Assembly (NCBI GenBank): GCA_002269645.1
Contig: NIVC01000140.1
Coordinates: 1-64,000 of the forward strand
Length of the DNA: 64,000 nt
Direction: 5' to 3'
Source: Macrostomum lignano
Taxonomy: Eukaryota
A program made the position numbers and the translations under genes. The notes under the pieces were generated by a model. That model ran no database searches. It had not been told where the DNA came from and worked only from the letters and a program-made list of their open reading frames with translations. Shown piece by piece: positions 1 through 64,000 of the stretch (the first letter of the stretch is position 1; every line of letters starts with the position of its first letter).

Positions 1-3000
1 AACCTGTATTCCCAATATTTCTCCCCTTTTCTCTGAACAAAATGAAGGAAGAGGCTGGTATAGCGACGAAGCAAAATGGTCAATGTGGTAGACTAGGAGC
101 GCTGCCTTGAGTCGAGCGCCGCGAACTCTGCTGTGCTCGGTATCCGATCCTGTGAGCTATCAGCCTGATCGTCTGTTGCTCTATTCGGTCGAGTGTTGCA
201 GGCAATTTGCCTGGAAAAGCATTTGAGAAGTGATCGCTCGGAGTAATGGCAGGTGCAGGGAAACGGAAGAGGACAGGATGGGGGAATCACTGAAAGGCCT
301 GCAGTGAACAGTCAGGCAAATAAACAGGCATTCTTGCATGCCTATCATTGGCCACAGCAGGGCTTGGCCACTTGGAAGGAAGGAGACTGCCGAGATCTCA
401 ATCCCAATGACTTCCCCGCTGCAGACAGTCGGGATGGGGAAGACAGGCAACGGAGATGGGGAGAATTAAGAGGATCGCAGCAGCCCTGCGTTTGCGTGGC
501 TGAGCCTCGCATTGTCTGGTCGCAGACGACCCGGGCAGGTCGCTCGCTATGCAGGCTTTCAATCACGGGATTCATCAGGCTGGGCGCGGCCTGGAAGGGG
601 ATTGAGGGCTGTGGGTGCAAGATGTGCAGATTTCTGGTGGCTGCAGGACTGGGAAGAAGCCGCACATCTCACGAGTAGAAACAGCGAAATTCGAGGCCTC
701 AGGAGGTATGAAGCCAAAATACCGCGGGCTGAGCAGGCGGCTATCTCTTCCCGGACCTCGCGAATCGCCTTCAATGCATTTCCAAGTTTCTAAAACTCAG
801 CTCATTATGCAAAAGCAAGCAGTGGATTGGAAACCTGCAGTCAACAGCAACTATCAATGCTAGATTTTCAGATATGCTCATGGAGAAAATTAGGATTGCT
901 TCTCTGCAATATTCGCTGGGCTAGAGAGAAGAGGTCAACAGATGTCGATTCATTTTCAGTGTCTGCCCTCCTACACGAAACAAAACGTTTCTAGCTGTCA
1001 GACAACAAACCCTCTGGGTTCAAGTAGCCAGCCACGGAAATGTTCACCAGCCACTCCTGACATGTTCTCATGCAGATGAATGCTCCATGCGAATAGCATT
1101 AATGAATCCCTCTGGGAATCGCTTGTGTGCACTGCGTCTGCCATCGATCAGAAGCCGGCAACTCTGCTCAGATTCACTAGGCGCTGCTGAAAAATGAATT
1201 CCCAAAGACCGGAAAAATTCTAAAATCGCAAGACTGTGTCATAATTTTGTTAAAACTGCTTAAACTGTCGAATGAATTCATGTTACTTTTTCATTCGCTG
1301 CAAAGCATAGGCTCGTATTATTCAATGCATTATGCATTCATTCTACCTACCATATTGCTTCTCATAAAAATCAGTAAGTGTAGCAAATTTCAAGGCTGAA
1401 AGAATAATTTCATGTTCGGATCGCGCTACTTATAGTAGATAAGCTGACTAAATACGTGTGGCCCACATCGTGAAATCTGGAAGTCTGAAGTCTGGAAACG
1501 CGTTGTTTGTCAGTACTAGCAATGTGGCGGCTTACAAGCTGAAAAGCGTATACGTATTTATCTTCTCTATTGCGACAACCCCCACATGTACAATGTACAC
1601 AGCGTACACTGTGTCCCCATAATCTCTGCTCATGACACTCGTCCCCTCGTAAAGGACCCGAACACTCGTTCAGTCCGATACGCTTGCATTGTCGAAGACT
1701 GAAAGGGAGGGCGCGGCAGCCTCAGAGTCTATCAAGGGCTAGCGTCTCCCAGATCGTAGTCTGTTTCGGAATCAGTTGAGACTCTGAGCTAGGTGCATGT
1801 AAATTTTTGGCTTCCCTTTGCGATCACCTTCCGGTTCTTTTGAGGTCTGCAAATGAAACCGACTGCTTTCTGGCACTCCAACAACATACTCCAAGCAGTT
1901 GTGGTGCCGGATTACCACCGCATCGCTTCCTCTGGTGTGAGACAATACGCCCACCCGTTCCGGCCCACCACCCTCTATTTTTTCTTTAACTTTAACGCAG
2001 CAAGCTTTCCTCCCGCGCGCTGCTGAGCTTTTCTGAATCAACTGCCCCAACCCAAAGGGCTCCGCTGTGGCATTTTGGCGCTTGTGCCTGTCCTGGGCCT
2101 TCAGAATCTGTCGGCGTGCAAACTCGGCCACTTTCATTTGGGAGAGCACCTTGTGGAGCACAACCGTATCGCTGCATGCTGTTGCCTTCCTCCCCCTTTC
2201 TTTTTCCGTCAACTGCTGCATCACGACGTTTTCCGTGACGAAAAAAAGACTGGGGTGACAAACATAATCTCGTGCAGACTGAACCCAGTCGTTTTGTTGG
2301 GTGCAGAATTGTAAAAAAACTGCACAGATAGCAAATTCTGTAGCCACCCACCCAGATAACCGACATGCGCACGCCATGCCACTCCGGGGGCTCTGGGGAG
2401 CACCTACCGCACTCCAAGCTTAGAGACATCTGCTTGAAGGAAGACGCTGCTCGTGAAGCGGGTCCCTTGAAGCGGGATACGATCGAGCTGCAGTTCAACT
2501 GAGGGTACCTCTGGGCACTGCTACTTTGAACTTGCTGACGCAGCTGATGCTATTTATGCGGGTCTCAGGCCCTAGCGTTCCAACCTTCAGAACTCTAATT
2601 TTTCGCTCGTCCCTCTCCCCAGGATTGTGTCGCCCAGATTTTGCACCACTGTAAACTTGGACTGGGACATCTGACAAAAAGTCTGACAGATTTTGACTGG
2701 AAGCTCAGTTCGACCAGTGGTGGCCAAGGCTATTTTGGAGCCAAACGGATACAGTTGACGTGTCGAGCTGAAAAACGTCGTTTCGGTTGTCTAGAAGTCT
2801 TGGAAGGCCGTCATATGAATGACGCTGCAGCAGGCACCGCTCTACCTCTAACTCATTTGCCGTTAACTGAGATTTCGATCAGGGGTAGCTTGCTTTCAGA
2901 CACGCAGAATATTTCTCCATCGTCAATCGACGGGCTGCTCATGCGCTCTGGATCCTTCCTGCATATTGTCCCCAAGGACGTGCAGTCGGTTTCTTAAACT

Positions 3001-4228
3001 GCCCTTTGACAGGCAGGCCTTGGCCAAAGTGCCCAGGCGTGTTGCAGCTCCTGCATGCTTTTTTGCCTTTGGCGGCGTTGCAGCTTCGGTGCCCGGCTTC
3101 GCCGCATCGGTAGCATCTGATAATATTAGAGACCTTGAAAATGAACCCTCGTGGTGTTCACCTCGAGATCTTCGCATGAAATTGTCGGTTCTCCTCACGG
3201 CGTGTTTCCGTGGAGGATGACTGATAGCTCGGCATAGTGAGAGATTTTAAATGATAGAAGTATTTTAGAACAATTATTACTTAATATACACTCCATTACT
3301 ACTAGTGGTAATGTATGTTGTCATAAAGGCCGCTTCTATGAAGGGACAGCAGCTATTTGGCCGGTGGGTGATGGGGTTTCTTGTTCTAATTATCCTGCAG
3401 CCGATACAACTGCTGAGACTGCATTCCTCTCTCCTTATTTGATTGTTTCAGCCAATCTATTCAAAATAGTTCTACAACAGTGATGTCTTAATGTGTTGCA
3501 TTAAAAAGTAAAAAAGTGAAACCACTTTTCACATAAATCACAATTCAGCCAATGGCGAACACCTGCTGTTTTATAACAGTAAAAGATTAAATATATTCAT
3601 AGCGCTTGAGTAACAAGCATAAATATTAAACTGTTAGACAAAAATCAGTCATTAATCAGCAATGAACCCTAAATACAAGTTCACAAATTTTATTTAGTTC
3701 ATTTCAAATTTAATTCAGAGTTAGTTGGGGTTTCTTATTTCATTTTCTAAGAATTCGAATATAAAAATTTGACTAACGTTCAAACTCAAACATCTTTTTA
3801 GATCAAAAAGATGTCAGATCATAATTAGGAAAAACGCTTTAAAATACATTGCTCATCATACATGCAAATCACGCATTGCTTGACTGATATTAGAGGCGAA
3901 AAATGCCGAATTTATTTGACGGCAGCCGGCACCCCTGAAAAACACCTCAACACCTCTTTGTTTTGGAGCAGGGCAAGCGTCATCCAGTGCTCAGCGGAAG
4001 AAGAAGACTGTCAAAGCTATTTGATGCACGTTTCACCTTTAACCTTTCGAAAGCTAAATCGACTTTAGAACTTTGACAAAGAGCGTTTCTGTCTGACGAG
4101 TATGATTTGCATGTTGTTTATAGTGAAGCATTAAACTTTCAGGCCATAAAATCGGTAGTAACGCACAGTAAGCCTCTTTAGCAGCTGTAGATACATGATC
4201 ATATTTTTGACCATTAAAGTTGTCTGAA

Positions 4229-15708
<11,480 letters not shown>

Positions 15709-17339
15709 TGCTGAGGGGCGAATGATTTTTGGGTAGACTGGTTGTTCTCTGGCTAGAAAAATTTTACTTGTACGAGTGCAACTTGCAGAGCCCTTGCTCT
15801 AAATCCTTGGCTGTACTTGCTTTTCTGGATTAAAATTAGAGGAAGCTTTAGGAAGCAACGAAAAATTCGAACAAAAGTTTTGATAGTATATTTCGGAAAC
15901 CATTCACCAAACTGGTACAATTACTTTTAAAAGTCTGAACTATTTTGCAAAATTTGGTACGAGAACTTATTTAGAACGCATTTTGGAAATTAATCGGGGA
16001 GAAATTTCCCGGAAATTTAAATAAAATTTAGAGTAAAGATTGCTGGAACTTTTAAGACTTACTACAAGTTTAGGCCAGATGTTTTGCAAGTCAAAAGAGA
16101 CGATTCTTGAGCAAAAATAGTTTTCTCGGTTTTCTCGGCGATTAAGATTCTTAAGCAGTTTACTGCTACTGAGGTCAATTAAAATTTAGATGCGCCGATT
16201 GAAGCTCATGAGACTTATAAGGTTCGTTGTTTATAACGAACTAAAAGTTTTTATTCCTGCGTTTTAAATCGAATGCACGGGCTCAATTTTGAAAGCTGGT
16301 ATCAACCTTTTGGTTGATTCGTGACCCTCATTCCAAGTGGTTCGGTTCCCAGTGTCAATTTCAAATGCCAATGTCAAATATTTCCTCGCAAATGCATTCG
16401 CCTGCATGAACACAGTGGCAGTGGGACAGGGGTTGATTGAAGCAGACTTGTACAGCTCTACTGCTAGACCAACTTGGGGTTTTACTGTCTGCCAACAGTA
16501 AAACGCACAGCACAACTACAGACAGTCCGCTGATTCGCCAGTTCCTCATTTCCATTCAGCAAAGTTGCTTGCCAGCTTATTCAGGCGTCTTCATCAACCC
16601 AGTACTGACCAGTGTCTGCATGCTTGCCTTGAGTGTCTCATTGCCTTTAGTTTGTCCACTTATTTTTTTTAATATAAGATTTCCTCATAGAATCCAAAGT
16701 GTTCAACTTACCTCTTTTAATGGGAAAGGATGGGAAATTATTTAAGCTATCGCGCGAAAATTCAGTTGCACTGACTAACTGGCAAAAAAACTACCAATTG
16801 CTATAGAGGCTTGTACGGCCCAGAAGTTTATTCTATATAAGAAAAACTTCCACTAAACTAAGAGTCACAAAGACAAGGAGTGGAGTGGATAGATAAGAAA
16901 GTAGGAAGGTGCAGACACAAGCAGAAGGCGGCAATATGATTAGGGTGACAGCCTTGATAAGAGAGAGCGCAAGGACGAGCAAGGTAACCAGGGCCCATCC
17001 CAGCCAAAGCAGGTAGTAGGATTGCCCGCGAAAGATCACCTGTTGCGCTAACAATCCGCAGGCTATGGTGCGGCCTTTGTACCCTTCAATCCTCTGGGTG
17101 TTCACCAGTGTTCAGCCGCTGGCGGCTCCAGCCAATACGGCCGAACCTGTGCTGTTAAGGAAAGGGGAAGCGGACAGGGTTGATACATCACAATGCAGCA
17201 ACCTCTGTGGTAGGAGGTTTCGGACACTTTTTCGCTCATTTCGGCTACTTGACCTTCCTCTCCACCTTCTATTGTTATTATTATTATTAAAAAATGTGCA
17301 TGCCAAGTGTAGATTTTTATATTTTATGATAATGATGTT

Positions 17340-19660
17340 CCGTCTCCAGATGACGGTGGCCTACCGTCCTTTGTTGAACGTGGTTGTGCTGCCCTAGTAT
17401 CAGAAGTTGAGGTTCATGCTGCTGACATAGGCCAGCAGCTCTTCGCCTTTGTTGTTAATGTTGTTGCCACACCAATGCCGGTTGGTGCGCTTTCACATCC
17501 CCTGCAATGAGCATCTCTAAATGATGCGCATAATCAATGAGCGCGTCGCTGATCACTGGAGTATCGCCTGGAAATTAGGCGGATGCTACCAGCGTGGATT
17601 TCTTGGAAAGAAGGTCACAATTCCTGGATTTAGAAAATGCAGATGTCCCAAGTCGAAGGGCTTCTGGACAGTCAGGCCCTCGAGCAGTTGCTCTGTCATC
17701 AGATTGACTGACGCCGCCAAGCATTGATGGGTGTTGATCTCCAGACACCAGGTTGGCATCATTGCAGATCGGGCGTTGCGGCCGCCAGGAGTTCCTCCTC
17801 CTCGGCGCTCACTAGCTTCGGGTTGAACCACTGGTACATGTATCCATGGGCTCCTCATCAGAAGGCCCCTGACCAGTCGTAAGGCAGTATAGGCGACTTT
17901 CGCTGCCCTTCGTCCACCGGCTGCGGGGTTCTCCACCTCGGATTGGCCCATTGCCAGCCGCCTGGGAAGGCGGATCCGTCTCTAGTCAGCCCTGCGCTGA
18001 GGTCCCTGGACAAGCTGATGCGCCTAGGCGTCCAGGCGACCTCTCACCCTAGTTGGCTAATTTTGAGAGTGCGGACCGCTTCAGCTGTACGCTGAATCAG
18101 ATGGCGCCATGGCTGTACTGCCTGCCGCCTGCCGTGCTCGATACCACGTGGAGGGTCGGCCTCGTCGCAGCTTTTAGAGCCGGCATTGATGAGGCTGTCG
18201 TGCGAGTAACGCTTACATTAAGTGTTAAAGGTGTTGCTTTAATAAGTAATATTTTATCTTAAAATAGACATCTCTATTAACATGGAAGTGTATCCCAGTT
18301 TCCCTTCTGGAATTTTCTAGAATAGAATTCTTAATTATGTCTATGGTCTCCGACTCCCAACCTGTACAACTCAGTTTTGTTTGAGCTACGCCAGAGCTAA
18401 ATTCAATGTTAACCCTCTCTCGCTCTCTTTCTCAAAACTCTCAATAAACGCTGAGTTACTACAACCAAATAAGACTTCTTAAATATTAAGGTGTCGGACA
18501 ACCCCAGGATGGCTGCGAAGCAGGAGCTTTCGGCGCATTTTAGGGTGTCGTGCCCCTCTAGGCCCATGGCGGGGAGCTCTCGATTGACTGCAAGCAGTCC
18601 GCTACGGAACTTATCGGCAGAGGTAACGACGCACCTCGCCGAAACCCAGATTATACTCGTATGACTCTTGGTCCGGGGGCGTTCGTCCTGCAGCAGCCTA
18701 GGTTAAGGTCCCAGCTCTGCTCGGACAGCAGATCAAGAAGCCGCCGTCCCGAGTCAGAATCACTGTCCCTCGTTGCATCTTAGTGAATGTTTAGGTGTGC
18801 CTTTTAGAGTGAGCCATCAATTGTGCAGCTCACCTGCTTCAGTTGATCGGGGACAGACGCGTGTCCTTCCCAAGAATGACAACCTCCTGTTGCGTCTTGG
18901 TTCGGCGGAGTCTTTGGCAGGTGGACTGTCCCCCTTTCCGGCTGTATCAGCTTCTATGTTCTTAGCAGGGACTTCAGTGGGCTCAGGACCCTCATCCGCC
19001 TCCGCTCCAGACCAGGAAGCTTCCGGAGCCGCGGGGCCGTTGGCTTCTGGCGCCGGTTGGGTTTCTGCCCTCCTTGGCGCTCTGTGCCTTATTAAGTCGG
19101 CGGTGGGCAGCTCCAGAGGTGGTGCTCAGCTGCTTTTTGGTAGTTGGAGCGGCGGGTGTCTTATCCAGAGGCACCGCACAGGGATTGCTTCACAGGTCTC
19201 GCCGAGGCGTCCCCGATGGTAGCAGGTGGTATGACCGCAGAATCGCAAGGTCACTACCCCAAACCAAGCGGCAAGTCCCCAAGAGAAAAAGAAAATTTTT
19301 TTATCTTCTCTTATTTTTTATCTTTATTAATAACCATAGCTGATACCCTGCGCAGGGGGACCAATGACCCAAGGGAAACGTTTGCGACCAGTCTAAATGT
19401 GTACTCCCTGGCCAAGCGTCCATCCGCATGGAGTTACACTGGAACCTATAGGGGGAGTTTATGGTCACACCTGGACCTCGGCTCCAACGAATCTGCTCCG
19501 CAAGACCCAAGTGACCTGACTTAGCACCCATCGGAACAAGTAGCCTTTGAAGTGCGCCTTGCAAGGTTAAAATAGGAGACAGTCTCTTGTTCCCGTACGC
19601 TCGTACAGCCGAAAGAGGCATGCGTGAGCATCTGTGGCTGGGAAAGGGGCCATACCCTCA
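17340..19660 (-). mobile_element. Decayed 5' fragment of a second LOA-like element (5' UTR, ORF1 remnant, APE remnant)
   Basis: Minus-strand peptides match the intact copy: TAILGLSDT vs TAILGLSDS, RYSHDSLINAG vs RYPDMSIISVG, CLEINTHQCLAASVNLM vs ILQLNLPHCIAASTNLM, KGEELLAYV vs RGEELLAYI. Multiple frameshifts; boundaries approximate. Confidence 0.75.
18222..18485. mobile_element. 264-bp AT-rich insertion flanked by TTAA inside the decayed ORF1
   Basis: TTAA at 18218-18221 and 18486-18489. Removing it rejoins GLSDT-LM to RYSHD (one extra base remains). No TIR visible. Confidence 0.5.
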
Positions 19661-21058
19661 GAATTTCTTCCACTTCGCCCCTTCGTGTTACAGTTCGCCC
19701 CTTCAGTTTTTGCTGCACTGTTTGTGAAACAGCCCTGAAAATCTGCAAGATGATGAACCTGTGTACGACACCAATAATATTAAAATTACGAGTCTTACTC
19801 GTAATCTTCACAGGAAAAGTAGGGATTACAGTTCAATACGCATTCCGCCAGCGATTGAGCATTCTGGTGTATTTTGTGGGCCATACCAGACTCATACTGT
19901 ACTAATAGTTCACCACGCCATTTTTTGCAGGACCCGAGGTCCTGAGGACAACAGCCCACAGAATATACAACAGCCCCGACCGCTTGCAGACTTCTTGACA
20001 AGCTATACCTATTCTCGAGAGGTGCTTGCTCGTACTTGAAAACAATCAGACGGATCATGCACCAAGGGGTTGCTTTGTTATACCGAAATTTCACATACAA
20101 GCCAATAAACCAACTTATTAAAACCAATACAAACCAGTTGAGATTCAAAAAGAAACAACACGCGAAATTGCAGCATGAATGCGAGTATTGAGTTTTGCAA
20201 GGTTTCAAACCAGAAGTAGTCGCGGTGGTAAAGACGAAATATTTTGATTACTTTTTGATGAAATCTTCAGTTACGAAATAAATTAACCGGTTTTTCATTT
20301 TATTAATTCAAAATGGGGCACCTACAAGCTAACAAATTGTTGCAAAATCCAAAATATTAAAAATTTATGGTCTTATAAAGACGCCTGATAATTTTTATAA
20401 AACAAATTTGAATTGGGAAGCCTTAAAAACTATCAACAGACTGGGAAAATCACGGAATAATGATGCTTGACCGAGCAAAAATTAATTTTGAGAAAATATC
20501 GGTTGGCTTATTGTACATATGCAACACTGACTATAGTCGATTCCATAGAATCGTCTCAGTAAGGATATCAATTGTGAGAAATTACAAATCATTAACTCCA
20601 TTAGTTTAGTTTCGATCCGTGGCTGATTCGAAATGAAGCATGCAACGATTATATGCGATAAAATAAACCATTTTACCTCCTACAGGTATTTTGAACAATC
20701 TTGTTCGAAAGAAGCAGGAGTTCAATTCAAACACTTTAGGAAACCTCTCTGCGCTTGCAGAAACTCAATTCAAAAGATGGGATTTTTGTACTGAAACATG
20801 CCTTTACCCGCACTAGGTACGAGTACTCTTATTTTTAAGAGTTCAAATTATAATATAAAGTCTCTCAGATTGTTCAGGAGCCCTGACGCCCTACTAGAGC
20901 GGCGCATCAAAAATTCAGCACCAGATCTGCGTCAGTGAAGAAAAGGCCTGAAAATTTCGAAACGTTTGCACCGTAATGTTTCTATTCACAAACCTTTGAA
21001 GAGCAAAAAATCAAGCTTACAATATCTTTCGCTAAAATACTGAGCGATTTAACATATC

Positions 21059-22398
21059 ATGCACACGCCATGCTCACACCATGCTCACACCATGCACACA
21101 CCATGCATACACCATGCACACACCATGCACACACCATGCATACCCTGCATACACCATGCATACACCATGCATACACCATGCACACACCATGCACACACCA
21201 TGCACACACCATGCATACCCTGCATACACCATGCATACCATGCACACACCATGCACACACCATGCGCACACCATGCATACACCATGCACACACCATGCAC
21301 ACACCATGCATACCATGCACACACCATGCATACCATGCATACCATGCACACACCATGCATACCATGCACACACCATGCATACACCATGCACACACCATGC
21401 ACACACCATGCATACCATGCACACACCATGCATACCATCCACACACCATGCACACACCATGCACACACCATGCACACACCATGCATACACCATGCACACA
21501 CCATGCACACACCATACATACACCCTGCATACACCATGCACACACCATGCATACCATGCATACACCATGCATACCATGCACACACCATGCACACACCATG
21601 CACACACCATGCATACACCATGCACACACCATGCACACACCATGCATACCATGCACACACCATGCATACCATGCATACCATGCACACACCATGCATACCA
21701 TGCACACACCATGCATACACCATGCACACACCATGCACACACCATGCATACCATGCACACACCATGCATACCATCCACACACCATGCACACACCATGCAC
21801 ACACCATGCACACACCATGCATACACCATGCACACACCATGCACACACCATGCACACACCATGCACACACCATGCACACACCATGCATACACCATGCATA
21901 CACCATGCATACACCATGCATACACCATGCACACACCATGCACACACCATGCACACACCATGCTCACACCATGCACACACCATGCATACACCATGCACAC
22001 ACCATGCACACACCATGCATACACCATGCACACACCATGCATACACCATGCATACCCTGCATACACCATGCACACACCATGCACACACCATGCACACACC
22101 ATGCACACACCATGCATACACCATGCATACACCATGCATACACCATGCACACACCATGCATACACCATGCACACACCATGCACACACCATGCACACACCA
22201 TGCACACACCATGCATACACCATGCATACCCTGCATACACCATGCACACACCATGCACACACCATGCATACACCATGCATACCCTGCATACACCATGCAT
22301 ACACCATGCATACCCTGCATACACCATGCACACACCCTGCACACACCATGCACACACCATGCACACACCATGCACACACCATGCACACACCATGCATA
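21059..22398. repeat. Short-unit satellite, mainly 9-bp catgcacac/catgcatac with 7- and 10-bp variants
   Basis: Direct reading. The long ORFs called here on both strands are artifacts of a stop-free unit. Confidence 0.97.
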
Positions 22399-22595
22399 CA
22401 GCATGTGCATCATTAAAAGTCGTGTGTCATCCAACCACAAGACCCAGGACACAAGAAGCAAGCGTGAAGAGTCAATCTGGTCAAGAGTCAAGGCACTCAG
22501 GGTGAAGCTAACAGTGGAGGCGTTGGGGGATTTGGACAAGCCGCGAAGTTTCGAGGTTCTGAATTCAAATTGCGGTCGTTCTGTCGTCCGAAATA

Positions 22596-23053
22596 TCACG
22601 AATGCAGACCTAATGCACTCGCCTTGCACTCACCGCAGATCCACACCATGAAGCAACATTCCCGCACTTACTCACGAATGCAGACCTAATGCACACGCCT
22701 TGCACTCACCGCAGATCCACACCATGAAGCAGCAGTCCCGCACTTACTCACGAATGCAGACCTAATGCACTCGCCTTGCACTCACCGCAGATCCACACCA
22801 TGAAGCAGCAGTCCCGCACTTACTCACGAATGCAGACCTAATGCACTCGCCTTGCACTCACCGCAGATCCACACCATGAAGCAGCAGTCCCGCACTTACT
22901 CACGAATGCAGACCTAATGCACACGCCTTGCACTCACCGCAGATCCACACCATGAAGCAGCAGTCCCGCACTTACTCACGAATGCAGACCTAATGCACTC
23001 GCCTTGCACTCACCGCAAATCCACACCATAAAGCAGCAGTCTCGCACTTACTC
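22596..23053. repeat. 76-bp tandem repeat, 6 copies, containing the candidate last exon of CNT-B
   Basis: Unit starts at 22596, 22672, 22748, 22824, 22900 and 22976. Confidence 0.95.
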
Positions 23054-26000
23054 AGAAAGGTCCTGATGACGGATAACACACAGATAATGAATCCCGCTGC
23101 AGCCCACTAGTACCAGCTGCTTACCTGCAATACAGGCGGTGATGAAGCAGGCGATGCTGCCTGCAACCAGGGCTCTCGGGCCGCAGTGGGCGATGTCGGC
23201 CCTGCGGCTGGGCGCCATGGCGGTCAGGGCGCCAATCAGGATGCCCATGCTGCCCAGGTTAGAGAAGCCGCACAGAGAGTAAGTGGCGATCACAAACGAT
23301 TTGTCCTGTGAATTTTAAAGCATAAATAAATATACTGCGCTAGTAGTACGCGAGGTAAAAGCAGAACTTCTGAACTTCAAAATGCTCCAAATTAGCTTGT
23401 GAGACAGTTAAGAGATCTGATTTCAAGATTGAATAAAAGTGAACTAAAAAGCGTTCAGTTTAGGAGAGATGTAGTGATACTTTGTCAGCCCAAAAAACAA
23501 TGGAAAAGTGAAAGCTTATGCGCAGTACTCGTATGACAGTTTATGATGGCAATCTCCTTATTCTCAGGACTTCAAAATGTCTATTAAGGTATCCGCTCAC
23601 CTCGAAAAGAACTCCGCCCGGCAGCGTAAGGTTCAGAGATGGAAACACTACATCTGTTCCACTCCAGCTGTGCTCCACCTCTGTCAGGTTCCCCATTGCT
23701 GCCGAAAGAGCATTGTAGTTCTTCTTGATGTCGCCTAAAAACATTGAGTCAAGCTCTGAAGTTCTGGGAAGAAATTAAAAACAAACCGCACAAACAGACC
23801 GCTCACCGAGCCGCTGGTAGGCGATGAACTCGTTTAGAAAAGTCTTGATGCCGATCAGCTCGGCCACCTGTCGGCAGTCTCTGGGAGGGACTCCCATGAC
23901 CAGCGCCAGCGGCCAGAACAAGAACGACAGCACGAACTCGAATGTGAGCGGGAAGCTCAGGCCCGCTCTGTAGCCGAGCCATGTAACCGTAGAATTGATG
24001 AAGGCCAGGATGCTGACAAACGCGATGAGGTTGGCTGCGATGGCGCCGATGACGGACAGCGAGGCGATGGCGCCTGCGCCAGCAGCCTCCACGATGCCGC
24101 GGTAGCGAGCGAGCTTGAGGCGCCTCACGTCCTCGACTCGAGTCCGCGATTTGCGAGTCTCCGGGTAGACCAGCTTACTGACTGCCAGGGCGGCGGGAGC
24201 GGACATGACACTGGCGCTGAGCAGGTGCCTGGCGGGCACCCCCATGCTGATGTACGCGGCCAGGACACCCCCAGCGATGGTGGCAAACCCTGAGGTCATC
24301 ACGCTGTGTATCTCGGACTTGGTCATGAGCGGTAGGAACGGCCGCACCATCAGTGGAGCCTCTGTCTGCGCAGCAAATGTTTTGTCACAAGATTATTGGA
24401 TTGTCACAAGATTATTGGATTGTCACAAGATTATTGGATTGTCACAAGATTATTGGATTGTCACTAGATTATTGGATTGTCACAAGATTATTGGATTGTC
24501 ACTAGATTATTGGATTGTCACAAGATTATTGGATTGTCACTAGATTATTGGATTGTCACAAGATTATTGGATTGTCACAAGATTATTGGATTGTCACAAG
24601 ATTATTGGATTGTCACTAGTGCTGTGTCTGGTAACTGATGTATTTGTCTTGTTGCAGATTATCTCTTATGGCTGATATTGCTTTTTATTTGTCATGCGAT
24701 TACGAAAGCTTTGGGCCGAAGAAAAACTTAGAGAGAAGACGCGCTCGGGGGGAGGCAATACGAGGGTTTCAAGGTCGTGGTCATAGACATAAGTGAATGG
24801 GGACTACTACAGTTAGCACGTAATAAAAAGGGGACGAAACTTGCAAAGTACGAGTATGGGCTACAATTATTACGTGCATTTGCCATGCACTTCAACTAGA
24901 TTATTGGATTGTCACAAGATTATTGGATTCTCACTAGATTATTGGATTGTCACTAGATTATTGGATTGTCACTAGATTATTGGATTGTCACTGGATTATT
25001 GGATTGTCACTAGATTATTGGATTGTCACTAGATTATTGGACTGTCACTGGATTATTGGATTGTCACTAGATTATTGGATTGTCACTGGATTATTGGATT
25101 GTCACTAGATTATTGGATTGTCACTGGATTATTGGATTGTCACTGGATTGTCACTAGATTATTGGATTGGCACTGGATTATTGGATTGTCACTGGATTGT
25201 CACTGGATTATTGGATTGTCACTAGATTATTGGATTGTCACTAGATTATTGGATTGTCACTAGATTATTGGATTGTCACTAGATTATTGGATTGTCACAA
25301 GATTATTGGATTGTCACTAGATTATTGGATTGTCACTGGATTATTGTCGTGTGATGCTTGCGCGAATTGCTCCATAGACATTTGAAGTTCTCTGCCCTAG
25401 AAATTATACCCTGGACCCAGCCTAAAGACAAATTCTGTATCTGCGGCCGCTGCGTCTCCATCATGTACTCATAGATGCAGCAGGCAATCAGCAGTCCTAA
25501 AACATGCCGGATTTCGTGGCTGTACTTACTGCACTGTGCAGCAGCTATTTTACAAACTGCTTGCTGCCAACTGTGGACTGAACGGCAGAACTGGGCTCAG
25601 AAGGTGCAAGTGTTGATGAAATACACTGCCTCATATACTAATTATAACGGGTGTCCCAAAAAAAGGGTAACACTTTGTGCGCTCACTGTGAGTGAGCAGT
25701 TACACCTATAGCACAGTAATTTAACAGGTCCACAGTAAACATTTGTAAGTTTTTCCCACAAACATTTGGTTGCGAAAAATTGCTCCAGAGGCGAGTTATT
25801 GAGCACTCGCTAGCTTTTCTGCCAAGCTTTGCCATACACAGCTGCCATAGACAATCTTTTGCTTTAAAAAATCTTAAGGAGCATAGACTCTGAGACGGTG
25901 TGTGGTCAAATACCAGTTTATTTGAAAAATCGTTATTGATTTTTTGAGCTTGTAAGTGTACGCTAGCTTCTCTGCTATGCTTTGCCATAGACGGAGGCCA

Positions 26001-27690
26001 TAGACAATCTTTTGCGTAAGAAAAATGACAGAGCATGCATAGACTCTGAGACTGATCTAACGTTAAAATTTCTTAAATTTCTTAAACGTTAAGATTGTCT
26101 ATGGCAGCTGTGTATGGCAAAGCTTGGCAGAAAAGCTAGCGTACACTTCTGTGCTCAATAACTCAAATGTTTGTGGGAAAAACTTACAAATGTTTACTGT
26201 GGACCTGTTAAATTACTGTGCTATAGGTCTAACTGCTCACTCACAGTGAGCGCACAAAGTGTTACCTTTTTTTGGGACACCCGTTATTTGCATATACTTG
26301 TACATGTGCGCCCCGAAATGCTAAACTGATATTCTGTCAAAGGAAAATAGATTCCTGCATTAGGCCATGGGAACTCACCTGCCCCACAAAAATGTTGGCA
26401 GAGGCCACCATACTCTCGGCAGCCGTGGTGCCCATCACCGTCTGCATGAAGGCTCCGATGCGGCAAATGACAGCTTGCAGAGCTCCGAGGTGAAACAGCA
26501 CAGTCAGCACGGAGGAGAAGAACACAATGATTGGCAGAATCTTGAGGTGGAAATAGTAAAAGCTGGGAGTAATGTGTGTTTGTGCATTAAAACCTGGCTT
26601 GCACCTTACGCACCTTGAATGCGAAGAAGTGATGCTCGTAGTCACCACCGAAAAGGAACTTTGAGCCTGCGGCGCAGTGCTCCAAAAACTCGGAAGTGCG
26701 GTCGCCCAGGAAGTTGAAGAACAAAAATCCTGCTCTGGTTCTAAGAATCAGTACCGCGAACACCAGCTGGATCAAAATCCCGCCCAGCACCGGCTTCCAG
26801 TTAACCTGTCACATTTTTGAAGCAGCTTCAATCTTCTGGTTCCAGTATAATTGAGACTAGAGGCAGTACGTTTGCGACTCAAAAAATTTAATACTTCTAT
26901 TTTCCTAATGCGCTAGTATCTATGTACATATATATATATTTATACTACTTTATAAAGGATAATAATATCTAATTACCCTTTCAGGGTGAGCCGAGACGGC
27001 GAGCGACAGCAGCAGAAGAAGCAGCAGACCACAAGCGGACGTGATATTGGCGGGATTCTGCACGGCCATCCACACGAGGAAGGAGGCGGCAATGAAGGCC
27101 TCCGGCACCCACCAGAAGGTGCTGGCCAGCTGGAAGAGGCGGTCGCAGCGGCTGCGCAGCTGCTTTAACTGGGCAGCCGCTCGCTCCAGTGAGGGCCTAC
27201 AGCACCGAGGAGCCCAGCTGACGACAGCCAGCAGGATGGCTAAGGCCGACACCCACAGCAGGCGGATGCTCTGCTCAGCCTCCGGGGTGCCACGGAATCT
27301 TGTGGCCAGCAGGAAGCTGCAGTAAGCCAAGTAGGCCAGGAAGGCGAGCGCCGCCGCTGCCGCCGTCAGCCACTTGGCGATGCCGACGAGCCGCTTGCGA
27401 CGAGCCGCGCCCTCGGCGGAGCAGAGCAGCCGGACGCACAGCCGGTGCCAGCAGTCGTCACGAGGAGGCAGCTCCTCGAAGTCCTCATGGGCATCCAGGT
27501 CTATTTCGGCTTGCTCATGTACTTTCTCAGTGACTTCATTTCCCCCTTTTGCACCCGTGGTTGCCTCTGCCGCCGGATCCTTCAGCACTGCAAGCTGCAG
27601 TTCAACAGTGTTGGCAGTTGCGCACGAAGCCGCATCAACAGGAATCGTTACGTTCTCAAACGCCTTCGAGTTCGCGATGTGTCCGGACAT
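22596..27690 (-). CDS. SLC28A: Concentrative nucleoside transporter (SLC28/CNT), paralog B, about 651 aa
   Basis: Exons 27690-26977, 26805-26614, 26540-26379, 24365-23807, 23734-23601 and 23305-23125. Internal exon sizes (192, 162, 559, 134, 181) equal those of paralog A. The terminal exon is inferred as ag|GTCTGCATTCGTGA (GLHS*), present in each 76-bp unit, so the exact end is uncertain. Confidence 0.9.
24382..25346. repeat. 19-bp minisatellite (gattattggattgtcacaa/cta/ctg) in CNT-B intron 3, split by an insertion
   Basis: Direct reading; interrupted at 24620-24894. Confidence 0.95.
24620..24894. mobile_element. Candidate solo LTR, 275 bp
   Basis: Begins TG and ends CA; flanked by the 5-bp direct repeat actag (24615-24619, 24895-24899); internal AATAAA on the + strand; the minisatellite register resumes after it. 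Confidence 0.65.
25647..26284. mobile_element. 638-bp non-autonomous TIR element (MITE), Tc1/mariner-like, in CNT-B intron 3
   Basis: Near-perfect TIR of over 120 bp starting acgggtgtcccaaaaaaa, continuing imperfectly to about 200 bp. TA on both flanks (25645-25646, 26285-26286). No coding capacity. Confidence 0.85.
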
Positions 27691-29645
27691 TGCCGCGTTA
27701 GAATATGGTATTCTGCCTGCGAATTATCAGCTGAATTTGTATTACCTGAGTGAATATGAATCTCACTCACGCTAACAGAAAATCATGGCACTAAACATAA
27801 AGAAAACCACGTGGCTTTTTCGAGCCTCTAATAAACCATTTCGGTTGATGGCGGAGCTGCTCTGAATATTTTTAATACTAAATCTATGAATCTACTTTAA
27901 GTGTACTGTAACTCTGAATCCAGTGCCGAGAGAGCTTGCTAGTAGAGGAAACTCGAAGATAAATGACTAGTAGTGAGCTGATACTCTCATTTTCTCGTAG
28001 CTATGAATCGCAGTTTGTTACAGTTCGGTCATGGAGGCATAAATAAGCACTAGAATTTCGCAGCAAGTGTGGCTGCTTGGGAGCCGAGCCTGACGCACTC
28101 TGCCGCATGCTGAATCAATTTTGCCGCTAAATTCAAGCCGCTGGGAAACTTTGCTATTCGAAATTCTCATTGAATTTCAATGAGAGCTGCAGCGCTAGTG
28201 ATTGCTGCCAGACCTCGCGGCCTGCGCCTAGCGCGAGTGCAAATAAATGCAAACAAGAAGTGGCATTGAGGCCTGTGAAGGCACTGATATTCAAGCATAG
28301 TCTACAGATATGCTTGTGTACACACTCAATTTCCTAACGGTTTTGCTGTATTTTTGCTTTACTATTAGTCACTGACTTGCAGCAACTACTACAGCCCACC
28401 ATCAACTCGGATGATCCCATCCTATTGCAGAGTAGCAAAAGCAGTGGGAGTCTGTCATGCAGCAGGGCCTAGCAGATACGCAGGGTTTGCGTTAAATCTT
28501 AGCGTGGTTTTGAGATCATGCTCACTTTACCTTACCCAGACACCCAAACAGGTGCAATACAAATCTTAAGGCTACTTTTTGCCAAATGTGAGTACGCAAG
28601 TCCAAGTGGGACTGTAATTGTAAAAATCAAGCCAAGATTTTCCTGTGGTGAGAAGACATGAAGATGCATGCAATGTCTCTTACCGTCTGGCTTCCAATTC
28701 CTCGCTCCAGTGGCTTGGTGGCAGCGCGGCCTCCGCTGCTGCCTTTTAGCTCTGCTGGCCGGGGAGGAAGGAGAGAGGAGGTGCGCCGGGAGACCAATGA
28801 AAATGATTCCAGCCAGCAGATATCGCGAGAAAGCTGCAAGGGGCTTCAGTTGCAATTGCAAACTAAGCTGCTTGCTGTGTGAACTCGCAGACCCGCTACA
28901 ACCACTGCTACATCAGCGAGCTCCTTAGTGATGCATCTTTCGAGTTCATGTCTGTGATTTTACCTCCTCCTTGTGTAAGTGTCTGTCTATCTGGGACTCG
29001 CTCTCCGCAGTCCTCTCTTGACACCGGTCTTTGTCGTGCTGTACGTGAAATACTGTACGGACAATGTACGCACAAGTAATGCACACAAGTCTGTCTGTCT
29101 GCACCCCGCACCCCAGCAAGCAGAGGCCTGTCAAGCGGGACTTTGTGTCCCGTCCCCGCTACGGGGAGCAGGGGAATAAATAAAACAGTCTGGAGGCACG
29201 GCCTCTGCAAGCGCTGCGAACTATAAGATCGAGCTGCTGCATGCCTGCGAGGCTCACACACATGCACACGAAAATTATCTTTAGTCATTTGGAACCAGAC
29301 TCCACACCTTGGAGTGCTGACGATTGCTGGGTCTTCATTCGAATTTTCTAATGTACCCTCGTAGTATCACACGTTTATTATACCACAATGCCTCCCTAAC
29401 CAGAGAAGCACTAAAAGATAGTGTTAGTTGGCAATCTTTGCTGTAGATATGTGGAGGCTGGAAGCCGTATAGGTTCGTGTATGAAGCTTCGTTATCGGGG
29501 TGACTGCCGGGACTCAGTATATGACTAACAAACCGATGGATGCAGGCACGCATGTACTAGATAGAGATTCGAATTCGACCTCGCCCCTATCGGACTAATA
29601 AAGTGAATAGAAAGCTTAATATCAACATTTGAATATGATTGCAAT

Positions 29646-29703
29646 TTCTAACAACTTCAACGCGTTTCGCACGCCATGGTGCATCGTCAGGATTTTATTA
29701 GAA
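29646..29703 (-). ncRNA. Type I hammerhead ribozyme motif (minus-strand copy)
   Basis: Exact reverse complement of the plus-strand motif at 29777-29834. Confidence 0.7.
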
Positions 29704-29776
29704 CGATTTGAGAAATTGAGATTGATAATTGATAATTGATTTAATCAATCGCTTTCAATCTCAATTTCTCAAATCG

Positions 29777-29834
29777 TTCTAATAAAATCCTGACGATGCA
29801 CCATGGCGTGCGAAACGCGTTGAAGTTGTTAGAA
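29777..29834 (+). ncRNA. Type I minimal hammerhead ribozyme motif
   Basis: CUGACGA (29790-29796), extra U, helix II GCAC/GUGC with a 6-nt loop, GAAA (29812-29815), palindromic ACGCGU as helix III, GUU cleavage triplet. Helix I (29777-29789 with 29822-29834) pairs at 11 of 13 positions, including one G-U. Confidence 0.72.
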
Positions 29835-30682
29835 ATTGCAATCATATTCAAATGTTGATATTAAGCTTTCTATTTATTCTTCTCGCCAAGCGAGCGACTC
29901 TACCAGCAATAAAGTGAATGTGTAGGCAAGAGTGACCGATTAGCCTTGAGATTGTTTCTATCGAAATTCATACGCAATGCGCAATTCTCCCTGTACGAAT
30001 TTCGCATTAAGAGTATTTCGATCTCGAATATTTAAAAACACCTTTCTGAATAAGCGAACTTAAAACCCCACGAGTCCGAAACGCAGGACGAAGACCCACG
30101 GACTCTGCTTGGATAGCAAGCTAATATTTGCTTGCAAGGCAGTGCCCCGCCAACTCAAGCAGTAAAGCAGCGGTGCGCGTGTACTCGAGTCACGTGTCGG
30201 AAATAACCATACAGCTTGCAGCCTGAAGTTCGAAGTTCAGTCTAAGCTCAGAGAACGCGTTCACATGCTGAACTTCAAAACTAAAGCTGGGGAATCAAGA
30301 TTTGGCAAGATTATACATGCATACTGCCTTCTTTATGTTTACATTTGGGTAATCAGACTGCTTTTGATCGCAACTCCTCTGTACCGGAATTACCTCCTTT
30401 AGTTTTGCAGTCTGGCGGCCACCCGCTTCGCGCCTAAGAGCTGGAAACCGGACGGGAGATAAGAATCAGCTCTGATTGATAGCTTTGTGTCTGCCTTTCC
30501 GGCGGTTGTTTACCGCGGCTGCTGTTGCCAGGTGACTCCCAGTTTTTGCTTATATCGGTAGATACTTTTTAAGCATATTAAATCCAGTTACTCGTAGTGT
30601 AAGCAAGACACCCAGTCAAATATCAGATCGCATTATACAAATTTGCATGTATAGAGAGAGGCTTTTGAAAACTTGCGATGGA

Positions 30683-31768
30683 CCAGCCAAGCGACTGCCA
30701 AATGACACAAATCAGGCAGACAACAGGCAATATCCCAACCTTGGCCCAGCCAAGCGACTGCCAAATGACACAAATCAGGCAGACAACAGGCAATATCCCA
30801 ACCTTGGCCAAGCAAAGTGACTGCCAAATGACACAAATCAGGCAGACAACAGGCAATATCCCAACCTTGGCCCAGCCAAGCGACTGCCAAATGACACAAA
30901 TCAGGCAGACAACAGGCAATATCCCAACCTTGGCCAAGCAAAGTGACTGCCAAATGACACAAATCAGGCAGACAACAGGCAATATCCCAACCTTGGCCAA
31001 GCAAAGTGACTGCCAAATGACACAAATCAGGCAGACAACAGGCAATATCCCAACCTTGGCCAAGCAAAGTGACTGCCAAATGACACAAATCAGGCAGACA
31101 ACAGGCAATATCCCAACCTTGGCCCAGCCAAGCGACTGCCAAATGACACAAATCAGGCAGACAACAGGCAATATCCCAACCTTGGCCCAGCCAAGCGACT
31201 GCCAAATGACACAAATCAGGCAGACAACAGGCAATATCCCAACCTTGGCCCAGCCAAGCGACTGCCAAATGACACAAATCAGGCAGACAACAGGCAATAT
31301 CCCAACCTTGGCCCAGCCAAGCGACTGCCAAATGACACAAATCAGGCAGACAACAGGCAATATCCCAACCTTGGCCCAGCCAAGCGACTGCCAAATGACA
31401 CAAATCAGGCAGACAACAGGCAATATCCCAACCTTGGCCCAGCCAAGCGACTGCCAAATGACACAAATCAGGCAGACAACAGGCAATATCCCAACCTTGG
31501 CCCAGCCAAGCGACTGCCAAACGACACAAATCAGGCAGACAACAGGCAATATCCCAACCTTGGCCCAGCCAAGCGACTGCCAAATGACACAAATCAGGCA
31601 GACAACAGGCAATATCCCAACCTTGGCCAAGCAAAGTGACTGCCAAATGACACAAATCAGGCAGACAACAGGCAATATCCCAACCTTGGCCAAGCAAAGT
31701 GACTGCCAAATGACACAAATCAGGCAGACAACAGGCAATATCCCAACCTTGGCCCAGCCAAGCGACTG
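30683..31768. repeat. 63-bp minisatellite, about 17 copies, two interspersed unit variants
   Basis: Variants differ at cccagccaagcg vs caagcaaagtg; the three long ORFs here are repeat artifacts. Confidence 0.97.
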
Positions 31769-33344
31769 CTGACACAAATCAGGTAGACAATAGGCAATGC
31801 CCTAACATTGACCAAGCAACGCGTTTGCTTGCATCGTCAACGACACCAGCAGCAGCCAGCTCTGCATGGGTTGAGCTGTCCAACAGCCAGTTCAGTTCAG
31901 GGGCTGCTCACGGTGCAGACAGACACCGCGAACCCAGACCGGCCCAGGTGCTGATGAACGCTTTGCAACGGCAGTGCTGAGGAGTATTTCTTTTCACATA
32001 GTACACAGCAGTCAAGCATTGCATTAAAGCCTGTCAAAGTTGCCCACCTGATACACAAAAGCCACAAGACCAGTCACAACTGGCTCCGACATATTAAAAT
32101 TCCCCGACCGCAAATGTTGACTGAGTTGACGCAGTAGCCCAGCCTTAGCCATGCAATGAAGTTCTATCTGCTCTGCTGTGTCTCAGGATTCTGACCTTCC
32201 ATCCATCCTCGATAACAGTGCGAACTGCACCAGATCTGCGACCGCGGTAATAAAGTCTGAAATCTTCGTCTCAAGGACACCTCCGTTGCCACTGGTGCCA
32301 CCTCTCCTGCACGGACACTTGAAATGTTGAAAATTAGAAAATAGCAGGTAAAATAATGAGCAAAGGACAAACATTACATTATCAAGAGCAGCTTGAATCA
32401 GATAGTTTAACCATGTCACTGGATTATTCAAACTTGTATGCAGTTTTAATATTATAAGAAACAGGTAAAGCCAGTTAGCATGCTGTCAGTAAATATAGTA
32501 AAGATAAGTACAAAAAGCGAACAGTAAAAGACTTCAGCAGCGAATAACAGAGGGAGATTCGCTACTAACAATTTCAGGTCGTAACGGAAAAAGGAACAAA
32601 AAGCATCGCCAAGTCTGCACTATGGAAGTGGTTCGCAAGGAGCCAAGCCAGAGCTACTCGCTGCCTGGGAACTGCAGCTGATCAGCTCAAATACTCGGCA
32701 AACATCAGCAGCAGGGCGCATCCGGGCAGGTGGTGAAGAATCCATTGAGACACGCGTCAATCTGTTGCACATCTATTTGCACATCTGTCATCCAACAGAA
32801 TCGCCAGGTGTCCAAGCAGATAGCGATTTGAACTCATGATGCAAACCTGCTGTTGGTGCGCACCACAGAAACATGCAGAAATAAAAGCAAATTATAAAAA
32901 AACTGATATTCGAAAACACAGGTGAGATTAGTACTCATTAATTATTCATTTGATAGCAGCAAAAAACTGCTTTTAAACTCGAGGGATTGCTGGCGAGCAG
33001 CTCGCGAAGCATGCGCACTTCACAACACTGAAAATAATGCGGACTTGTCCTAAGCAGAGCTTGTGACAACAAAAACAAAGGACGTAGGCCCATAGGGCAC
33101 AATAATACGAATTCGACGGCCCAGCAAAGCGGCTATAAAAATCAGTGTGCAAGTTGGCTGGTGCTTGCAGCAAAGCATTAAGCTCGCGACAGCAGACTAA
33201 TTATTGAATTAAAAACGGCATAAAGATGACTAGAAAAGTGCGCGATAAAATGGTTGAGACTAGATGAACGGTGCACAAGAGCAGGGGCATGGAGGACTGA
33301 GGCTAACAGGCTTGAAGCTTGAATAGATGGAGCAGATGAAGTAG

Positions 33345-33692
33345 GGCTGTGACTGTTGGAGTGAGGGCTGTGACTGTTGGAGTGAGGGCTGTGGCTATTG
33401 GAGTGAGGGCTGTGGCTATTGGAGTGAGGGCTGTGGCTATTGGAGTGAGGGCTGTGACTGTTGGAGTGAGGGCTGTGACTGTTGGAGTGAGGGCTGTGAC
33501 TATTGGAGTGAGGGCTGTGGCTATTGGAGTGAGGGCTGTGGCTATTAGAGTGAGGGCTGTGGCTATTGGAGTGAGGGCTGTGGCTATTAGAGTGAGGGCT
33601 GTGGCTATTGGAGTGAGGGCTGTGGCTATTGGAGTGAGGGCTGTGACTATTGGAGTGAGGGCTGTGGCTATTGGAGTGAGGGCGGCGACTGT
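33345..33692. repeat. 21-bp minisatellite (ggctgtggctattggagtgag), about 16 copies
   Basis: Direct reading. Confidence 0.95.
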
Positions 33693-33735
33693 TAAAGAGC
33701 TGTGACTGCATGAGGTGCACATGAATACATGGTAG

Positions 33736-33949
33736 CAAAAGCAGTGGGAGGCTGTTATGCAGCCAGGCCTAGCAGACACGCAGTGTTACACGGGCACAAA
33801 CTCGAACAAAAGCAGTGGGAGGCTGTTCTGCAGCCAGGCCTAGCAGATACGCAGTGTTACACGGGCACAGACTCGAACAAAAGCAGTGGGAGGCTGTTCT
33901 GCAGCCAGGCCTAGCAGATACGCAGTGTTACACGGGCACAGACTCGAAC
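33736..33949. repeat. 71-bp tandem repeat, 3 copies, overlapping the formin stop codon
   Basis: Unit starts at 33736, 33807 and 33878. Confidence 0.9.
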
Positions 33950-36900
33950 TTTGGCGACGGCCGGCCCTGCGGTGCATCGGCGGTGCGCCGCTTCCGTCGG
34001 ATGCCGTCGTCGATAAGCAGCGCGCCGCGGCTGAAGTCAGACATGATGTCGTCCAGGGCGCCGTCCTCAATGGTGCGGGTGTGCTTGCGGGCCTTCCGCC
34101 GGCCCGCCTCCTCCTGCTGCTTGCGCTGAAATTGCAGAGGTGACAAAAGCGAGTGAAGAACCAACCCATGTCTCGGAACTTGAACCCGTCGAGGACTCGG
34201 GTGGCTTCACATTTAGCGTGTATTTAGGTTACTTTTTCACCGCCTTGAGAGTCTCAAAGGCCCATCGACTACTGATGAGACAGAAATCAATATAAAATTC
34301 AAGCAGCTGCAAGTGCTGTGTAAAAACATTTCTAGGCGGAAAACCCTTGGTAAAAATGGCATTCACACTGCTAAGGCTTAGATCATCAAGCCAATAAAAT
34401 ATGCGAGATGGCAGGTCTGCGATTGAAGAATCTGGGCAGACTAGCCCGAGAATGAAGCCAGGAACTCAATCCCAAATTGGAAGCTTACTGAATGCGCAGC
34501 CACCCGCGGATAGACATGCGCTTTTAGAAGTAAATAAATCACGGCAATTATTTGCAGCTGAAAAAAGCAATTTGCGAACCAAGCCGGTGATTCAGCAGCC
34601 CAGCTGACTGACAGCTAAGCAGTCCGCCAGCAGCGCCGCAACTGAAGTGTCGCAAAGTTTAGGCAGAAGCCCCGCCGCGATCCGCTCGTCAGCTGCTTTT
34701 CTGCCTACGCAGTTTTGGAATTTCCTACAGTGCTTCTCTGGATCTGGATTACCAGCCATCCGACCTGCACATGCTGCGCTTCTCGACCTTCTCCTTCAAT
34801 GCATCTTAGCGAGAAACAACTGTTTCTAAACTCTTGAGCTGCACAACGCCTCATCAGCCTCCTGGTCTTCTATGCTTTATGAAGACATGCCTTATTCCCT
34901 GCTGATGCCATAGAGACTGCCTCATTCCCTGCTGTTTCCATGGAGACTGCCTCATTCCCTGCTGTTTCCATGGAGACTGCCTCATTCCCTGCCGATCCCA
35001 TGGAGACTGCCTCATTCCCTGCCGATCCCATGGAGACTGACTCATTCCCTGTTGATGCCATAGAGACTGCCTCATTCCCTGCTGTTTCCATGGAGACTGC
35101 CTCATTCCCTGCTGTTTTCATGGAGACTGCTTCATTCCCTGCTGTTTCCATGGAGACTGCCTCATTCCCTGCCGATCCCATGGAGACTGCCTCATTCCCT
35201 GCCGATCCCATGGAGACTGACTCATTCCCTGTTGATGCCATAGAGACTGCCTCATTCCCTGCTGTTTCCATGGAGACTGCCTCATTCCCTGCTGTTTCCA
35301 TGGAGACTGCCTCATTCCCTGCCGATCCCATGGAGACTGCCTCATTCCCTGCTGATCCCATGGAGACTGCCTCATTCCCTGCCGATCCCATGGAGACTGC
35401 CTCATTCCCTGCCGATCCCATGGAGACTGCCTCATTCCCTGCTGATCCCATGGAGACTGCCTCATTCCCTGCCGATCCCATGGAGACTGCCTCATTCCCT
35501 GCTGTTTCCATGGAGACTGCCTCATTCCCTGCCGATCCCATGGAGACTGCCTCATTCCCTGTCGATCCCATGGAGACTGACTCATTCCCTGTTGATGCCA
35601 TAGAGACTGCCTCATTCCCTGCTGTTTTCATGGAGACTGCCTCATTCCCTGCTGTTTTCATGGAGACTGCCTCATTCCCTGCTGTTTCCATGGAGACTGC
35701 CTCATTCCCTGCCGATCCCATGGAGACTGCCTCATTCCCTGCTGATCCCATAGAGACTGCCTCATTCCCTGCCGATCCCATGGAGACTGACTCATTCCCT
35801 GCTGATCCCATAGAGACTGACTTATTCCCTGCTGATGCCATGGAGACTGCCTCATTCCCTGCCGATCCCATAGAGACTGACTCATTCCCTGTTGATGCCA
35901 TAGAGACTGCCTCATTCCCTGCTGTTTTCATGGAGACTGACTCATTCCCTGCTGCTTCCATGGAGACTGCCTCATTCCCTGCCGATCCCATGGAGACTGC
36001 CTCATTCCCTGCCGATCCCATGGAGACTGCCTCATTCCCTGCCGATCCCATGGAGACTGACTCATTCCCTGCTGATCCCATAGAGACTGACTCATTCCCT
36101 GCTGATGCCATAGAGACTGCCTCATTCCCTGCCGATCCCATGGAGACTGCCTCATTCCCTGCCGATCCCATGGAGACTGACTCATTCCCTGCTGATCCCA
36201 TAGAGACTGACTCATTCCCTGCTGATGCCATAGAGACTGCCTCATTCCCTGCCGATCCCATGGAGACTGCCTCATTCCCTGCCGATCCCATGGAGACTGC
36301 CTCATTCCCTGTTGATGCCATAGAGACTGCCTCATTCCCTGCCGATCCCATGGAGACTGCCTCATTCCCTGCTGTTTCCATGGAGACTGCCTCATTCCCT
36401 GCCGATCCCATGGAGACTGCCTCATTCCCTGTTGATGCCATAGAGACTGCCTCATTCCCTGCCGATCCCATGGAGACTGCCTCATTCCCTGCTGTTTCCA
36501 TGGAGACTGCCTCACTCCCTGCTGATCCCATGGAGACTGACTCATTCCCTGCCGATCCCATGGAGACTGCCTCATTCCCTGCTGATCCCATGGAGACTGC
36601 CTCATTCCCTGCCGATCCCATGAGTCACAGCCAGATGCGCGACTTACCTTGGAGCTCTGCTGCCGCTCATCGCCGCCCTCCCGCTGAGCCGCAATGAGCC
36701 GGCGCTGCTCATTCTCGGTGCGGGCGCGCCGCACATCCACCTGAAAGCGGTGCAGCACGCCAAAGAAGGCGTCAGAAGTTACCAGCTGAGTGCCCTCGCC
36801 GAAGCGGGATTTGGCCAGGTTGAAGCACTCCTCCGCAGTGCGCAAGTCAGTCTTTATCCGCTCCGCCTTGTCTTTATGCGCTTCGTAGAACTCGCGCAGT

Positions 36901-39900
36901 CGAGCGTTGTCGGGCAGATCTGAGCTGAGAGAGCGGATGAGCTCCATGCCCGCCAGCAGCTGAACAACGTCCGCCTTAACATTGTCCAAGTTCACGGCAG
37001 CGGCCTTCTCCACGTACCTGCATATAGCAAAGAGAAAGCTGCTGGGTCAGCACAGGTGTTTAATAGCTAGCTATTCAAAGGTACAGGCTACTTAAGAGCT
37101 CCTCCTATAAGAGCTCACCTACGAAACGTTAACTTCTTTTCTAGACTTTTTCAAAAGAAGATAAAATGCTGGGAATGTCTAAATTGAATAGCCGGTGTTT
37201 AAACAGCAGCTTCACAGCTGCTGATGAAAAGTTACCTATCGAGCAAAATTCTTACTAACAATAAACTAAATTTGAACGTACGACTCGTATGTTCCACCAA
37301 AAGTTGAAAGCCGCTCTAGTCGCAGTTTAAAGGTAGGAAATGCAGACTAAAACCTAAATTATGCCTTTAGCAAGCGGCTTATAAAGTTCAAACAGCGCAC
37401 CTGAGGTCAGACTCAAAGGTGGCCACATCTGGGAACTGCTGGTCGATAAGGTCAACCAGGTAGTGCAGCAGCGTCCACTTCTTGTCCCCGGACTTGGTGT
37501 CGGGCAGCATGGACAGACTGGACAGTCGGAATCCATAGGCCACGCCCCGCTTGTGGCTGTTCAGGTAGTTGCCCAGCGTGAGCAGCAGCTCCAGCAGCCG
37601 CTTGAACTTGGCGGACTTCTCCAGGTTCATAGAGGCCGTAATGACGTAACGAAGCGGCGACTCCACGCCGTGCAGCACCTCTTCGAACTGCCCCATGTAA
37701 CGGAGAGCCTGCAGGCGGCGCTCCAGGCCTTCGACGCGGCAGAGGCGGATCAGCAGCTGGTCCAGCTCGTGCAGCTCGCTCACGCTCCGACCTTCAACGA
37801 ACTCGTACTGCCTGTAGGCCTGCAAAATCAACGGTGTATAACAGTGGTCAAAAAGTCAACATAAGTAGTGACCTACGACTATGTTGAGTAAACCTTTACT
37901 TGGCTTCTGCGCGCCAGACGAATTATAGACAAAATTACGAGCGACAATTCGGCTTTGCACTGGACTCACCTGCAGCTCCTCGGCAGTTGGCACGCCCTGC
38001 CTAAGCAGAATCTCGGCCAGCTCAGTGGGCACCGCGGCCGGATCCAAACTGTCCAAAGCGGCAACGAGGCGGTCGGGACTGAGACGAAGAGCATCGAGCT
38101 TGTGGCGCAGGATGGCGACGCTGCGCAGGCGGTCGTGGCTGAGGAGGGTCGGCTTGTCCTTCCGCATGCGGGCCAGTGGGTCGTCCGTGGAGTCTCCGTC
38201 GCCCCCGGTAGAGGCTGCAGAAGTGGCGGCAGCGGCGGCCAGCTTAAACTTTTCCTCGAAGTCGTCGCAGTCGAGGCCCTGGCGGACCCGGTCAGGCTGC
38301 ATGTCCATAAAGATGGTGCCGCGGCACTGGTTAGGGGGCAGCACCGTCCAGTTGAACAGGGGCAGGCGGTGTTTCGGAATCACCGCGTCCTTCAGGTTCA
38401 GCCCAGCTGGACCTCCCAGCGACACTGGTGGCGGTGGCGGCGGTGGGGGAGGAGGCACCCCAGCTGGCGGCGGGGGAGGCGGCGGAGGGGGCGGAGCCGG
38501 CGCTGGGACGGCGGGTGCAGCTGGTTGCGGGACAGGCAGTGATGGCACTGATGCAGCAGCAGCAGCAGCGGCAGTCGAGGCGTCTTTGGCAGCTTGCAGC
38601 TCCTCCTTTGTGCGGACGAGCTCGGCCTCCGAGTCACGCAGGCGGCGGCTCATCTCGTCCAGCAGGCGGTCCACCTCCGACTCGCGATCCGAAGCAGTCT
38701 GGCTGGCCTGCCGCAGGCTGTGCCGCATGCGGGCGAGAGCAGCATCCTTCTCCTGGCGCAGGCTGGAGCACTCGGCTTCGGAACGCTGCAGGCGCTGGCC
38801 CAGCTCGGCCATGCGGGCCACAGACTCGTCCTCCAAACGCCGGAGTCTGGCCTGCACAGAGTACAGCTCGTCCTCCAGACTCACCGCCCGGGACACCGCG
38901 GCCTGCTTGGCTAGAGAGTCGTGATACAGGCTCACAATGTCTATGGTGTTGTCAGCAATGGCCTCGAGCTGACTGTTGAGCCGGCAGTCTTCGTATTTGC
39001 CCTGCAGGCTGTGCAAAAAATCCTCCAGGCCCAGCTGGGCAAACTCAGCTTGGAGGAAGACCCGCAGACCCAGCTGCTCATTGTTGATGTTCTGTACAAC
39101 ATTGACGAACCTGGCACAGCTGATCATGAACTCAATGCTGTACTGCTCAGGCGGCAGACTGTCGTGATGCCTGAAGTAGGCCATGAGGGTCTCCCACCGC
39201 CTGGCCTCCCCGATCCGCTCCTTCAGGCAGTCGAAGGCCTCCAGCACCCTGGCGTGCATGCCATCAAGCATACAGAGCGCAGCCAGCAGCTCCAGCGCGA
39301 AAGTTTTGGTGCTATACCTGGGGTGCAGCAGACACTGAACGATGATGCTCACGGCGGCGCTGTCCTGGAAGGTCCGCTCGCAGGCGCGCTGGTTGTTGAA
39401 GAAGACCCGCATGCACTTGATGCCGTTGTGCAGGTCGCCCAGCAGAGCCTCGTCGCCTTCTCCTGCCCTGGACGGCGGCTGCCGCTGCCGCTTAGCCGAC
39501 CTCTTTGCGCTGCCGCCACCGGCCACCGGAGTGCCGGTGTTGCTGCTGGCGGTGGGACGGCGGCCCGACAAACTGCCGTTTGCCTGCTCCTCGGCGCTGC
39601 GTGGCCGGAATAATAATGAGCTCATCGGAATGTTGATAGCAATACTTGCCCAGCTACAGCTAATGCAGATCCAATGGGCAATCAACGTAAACGAGCTAAT
39701 TCAATTACTTCAATGCTAAGACCTCCAGCTCACCTTATGAGATCATCAAGCGTTTTGCCAAGGTACTCGATCAGCAGCTCCAGGCCTCCTTCTTCCAGGA
39801 ATTCTTCAAGCCATCTACGGTGAAAATGGAAAGGCTCGGACTAACGCTAAATTTATCATTTGCAGCCGGTTTAGCTTCAGCGTACTGACTGCACTTTATG

Positions 39901-40360
39901 GAATCAAAGCTGGGGACTTGTGTACGTGTGCGTACGTCAAAGGCCAATTACTCTCAGGGATAACTTACTCGACAGTATAAGTTCTGAGGCTATTCTCCAG
40001 GCTCTTCAGCAGGTCGCTCTTCTCCAGAGTCCCGGTCCCTGTGCTAGCTCCAACGCCTCTGCTGTGTCGCAGGCTGCGCAGGTGAGTGACATAATACCTG
40101 ACTGAGAAGTTGGTCTGAGACAGTCCCGGCCGCTTGGATGTGATCCAGTTCTGCAGGGCCTGGACCTTCTTGTCCGTGTCCAGAGCGGCCATGTCCCTGG
40201 CCCGGTCGGCGGTGATGTCCATGTCCTTGATGAACTGCGGCCACAGCTCCTCGATTTGCCTCTCCGATAGCTGTGCTGTCTGTGGCTGCAGCTGATGGGC
40301 AGATTTCAGACCGCGGCCCCGCGAGGAGCTCGGGGTGTCCTTGGAGTTGGCGCAGCCCAT
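33928..40360 (-). CDS. FMNL: Formin-like protein (FMNL-type: GBD/FH3-FH1-FH2-DAD), 6 exons, about 1028 aa
   Basis: Exons 40360-39969, 39814-39734, 39596-37970, 37819-37401, 37017-36648 and 34125-33928 sum to 3087 nt with consistent phases. N-terminal MGCANS (Gly2 myristoylation as in FMNLs); WLEEFL..GLELLIEYL; polyproline FH1; FH2 motifs LPLFNW, LGNYLN, AYGFRLSSL, DTKS..TLLHYLV; DAD-like DGALDDIMSD. Confidence 0.9.
34889..36622. repeat. 30-bp minisatellite (catggagactgcctcattccctgccgatcc), about 58 copies, filling formin intron 5
   Basis: Exact 30-bp periodicity; the 583- and 585-aa ORFs are artifacts. Confidence 0.97.
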
Positions 40361-42167
40361 TGCGGGGCTCCTGGTAGCTGCTGCTGCTGCTCAGGCGTGC
40401 TGCACTGACAAAATCAGCATGGGTGGCAGCAGCCTGCAGCACATGAATTGATTGCAAGTTGGTCAGCTTTGCTTTTTTACTTCATAATCTTTTTCAGTAT
40501 TTACTTGAAAACCAATGCTTGTTTAGGCTAAATAGCACACTGTGACCATATTTCAAGACAATTCATCATGGGCATATATGAAAATAAGACTATGTACGAA
40601 AATCTACTGCAAAAACAATATTAGTACAACCAGAAATTTGTTGTGAGGGGGGCAGATTCTGGAAGATAAATGCCACAATGGAAGGGGGCAAAGGGAATGG
40701 CTCTGAAGTTTGGCGAAAATGTCCTTTGATTTTTTCAGGTCTCCACCAAGGGGGGTGGCTGCTTGTTTGCCCCCCTTTAGTTGTACCACTAAAAACAAAA
40801 ACCTTTCTTAGAAAACTCACTTGCAAAGTTGATTGACTTTGTTCAATAAGTCTATAATAGCAGCCTGGACAGCTGCCCCAAGTTTGCAGAAGATATGCAC
40901 CCACAGGTTTTAGGGAATTGTTACCTTTTTTTGGCATACATTGGTGTATATTTAGCTAAGATGGGATTTGTGTTTAAGCATCTTATAGTATGATCTAATG
41001 CAGAATTTAAGCAGGAAAAGATACAAAAAATAGACGAATAGCATTTTGCTCTTTTTTGCACCACCACTTTACGTTTACCTACCTCTATGCATTGCCTTTC
41101 TAGCCTTGCCTCTAGGAGTGTCTTTAAAGACTCTGCCATCATCAACAACTTGTCTACATGAGGCATGATGCATGAGGTTACTATTTTTCATAAATTATGA
41201 TGCATTAGAATGCTTCCAACATGTATCATTGATATCATACATGCGCAACTTTGGGAATCACCCAGCCATTTCTATTGGCAACACACACACATGTAAGTCG
41301 CTATTGGACAGAATAGTATTTGAATAGAAATGGCCAAGTGAATCCCAAGGTGGCGCCCAAGCATGATTGATTTTGTACTGTTTTTCTAGCAGTTTGTCTA
41401 GTTTGTCTAGCAGTTCTTGCATTCTCTTGCAACTGGCAAGAGAATGCAAGAATGCAAGAGAATGCAAGACAAGAGAATGGGAAAAATCTAGCCCAACAAA
41501 CTATTAATTCTTTCTATTTTACTGTTATCATTTTAGCACTCTTTTCTCTGTTATATTTCAATTTTAGTACACCTAGGTCTAAGCTGATTTGATAGTCATA
41601 CTTTATAATAAAAGGTAGATATATGAAATGCATGTGACACTCAGATCTGGTTTATATATTATTGAAATACAAGTGGATTGATAGACTATCTCACAGTCAT
41701 GACAAAACCAGTTAGTCTGGTGTGTGTTTACTGTTAAACTGTTAAAAAAACAATATTCCTAGCTGCTAAAAAATAACAAAATTGCCCAAAAGGCCTAATT
41801 TAATACTAGCCAAAAAAAAACTAGACAATAATGGATACAATTTGGTAAAAAAGTTTATACTACAAAGTTAATATATAGAAAATTTGCAAAACAATGACAT
41901 ACTTCATACTATTATAACTTATATACAAGCTAAGATATATCCCCTTAAAGTTGACCATGCAATCAAAATTGATCAATTAATATTTAACCCTGAATTATAA
42001 CTTAAATAGCACAAGATGCTCAAAAGGCATCATTATATACACTCTGGTACTATCAAAATTTAGCCAAAAATGCAAAAAAATGGACACCTTTGTCACAAAA
42101 ATTGATTTAAGGACAAAAAATTACGAAACTTTATAGAAAAAATGCTGATTTTTAGACCAAAATGATC

Positions 42168-42351
42168 AAGGGAAAAGAGCAACTACCTACTCACCCTCCT
42201 GATTATACCATTAAATAAGCTAAGGCTAAGAGATTTTAGACTTACCATGCGCACAACTTTAAGGGAAAAGAGCAACTACCTACTCACCCTCCTGATTATA
42301 CCATTAAATAAGCTAAGGCTAAGAGATTTTAGACTTACCATGGGCACAACC
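42168..42351. repeat. 93-bp tandem duplication (2 copies)
   Basis: aagggaaaagagcaactacc...cttaccatg begins at 42168 and 42261. Confidence 0.9.
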
Positions 42352-44539
42352 TAGCATACTAATGCATTTTGGCTAGTATGCACTATATCTAGTGCATAAT
42401 CAAAAAAATATTGGCTAACTTCTAATATATTTATAGTATGATAACTATATATGTAACAACCAAAGTATATTGGTAAAGGCCTAATAAAATAATTGTTTTT
42501 AGAATTGAATATAGTATCCCTATAAATAAGAAACATATCAATTGCACTTAGGCCCCTATATATCCATTTGAATAATTATACTAATATTAGATTAGGCCTA
42601 ACTAGGCCTATGGCTATACTAAGTCATTTTCTCTACTTTTTAGATAGAGCCAACTTGTCTACAAATTGACAAGCTGGCAGCAAATGAAGTAGGCCTAACT
42701 GAAATCTGATCCTGAGTATGGGAATAGGCCTAAGTTAGGCCTATCTAAAAAATTAGGCCTAGAAACCTAAATTTTATCTAGGATTCTTGAATAATATGTG
42801 TAATGTGTAATAAAATACTTACTATGGACTAGTTGATCAATAATAATATTATATCTCTGATAGCCAATAGAAATTAGATTTTATAGGGAATAGGCTCTCA
42901 ATTTTTCTCTATTTTACATTGCTTAAATTAAATCAATTTAGCCTTATTTAGGACTAAAATAATGACTGAATTTATCAATGAACTCTCCATTAAAGCTACT
43001 TGAAGGATCACTTACAACTACTTCTTTAGGCCCATTGTTGCTGGATTCTTCCTAAATGCCCAAAAATAAAAATTAGTCCTAAGCAAATAGGCCTAATTTA
43101 ACATAATTGGCAAAAGTTGTTGAGTATGATGCGGCAAATGAACAACAAAACAACACAAAACAAAACAACAAAAGCATGCATGCATATATTTAAATGATTG
43201 AAATTACCGACTGAAATTACTGAAAATTATTTGTGATATTGTCTATCAGTTGACGGATACTGATAGCGTTAACCGTTAATTATGGACATGGCAATCATAG
43301 ACAGTATGACGAGGCAACCGCCGAGCGGTCGAAGCGGTGCAGGATGATGATTCATACATCTTGGAAACCAATACACGAATTTAAACTAGCAAAAAAATAA
43401 AAACAAACCTTAGTTCTTTGTACATACTGTATTCATGATTTGTAGTATCGATTAAAGTATCATTTTAGTTGTAAAGCAAAAAATATTTTTACAGCGTATT
43501 GATGAATTGATTTATTTGTATTCCATCCATCCACTTACACTAAATTCGTTGTATTGTGTTATTGACAAACTTATCATACCTTGTTGCAATTAATTGGGTT
43601 GAGCCAAACTGCAAAACCTTTCGTTCTCAAGGAAAACTGAAGTTACTAATTTATTCTAATTTAACATGACCTTGGTAAATTGACTTATCACTTATCAGAG
43701 ATGACAATTCAAGCGACCGTTTAAACACGGATACATTTATATAAATCTGCGTGGATTTTTAGAGAGCACTTTATGTTTGGAAAACTCCCCACCGTCGATG
43801 AAACAGAACTTTATTGAATTTTGTGTTGGGAAAACAACTGCGAAATCAACAGGAATCAATTGTTGCATGCTTTCCAGCTGTGACCTGTGCTAGCCCATAT
43901 ACTGTGCACACTCAGCGAGGTGATCTCACCTAATGCTAGAAATTCAGACGCTGTGCAATAATCTACTTGAAGTATTCTGTCCTGTTTAATTTCCTGTCTT
44001 TTCGCGGCAGTGGCAGAAATTCCGCGGCGTTAATGACTGATGAAACATACGAGCTAGATATATAGCGACTTTCAAGACATTCGTTGAAAATAGATACGAG
44101 CTAACAATCGAAAGCGCCTTTGCGCCCCGCACGAAACAAAGTTACCGATCACAGCTCGCGTCCTGCGCAATTTCCAGCACTTTAATTCGGCGCAAGCGCA
44201 TGCAACCGGTACACGTGGTCAGGTACCTGCTGGCCGAGTTGTCCACGCAGCTGTCAGTGTTTCAGAGTTACTAGGCGTACGCGAACGCGGTCTCGCTTCA
44301 CTTCAGAGCCCTCGGTCGGCCAGACATGTGTGAACCACCGATGGTCAAGCTGTTCGTGGTATTCGCCGATGTCTCAACTGGCAGCAGCGCTCTTATTAGA
44401 GCCGCAGATCTCAAGCTGCAACCAAAAATCGAAGTGACATCGCGTTCTGTGCAGTTCTCGCAGCCTGGCGGAGTATGCTGCGGAAAGCGAAGGTGACGAC
44501 AAGCAAAATTAAGAACGTGAGCGCTAGCATTTTATATGC

Positions 44540-44579
44540 GACATGTTTCGCCTCGCGTCTGGCATCGTCAGGTTCTTAA
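44540..44579 (-). ncRNA. Hammerhead ribozyme core (minus-strand copy, family 2)
   Basis: Reverse complement reads ttaagaac CUGACGA U GCC agacgcga GGC GAAA CAUG UC, identical to the plus copy. Helix I is non-canonical. Confidence 0.55.
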
Positions 44580-44621
44580 AATTGAGTTACGATTTTTTCG
44601 TTTATTACTTATTTTCTAAAT

Positions 44622-47417
44622 GGCCCCCGATCAAAAAAAGTTGGCTTAATTATGTCTTAAAGATGTCTTGCATAAGACAGAAAGATGTCTTCAAGACATC
44701 TTACAATTGACTTAATTCGGTCTAAAAATTGGCTCCTTGCAACACTTGTAGACAACTTAGAGATAACTTAAAGACGTCTTCAGACATCTTCAAGACATCT
44801 TAAAATCTACTTAAAGACATCTTCCAGATGACTTGCAGAAGACGTCTTGCCCAAGATCATTTAAGAAATGCTGTTTCCATTGCAATCACAGTTGTTTAAA
44901 AGAAAAATGACTAAAAATATTACAGCACTCTTTTGTTTCGTTTCAGGCAATATTGATATGAAAGAGAAGCTATTTAGTAGGCTTCTAAACATGGTTCAAT
45001 GTAATTTATTATTTATGATTTATATTTTCATTTTATAAAAGGCACAGTTTAAAAGTCACAGAAGCAATAAAATGGTGAATCAAAAACAAGTTAAAATACA
45101 CTAAATAAAAATGCAAAAATACTCAAGTCACAAGTGCAAGTGTATAATTTTATAATGCATCATACCCAGTCATTGCATGGAAATACTTGGTTAATGCAAT
45201 AATGACTAAGTTGCTCATTGCTTGGTGGAAAACTTGCTGTAAATTGATCCTTTGCTAGCCAACTACTAGTTTAGAATTGGCTCAATCCAGGAAGATTCAA
45301 GATCCAGGTTAGCTTCCACTATGATGGATAGCATGTGTTGATAAGGCTGAAAAGGATAAGTTTAATAAAGGTTATAGTTTATAGGTTGTTAGGCTGAAAT
45401 AATTTGAAATTCATAAGTAAAAACAATAAATAATAAATAATAGATTATTTTACTAATATACTTTAAAAATCTAATAAATAAATTGCCTAGGCCCCTACTA
45501 TATATTCACACAAGTGTATTATACAATAACTTTGCCTTAGGCTTAAATACATAGGCTAAAGCTTAGGGCCTAATCTCAAAGCAAAATAAAAAGATTAGAA
45601 TATCAATTTTATATAAAACTTCTAGGCATACCAACTCTATTTATTCTCTATTAGGCCTAATCCAATTTTTGAATGTGATATAGGCCTAATAATAAATTAT
45701 AAGGCTATATCTATTTCTTATTTAAATTTTCATTGGCCTAGCCAAGAAAAAAGCACTAATGACTAGGCCTAATATTCAAAATATTGATATATTGAAAACA
45801 TCATATATATGCCATTAGCCAATAATAAAGGCAAAGAGGAAGCAACATATAAAGGCCTATAGGCCAAGGTTTTCTTTTTTGCCAGAGACAAGGTACAAAA
45901 GTGCATTCTATACTCATTTTTATAGTGCAATTTTAAGGCTCAAAGTGCAATTTTTTATTTTTCTTATTTTAGGGCAATGCAAATGAGGCTTCAAGTTTAA
46001 CAGAAAAACAGGTTATAAGACTGTCCCTAAATTGCAATTTTCAATTTCTGGGTGCAATTTTAAATTAAAAGTGCATATACACACTCTACATATAAAAAAA
46101 TAAACCTAGCTATAGGCTCATGGAAATTATTTATTACTTTTGACATAAAAATCAAAACAAAAACTATTTAGGCCTAAGGAAGAAGCTAGGGCCTATCTAA
46201 GGCTAAGAGGCCTACAACAGAACAAAATAGCCTAATAAGCCAATTCAACAACTATAAAACTTTGACTTTAAAAAGCCAGAAGTAAATAAAACATATATTT
46301 TTAGTTTTAGGCCTAGTACATGGGCCTCTAGTTAATGCCTGAATCTTTTAAGGCCTAACTTAAAATGTAAACATGACTATGCATTAGTTAACTAGTGCTT
46401 ACTAGTGCTAGGCATAGCAATAGATATGCAGTAGGCCTAACTAAAAAAACATTGCATCCAAGGTCCAATTTAAAATAGTAATTTTTAAGTCAGGATGTTA
46501 CATAGCATCCCTATTGCCTATTGCATAAAAACATTTCTGGCCAATCTGGGTTTTTTGCTGGCACCTGGCACTAGAATATGAAATACAATCCTAGAAGCTT
46601 CCAAGGAAGAATTAGTAAAAAATACTACTAAGAAGGTCTAATTTGAGGATAGTAGATGTATCATCACGAATAGTAATACACTATCGCATTAAGTAAAGAT
46701 AAATCTAGGGTAGGGCTTACACCAGAAATCTATATAGGCTATAGCAGCCAATTAAAAATTGAAACTTATCACAAAAGATAGAAGCAAGTGTTCGACAATT
46801 AGGCGGCCTTCGCGGTCACGAGGTTGTCTTTTAGTCCTTTTTAAAAATGTCGTTCCGCCATATTGATTTTAGCTAATTTTAACAAAAGCATCACCGATAT
46901 ATATTGCAACTTTGTCTTTTTTAATGCTTAGCTGTTTAGAATTTTGTAAATATATTGGCTCCAATCAAAACTGTTGTAGTTAAACTTTGTCTCAAAGTTT
47001 GTAACGACTCAATACAAAAAATTGCATATAATTGCACTCCAAAAGCGTAAAGGATTTTTAATAATAGGCACACCTTCCACAGAGTACAATACAACAAAAT
47101 TTTTAGATAAATGTCACAATAGTTGCTTGTTTTATTTTTTATTGATTTTTACGATCTGGATAAATTTGTATCTAAAACTTCCTACTTACAGTAGAAACAG
47201 TTGTTTATGTAAATTTTTAGTCTTTAAGGTGATGTCTTAAAGATGTCTTCAACAAGACATCTCATAAAAGTCAATTTCAAGTCATCTTCAAGACAACTTT
47301 ATCAAGATAGCTTGTGGAAGCAAAGTGGAAGATATCTTTAAATTGTCTTGAGGTGTCTTTAGCCATCTTAAGACAATTCTAAGACGTCTTAAGACAACTT
47401 CTTTTTGATCGGGGGCC
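44622..47417. mobile_element. 2.8-kb non-coding TIR element nested in the hammerhead palindrome
   Basis: 16-bp perfect TIR ggcccccgatcaaaaa; clustered subterminal aagayrtctt palindromes at both ends; AT-rich interior with no long ORF; no clear TSD. Confidence 0.75.
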
Positions 47418-47489
47418 GGTATTTATAAGTAACTAAATTGTGTAAATTGCTAAATATAAGTAAATAAGCAAATAGATCGCAACTAAATA

Positions 47490-47529
47490 TTAAGAACCTG
47501 ACGATGCCAGACGCGAGGCGAAACATGTC
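47490..47529 (+). ncRNA. Hammerhead ribozyme core (plus-strand copy, family 2)
   Basis: CUGACGA 47498-47504, extra U, helix II GCC/GGC, GAAA 47520-47523, palindromic ACAUGU helix III, GUC triplet ending at 47529. The helix I partner gttcttaa lies 26 nt downstream (47556-47563). Confidence 0.55.
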
Positions 47530-48521
47530 GCATAACAAAAAATGATAGCGCTTACGTTCTTAATTTTGCTTTTCATCAGATGCGCAACTTTACCAAAGGT
47601 GACGACACGATTGGAGCGGCTCTATCTGAAGGGCGACCTTGCAGCAGCAAGCATCGTCTTGTCGGAGTGCGACTGTGAGCTCACCGTGCGGCATTCAAAG
47701 ACCAACCAGTTCGGCGACCGAGTTCAGCGAGTGTTTCTTCCGAAAGTGCTTGATGGAAAGTTAAGTGTTCTGTGCCCATTCCTTTAAGTGTTCATGCGAT
47801 AGCTACCGACAAAACAAATCGACCAGGCACCGCGCTTGGTTCACCTCCACATGGTCGGCCGGAGGATGGTTGCCTCTGGCGGCCAGCGGTTTCGCTCGCT
47901 GTGCACTTTGGCAGGTTTTTGCGTTCACTGGTCACTGGCTGCAGCTGGGTGGCTTTTATGAACTGCATAAAATGCAGTCATATTTGCGAAGGACGGCTGC
48001 AGCTAAAACTTGCTGCGTAATTTGCATTTGTTCTATGTAGCTTACAAGAACTTTCGTTCCCACGCGCCTGTTCTGCAGTGTTTTAAATAAAGGAAAGACA
48101 GTGTAGGCACTGTCTTCACGTTTCTCTCGCCCGCATCTGCGGGCCTAAAGGCACGGCCATTGCCTCGGCTGGGCTGTAGACCGCAGCAGCCTGGGCCCAG
48201 AAATACCGTGCTTCGAGTTCAATTCTTTGTTATCCGACGTGAGCAGAAGGTTGCAGGCAGGACGCAAAATCCATACCTGCTACTGGGGCTTGAGCCTTCG
48301 TCTAGCTTCGTCTCAATCGTTTAAACCAGCTTATAAATGAGACTAAGGAAAAACTAGGCTTCCAAAAAAGTTGAATGGCAAAAATATATAAAACTTCGCA
48401 AGAATTGCCTTTCAGATAAGAATTTATTACTGATTCTACCTGAGCTAACAACAAAAACTGGGCTAGTCGAAGTAATTATTGTCAGTAATTTTACTTTTCA
48501 AGTACTTTGTACTTAAATCAT

Positions 48522-51500
48522 TCAGTCGGTAGCCAACAACGTGGAAGTAAAGAACTGCTGCAGGATGTGGGGCAGGCTGGCGTTGTCTAAGCAGACAAAA
48601 GCGTGGCCGCTAGGCAGGCTCTCTCGCAAAAAGGTCGCCTGATTGCCGAGGGTACCCAAAAAGATCGCGCAGGCGGTGACCCTGGCGTCCTGGGTGAGGG
48701 CCCGGGACAGCTGCTTGGGATGAATGCCGTACCGGTCCAGGTTTGCGTCTGAGAAGACCACGAGAAAGCGCTCGTCCGCCTCGGCCGTGGCAAGCTGCCG
48801 CACACCGCAGTCGATGGCTTCTACTGTATGGTCGCCACTCATGCAGAACTGAGAGTGGGCCAGCATGGCCTTCAGAGCATCCAGCCTCTGTTTCTGATTG
48901 GCTGGCGGCCGAACTGCGCTGGTGAAGTTCCAGTCGGGACCCTCGCCACTGTGGCCGCGGAACTCGTAGGCAAATTTTGTCTCGAAGCCTTCGAAGGCCT
49001 CCATGAGCATCAGGCAGGCTTCCAGCTGTCGCTCAAGACGCTGGTCGGTGCCATTGAAGCGGTACATCGAGCCCGACACGTCTACCAGCACCCGCAGCAG
49101 CTTCGGCTTCTCTGGAGGCGTCCCGAGCTCCGGCGGCCGCTCGCCTCGGCGCCGGTAGACCGCACGCTCGCCGACCAGCCCCTCTACCAGCTTGCCGTCG
49201 TCTAGATCACCCTGCGTCTAAATGGATTCAGAAAATTCAGCTAGTAGTGCGCACTTGCATAAAGGTGCTGCTACGTCAGGGCTTTACTTTGCCAGTGGTC
49301 TTAGACAGATCACGGGGCAAGGCTGTGTGGGGCTGAGCTTGTCTTACACCATTGCCTACCGGGCTGCTGCTGCCTTTGTGGCATACCATCTATTTGGTCT
49401 GTCCGTCAGTCTGACAGTCCAATGGTACTTTAACACGAAAAAGAGATTTCTAGTGGTAAAAATATGCGGAACTGTAAGTTATTCCTTACGAATAACGAAT
49501 AAATCGTTGTACAATAATCATTGCTCGTGAACATAAGAATTTAACAAGACGCGGTGTGTCGGTGTTCTCAAACAAGGGAAAACTGTCTTTTCGGGTGAAT
49601 TTTATTACGAAGGGGGATCAAAAGTTTTCTGAAACCTACTCTTCTGTAGTAAAAAATTGTAACTGCCAAGCAAATCAGGACATAAAAAAATTCAAGAGGC
49701 CAAAGCTCACCTGATGCCGCAGCCAGTCCCGCTCCTTCCCTTTGGCTTCCAGTGACTGCAGCATCGCCCTCAGTGAGGACACCTGCGGCCGCACTCGGCG
49801 CAGGTAGGTGTCGTACAGCTCGCCGTCGTGCTCGGACATCTCGATCTCGCGCAGCCGTTCCCGCCACGCCTTGCGGGCCATCTCGCGTGCGGCCTCCGAA
49901 ATCTGCAACGAGTTTTGACCGACATATAAGACACAGGAGCACAGAAATTGCAGCTCACCGACACGCGACACCCCTCAGATCAGCTCACCTCAGGTGGCAC
50001 GGCCCGCTTAATCTCGTCGGGCACCTGATACACGTGGTGGCCCGCATCCAGCCGGTACGGCCCGCCAACTCCTCCCAGACCAGCCGTGTCGCGGCCACCG
50101 GTGCCACCGGCCCACATATTGCCGCCCACGTGCGGCGCCCCGGTGGGGTCCACTTTGCCTTGCTTCGGCCCCGACAGGCTGCTGGAGCCCGGCGGCAGCT
50201 GCCGCTCGATCAGCATCTGACGCGATCCGCCACCGAGCGCCGATTTTTCATCGCCAAGCAACCGGCGCCACTCGGCCAGCGCCGTCTCCAGGCCCGCCGG
50301 CGCTACCTGCCAGAAGCAGACGGAGCCGGACTGATCAGCGGAGACGAGGTCGCCACCAGCAGTCTGCGCCAGCAGCCGCGGCAGGTCGGACACCAACCAG
50401 GAGGCGGGCCGGCCGGCCAGCCGGTGCACAGCCGGTCCTGGCGGCTCCACCGGCAGGTAGCTGACGGTGCTGGCCGCCAGGTCTGTCAGTTCCAAGACGC
50501 CGGCCGTGCCGATGGCCGGCTGCCGGTTGCCGAACGCTTCCGGTGGCACCTGGTCAGTGGGGCGGCAGCGCACGAGGCTGCGGCCATCGGGCAGGAGGCA
50601 GAACTGGCTGAACCGAGGGTCTGCAAGCCCGCCAGATCCAGAGCCAAACATCGGATCGCGAGTTCGTGCCTGGCGGGAGGCGGCGGGCAGTGGGCGTGAG
50701 ACGTCATGCAGCTGATTAAGACTCAAAAGGACTCATTGTGCTGGCCTCATTTTGTGCTAGCCCCATACTGTGCTAGCCCTATACTGTACTAGTCCCATAC
50801 TGTGCTAGTCCCATACTGTGCTAGCCCCATACTGTGCTAGCCCCATACTGTGCTAGTCCCATACTATGCTAGCCCCATACCGTGCTAGTCCCATACTGTG
50901 CTAGTCCCATACTGTGCTAGCCCCATACCGTGCTAGCCCCATACTGTGCTAGCCCCATACTGTGCTAGCCCCATACTGTGCTAGCCCCATACTGTGCTAG
51001 TCCCATACTGTGCTAGCCCCATACTGTGCCAGCCCACGAGTTCAGAAGACATTAAAAGTTTAAGCTAGCAAACTAGCAAGTCAGGAAAAGATTGTTCAGC
51101 ACTTCTGCGAAGCCCACCTGCGCCGCAGCAGCAGCGGGAGGTTTATGAGTGAGCGAGTCGATCCGGTGCAGGCTCAGCTGGTGAAGACCCTCTGCATTTG
51201 GCGGCGCCAGGCTCAGCACCGACAAGTGGCCGCCGCCGGCTGCCGACACGGCTGACAACTGCGTCTCCGGCTGGACTCGAAGCGACGGCAAGTCCGTCGA
51301 CAGCGGGCAGGCCCACTGGATCTTCTGCGGCAGCAGCTCCGGCTGCTCCAGCTGCAGCAGGCTGAACTGATGAAGCTCCTGCGGCGACTGCAGCAGAATG
51401 TGCTGGCTGCAAGCAGAAATTTGCTGGCTGTAACCTTGGAATGTGCTGGCCGCAACTATGGAATGTGCTGGCTGAAACTATGAAATGTGCTGACTGCAAC

Positions 51501-54500
51501 TATGGAATGTGCTGACTGCAACTATGGAATGTGCTGGCTGAAACTACGGAATGTGTTGACTGCAACTATGGAATGTGCTGGCTGAAACTATGGAATGTGC
51601 TGGCTGAAACTATGGAATGTGCTGGCTGCAACTATGGAATGTGCTGGCTGCAACTATGGAATGTGCTGGCTGCAACTATGGAATGTGTTGGCTGAAACTC
51701 TGGAATGTGCTGGCTGCAACTATGGAATGTGCTGACTGCAACTATGGAATGTGCTGACTACAACTATGGAATGTGCCGGCTGCAATAGAGAATATGCTGG
51801 CATTATAAAAAGAAAGTAGAAATCCCTCCAACCGCTGCAAAAAACATATTGCTCAGAGGCGACGCAACCAACCTGTCATTGTTGACAAACTGCACGATCC
51901 AGGAGGTCTCGGACAGCGGCTGCAGGTTGCTGATAGGCGCCGGAAGCTGCAGACTGAGAGACCAGCCGCCCCTCAGGTCCAGCAGCTCAACGTGGTCTCT
52001 GAAAGCAAACGAAGACTTGTACTGGTAAGTTGCAAATCAAATTGAAGAGTTTCTTTCGTGGCCGCACCTTCCTTGCTGGAACATCACGGGACTGCCGTCC
52101 AGCCCCAGCGAATCTGCCAGGCGAAAGGAGCTGCCCTTGGCGAGCGTCGGCCATCGCCATAGGTTCCTGCCGCTAGCCAAGGGGTGCTCCGGCAGGCCCT
52201 GCGACTTCACCCGGGACACCTGGCGTTTACCTGCGTCCACTAGAAGAAGCACATTGGTCTGCGGAATGAAAGTTGGGTGCTCAGTTCTGGGGCGAAAGCA
52301 TTGGTCGGAGTGACAGCTGGGTGCTCAGTTCTGGTGAAGGGCATGGGTCTGCAGAGCGATGGCTGGGTGCTCAGTTCTGGTGAAGGGCATGGGTCTGCAA
52401 AGCAATGGCTGGGTGCTCAGTTCTGGTGAAGGGCATGGGTCTGCAGAGCGATGGCTGGGTGCTCAGCTCTGGGGACGGGGACGGCAATGTGATGAAATGA
52501 GTGAGCATGAGCAGGCTTCAGAAAGCTGCAAACCCGTGCTGCAATGAACGCAGTCGCACCATTTCCTCGTGCAGCAGGAAGCAGTGCGGCATGGTTTTCT
52601 CCAGGGACAGCAGGTGCACCCGTGGCTTGTAGAAGTGGCCAGTGTCGGGAAAAATCTCCGTGAAGTCCAACACCTTGGCGGTCCTGGATCCTGGGACCAT
52701 CGAGTAGACCCGCACGGGGTTGATCGTGGCCAGGTGGACCAGCCTGTGGCTGCCATCGTCAGCTGAGAATGGGATCGATTGGCAGTGTGCTGCACATCAC
52801 CGAGATCACATATAGCACACCCATGCGGCAGTTGTCACTCATACCCATAGATGCTCACAGATAGCACTCAGTACCACAGAGGCCAATACAGGAGGGGGGT
52901 GGCATCACTAAGCTCATGCAGAGACGCACAGTAAGTAGCTCAGCAGTAAGGCTCTGACTCTCGCGCCAAAGTGCATTGGTTTGAACTTCGTTCGACCACC
53001 TTTAATTTGGGCTTGCTCAGGGAAATTGACCTGAAGCTTCGCCCATGAAGGCCGACCCCAAGGCAGTGTGTGTACATTCCGGACGATGAAAAGTCGCTGT
53101 ACATCCTACATTTGTGTGCCGGAGTACGCACCCGTGTGCGCAAGCGATCTCTAACAGAATGTGCACAACTACTTGCTTCCCCGCTGGCTCGAATGTCGCC
53201 TTGATTTGCGGCAGTGCGCAGCCCTGTAAACTAACAAAGCAACTAAGCTGGTTCAGATATCACTAATGCAGCAGATGACATCATGCATACAGCAGGACTG
53301 CGATGTCGTGTCGCTCATACTCACAGCAGGTGACACAAATGTCAGCCAGTCCGTCAGTATCATCGAGCGGAATGCAGGCAAAGGACTCGAGCTCGCTGAA
53401 GTGCTCACTGCGACCAGAGCCGCCGTCTAGCCTGATTGAGCTGACTGGCAGGTCGGCGGGCCCCTTGAGGTGAAACTGGCTCTGTGCCGCCGTCAGGAAG
53501 GGGCTGAACCGATTGGCCGGGAGCAGGTTGCTGCTGCCGAGCAGCACAGGACTGGGCAGCGGTAATCTGCAACCGATGCAGTGGGCTGCATGACTCAGAC
53601 AGGTCGCAAGGTAATGTTTACTGTCTGGCAATGCTCCGGTCGCTTGCATATGAGCACTACTCATACAAATACAGCTTACTGCATTGTTAGACTTGATTTC
53701 AAATACAACTGTAAAATTCAGCTTTTGCATCTTGCCGGAGTGAAACTATTGGCACTTTCTAGCTCGTACGCTCGTATTTTGATTTGGGTCACTCTAATTG
53801 CAGTTTCGTGAGCTCCGAATCGTTTACCTGCACAAACTGCTCACTCAACGATGGAAAACGGACAAGAACAAATCAATACAGAATTCGACACAAAGACTTG
53901 CACGATAATGAAAGCAGCTGTCCTTCAAGCGAGAGTCGCAGTGACAGCAAATAACAGCTCAAGTATATTTGCAGCACCTCGCTGATATTACAGAAAATTT
54001 AGCAAATTTTCAATGCCGATAAAAATCGATTTAAATGACGCATAACAAAGGTCACAGCAATGTCAGCCGCGCCCTCAAATAAATTTATGACTCTCGGAGG
54101 AAGGACAGCAGCCAATGGTGTCACATGCAATGATCGCAGGAGCAGAGATAGCGGAGAAATCAGAAGTTAACGGGAATCTTACTGCTTGCTCAGCTTCACA
54201 TTGTGGTGACCGACCGACTCGGCAGGAATGCCGTGCTTGGTGAGCACATCCGCCAGGGTGGACCGCAGCTCCGGGTTGTGCGAGTCGAAGTCAAACACGT
54301 TCTGCAGCACCGAAGAGAGGCGCTCGCCAGGGAACTTCTGCAAGTTGGAGCGAATCAGGGAAAGTCAGAGATACTGGATGGCGGAGCGCCCGAGAGTGAA
54401 TCGGTATGACCGGTAGTGAATGGGTACCAGAGTGAATGGGTTGACCCGGAAGTGAATGGGTACCAGAGTGAATGGGTTGACCCGGAAGTGAATGGGGCGT

Positions 54501-57500
54501 ATCTAAGAGTGAACGGGTGTACCCAAGAGTGAATGGGTGCAGCAAAGTGTGAATGGGTGCAGCAAAGTGTGAATGGGTGCAGCAAAGTGTGAATGGGTGC
54601 AGCAAAGTGTGAATGGGTGCAGCAAAGTGTAAATGGGTGCAGCAAAGTGTGAATTGGTGCAGCAAAGTGTGAATGGGTGCAGAAAAGTGTGAATGGGTGC
54701 AGCAAAGTGTGAATGGGTGCAGCAAAGTGTGAGTGGCGCGTACCTAAGAGTTAACGGGTGTACCCAAGAGTAAATGGGTGCAGCAAAGTGTGAATGGGTG
54801 CAGCAAAGTGTGAGTGGCGCGTACCTAAGAGTTAACGGGTGTACCCAAGAGTGAATGGGTGTACCAGTGAGGTGATACATTTGGTCTGGAAAGTTCCCAT
54901 CCAGTTTGAATGCATTGCCAACCAATAAACGCGCTCCAATTAGCAAAAGCTGAGGACACGACCTCAATCTCAGCCAATGAAAAGTAGTTATGTAACACCC
55001 AATGCGAACAAGACTGAAAAGTACTATAAAAACCTATGTTAAAACCAAGCAAGAAGCTCGCCTCCTGGCCTTTTTCGCCCTCGCCTCTTTTAGCTCTTTG
55101 CTAGCTCATTCGCTGTTTAAGAGTCACTTTTGATTGAAACAGTTGGGGTCCCAACCCAATTACCAAAACTAATAAATTGACCCATGAACTTAAATTGACA
55201 AACAACCGTTTCTCCACAATAGACTGAACCTTCGGTTCACCCAAATAATCAGAACCCATTGTAACTTGAATCGAACGAGCTTCTTATTTGGAATACCATC
55301 TTTATTAGATACTACTTTTGTAAGACAACATCTCGAGACTGTGATCATCAAATACAACGGTCCGTAAGTTTTCATCAAGTGATTGCATCATCAGGAAAAG
55401 TCAGTTTAATCCGCCGCCTCAGTTATTCGGCTCTCACATTGATAATCAAAGTAGACAAGAGCCATAGTGGTGAGAGACCAGAAGACCAAGGATACCCAAG
55501 ATAAAACACAACTATATTTAAAAATTTTCACCAGAGTGAGTAGGTGCAGCAAAGTGTGAATGGGTGCAGCAAAGTGTGAATGGGTGCAGCAAAGTGTGAA
55601 TGGGTGCAGCAAAGTGTGAATAGGTGCAGCAAAGTGTGAATAGGTGCAGCAAAGAGTGAATAGGGGCAGCAAAGAGTGAATAGGTGCAGCAAAGTGTGAA
55701 TAGGTGCAGCAAAGAGTGAATAGGTGCAGCAAAGTATGAATAGGTGCAGCAAAGAGTGAATAGGTGCAGCAAAGAGTGAATAGGTGCAGCAAAGAGTGAA
55801 TAGGTGCAGCAAAGAGTGAATAGGTGCAGCAAAGAGTGAATAGGTGCAGCAAAGAGTGAATAGGTGCAGCAAAGTGTGAATAGGTGCAGCAAAGTGTGAA
55901 TAGGTGCAGCAAAGAGTGAATAGGTGCAGCAAAGAGTGAATAGGTGCAGCAAAGTGTGAATAGGTGCAGCAAAGTGTGAATAGGTGCAGCAAAGAGTGAA
56001 TAGGGGCAGCAAAGAGTGAATAGGTGCAGCAAAGAGTGAATAGGTGCAGCAAAGTGTGAATAGGTGCAGCAAAGAGTGAATAGGTGCAGCAAAGTATGAA
56101 TAGGTGCAGCAAAGTGTGAATAGGTGCAGCAAAGAGTGAATAGGTGCAGCAAAGTATGAATAGGTACAGCAAAGTGTGAATAGGTGCAGCAAAGAGTGAA
56201 TAGGTGCAGCAAAGAGTGAATAGGTGCAGCAAAGTATGAATAGGTACAGCAAAGTGTGAATAGGTGCAGCAAAGAGTGAATAGGTGCAGCAAAGAGTGAA
56301 TAGGTGCAGTAAAGTGTGAATAGGTGCAGCAAAGTGTGAATAGGTGCAGCAAATAGTGAATAGGTGCAGCAAAGTGTGAATAGGTGCAGCAAATAGTGAA
56401 TAGGTGCAGCAAAGAGTGAATAGGTGTACTCAAAGTGAATGGATGCAGAACTTGACGCTAGAATACAAATCTAAACTCACCTGCAGGTGTCGCACAATAT
56501 TGACGAGCTCCCTGGTGGAATAAGGGTACTGCAGGTTGCCTTCGTCAGACATGGCTCTGAGGTCAGCAAACATGCTGACGAGCTTCTGCAACACCTGCTG
56601 CGGCACATCGGGACCGTACTGGGCCAGCATGTGCAGCTCGGAGTCCTGCTGCGGATTGTCCACCGGGTGGCAGGCGAAGGTGTCGCCGAGTGCTCCGAAG
56701 AAGTCGTTGCCGAGAAAGGGGAAGCCGGGCCGGTTGGCCAGCACCAGCAGGCGGAAGTCGGGATGGGTGCGGATGACGCCCGGAGACTGCGGCCCAGCCC
56801 AGCCGGCCGGGACGATGCGGCGGCCATCCGGCAGCGCCATCTCGCCGGACTCGGCCAGTGTCTTGAGCACGCAGGTCACGTGAGTGGGCGCCTTGTCGGC
56901 CTCGTCCACCACCAGCACGTGACCGAAGCGGCAGGCGCGGACCAGCGGGGAGTCCTGGAAGGCAATGCGGCCATCCAGCACGGTGGGCTGCAGGGTGAGG
57001 CTGTGCACGGTGGTGTCCCGGTGCAGCTGCACGTACTCGCGGGGTCGCCGCAGCAGCCGCAGGAAGTGGTCGGCCAGCTTGTTTTTGCCAACCCCCTGGT
57101 TGCCAATGAGAAGCAGGTGCTCGCCAATGCTGAAGTCCCTCAGCATGGCCTCCAGCACGCGCATGTGGGTTTGGTTGTCGTAGAACAGAGTCTCTGGGAT
57201 CTTCATCTCGTTGCGCAGCTCAGGTGGAAGATGTGCGCTTGCCGAGCCGATATGAATTCGCGTTCCGTCAGAGCTGACGGAGCAGCTGGAAGAGGCGTGG
57301 AGGAAGCGACATACTTGATGCTGGAAGCTTGCTTTGGACCGAATACTGGGGCTTAAATTCTATTTGGCACATTGCCTAGCTATTGTTCCAGTTCCATTCC
57401 GAATGTGTCATTGTTTACACATTATCCCACTTAATGTACATACTCGTACAACTTTCTACACCTCAGCACAATATGATAGATTGTGCCAGTTCCGTCAGAG

Positions 57501-60500
57501 CTGGGCTATCTGGATGGAAGAGTGACAGCTGCAGGTTCAACACTAAAAGGTTCAGTTGAACAGCTATCTGACTTGGTGCAGGGTTTCCACAACGGCCGGC
57601 TCACGTGATTGGCTGCTCGGCCGCGGCGCTGTCGGGCGGCTTGAAGTCGGCTTCATCGAGACACTGAGCCAGAGTCTGCGCCGCCAGGCGGGGCAGGAAG
57701 CGGGACAGACAGGCCCGCTCCAGCAGCTCGCGCAAATTCACCTGCGGATCTGCGGCTACGCAGCGGGAGAGCCGCAGCAGCTGGCGAGTGGAGAGGCTGC
57801 CCGCCAGGCTCATGTGCGACGGATCCGAGGAGTCGCGCAGCCGGTGTGCGAAGCCGACGAGCCGCTTGACGGACGGCTCCACGGACTGCGAGTTTGGTAC
57901 CAGCTGCGGGGTTGGAGAGATGAGGAATGGGTGAGCTGGGTATCCAGGCTTCGGCACAGACTGCGAGTTCGGGTTGGGAGTCTATCGATGCACTAGGAAT
58001 CTACGCACTCGAAATTAAACATTTCGGTTGCTTTCACTGTGAACTCCATGTGTAGTATTGCAGAAAGATAGCACCATTGAAACTCCATGTGTAGTATTGC
58101 AGAAAGATAGCACCATTGAAACTCCATGTGTAGTATTGCAGAAAGATAGCACCATTGAAACTCCATGTGTAGTATTGCAGAAAGATAGCACCATTGAAAC
58201 TCCATGTGTAGTATTGCAGAAAGATAGCACCATTGAAACTCCATGTGTAGTATTGCAGAAAGATAGCACCATTGAAACTCCATGTGTAGTATTGCAGAAA
58301 GATAGTACCATTGAAACTTTGCTAAACTGTAACATCTCAGATTTTACTCAAGAAATTTTTTTTAAATTGAATCGCACCTTCATCAGTAACCCGGCCTCTT
58401 CATCAGCTGACAGGGCTCGCACGGAGTGGAAGAGAAAGGCGGTGAGCATCTCATCGCTGAGCCACTGGTTGGCCTGCTGCTTGGCGGGGGACAGCTCGCC
58501 CAGGCCCACAACCCGGAAGGCGGGGTGGATGCGCAACAAGCGGCGGGCGGCCATGTCAGAGTCGGACCAGCCGTGGTCGGCCTTGATTCGGTCGTAGCGG
58601 TCGTGCCGCAGCAGGCGGGTGCCGTCGAACAGCGCCAGCTCGCGGTCACCAAGCAGGCGGTGCAGCACGGCGAAGGTGCCGCGGTCGACCCGGTGCAGGC
58701 CATCCAGCACAGCCAGGTGGCCCTCCACAGCCGCCTGCACCAGCGCGGAGGGCCGCCACTGCGTATCCCCTTCTGCGTCGGTGACCCGCTGTTGCAGCAG
58801 GTCGCGGCTGGACATATCCCTGTACAAGACCACGTGCGCCAGCGGGTAGCCCAGCTGACGGGCCAGCTGGCAGGCCACGGTAAACTTGCCGCAGCCACGC
58901 GGTCCGATCAGCGCGAAGTCCTGCCCGCCTGCGTGGGTCACCATGAGGTCAGCTAGCAGCCCCGAGTGGTACCGCGTGTTCACGAAGCCGCCGCCACTGC
59001 TGCATCCGTCTGATTTCGATGATGCCAAAAGCGGCCAGGGGCCCGTTGGTACTTTCAGGTCAATCCGCTTGCTCAGCAGAGCCGCCTCGATGCGAATGCT
59101 GACCGTGGCTTTGCCTGCCGCTGATTGGCTAGTGCTGTTGTCCCCTGCTGCTGATTGGCTAGTGCTGTTGTTCCCTGCTGCTGATTGGCTAGTGCTGTTA
59201 TCCCCTGCTGCTGATTGGCTAGTGCTGTTGTCCCCTGCTGCTGATTGGCTGGCGGTCAACCCCAGCATTGAAATCTGGCTAGCGTGATCCAGCTGGGTGG
59301 GCAGCTCGAATTTCTGCAATGAAATTCAAGCGAAGAAGATTGCATGCGATGAGTAAAAGATATTCGCAAATCTGAGCATGGCGCTAAAGCTAAAGCTAAA
59401 GACCCGGAAAACCGACTGTTGACCCATTTTTTGCCTAAGGGACTTGAGAACAGCAGCGCCAACTAAGAGACTGGAAGGGAGATGCGCCAACTAAAGGGAC
59501 TGCATGGGAGATGCGCCAACTAAAGGGATTAAAGGGGAGATGCACCAACTAAGACATGAAGGGGAGATGCACCAACTAGGACATGAAGGGGAGATGCGCC
59601 AACTAAGGCATGAGGGGAGATGCGCCAACTAAGGCATGAGGGGAGATGCGCCAACTAAGGCATGAGGGGAGATGCACCAACTAAGGCATGAGGGGAGATG
59701 CACCAACTAAGGCATGAGGGGAGATGCACCAACTAAGGCATGAGGGGAGATGCGCCAACTAAGGCATGAGGGGAGATGCACCAACTAAGGCATGAGGGGA
59801 GGTGCGCCAACTAAGGCATGAGGGGAGATGCGCCAACTAAAGGGATTGAAGGGGAGATGCGCCAACTAAAGGGATTGGATGGGAAATGCGCCAACTAAAG
59901 GGATTGGAGGGGAGATGCGCCAACTAAAGGGATTGGAGGGGAGATGCACCAACTAAGACATGAAGGGGAGATGCACCAACTAGGACATGAAGGGGAGATG
60001 CGCCAACTAAGGCATGAGGGGAGATGCGCCAACTAAGGCATGAGGGGAGATGCGCCAACTAAGGCATGAGGGGAGATGCACCAACTAAGGCATGAGGGGA
60101 GATGCACCAACTAAGGCATGAGGGGAGATGCACCAACTAAGGCATGAGGGGAGATGCGCCAACTAAGGCATGAGGGGAGATGCACCAACTAAGGCATGAG
60201 GGGAGGTGCGCCAACTAAGGCATGAGGGGAGATGCGCCAACTAAAGGGATTGAAGGGGAGATGCGCCAACTAAAGGGATTGGATGGGAAATGCGCCAACT
60301 AAAGGGATTGGAGGGGAGATGCGCCAACTAAAGGGATTGGAGGGGAGATGCGCCAACTAAAGGGATTGGAGGGGAGATGCGCCAACTAAAGGGATTGGAG
60401 GGGAGATGCGCCAACTAAAGGGATTGGAGGGGAGATGCGCCAACTAAAGGGATTGGAGGGGAGATGCGCCAACTAAAGGGATTGGAGGGGAGATGCGCCA

Positions 60501-62755
60501 ACTAAAGGGATTGGAGGGGAGATGCGCCAACTAAAGGGATTGGAGGGGAGATGCGTTAACTAAGACATGAGGGGAGATGCGCCAACTAAAGGGATTGGAG
60601 GGGAGATGCGCCAACTAAGATATGAGGGGAGATGTGCCAACTAAAGGGATTGGAGGGGAGATGCGCCAACTAAAGGGATTGGAGGGGAGATGCGCCAACT
60701 AAAGGGATTGGAGGGGAGATGCGCCAACTAAAGGGATTGGAGGGGAGATGCGCCAACTAAGTCATGAGGGGAGATGCGCCAACTAAAGGGATTGGAGGGG
60801 AGACGCCCCAACTAAGACATGAGGGGAGATGCGCCAACTAAAGGGATTGGAGGGGAGATGCGCCAACTAAAGGGATTGGAGGGGAGATGCGCCAACTAAG
60901 ACATGAGGGGAGATGCGCCAACTAAAGGGATTGGAGGGGAGACGCGCCAACTAAGACATGAGGGGAGATGCGCCAACTAAAGGGATTGGAGGGGAGATGC
61001 CCCAACTAAGACATGGAGGAGATGCGCCAACTAAAGGGATTGGAGGGGAGACGCCCCAACTAAGACATGAGGGGAGATGCGCCAACTAAAGGGATTGGAG
61101 GGGAGATGCGCCAACTAAAGGGATTGGAGGGGAGATGCGCCAACTAAAACACTGGAGGGCAGCAGTTGCTACCTTGGCGAGCTGCTTCACGGCATCCGCG
61201 GCCTCCCGGCCGAGCGCACCTTCAAAAGGGTAGAGCCGCTGCAGCCAGTACTGCACAGGCATTGCGGGCACGAGGTTCCACAATTCGGCCACAGCGGCCA
61301 GGTTGTCCAGTGGAAAGTCCGGTAGGCCGAGGCTGCGAGCCTCTTCAGCGTTGATCGCCATGCCAAAGGAGGTCAGCTGCAGCAGTTTGTCGGAGGGCGG
61401 CCGGTCCGCAGGCAGCGCAGGCTCGGCGGGCACGCGGCGGCATTGGAAGCGGGAGCGGAGCGGCGGGTCCAGTGGGTTGCCCCGGTAGCGAGGCACCGGC
61501 AGGCCCAGGGCGATCACACTGAGGGGATTCGGAGTGGCAATACACACCAAAATTTAGCGCTTGCATCCATCAGTTAAGCGATTTCCTGAAGGCTATATTT
61601 GTCTACCGCCGACGTTAAAGCGCAGAAATTAGACATGCAAAGCAGCATTGAGAAAGCAGAAGACCTACAGCCCTTATCTCGAAGCCACTTGCTCCAAATA
61701 GTGGGCAGAAGTCAATGCAGTCACAATGAATTCAGGGGTCAAAGAATAAATTCTAAACGTTGAGATAAAGCAGAACTGCACTGGAGCCAGATAATCACTT
61801 TTTAGGTCATTTTTAGGTCACTTGGTGAGAAACTTGGAGAAAGAAATGCACGAAATAAAGCAAGTGGAACGCGCTGAGCCTGGGGGGTCACGAGCGGGTA
61901 GCTGAGGCGTCAATTGCGGTCGGGCTGAGCCTGGAGGGTTAGTAGCGATCGGGCTGAGCCGTGGGCTGGGCCTGGGGGATCAGTAGCGGGTGGGCTGGAC
62001 CTGGAGGATCAGTAGCGGGTAGGCTGGACCTGGAGGATCAGTAGCGGGTAGGCTGGACCTGGAGGATCAGTAGCGGGTGGGCTGGGCCGTGGGCTGGAAG
62101 ATGAGTAGCAATGGCAGAAGTGCATGAAAGCAGCTCAGCCTACCGGAAGTCAGGGGAGCAGCGCAGCAGGCGCCACTCCCGCATGGTGTCGCTGCCGTGC
62201 TTGCCCAGCAGAAAGTCGTACCGGCTGGGGTGCATGATGAAGCGGCCATCCTCCAGCTGCACTTCTCTATTCTCAAGCAGGTTGTTCAACACAGGCAGCA
62301 CGTTCCGCTCGGCCTTCTCAAGTCCCTCCAAGACCAGCAGGCGGCCCTCCAGCGCAGCCCGCACTGCGCACTCGTCTGCATAGACGGCGCTGCCTGCACG
62401 AATCTCGCGACGCTGCTTGAGGTCGGACTCGGTAACGTCACGTGACAGGCTGATGTACTCGACCTCCATGTGAGCGAGCTCCTGCAATACCAGATGCATC
62501 AAATGCAGCTGTGATCTGGAGAAGCAAGCGAGTATTTAGAGACAGCTACACTCACTGAGTACATCAGAGCCAATTGCCGCTTGCTCTTCCCTGGTGGGCC
62601 AATCAGGAACACATCCTGTCCCAGCACATCCTGAAATTAATCATGAAGAGTTTTGTGTAGAAACCTGCTGCAAATGCATTTCATAGCTCTGGTACATACC
62701 TTTTGCAGAATCCATTGCAGGTGCTGGCTCAGAGTGGCAGATAAAGGCTCTGGCA
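48522..62755 (-). CDS. VWA8: von Willebrand factor A domain-containing protein 8 (AAA+ ATPase with C-terminal vWA), 16 exons seen, N-terminal exon(s) not identified
   Basis: Exons 62755-62700, 62630-62556, 62481-62144, 61518-61173, 59313-58378, 57903-57605, 57285-56481, 54337-54183, 53566-53325, 52762-52560, 52258-52068, 51998-51873, 51406-51118, 50711-49989, 49902-49711 and 49217-48522, phases consistent, about 1890 codons. Motifs: QDVFLIGPPG, LIGPRGCGK, LIGNQGVGKNK, VVDEADKAP, GGNMWAGGTGGRDTAGLGG, MIDAS DVSGS. Confidence 0.93.
50753..51035. repeat. 16-bp minisatellite (tgtgctagccccatac), about 17 copies, VWA8 intron
   Basis: Direct reading. Confidence 0.95.
51396..51785. repeat. 22-bp minisatellite (ggaatgtgctggctgcaactat), about 16 copies; the unit contains the adjacent splice-acceptor junction
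   Basis: gaatgtgctggctgcaa is shared exactly between the exon junction (51396-51412) and several units. Confidence 0.92.
52245..52472. repeat. 46-bp tandem repeat (3 full copies plus degenerate ones) homologous to the adjacent acceptor junction
   Basis: Unit gaagggcatgggtctgcagagcgatggctgggtgctcagttctggt vs junction gaagcacattggtctgcggaatgaaagttgggtgctcagttctgg. Confidence 0.85.
54410..56428. repeat. 20-bp minisatellite (gtgaatrggtgcagcaaagw) in a VWA8 intron, split by an insertion
   Basis: Left block 54410-54867 (mixed 20-bp and longer variants); right block 55531-56428 (about 45 units). Confidence 0.95.
54868..55530. mobile_element. Candidate solo LTR, 663 bp (4-bp TSD, Gypsy-like)
   Basis: TGA...TCA termini; ccag on both flanks (54864-54867, 55531-55534); TATAAAA near 55025 followed by a pyrimidine-rich tract and AATAAA on the + strand. 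Confidence 0.7.
58042..58318. repeat. 39-bp minisatellite, 7 copies, VWA8 intron
   Basis: Unit aactccatgtgtagtattgcagaaagatagcaccattga, nearly invariant. Confidence 0.95.
59114..59250 (-). repeat. In-frame 30-bp coding repeat (TSQSAAGDNS, about 4.5 copies) inside a VWA8 exon
   Basis: Lies within the open exon 59313-58378; no GT donor at its start. Confidence 0.85.
59476..61148. repeat. Compound minisatellite of about 25- and 28-bp units (core ggagatgcgccaactaa) filling a VWA8 intron
   Basis: Two unit types (ggcatgag and agggattgga endings); a block at 59537 recurs at 59941 (404-bp offset). Confidence 0.95.
61880..62098. repeat. Degenerate 29-bp tandem repeat (gggtaggctggacctggaggatcagtagc), VWA8 intron
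   Basis: Three to four good copies at about 61980-62090, decaying leftwards. Confidence 0.85.
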
Positions 62756-64000
62756 CTAAAAGCATGCAAGACACAGCATATAATAAAGCTCAACACTAAT
62801 TAATGAGTATGCTATCAAATATACAATAAAAACTTACAATAGTTAACAGGAATCAAATGTGGCGATTTGCTTTTTCTGATTGTTTTGATGACATTTCCAA
62901 TTTTGATGAAGCCTTCAGCCCCTAAAATAGATAATGTTCAAGTTATACCACAATCATAATGGTAATCGGCAACATGACATCAATAGACTAAAAAATAGGC
63001 TACAGCTCACTATCATTATACTAGCTTATTGGCTATCAACTCTAATCAATACCCCTACTGCCAATAGACTAAACTACCCCTACTGCCCTACTGCTAAAGA
63101 TAGACCTTTACATTGTATAGTTTTAGTGTATAGTTTTGAGTGTACCTTAGACAGTAAGGGTTGAACAGTTAGGGTTTAGGGTTGAATTCTTGGCATTCAA
63201 GATAACCATATGCAATGCAGACTCCTATTTGAGACTGATTTGCACCTAGACTGACCTACAAATAAACTTGATCTAGTAGCAAATAACAAATAACAAAGAT
63301 CTAATAACAAATAAACTTGTAACATTGGCTGTTTTTTAATAATAGTTTTTTCCTTTTTGTTGCGAGTTCTTTTGCTTGTCTTGGCATAGAGGAGCATAGA
63401 AAATTAGCTTGAATATAGGGTACTAGGTTGAATTATATTGCAATGGCATTTTGCCTTCTTTCTTGCCAAATATATTTTGCTAGTGTGGGGTAAAAGTTAG
63501 GGTAAAATCAAGATAATTGACAATACATGGTATACATGGTATTAAATATATTTGTCTATTTATATGCCAAAATTTTCCAATGCATAGAGATTTATATCAT
63601 CCTAAGCTTAGAATTAATCATTTTGATGACAAGACATTTTGGTAACAAAAGCAAAAGTAATTTCAATAATAAGAAAAATACCTTTTAATAATAGCCATTG
63701 TAGTTTCAAGTAAAAAAATAATCTTGCCAATCTTAAATGATATGAAACCTAAATTTTTAGAGGTCTACTAAAATTGTAAAATATTTTTTTCATTTAATTT
63801 TATCTACTATTACAGAGTTGTGATCTTTTGTATTTGTAGATTTTCTAAATTCACTGAATATTTACTTGTGTTTTTTGGTAGGCTCTTCTAGATCTTAGTG
63901 TTGGAATTTTTTAAAACAAATGCAAAATGATCTGCATAAAAACAAAACAATTTAATAATTTGAATTTTTCCTAAATATATTATTAATCTTACAAAGGATT

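What the first reader, a model, noticed from the sequence alone, without database searches (positions are those of the whole stretch)
29597..29919. About 300-bp mobile palindrome carrying a hammerhead ribozyme on each strand
Seen: perfectly inverted arms, each with a complete type I hammerhead (CUGACGA, extra U, 4-bp helix II, GAAA, palindromic ACGCGU helix III, GUU site, 11/13-paired helix I), a 33-nt tail and a 12-bp flanking direct repeat. Established: minimal type I hammerheads with a short palindromic helix III, proposed to cleave as dimers, occur in the terminal repeats of Penelope-like elements, which also form inverted ends and short 3' tails. Inference: this is a tiny protein-free Penelope-dependent retroelement. 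Either strand's transcript contains one active-sense ribozyme inside a hairpin of about 120 bp, so folding would compete between dsRNA and ribozyme. If the 12-mer is terminal redundancy rather than a TSD, the unit would be a closed rod with ribozymes in both polarities, reminiscent of retrozyme or viroid-like circles.
Basis: partly seen in the sequence, partly recalled or inferred. Interest (0 to 1): 0.85.

Follow-up and report, generated by a model that had tools for sequence, protein, structure and literature searches.

The report
Inverted Penelope repeat pair with hammerheads
This 300-bp palindrome in a Macrostomum-like flatworm genome is a recent, protein-free insertion made by a Penelope-like retrotransposon: two copies of its hammerhead-bearing terminal repeat joined head to head, which is an already described and ordinary arrangement.

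Summary
There are 120-nt perfect inverted arms, a complete type I hammerhead motif on each strand, a 33-nt one-sided tail and a perfect 12-nt flanking direct repeat.

The layout is TSD, inverted pseudo-LTR, pseudo-LTR, about 30-nt tail at one end, TSD. That is the published signature of Penelope-like element (PLE) insertions (PMC3846280, PMC8557442, PMC11167929). Opposite-strand hammerhead pairs 100-700 bp apart were already noted in Schistosoma (PMC4209133).

I found 27 analogous hammerhead palindromes in metagenome contigs. Fifteen of them have flanking repeats of 9-16 nt, each with a different sequence, and each of those has exactly one 18-39 nt tail. So the 12-mer is best read as a target-site duplication, not as the terminal redundancy of a circle.

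Each strand carries only one sense ribozyme, so no unit can be excised. In a read-through transcript the hairpin is about 93 kcal/mol more stable than the ribozyme fold.

I could not decide whether the source RNA came from an autonomous PLE or from an ORF-less lineage, because the element is single-copy in the window and the host genome could not be searched.

Verdict: a new member of a known kind, of low interest.

The parts
29597..29608 (.). Left copy of the 12-nt direct repeat AATAAAGTGAAT, read as a target-site duplication. Its last 3 nt (AAT) overlap the start of the left arm.
   Evidence: D2, 100%; by analogy with 15 metagenomic palindromes flanked by 9-16 nt repeats of differing sequence
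29606..29742 (-). Left pseudo-LTR-like unit, sense on the minus strand. The perfect part is 29606-29725. It ends at the outer side without a tail.
29659..29690 (-). Hammerhead core on the minus strand, the mirror of the plus-strand motif. The helix I strands lie at 29691-29703 and 29646-29658. The predicted cut is between 29659 and 29658.
   Evidence: custom model R1: 35.9 bits, E 2.6e-9
29726..29754 (.). Head-to-head junction. It holds an inner 7-bp palindrome ATTGATT/AATCAAT around a 1-nt apex (29742), plus a 9-nt versus 5-nt non-matching patch.
   Evidence: palindromic junctions at inverted pLTRs are described in PMC3846280
29743..29874 (+). Right pseudo-LTR-like unit, sense on the plus strand. 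The perfect part is 29755-29874.
29777..29834 (+). Type I hammerhead motif. Helix I 5' strand 29777-29789; CUGACGA 29790-29796; extra U 29797; helix II GCAC/GUGC with loop CAUGGC 29798-29811; GAAA 29812-29815; CGCG 29816-29819; U16.1 29820; U17 29821 (cut after it); helix I 3' strand 29822-29834.
   Evidence: no Rfam hammerhead hit, but Rfam also misses every covarying member of this class
29875..29907 (+). 33-nt 'tail' present only at the 3' end of the plus-sense unit. It contains a small stem-loop CUCGC-CAA-GCGAG followed by a run rich in A and C.
   Evidence: A one-sided tail of 18-39 nt occurs in all 16 TSD-bearing palindromes. The tail is described as the stretch between two reverse-transcription start sites in PMC11167929.
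29908..29919 (.). Right copy of the 12-nt direct repeat (TSD).

Best explanation
The feature is a single, young insertion made by the reverse transcriptase/endonuclease of a Penelope-like element (PLE). It consists of two copies of the element's pseudo-LTR (pLTR), the roughly 135-nt region that carries the hammerhead, joined head to head with no ORF between them.

**How it was made (inferred from the junctions and from PAc biochemistry)**
1. The target ...ACT|AATAAAGTGAAT|GTG... was nicked on both strands, 12 nt apart.
2. The bottom-strand 3' end (...TTTATT-3') primed reverse transcription at the distal internal start site of the template RNA. This gave the plus-sense unit with its 33-nt tail.
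3. The other arm has no tail. It was made either by priming from the top-strand 3' end (...GTGAAT-3', with 3 nt of overlap with the arm) at the proximal start site, or by snap-back of the first cDNA at the pLTR head.
4. The two arms were sealed at a short palindromic microhomology.
5. Gap repair duplicated the 12-mer.

**What it does now**
- The hammerhead is cargo of the pLTR and is not needed for the insertion step.
- At this locus it is not expected to work. There is only one sense copy per strand. Its helix III needs a second ribozyme. Any read-through transcript folds into a 120-bp hairpin.
- The locus is therefore most likely an inert retrotransposition product. At most it would be a source of hairpin dsRNA.

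**What is shown and what is not**
- Shown: the anatomy, the motif, the thermodynamics, and the behaviour of analogous insertions.
- Inferred: the priming scheme, and that the machinery was a PLE of this genome.
For: **Anatomy in the window**
- Arms, TSD, tail and motif are as described.

**Literature**
- The typical Penelope insertion has an inverted pLTR next to the direct pLTR, an 8-10 bp TSD and a 31-bp tail at the 3' end of one inverted pLTR. It has palindromes at the inverted junction, and head-to-head is the most frequent arrangement. pLTRs alone suffice in cis (PMC3846280).
- A 30-40 bp tail is often found at one end only, and the hammerhead lies in the pLTR (PMC8557442).
- The PAc protein cleaves and extends both strands. 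It starts reverse transcription at two internal sites, and the tail is the stretch between them. It prefers ATT targets, and hammerhead mutants still insert (PMC11167929).
- Opposite-strand hammerhead pairs 100-700 bp apart were seen in Schistosoma and attributed to truncated PLEs. [quoted passage not shown]

- A relaxed motif scan returned 120 metagenome loci.
- They contain 31 distinct hammerheads of the same class. Helix I and II pair types vary widely: covariation score 0.725 against 0.195 in shuffles. This set was filtered for pairing.
- Adjacent hammerhead pairs closer than 400 nt are 29 (-,+) against 7 (+,-), 4 (++) and 6 (--). Of the 29, 28 lie in palindromes with arms of 75-220 nt.
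- 15 of 27 metagenomic palindromes have flanking repeats of 9-16 nt, all of different sequence. The control rate is 1-3%. Every one has exactly one side extended by 18-39 nt.
- The distance from the cleavage site to the short end is 57-90 nt and to the long end 84-121 nt. In the window these are 50 and 86 nt. In PAc, my arithmetic on figures quoted (start site 111-118 nt into the ORF, cut 26 nt after the start codon) puts the start site about 85-92 nt past the cut.
- The tail of L063 is homologous to sequence in other copies of its family, so it is templated by the element.
- Most independent copies that are 75-85% identical share the apex position to within 15 nt; comparisons involving L074, which carries a tandem duplication, differ by 42-49 nt. 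Arms within a copy (88-98% in the L063 family) are more alike than arms of different copies. So the palindrome is made anew at each insertion from a unit with a defined head.
- A model built from the 31 independent hammerheads hits only the two window sites strongly (35.9 bits, E 2.6e-9).
- The hairpin is -219.3 kcal/mol against -126.3 with the hammerhead fold enforced.
Against: - No RT/GIY-YIG ORF is linked to this arm. The element is single-copy in the 64 kb, and no relative was found in the metagenome, prokaryotic-genome or viral collections. Mobility and PLE dependence of this particular sequence therefore rest on analogy.
- No empty site was examined.
- The analogues come from unidentified metagenome contigs, probably from a few eukaryotic hosts. 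Some may be the same locus sampled twice.
- Model R1 is partly circular, because its training set was retrieved with a pattern that fixes the core and helix III of the window motif.
- The frame opened by the AUG embedded in the hammerhead (A9-U-G10.1) closes after 20 codons. That does not fit the PAc layout, where the ORF starts at that position.
- A perfect short palindrome could in principle be an assembly or amplification artefact.
Confidence: 0.8

Rival explanations
1. This is a dedicated, protein-free non-autonomous family. A short RNA consisting of one pLTR-like unit has its own evolutionary lineage, borrows PLE proteins in trans, and is deposited as inverted dimers. The insertion mechanism is the same as in the best explanation. 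Only the source of the template RNA differs.
For: - None of the 27 metagenomic palindromes lies next to a long ORF.
- Their inner ends are defined rather than random.
- The frame opened by the hammerhead-embedded AUG closes after 20 codons in the window.
- pLTRs alone suffice in cis (PMC3846280).
- Animal retrozymes are argued to be non-autonomous derivatives of pLTRs (bioRxiv 10.64898/2026.07.22.740005).
- Only a few hammerheads per genome map within full PLEs (PMC4209133).
Against: - The same product is expected if the reverse transcriptase starts at the 5'-proximal pLTR-ORF junction of an ordinary PLE mRNA. I infer this from the internal initiation reported in PMC11167929.
- An ATG at 29852 opens a frame that stays open to the end of the tail. 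This resembles pLTRs that include the first codons of the PLE ORF (12 aa, or 22 aa with the tail, in PMC3846280).
- No copies of this family are available for testing.
Confidence: 0.35
2. This is a viroid-like or retrozyme-like unit. The 12-mer would be terminal redundancy of a circular rod-shaped RNA with ribozymes of both polarities, captured in DNA.
For: - A hammerhead motif is present in both polarities, and a rod-like fold is predicted.
Against: - Each transcript polarity holds only one sense ribozyme, so a unit cannot be released by two cuts.
- There is no head-to-tail repeat at the locus.
- The 33-nt tail breaks the symmetry.
- Analogous palindromes have flanking repeats of differing sequence and length.
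- Arms in analogues are remade at each insertion.
- Animal retrozymes are described as tandem repeats (PMC7229834).
Confidence: 0.03
3. This is a foldback or MITE-type DNA transposon with 120-bp terminal inverted repeats that happens to contain a hammerhead-like sequence.
For: - Long perfect inverted repeats, no ORF, and a flanking direct repeat.
Against: - The right arm is separated from the repeat by 33 nt, while the left arm abuts it.
- From my own knowledge, a 12-bp TSD lies outside the fixed lengths of the known cut-and-paste superfamilies.
- In analogues the TSD length varies from 9 to 16 nt within one architecture. That is typical of staggered nicking by retroelement endonucleases, not of a transposase.
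- Arms within a copy are more similar than arms of different copies.
Confidence: 0.05
4. This is a hairpin-RNA or miRNA-like gene, or else an assembly or amplification artefact that produced a local inverted duplication.
For: - Sub-threshold Rfam hits to plant and animal miRNA precursor models, for example MIR1509 at 49.8 bits against a cutoff of 87.
- Perfect arms.
Against: - All miRNA hits are far below their gathering scores and are of the kind any long AT-rich hairpin gives.
- An artefact would not produce a TSD plus a one-sided tail with the spacing seen in 15 independent analogues.
Confidence: 0.03

Closest known systems
Penelope-like element insertions with an inverted pLTR, tail and TSD (e.g. 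Pen2a_Av of Adineta vaga, PMC3846280; general scheme in PMC8557442)
   Same: - Head-to-head inverted pLTRs with a small palindrome at the junction.
- A short TSD: 8-10 bp there, 12 bp here.
- A roughly 31-bp tail at the 3' end of one inverted pLTR only: 33 nt here.
- The hammerhead lies in the pLTR.
   Different: - Here there is nothing between or after the two pLTRs: no ORF and no third pLTR.
- The arms are shorter, about 135 nt against 180-220 bp.
- The parent element is unknown.
PLE-type hammerheads of metazoans, which work as dimers, including 'dual HHRs on opposite strands' in Schistosoma mansoni (PMC4209133)
   Same: - Type I topology.
- An extra nucleotide between A9 and G10.1.
- A G10.1-C11.1 pair.
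- Palindromic positions around helix III (ACGCGU).
- Occurrence as opposite-strand pairs 100-700 bp apart in a flatworm.
   Different: - Helix II is 4 bp and helix I is long with an internal loop. This is closer to the paper's 'canonical' metazoan type than to its min-HHRs, which have a 7-8 bp helix II.
- Activity is untested.
Poseidon PAc of Anolis carolinensis (PMC11167929)
   Same: - Two reverse-transcription start sites a tail-length apart, downstream of the hammerhead.
- By my arithmetic on the paper's figures, the distal site is about 85-92 nt past the ribozyme cut in PAc. The tail end here is 86 nt past the predicted cut.
- AT-rich target, with a primer ending in ATT.
- Both DNA strands are used as primers.
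   Different: - In PAc the ORF starts at the AUG at the base of stem II. Here that frame closes after 20 codons.
- There is no protein or biochemistry for the flatworm element.
Animal non-LTR retrozymes (PMC7229834; bioRxiv 10.64898/2026.07.22.740005)
   Same: - Small, AT-rich, ORF-less sequences with type I hammerheads, related to PLE pLTRs and thought to use PLE machinery.
   Different: - Retrozymes are head-to-tail tandem repeats that release circular RNAs.
- This locus is a head-to-head pair with one sense ribozyme per strand, and it cannot release a unit.

Membership tests
Hammerhead ribozyme, type I (PLE-type, dimer-dependent) | Conserved core: C3 U4 G5 A6 N7 G8 A9, G12 A13 A14, the A15.1-U16.1 pair, and H17 at the cleavage site | tested here: met
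   CUGACGA ... GAAA ... U-U at 29790-29821 on the plus strand and mirrored on the minus strand
Hammerhead ribozyme, type I (PLE-type, dimer-dependent) | Helix II closed by G10.1-C11.1. Helix I formed by the 5' and 3' flanks, leaving an open end (type I). | tested here: met
   Helix II is GCAC/GUGC with a 6-nt loop. Helix I pairs at 11 of 13 positions (2 bp, a 2x2 loop, 9 bp).
Hammerhead ribozyme, type I (PLE-type, dimer-dependent) | [quoted passage not shown] | tested here: met
   Extra U at 29797 and ACGCGU at 29815-29820. The same traits occur in 31 independent covarying members.
Hammerhead ribozyme, type I (PLE-type, dimer-dependent) | Match to a hammerhead covariance model | tested here: inconclusive
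   There is no Rfam hammerhead hit at gathering score or at E<=10. Rfam also misses every member of this class in 15 loci. Custom model R1 gives 35.9 bits, E 2.6e-9, but its training set was retrieved with a pattern derived from this motif.
Hammerhead ribozyme, type I (PLE-type, dimer-dependent) | Compensatory changes in helices I and II among copies of the same family | not testable with these tools
   The two arms are identical and no other copy could be retrieved. Covariation is shown only at class level.
Hammerhead ribozyme, type I (PLE-type, dimer-dependent) | Self-cleavage | not testable with these tools
   This needs in vitro transcription. The monomer hammerhead fold is -9.7 kcal/mol against an MFE of -14.5, and the full-length hairpin excludes it by about 93 kcal/mol.
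Penelope-like element insertion (pLTR architecture) | Head-to-head inverted pLTRs with a palindromic junction | tested here: met
   definition in PMC3846280
Penelope-like element insertion (pLTR architecture) | A 30-40 bp tail at one end only | tested here: met
   33 nt at 29875-29907 and none on the left. All 16 TSD-bearing palindromes have one tail.
Penelope-like element insertion (pLTR architecture) | A short target-site duplication created on insertion | tested here: inconclusive
   A perfect 12-nt repeat is present. Analogues show variable 9-16 nt repeats. No empty site for this locus could be examined.
Penelope-like element insertion (pLTR architecture) | An ORF with telomerase-like RT plus GIY-YIG endonuclease (autonomous element) | tested here: not met
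   There is no ORF above 39 aa in the element. No other copy of the arm lies next to any ORF in the window. Among the ORFs I scanned (20 of 193 of at least 80 aa), the only RT belongs to a LINE with an AP-type endonuclease and RNase H. I therefore file it as a PLE-made pLTR pair, not as a PLE.
Penelope-like element insertion (pLTR architecture) | Repeated in the host genome, with a matching autonomous partner | not testable with these tools
   No Macrostomum genomic DNA could be retrieved; its proteins appear only as UniRef entries.
Animal non-LTR retrozyme | Head-to-tail tandem copies, each with a type I hammerhead, allowing excision of a unit RNA | tested here: not met
   There is no tandem array at 29.5-30.0 kb. 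The two units are inverted.
MITE / foldback DNA transposon | Terminal inverted repeats abutting the TSD on both sides | tested here: not met
   The right arm ends 33 nt before the repeat.
miRNA precursor families (Rfam MIR1509, MIR774, MIR4372 and others) | A score at or above the family gathering threshold | tested here: not met
   The best hit is 49.8 bits against a threshold of 87.

The most novel reading that the evidence does not exclude
ORF-less head-to-head pLTR pairs may not be mere by-products. They could be the propagating form of a minimal PLE parasite. In this reading each arm is transcribed outward as a one-unit RNA. Two such RNAs pair through the palindromic hammerhead helix III (ACGCGU) inside a dimeric RT/EN particle. 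The two strands of the target are then primed at the two different start sites. This would explain why every TSD-bearing palindrome has exactly one tail, and why inverted pairs outnumber the other orientations. The ribozyme's palindrome would then serve mainly as an RNA dimerisation signal for retrotransposition rather than for cleavage.
Probability: 0.1. Interest if true: 0.55.

Novelty: new member of a known kind. Interest (0 to 1): 0.2.

Why it matters
- It records a very young Penelope-type insertion, with 0 differences in 120-nt arms and a perfect TSD, in a Macrostomum-like flatworm. This implies recent PLE activity in a genus used as a regeneration and transgenesis model.
- It adds one more hammerhead to the large PLE-associated class.
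- It shows that such palindromes give sub-threshold matches to miRNA precursor models, and one analogue reaches a family threshold exactly. Annotators should expect this.
- It does not open a new kind of element or ribozyme biology.

Tried and rejected
- **Rfam.** I ran it at gathering score on the whole window, and at E<=10 on 501 nt and on 86 nt. There was no hammerhead family hit, only sub-threshold miRNA-like hits caused by the hairpin. A control showed that Rfam also misses 15 loci full of covarying hammerheads of this class. The negative result is therefore uninformative.
- **Family-specific pattern scans.** The pattern CTGANGANGCAC-N4-8-GTGCGAAACGCGT gave 0 hits in metagenome, prokaryotic-genome and viral contigs.
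- **Reaching host genomic DNA.** An exact-product look-up of a window LINE ORF was not on record. Macrostomum lignano proteins exist only as UniRef entries without contigs. One JGI contig (L001) carries an 81%-identical LINE protein but no hammerhead.
- **Literature.** I found nothing on hammerheads or PLEs specifically in Macrostomum.
- **Confirming L077 as a PLE.** The ORF next to telomeric repeats and a hammerhead gave only a sub-threshold RVT_1 match (22.5 bits against a cutoff of 29.6). It matched nothing in PDB sequences or NCBIfam.
- **Third hit of model R1.** The hit at 55366-55402(-) lacks GAAA and helix III, and I judged it to be chance.
- **The 14-nt repeat ATCGGACTAATAAA / ATCGTTCTAATAAA.** By my own estimate this is about what chance gives in 900 nt, so I set it aside.
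- **Last protein-homology search.** I ran no further search on a 19-aa peptide or on L077, because the expected yield was too low for its cost.
Full report
**1. What is in the sequence**

Between 29597 and 29919 the window contains two 120-nt arms, 29606-29725 and 29755-29874. They are 100% complementary and 29 nt apart. The 29-nt centre is not unique sequence. It holds a 7-bp inner palindrome (ATTGATT/AATCAAT) around a single apex base at 29742. Between that palindrome and the perfect arms lies a patch of 9 nt on the left against 5 nt on the right that does not match. blastn aligns 29606-29874 to its own reverse complement at 95% over 273 columns.

A perfect 12-mer, AATAAAGTGAAT, lies at 29597-29608, overlapping the left arm by 3 nt. 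It recurs at 29908-29919. Thirty-three nucleotides (29875-29907) separate the right arm from the right 12-mer. Nothing separates the left arm from the left 12-mer.

Each arm carries CUGACGA-U-GCAC(CAUGGC)GUGC-GAAA-CGCG-U-U, at 29790-29821 (+) and 29690-29659 (-). This has every conserved hammerhead core position, a G10.1-C11.1 pair, an extra U after A9, and the palindrome ACGCGU where helix III would be. Helix I pairs at 11 of 13 positions.

My descriptor, written after seeing this motif, finds only these two sites in the window and none in 200 dinucleotide shuffles. The element has no ORF above 39 aa and occurs once in the 64 kb.

**2. Host and surroundings**

- A 609-aa formin exon at 37856-39685(-) is 84% identical to Macrostomum lignano proteins.
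- A LINE fragment also has its closest named relatives in M. lignano.
- The window is therefore from a Macrostomum-like flatworm.
- It is repeat-rich, with about 20 minisatellite arrays.
- It holds a decayed LINE with an AP-type endonuclease, RT and RNase H at about 10.7-14.6 kb.
- It has two concentrative nucleoside transporter paralogues on the minus strand.
- The palindrome lies about 2 kb upstream of the nearer paralogue.

**3. Covariance models**

Rfam reports no hammerhead family at gathering score, and none at E<=10 even on an 86-nt slice. The only hits are sub-threshold miRNA precursor models that respond to the long hairpin.

This negative result turned out to be uninformative. Rfam also finds no hammerhead in 15 metagenome loci that contain many hammerheads of the same class with covarying helices.

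I built a model (R1) from 31 such independent sequences. It hits the two window sites at 35.9 bits, E 2.6e-9. The next hit scores 16.7 bits and lacks half the motif.

R1 is partly circular, because its training sequences were retrieved with a pattern that fixes the core and helix III of the window motif. What it adds is that helices I and II and the extra U fit the class.

**4. Related sequences**

A pattern specific to this family found nothing in metagenome, prokaryotic-genome or viral contigs. I could reach no Macrostomum genomic DNA.

Most are 38-42% GC with no long ORFs. I take them to be eukaryotic host DNA of unidentified origin.

Thirty-one distinct sequences have a helix II of at least 4 bp and a helix I of at least 3 bp, where about 0.3 would be expected by chance. 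Their helices show many pair types: covariation score 0.725 against 0.195 in shuffles, and 0.09-0.16 when the partners are slid. Most carry the extra U.

**5. The palindrome is a recurrent architecture**

- In those loci, adjacent hammerhead cores closer than 400 nt are oriented (-,+) 29 times, against 7 (+,-), 4 (++) and 6 (--). Of the 29, 28 lie in palindromes with arms of 75-220 nt at 80-98% identity. Several have apex loops of 0-3 nt.
- Of 27 such palindromes, 15 have flanking direct repeats of 9-16 nt, each with a different sequence. The rate is 1-3% in a positional control.
- In all 15, as in the window, one arm abuts the repeat (-5 to +8 nt) and the other is separated from it by 18-39 nt, mostly 27-38.
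- The tail lies on the left in 7 of the 16 cases and on the right in 9.
- The distance from the predicted cleavage site to the short end is 57-90 nt and to the long end 84-121 nt. The window gives 50 and 86 nt.
- In the L063 family the tail is homologous to sequence in other copies, so it is templated by the element and not by the target.
- Independent copies that are only 75-85% identical mostly have their apex at the same homologous position, within 15 nt. The exceptions involve L074, which carries a tandem duplication.
- The two arms of one copy are more alike than arms of different copies. L063's arms are 98% identical, against 94% to L017 and 78-82% to L110.
- The palindromes are therefore made anew at each insertion, from a unit that has a defined inner end. 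They are neither random truncations nor copies of a palindromic master.

**6. What the literature already says**

- **Arkhipova et al. [quoted passage not shown] It has palindromes at the inverted junction, and head-to-head is the most frequent arrangement. pLTRs alone suffice in cis.
- **Craig et al. 2021 (PMC8557442).** They repeat this scheme and place the hammerhead in the pLTR.
- **Frangieh et al. 2024 (PMC11167929).** A purified PLE protein cleaves and extends both DNA strands and starts reverse transcription at two internal RNA sites, with the tail between them. It prefers ATT targets and does not need an active hammerhead to insert.
- **Cervera and de la Pena 2014 (PMC4209133).** They describe the extra nucleotide, the G10.1-C11.1 pair and the palindromic helix III region. 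They also report low, dimer-dependent activity in vitro, and, in Schistosoma, dual hammerheads 100-700 bp apart on opposite strands, attributed to truncated PLEs.

The window feature matches all of this. It differs only in being the minimal case: two pLTR-like units and nothing else.

**7. Mechanism**

Reading the junctions, the plus strand runs from ...GTGAAT straight into the antisense unit. The minus strand runs from ...TTTATT into the complement of the tail.

The simplest scheme is that both target strands were nicked 12 nt apart. The bottom-strand end then primed at the distal start site, giving the unit with the tail. The tail-less arm arose from top-strand priming at the proximal site, or from snap-back at the pLTR head. 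The two arms were sealed at the 7-bp palindromic microhomology, and repair duplicated the 12-mer. This scheme is inferred. Only the anatomy, and its agreement with PAc biochemistry and with the 15 analogues, are shown.

The ribozyme is unlikely to act at this locus, for four reasons:
- One strand's transcript has one sense copy, so no unit can be excised.
- Helix III needs a partner.
- The monomer hammerhead fold (-9.7 kcal/mol) is not the minimum free energy fold (-14.5).
- In the 323-nt transcript the hairpin (-219.3) beats the hammerhead-enforced fold (-126.3) by about 93 kcal/mol.

**8. What remains open**

I could not decide whether the template RNA came from an autonomous PLE or from an ORF-less lineage.

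An autonomous source would work if reverse transcription started at the 5'-proximal pLTR-ORF junction and ran to the 5' end of the mRNA.

For an ORF-less lineage:
- None of the analogous palindromes lies next to an ORF.
- The frame opened by the AUG formed by A9-U-G10.1 closes after 20 codons.

Against it:
- An ATG at 29852 opens a frame that stays open exactly to the end of the tail. This resembles rotifer pLTRs, which contain the first 12 codons of the ORF, or 22 with the tail.

A genome-wide search with one arm would settle this.

**9. Rivals**

- **Viroid-like or retrozyme circle.** Disfavoured by the one-sided tail, the single sense ribozyme per strand, the absence of tandem copies, and the TSD-like behaviour of the flanking repeats in analogues.
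- **MITE or foldback DNA transposon.** Disfavoured by the asymmetric ends and by the variable repeat length.
- **miRNA-like gene.** Not supported, because all hits are far below threshold.
- **Assembly artefact.** It would not reproduce the TSD-plus-tail geometry.

**10. Verdict**

It is wrong about the circle, and unproven about a separate tiny element.

The feature is a new instance of a known kind: a solo head-to-head pLTR pair of a Penelope-like element. Interest is low. Its main value is as evidence of recent PLE activity in this flatworm, and as a warning that such palindromes resemble miRNA precursors to covariance models.

Noticed in passing
metagenome loci L005-L113 (e.g. L063:5822-6228, L039:4402-4791, L090:3678-4162): In all 16 TSD-bearing hammerhead palindromes (15 metagenomic plus the window), exactly one end carries the 18-39 nt tail, never both and never neither. 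The tail is on the left in 7 and on the right in 9. This strict one-tail rule suggests the two arms are made by two different initiation events or steps.
   Followed up: partly
metagenome loci L002-L121 (688,735 nt): Adjacent hammerhead cores are strongly biased to the head-to-head (-,+) orientation, 29 against 7, 4 and 6. The inner ends of the arms fall at the same homologous position in most diverged copies. None of the 27 palindromes is next to a long ORF.
   Followed up: partly
L077:1-3743 (minus strand): A 647-aa ORF with a sub-threshold RVT_1 match is followed by CCCTAAA-type reverse-complement telomeric repeats (about 320-345). Then comes a hammerhead of the same class (233-202). This is the layout published for endonuclease-deficient, telomere-associated PLEs. 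I could not confirm the RT identity.
   Followed up: partly
window 29795-29797 and alignment A1 /: The 'extra' nucleotide after A9 is U in 39 of 47 class members, so A9-U-G10.1 spells AUG. In Anolis PAc the ORF starts at that place (PMC11167929). In the window this frame stops after 20 codons, while an ATG at 29852 stays open to the end of the tail.
   Followed up: partly
L063:6000-6082: The apex of a hammerhead palindrome scores exactly at the Rfam gathering threshold for mir-25 (40.5 bits). PLE palindromes can be mis-annotated as miRNA precursors.
   Followed up: no
window 10725-14574 (+): A decayed LINE with several frame breaks: AP-type endonuclease (10770-11495), RVT_1 (12581-13231) and RNase H (13423-14577). 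An 81%-identical protein lies on a 2.7-kb contig of JGI metagenome 3300038379 (L001). Flatworm DNA of this group is therefore present in that sample.
   Followed up: partly
window 6529-7098 (-), 23775-24350 (-), 26340-26747 (-): There are two paralogous exons of a Na+-dependent (concentrative) nucleoside transporter about 17 kb apart on the same strand, plus a 'Gate' domain exon. This looks like a tandem gene duplication.
   Followed up: no
window 37856-39685 (-): A long single exon of a formin (GBD-FH3-FH2), 84% identical to two Macrostomum lignano proteins. It is the basis for assigning the host.
   Followed up: no
window 21058-22405, 30679-31798, 34879-36622, 55533-56426, 59456-61148 and others: Minisatellite arrays are unusually dense. 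Periods are 11, 63, 30, 20 and 29 nt (the last with a 404-nt higher-order unit), with up to 126 copies. They create long spurious ORFs on both strands.
   Followed up: no
window 41000-48000: An AT-rich block of 33-41% GC sits between regions of 52-61% GC. It contains no ORF of at least 150 aa. Its nature was not examined.
   Followed up: no
window 55366-55402 (-): A weak hit of the custom hammerhead model (16.7 bits, E 0.006). It has CCUGAUGAU and a 5-bp helix I complement but no GAAA or helix III. It is probably chance, or possibly a relic.
   Followed up: partly

What the first reader, a model, noticed from the sequence alone, without database searches (positions are those of the whole stretch)
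44490..47607. Second, sequence-distinct dual-hammerhead palindrome with the same architecture and a true 12-bp TSD
Removing the nested 2.8-kb element leaves 298 bp, against 299 bp for family 1. The layout is the same: 12-bp repeat, arm with minus-strand core, arm with plus-strand core, short tail, 12-bp repeat. The arms share little with family 1 beyond the ribozyme core (CUGACGA-U, GAAA, palindromic helix III, here ACAUGU with GUC). Two independent families within 18 kb suggest a recurrent, probably abundant class of small ribozyme-bearing palindromic retroelements. I cannot tell from the sequence whether such a class has been described.
Basis: partly seen in the sequence, partly recalled or inferred. 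Interest (0 to 1): 0.8.

Follow-up and report, generated by a model that had tools for sequence, protein, structure and literature searches.

The report
Inverted Penelope-type hammerhead repeat insertion
This is a roughly 300-bp insertion made of two mirror-image copies of the leader of a Penelope-like retrotransposon, each with a minimal hammerhead ribozyme motif, later split by a DNA transposon; the layout is the known footprint of that retrotransposon class, not a new kind of element.

Summary
Taking out a 2,796-bp TIR element (44622-47417) leaves a 298-bp unit. It consists of an exact 12-bp TSD, a 120-nt antisense arm, a 33-nt centre, a 120-nt sense arm, a 25-nt one-sided tail and the TSD again. 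Each arm carries CUGACGA-U-helix II-GAAA-ACAUGU-C. A min-hammerhead descriptor finds only the four arms of families 1 and 2 in the window, and nothing in 200 shuffles.

A head-to-head inverted 5'-truncated copy, a one-sided tail, a short TSD and a hammerhead in the pseudo-LTR are together the published signature of Penelope-like element (PLE) insertions. Dual opposite-strand min-hammerheads 100-700 bp apart were already reported in Schistosoma.

The two families are also related beyond the core. Their last 54-56 nt start with ATG and encode similar 18-residue peptides that end at the tail end. This fits the PLE layout, where pLTR plus tail hold the first ORF codons.

The family 2 hammerhead is non-canonical. 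26 nt separate the cut site from the helix I 3' strand, so cleavage after 47529 is doubtful.

The host is a Macrostomum-like flatworm. Copy number and length distribution could not be tested. Verdict: two new members of a known kind, of modest interest.

The parts
44490..44501 (.). Left copy of the 12-bp target-site duplication AAGGTGACGACA (family 2)
   Evidence: Exact 12/12 match with 47596-47607; flanking bases differ on both sides
44502..44621 (-). Family 2 left arm: antisense copy of the PLE leader/pLTR. It has no tail and starts at RT start 'site 1'.
   Evidence: Inverted repeat with 47451-47570, 87-88% identity
44540..44571 (-). Minus-strand min-hammerhead core (CUGACGA-U-GCC/GGC helix II-GAAA-ACAUGU-C17)
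   Evidence: Descriptor hit; identical to the plus-strand core
44622..47417 (.). Nested non-autonomous DNA transposon, 2,796 bp. It has a 16-bp perfect TIR GGCCCCCGATCAAAAA, 11-bp subterminal repeats and no ORF of 90 aa or more. No clear TSD; possibly 4-bp GGCC.
47418..47450 (+). 33-nt central segment. It is AT-rich, partly a direct repeat of the start of the right arm, and partly pairs with the end of the left arm.
   Evidence: Read from the sequence; fold of the spliced element
47451..47570 (+). Family 2 right arm: sense copy of the PLE leader/pLTR
47488..47497 (+). Helix I 5' strand (UAUUAAGAAC), directly upstream of C3
   Evidence: 9 contiguous pairs with 47556-47564
47498..47529 (+). Plus-strand min-hammerhead core. 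Nominal cleavage site is after C47529.
47530..47555 (+). 26-nt insert between C17 and the helix I 3' strand. It holds a small hairpin (GCAU/AUGA; GCAU/AUGC in the left arm), the AGCGCU palindrome and the ATG.
   Evidence: Read from the sequence; absent in family 1
47556..47565 (+). Displaced helix I 3' strand (GUUCUUAAUU); lies inside codons 5-8 of the short ORF
47542..47595 (+). First 18 codons of a presumed PLE ORF (MIALTFLILLFIRCATLP), ending exactly at the tail end
   Evidence: BLOSUM62 score 45 and 9/18 identity to the family 1 peptide; P<5e-5 (nt shuffle), 1.5e-4 (aa shuffle)
47571..47595 (+). One-sided 25-nt 'tail' (RT start 'site 2'), present only on the sense arm
   Evidence: Not part of the inverted repeat; matches the PLE tail described in PMC3846280, PMC8557442 and PMC11167929
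47596..47607 (.). Right copy of the 12-bp TSD
29597..29919 (.). Family 1 element used for comparison. TSD AATAAAGTGAAT (29597-29608 and 29908-29919); arms 29609-29741(-) and 29743-29871(+); cores 29659-29690(-) and 29790-29821(+); canonical helix I 29776-29789/29822-29834; ORF start 29852-29907 (MLILSFLFILLAKRATLPA); tail 29872-29907.

Best explanation
The element is the product of one Penelope-like element (PLE) retrotransposition event in a Macrostomum-like flatworm genome. It consists of two head-to-head copies of the 5' leader/pseudo-LTR of a PLE transcript. Each copy carries the PLE-type minimal type I hammerhead and the first codons of the PLE ORF.

Shown by the sequence:
- An exact 12-bp TSD.
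- Two inverted arms whose RNA 5' ends meet at the centre.
- A hammerhead motif in each arm.
- A 25-nt tail on one outer end only.
- An ATG-initiated 18-codon frame that runs to the tail end and is homologous to that of family 1.
- A later nested insertion of a TIR DNA transposon at the centre.

Inferred mechanism, by analogy with the Anolis PLE studied in vitro:
1. A PLE RT/GIY-YIG protein nicked both target strands 12 bp apart.
2. Each 3'-OH primed reverse transcription at one of two adjacent internal sites just inside the ORF start. Site 1 gives the tail-less arm and site 2 the arm with the tail.
3. [quoted passage not shown]
4. The two cDNAs were joined head to head. Self-priming or snap-back of one cDNA is the alternative route to the inverted arm.

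The hammerhead would act, if at all, as a dimer through its palindromic helix III (ACAUGU) in PLE transcripts. It was not cleaved in the template that was copied.

The copy itself is most likely a dead-end, non-coding by-product. Less likely, it is a short non-autonomous PLE derivative.
For: Anatomy:
- Layout, arms, tail and TSD.

Hammerhead features listed for PLE min-HHRs in PMC4209133, all present in both families:
- Conserved core.
- G10.1-C11.1 pair.
- Palindromic 15.2-16.2 (CAUG / CGCG).
- H17.
- The third helix II pair changes compensatorily between families (A-U to C-G).
- 0 descriptor hits in 200 shuffles.

PLE insertion signature in the literature:
- Inverted 5'-truncated copy plus a 30-40 bp one-sided tail (PMC8557442).
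- ORF flanked by pLTRs with an adjacent inverted pLTR, 8-10 bp TSDs and a 31-bp tail. The pLTR holds the first 12 aa and, with the tail, 22 aa. Palindromes occur at the inverted junction, and the arrangement is mostly head to head (PMC3846280).
- Both DNA strands are cleaved and extended, RT starts at two internal sites whose interval is the tail, and unprocessed RNA is the template (PMC11167929).

ORF start:
- Homologous 18-aa peptides end at the tail end in F1 and F2. 5 of the 9 conserved residues use different synonymous codons. P<=1.5e-4.

Target site:
- Target DNA next to the tail-less arm resembles the reverse complement of the tail start. F2 10/15, p about 8e-4; F1 9/16, p about 8e-3. 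This fits priming on, or endonuclease preference for, tail-like sequence.

Host:
- The host is a flatworm (84% identity to Macrostomum lignano formins). Flatworms are known to carry PLEs with min-HHRs.
Against: - No PLE RT or GIY-YIG ORF was found among the window ORFs scanned. The only RT belongs to an APE-type LINE. The autonomous partner is therefore inferred, not seen.
- No other copy of either family could be retrieved.
- No Rfam hammerhead model matches, even at E<=10 on 170-nt stretches.
- The tail of F2 is 25 nt, shorter than the 30-40 nt usually quoted.
- The F2 hammerhead has 26 nt between C17 and its helix I strand.
- The F2 arms differ at 19 events yet share a 44-nt difference-free block over the ribozyme (P about 0.002 under a uniform model; about 0.1 by rough estimate if the low-complexity part is excluded). 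Plain neutral decay of two initially identical arms does not obviously explain this.
- The 18-aa similarity could partly reflect a conserved cis-acting RNA site rather than coding constraint. Codon-position differences are 10/4/9, counted by hand from the codon table, and are not significant on their own.
Confidence: 0.8

Rival explanations
1. Dedicated non-autonomous palindromic retroelement. The ~300-bp dual-hammerhead palindrome is itself a master unit. It is transcribed, perhaps from an internal pLTR promoter, and copied as a whole by PLE enzymes, forming an abundant fixed-length family analogous to SINEs or retrozymes.
For: - Two sequence-distinct families have almost the same total length (298 vs 299 bp), the same 12-bp TSD and the same part order.
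- The F2 arms diverged by about 12% while the ribozyme block stayed identical. This is expected if both arms evolved under selection in a propagating lineage.
- Leader lengths from centre to ATG are similar (110 vs 124 nt).
- Non-autonomous pLTR-derived elements (retrozymes) are known.
Against: - Only one copy of each family is available.
- The equal totals come from unequal parts (133+129+36 vs 120+33+120+25).
- The F1 arms are 100% identical, as expected if the inverted arm is made anew at each insertion.
- A perfect hairpin RNA (z about -23 to -30) would be a poor RT template and a Dicer substrate.
- In other species the inverted copies vary in size (PMC2377424), and opposite-strand HHR pairs lie 100-700 bp apart (PMC4209133).
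Confidence: 0.15
2. Metazoan non-LTR retrozyme: a small tandem-repeat element with type I hammerheads that propagates through self-cleaved circular RNAs.
For: - Size range 150-450 bp, type I HHR, low GC and TSDs longer than 4 bp fit in general (PMC7229834).
- Retrozymes are pLTR derivatives of PLEs (bioRxiv 10.64898/2026.07.22.740005).
Against: - The two copies are inverted, not tandem.
- The arms are not circular permutations bounded by cleavage sites. The template was copied through an uncleaved hammerhead.
- The helix III here is loop-less, i.e. the PLE min-HHR type rather than the canonical retrozyme HHR.
Confidence: 0.04
3. MITE or foldback DNA transposon (or a chance or assembly palindrome) that happens to contain hammerhead-like words.
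For: Palindromic structure with a TSD. The window holds other TIR elements, including the nested 2.8-kb one.
Against: - The inverted repeat does not reach the right terminus, because of the 25/36-nt one-sided tail.
- A 12-bp TSD is atypical for DNA transposons.
- The full min-HHR descriptor has zero hits in 200 shuffles.
- The ORF start is conserved between the families.
- An exact TSD argues against an assembly artefact.
Confidence: 0.01

Closest known systems
PLE insertions with an inverted pseudo-LTR and a one-sided tail (e.g. Pen2a_Av of Adineta vaga; the 'form C' Penelope copies of Drosophila virilis; Naiad, Neptune, Poseidon)
   Same: - Head-to-head inverted 5'-truncated copy.
- Palindrome at the inverted junction.
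- Tail of about 30 bp on one outer end only.
- Short TSD.
- pLTR plus tail contain the first codons of the ORF.
- HHR in the pLTR.

   Different: - Here nothing lies between the two inverted pLTR-like arms: no ORF and no direct pLTR.
- The TSD is 12 bp in both cases, against 8-10 bp reported in A. vaga.
- The F2 tail is 25 nt.
- The autonomous partner was not seen.
PLE minimal hammerheads (min-HHR; Cervera and De la Pena 2014), including dual opposite-strand motifs in Schistosoma mansoni
   Same: - Type I topology.
[quoted passage not shown]
- G10.1-C11.1 pair.
- Short palindromic helix III without a loop, implying action as a dimer.
- Pairs on opposite strands about 100-700 bp apart in a flatworm genome.

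   Different: - Helix II is only 3-4 bp here, against 7-8 bp in S. mansoni.
- Helix III is a 6-nt palindrome, as in the fly, rotifer and shrimp variants.
- F2 has its helix I 3' strand displaced by 26 nt.
- Core-to-core spacing is 97 and 128 nt, at or just below the low end of the reported range.
Anolis carolinensis Poseidon (PAc) in vitro mechanism (Frangieh et al. 2024)
   Same: - The two outer ends correspond to two RT start sites just inside the ORF start, and their interval is the tail.
- Both target strands serve as primers, which explains the inverted copies.
- The template is uncleaved RNA.

   Different: - In PAc the ORF starts at stem II and RT starts 111-118 nt into the ORF. Here the ATG lies 12-30 nt after the cut site, and the ends lie 20-29 and 54-56 nt into the frame.
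- PAc priming was reported as non-homologous to the target. Here the target next to the tail-less arm is partly complementary to the tail.
Metazoan non-LTR retrozymes and Schistosoma Sm-alpha SINE-like elements
   Same: Small non-coding HHR-bearing retroelements that depend on, or derive from, PLE pLTRs.
   Different: Those are direct tandem or solo units with canonical type I HHRs and circular RNA intermediates. This one is an inverted pair with a loop-less helix III.
L1 'twin priming' inversions (from my own knowledge, not checked here)
   Same: An inverted 5'-truncated structure generated when both nicked target strands prime reverse transcription.
   Different: L1 twin priming uses one RNA and yields inversion/deletion junctions, not near-perfect palindromes with a tail.

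Membership tests
Hammerhead ribozyme, PLE min-HHR variant (type I) | Catalytic core C3-U4-G5-A6-N7-G8-A9 ... G12-A13-A14 | tested here: met
   CUGACGA ... GAAA in both arms of F2 and F1
Hammerhead ribozyme, PLE min-HHR variant (type I) | [quoted passage not shown] | tested here: met
   U, then GCC/GGC (F2, 3 bp) or GCAC/GUGC (F1, 4 bp). The third pair covaries, A-U to C-G. Feature list from PMC4209133.
Hammerhead ribozyme, PLE min-HHR variant (type I) | A15.1 / U16.1 flanking a palindromic 15.2-16.2 segment, followed by H17 | tested here: met
   A-CAUG-U-C (F2) and A-CGCG-U-U (F1)
Hammerhead ribozyme, PLE min-HHR variant (type I) | Helix I formed by the strand directly 5' of C3 and the strand directly 3' of position 17 | tested here: not met
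   - F2: only G1.1-C2.1 can pair locally. The 9-bp partner GUUCUUAAU starts 26 nt after C17.
- F1 meets the feature: 2 bp, a 2x2 internal loop, then 9 bp.
- F2 is therefore hammerhead-like, but I do not file it as a canonical active HHR.
Hammerhead ribozyme, PLE min-HHR variant (type I) | Match to a curated Rfam hammerhead covariance model | tested here: not met
   No hammerhead family hit at gathering score or at E<=10, whether on the whole window or on 170-nt stretches. This is the outcome I would expect for a helix III without a loop.
Hammerhead ribozyme, PLE min-HHR variant (type I) | Self-cleavage at the predicted site | not testable with these tools
   Needs in vitro transcription of monomer and dimer constructs, or 5'-OH / 2',3'-cP end mapping
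Penelope-like element (autonomous) | Single ORF with a telomerase-like RT and a GIY-YIG endonuclease | tested here: not met
   The element holds only 18 codons. No PLE RT/EN was found among the window ORFs scanned; the only RT is an APE-type LINE at 9.2-14.6 kb. It is therefore a PLE-derived insertion, not an autonomous PLE.
PLE insertion footprint (pLTR structures) | Head-to-head inverted 5'-truncated copy forming inverted repeats | tested here: met
   definition in PMC8557442 and PMC3846280
PLE insertion footprint (pLTR structures) | Extension ('tail') of about 30-40 bp at one end only | tested here: met
   25 nt (F2) and 36 nt (F1), on the sense arm only. The F2 tail is somewhat short.
PLE insertion footprint (pLTR structures) | Short target-site duplication | tested here: met
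   Exact 12 bp in both families. 8-10 bp were reported in A. vaga.
PLE insertion footprint (pLTR structures) | pLTR plus tail include the first codons of the element's ORF | tested here: inconclusive
   An ATG-initiated 18-codon frame ends at the tail end and is conserved between F1 and F2. The downstream ORF of a full-length element was not available to confirm it.
Metazoan non-LTR retrozyme | Direct tandem repeats of 150-450 bp, each with a type I HHR | tested here: not met
   The copies are inverted; no tandem repeat was found at these sites
MITE / foldback DNA transposon | Terminal inverted repeats reaching both termini, next to the TSD | tested here: not met
   The right terminus is a non-palindromic tail

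The most novel reading that the evidence does not exclude
The ~300-bp head-to-head leader pairs could be a discrete, fixed-length product class rather than random truncations. PLE RT would start at its two internal sites on unit-length mRNAs and run off at the transcription start on both nicked strands. Every event would then deposit a divergent pair of internal promoters plus dimer-competent hammerheads. Target choice or priming would be guided by complementarity between the target and the element's own tail RNA. Such units could themselves be transcribed and re-mobilised as a SINE-like palindromic family.
Probability: 0.15. Interest if true: 0.55.

Novelty: new member of a known kind. Interest (0 to 1): 0.3.

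Why it matters
This gives two clean, TSD-bounded examples of PLE integration products in a macrostomid flatworm, one of them apparently very young. Such examples are useful because the PLE integration mechanism is still poorly understood. Four details bear on it:
- Both outer ends fall at homologous places in the first 18 codons of the presumed ORF.
- Both events made exactly 12-bp TSDs.
- The target next to the tail-less arm is partly complementary to the tail.
- One family has moved its helix I strand into the coding region.

Each of these can be tested against the in vitro model of internal initiation. The finding does not reveal a new class of element or ribozyme.

Tried and rejected
- **Rfam:** whole window at gathering score and at E<=10, plus two 170-nt stretches. 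No hammerhead hit; only weak miRNA and snoRNA false positives caused by the palindrome.
- **Metagenome scan:** CTGACGATGCN{8,12}GCGAAAC gave 120 loci. All were chance matches or unrelated, with no similarity to F1/F2.
- **Further copies in the window:** none found by blastn.
- **Host genome lookup via the formin ORF:** not on record.
- **Empty-site check:** I guessed that the interrupted host sequence is a tyrosine-recombinase-like pseudogene. There was no Pfam hit and no homologue, so I dropped the guess. No paralogous empty site exists in the window.
- **Thermodynamic folding:** monomers and homodimers do not give the hammerhead fold as MFE, so this was uninformative.
- **TSD of the nested transposon:** none convincing; 4-bp GGCC is possible only if the TIR starts at CCC.
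- **Minus-strand CUGAUGA word inside the F2 tail:** no helix II or GAAA follows it, so I treat it as chance.
- **Full Pfam scan of all 178 ORFs of 90 aa or more:** prepared but not run. Only 20 ORFs were scanned.
Full report
**1. What is in the sequence**

- The 12-mer AAGGTGACGACA occurs at 44490-44501 and 47596-47607. The bases next to it differ on both sides, so the duplication is exactly 12 bp.
- Inside lie a 120-nt arm (44502-44621) and a 2,796-bp insert (44622-47417).
- The insert has 16-bp perfect termini GGCCCCCGATCAAAAA, about 48-bp imperfect TIRs, arrays of 11-bp subterminal repeats and no ORF of 90 aa or more.
- Then follow a 33-nt centre (47418-47450), a 120-nt arm (47451-47570) that is the inverted copy of the first arm (87-88% identity), and a 25-nt tail (47571-47595) with no inverted partner.
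- Without the insert the unit is 298 bp.

Family 1 (29609-29907, 299 bp, TSD AATAAAGTGAAT) has the same order of parts, 100% identical arms and a 36-nt tail. As single strands both units fold into long hairpins far beyond shuffled controls (z = -22.8 and -29.6).

**2. The hammerhead motifs are more than chance**

A bare CUGANGA...GAAA search gives 11 hits in the window. I therefore used a stricter descriptor. It asks for the core, an optional nucleotide after A9, a G10.1-C11.1-closed helix II of at least 3 bp, GAAA, A-palindrome-U and H17.
- This descriptor hits only the four arms of F1 and F2.
- It hits nothing in 200 dinucleotide-preserving shuffles.
- A relaxed version, and the U3-A8 core variant, add no further hits.

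The features match those listed for PLE hammerheads in PMC4209133:
- a G10.1-C11.1 pair;
- a palindromic 15.2-16.2 segment (CAUG in F2, CGCG in F1);
- one helix II pair that changes compensatorily between the families (A-U to C-G).

No Rfam hammerhead model matches at any threshold. I attribute this to the loop-less helix III.

**3. A caveat on family 2**

In F1 the strand right after the cut site (G29822 onward) pairs with the strand right before C3: 2 bp, a 2x2 internal loop, then 9 bp. That is a canonical type I helix I.

In F2 only G47530-C47497 can pair locally. The real partner of UAUUAAGAAC (47488-47497) is GUUCUUAAU at 47556-47564, which starts 26 nt after C17. The intervening 26 nt hold a small hairpin and the palindrome AGCGCU. 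Both F2 arms share this arrangement, so it was present in the source RNA.

The predicted cut after 47529 is the correct nominal position. Whether this RNA cleaves is doubtful. Even canonical PLE hammerheads cleave poorly and only as dimers or with protein help.

**4. The two families are related beyond the core**

Local DNA alignment finds only 20 nt in common. The last 54-56 nt tell a different story.
- In both families this stretch begins with ATG (29852; 47542).
- It translates to MLILSFLFILLAKRATLP(A) in F1 and MIALTFLILLFIRCATLP in F2.
- 9 of 18 residues are identical, most replacements are conservative, and 5 of the 9 conserved residues use different synonymous codons.
- The frame ends at the end of the tail in both (exactly in F2; 2 nt past codon 18 in F1).
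- The score exceeds all 20,000 nucleotide shuffles and all but 3 of 20,000 amino-acid shuffles. It is also the best of 429 frame/offset pairings.

This matches the known PLE layout. In A. vaga Pen2a the pLTR holds the first 12 codons of the ORF, and 22 with the tail. [quoted passage not shown]

The outer ends of the arms are therefore best read as these two RT start sites. Site 1 lies 20 nt (F1) or 29 nt (F2) after the A of the ATG, and both arms end in ...CU. Site 2 lies at 54-56 nt.

**5. What it is**

The literature describes this architecture as the hallmark of PLE insertions:
- partial tandems forming pLTRs, an inverted 5'-truncated copy at the 5' side, and a 30-40 bp tail at one end (PMC8557442);
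- TSDs of 8-10 bp, palindromes at the inverted junction, and a mostly head-to-head orientation (PMC3846280);
- inverted repeats whose size varies from copy to copy in D. virilis (PMC2377424);
- hammerheads in the pLTRs, with dual min-HHRs about 100-700 bp apart on opposite strands in Schistosoma mansoni, interpreted as truncated PLEs (PMC4209133).

The host here is also a flatworm. The formin exon at 37856-39685(-) is 84% identical to Macrostomum lignano proteins.

I conclude that F2, like F1, is a PLE-derived insertion made only of two head-to-head leader/pLTR copies. It is not an autonomous PLE. It holds only 18 codons, and no PLE RT/EN was seen among the window ORFs scanned; the only RT belongs to an APE-type LINE. 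It is not a retrozyme, because the copies are inverted rather than tandem. It is not a MITE, because one terminus is a non-palindromic tail.

**6. How it most likely arose**

Shown by the sequence:
- a 12-bp staggered target duplication;
- two arms with RNA 5' ends at the centre and ORF-start ends outward;
- a tail on one side only;
- an uncleaved hammerhead copied in both arms.

Inferred from the Anolis in vitro work:
1. The PLE protein nicks and extends both strands.
2. One strand starts at site 1 and the other at site 2.
3. [quoted passage not shown]
4. Self-priming at a junction palindrome is the alternative route to the inverted arm. The near-symmetric centres are compatible with it. F1 has a 3-nt loop with a 9- vs 5-nt asymmetry. 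F2 has a 33-nt AT-rich segment that is partly a direct repeat of the start of the right arm.

One further observation bears on priming. The target DNA that abuts the tail-less arm resembles the reverse complement of the first nucleotides of the tail.
- F2: 10/15, empirical p about 8e-4.
- F1: 9/16, p about 8e-3.
- At the a-priori length of 12 nt the p values are 0.016 and 0.019, which I combined by hand (Fisher) to about 0.003.

This fits either annealing of the nicked target to the tail RNA or the reported need of the Penelope endonuclease for tail-like DNA. With two cases it is only a lead.

**7. Age and later history**

The F1 arms are identical, so F1 is young. The F2 arms differ at 19 events and the element was later hit by the 2.8-kb TIR element, so F2 is older.

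The differences in F2 spare a 44-nt block that covers helix I 5' strand, core, helix II, helix III and cut site. Under a uniform model P is about 0.002. By my rough estimate it is about 0.1 if the poorly alignable AT-rich part is left out. This could mean that the two arms came from two different template RNAs, or that the palindrome evolved as a unit. It could also be chance plus uneven mutability. I leave it open.

**8. What could not be tested**

- No other copy is in the window.
- My metagenome pattern scan returned only chance matches.
- The genome is not in the contig collection.
- The 298/299-bp equality is made of unequal parts. Similar leader lengths (110 and 124 nt from centre to ATG) would fit a defined template 5' end, but n = 2.

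Published data from other species point to variable sizes.

**9. Verdict**

This is a new member of a known kind: a PLE head-to-head pLTR pair with min-hammerheads. Interest is modest. Three details are worth following up: the conserved ORF start at the RT start sites, the target-tail complementarity, and the displaced helix I in family 2.

Noticed in passing
window 29852-29907 and 47542-47595: Both families end in an ATG-initiated 18-codon frame that encodes similar hydrophobic peptides (MLILSFLFILLAKRATLP / MIALTFLILLFIRCATLP) and stops at the tail end. It is presumably the N-terminus of the PLE ORF.
   Followed up: partly
window 44487-44501 vs 47571-47585; 29593-29608 vs 29872-29887: The target DNA next to the tail-less arm is partly identical to the reverse complement of the start of the tail: 10/15 (F2) and 9/16 (F1), with empirical p of about 1e-3 to 1e-2. 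Possible explanations are primer-template annealing or an endonuclease preference for tail-like DNA.
   Followed up: partly
window 47530-47565 (and 44506-44539 on the minus strand): The family 2 hammerhead has its helix I 3' strand displaced by 26 nt into the short ORF. The inserted stretch includes a mini-hairpin that overlaps the ATG and a second 6-nt palindrome, AGCGCU.
   Followed up: partly
window 44622-47417: 2,796-bp non-autonomous TIR element with 16-bp perfect termini GGCCCCCGATCAAAAA, 11-bp AAGACATCTT-like subterminal repeats and many internal TAGGCCTA words. It sits at the centre of the palindrome. No convincing TSD and no other copy in the window.
   Followed up: partly
window ~9200-14600 (+): Non-LTR retrotransposon with an APE endonuclease (10725-11492), RT (12581-13231) and RNase H (13423-14577), interrupted by frame changes.
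   Followed up: partly
window 37856-39685 (-) and 58348-59319 (-): Host gene exons: a formin (GBD/FH3/FH2, 84% identical to Macrostomum lignano proteins) and an AAA_5 (dynein/midasin-type) ATPase fragment.
   Followed up: partly
window 21058-23054, 24382-25346, 30679-31798, 33343-33949, 34879-36622, 50735-51801, 54393-56426, 58042-58318, 59456-61148: The window is packed with minisatellite arrays: 11-nt x126, 63-nt x18, 30-nt x58, 20-nt x45, 29-nt x61 and others. These arrays produce the long overlapping 'ORFs' and the Pfam 'Decapeptide' hit.
   Followed up: no
window 41403-41472: A short GCAAGAGAAT-repeat hairpin gives weak false-positive mir-19 and WLE3 Rfam hits.
   Followed up: no
window 42168-42350: A 93-bp unit repeated twice at 98% identity in the AT-rich stretch upstream of the family 2 insertion.
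   Followed up: no
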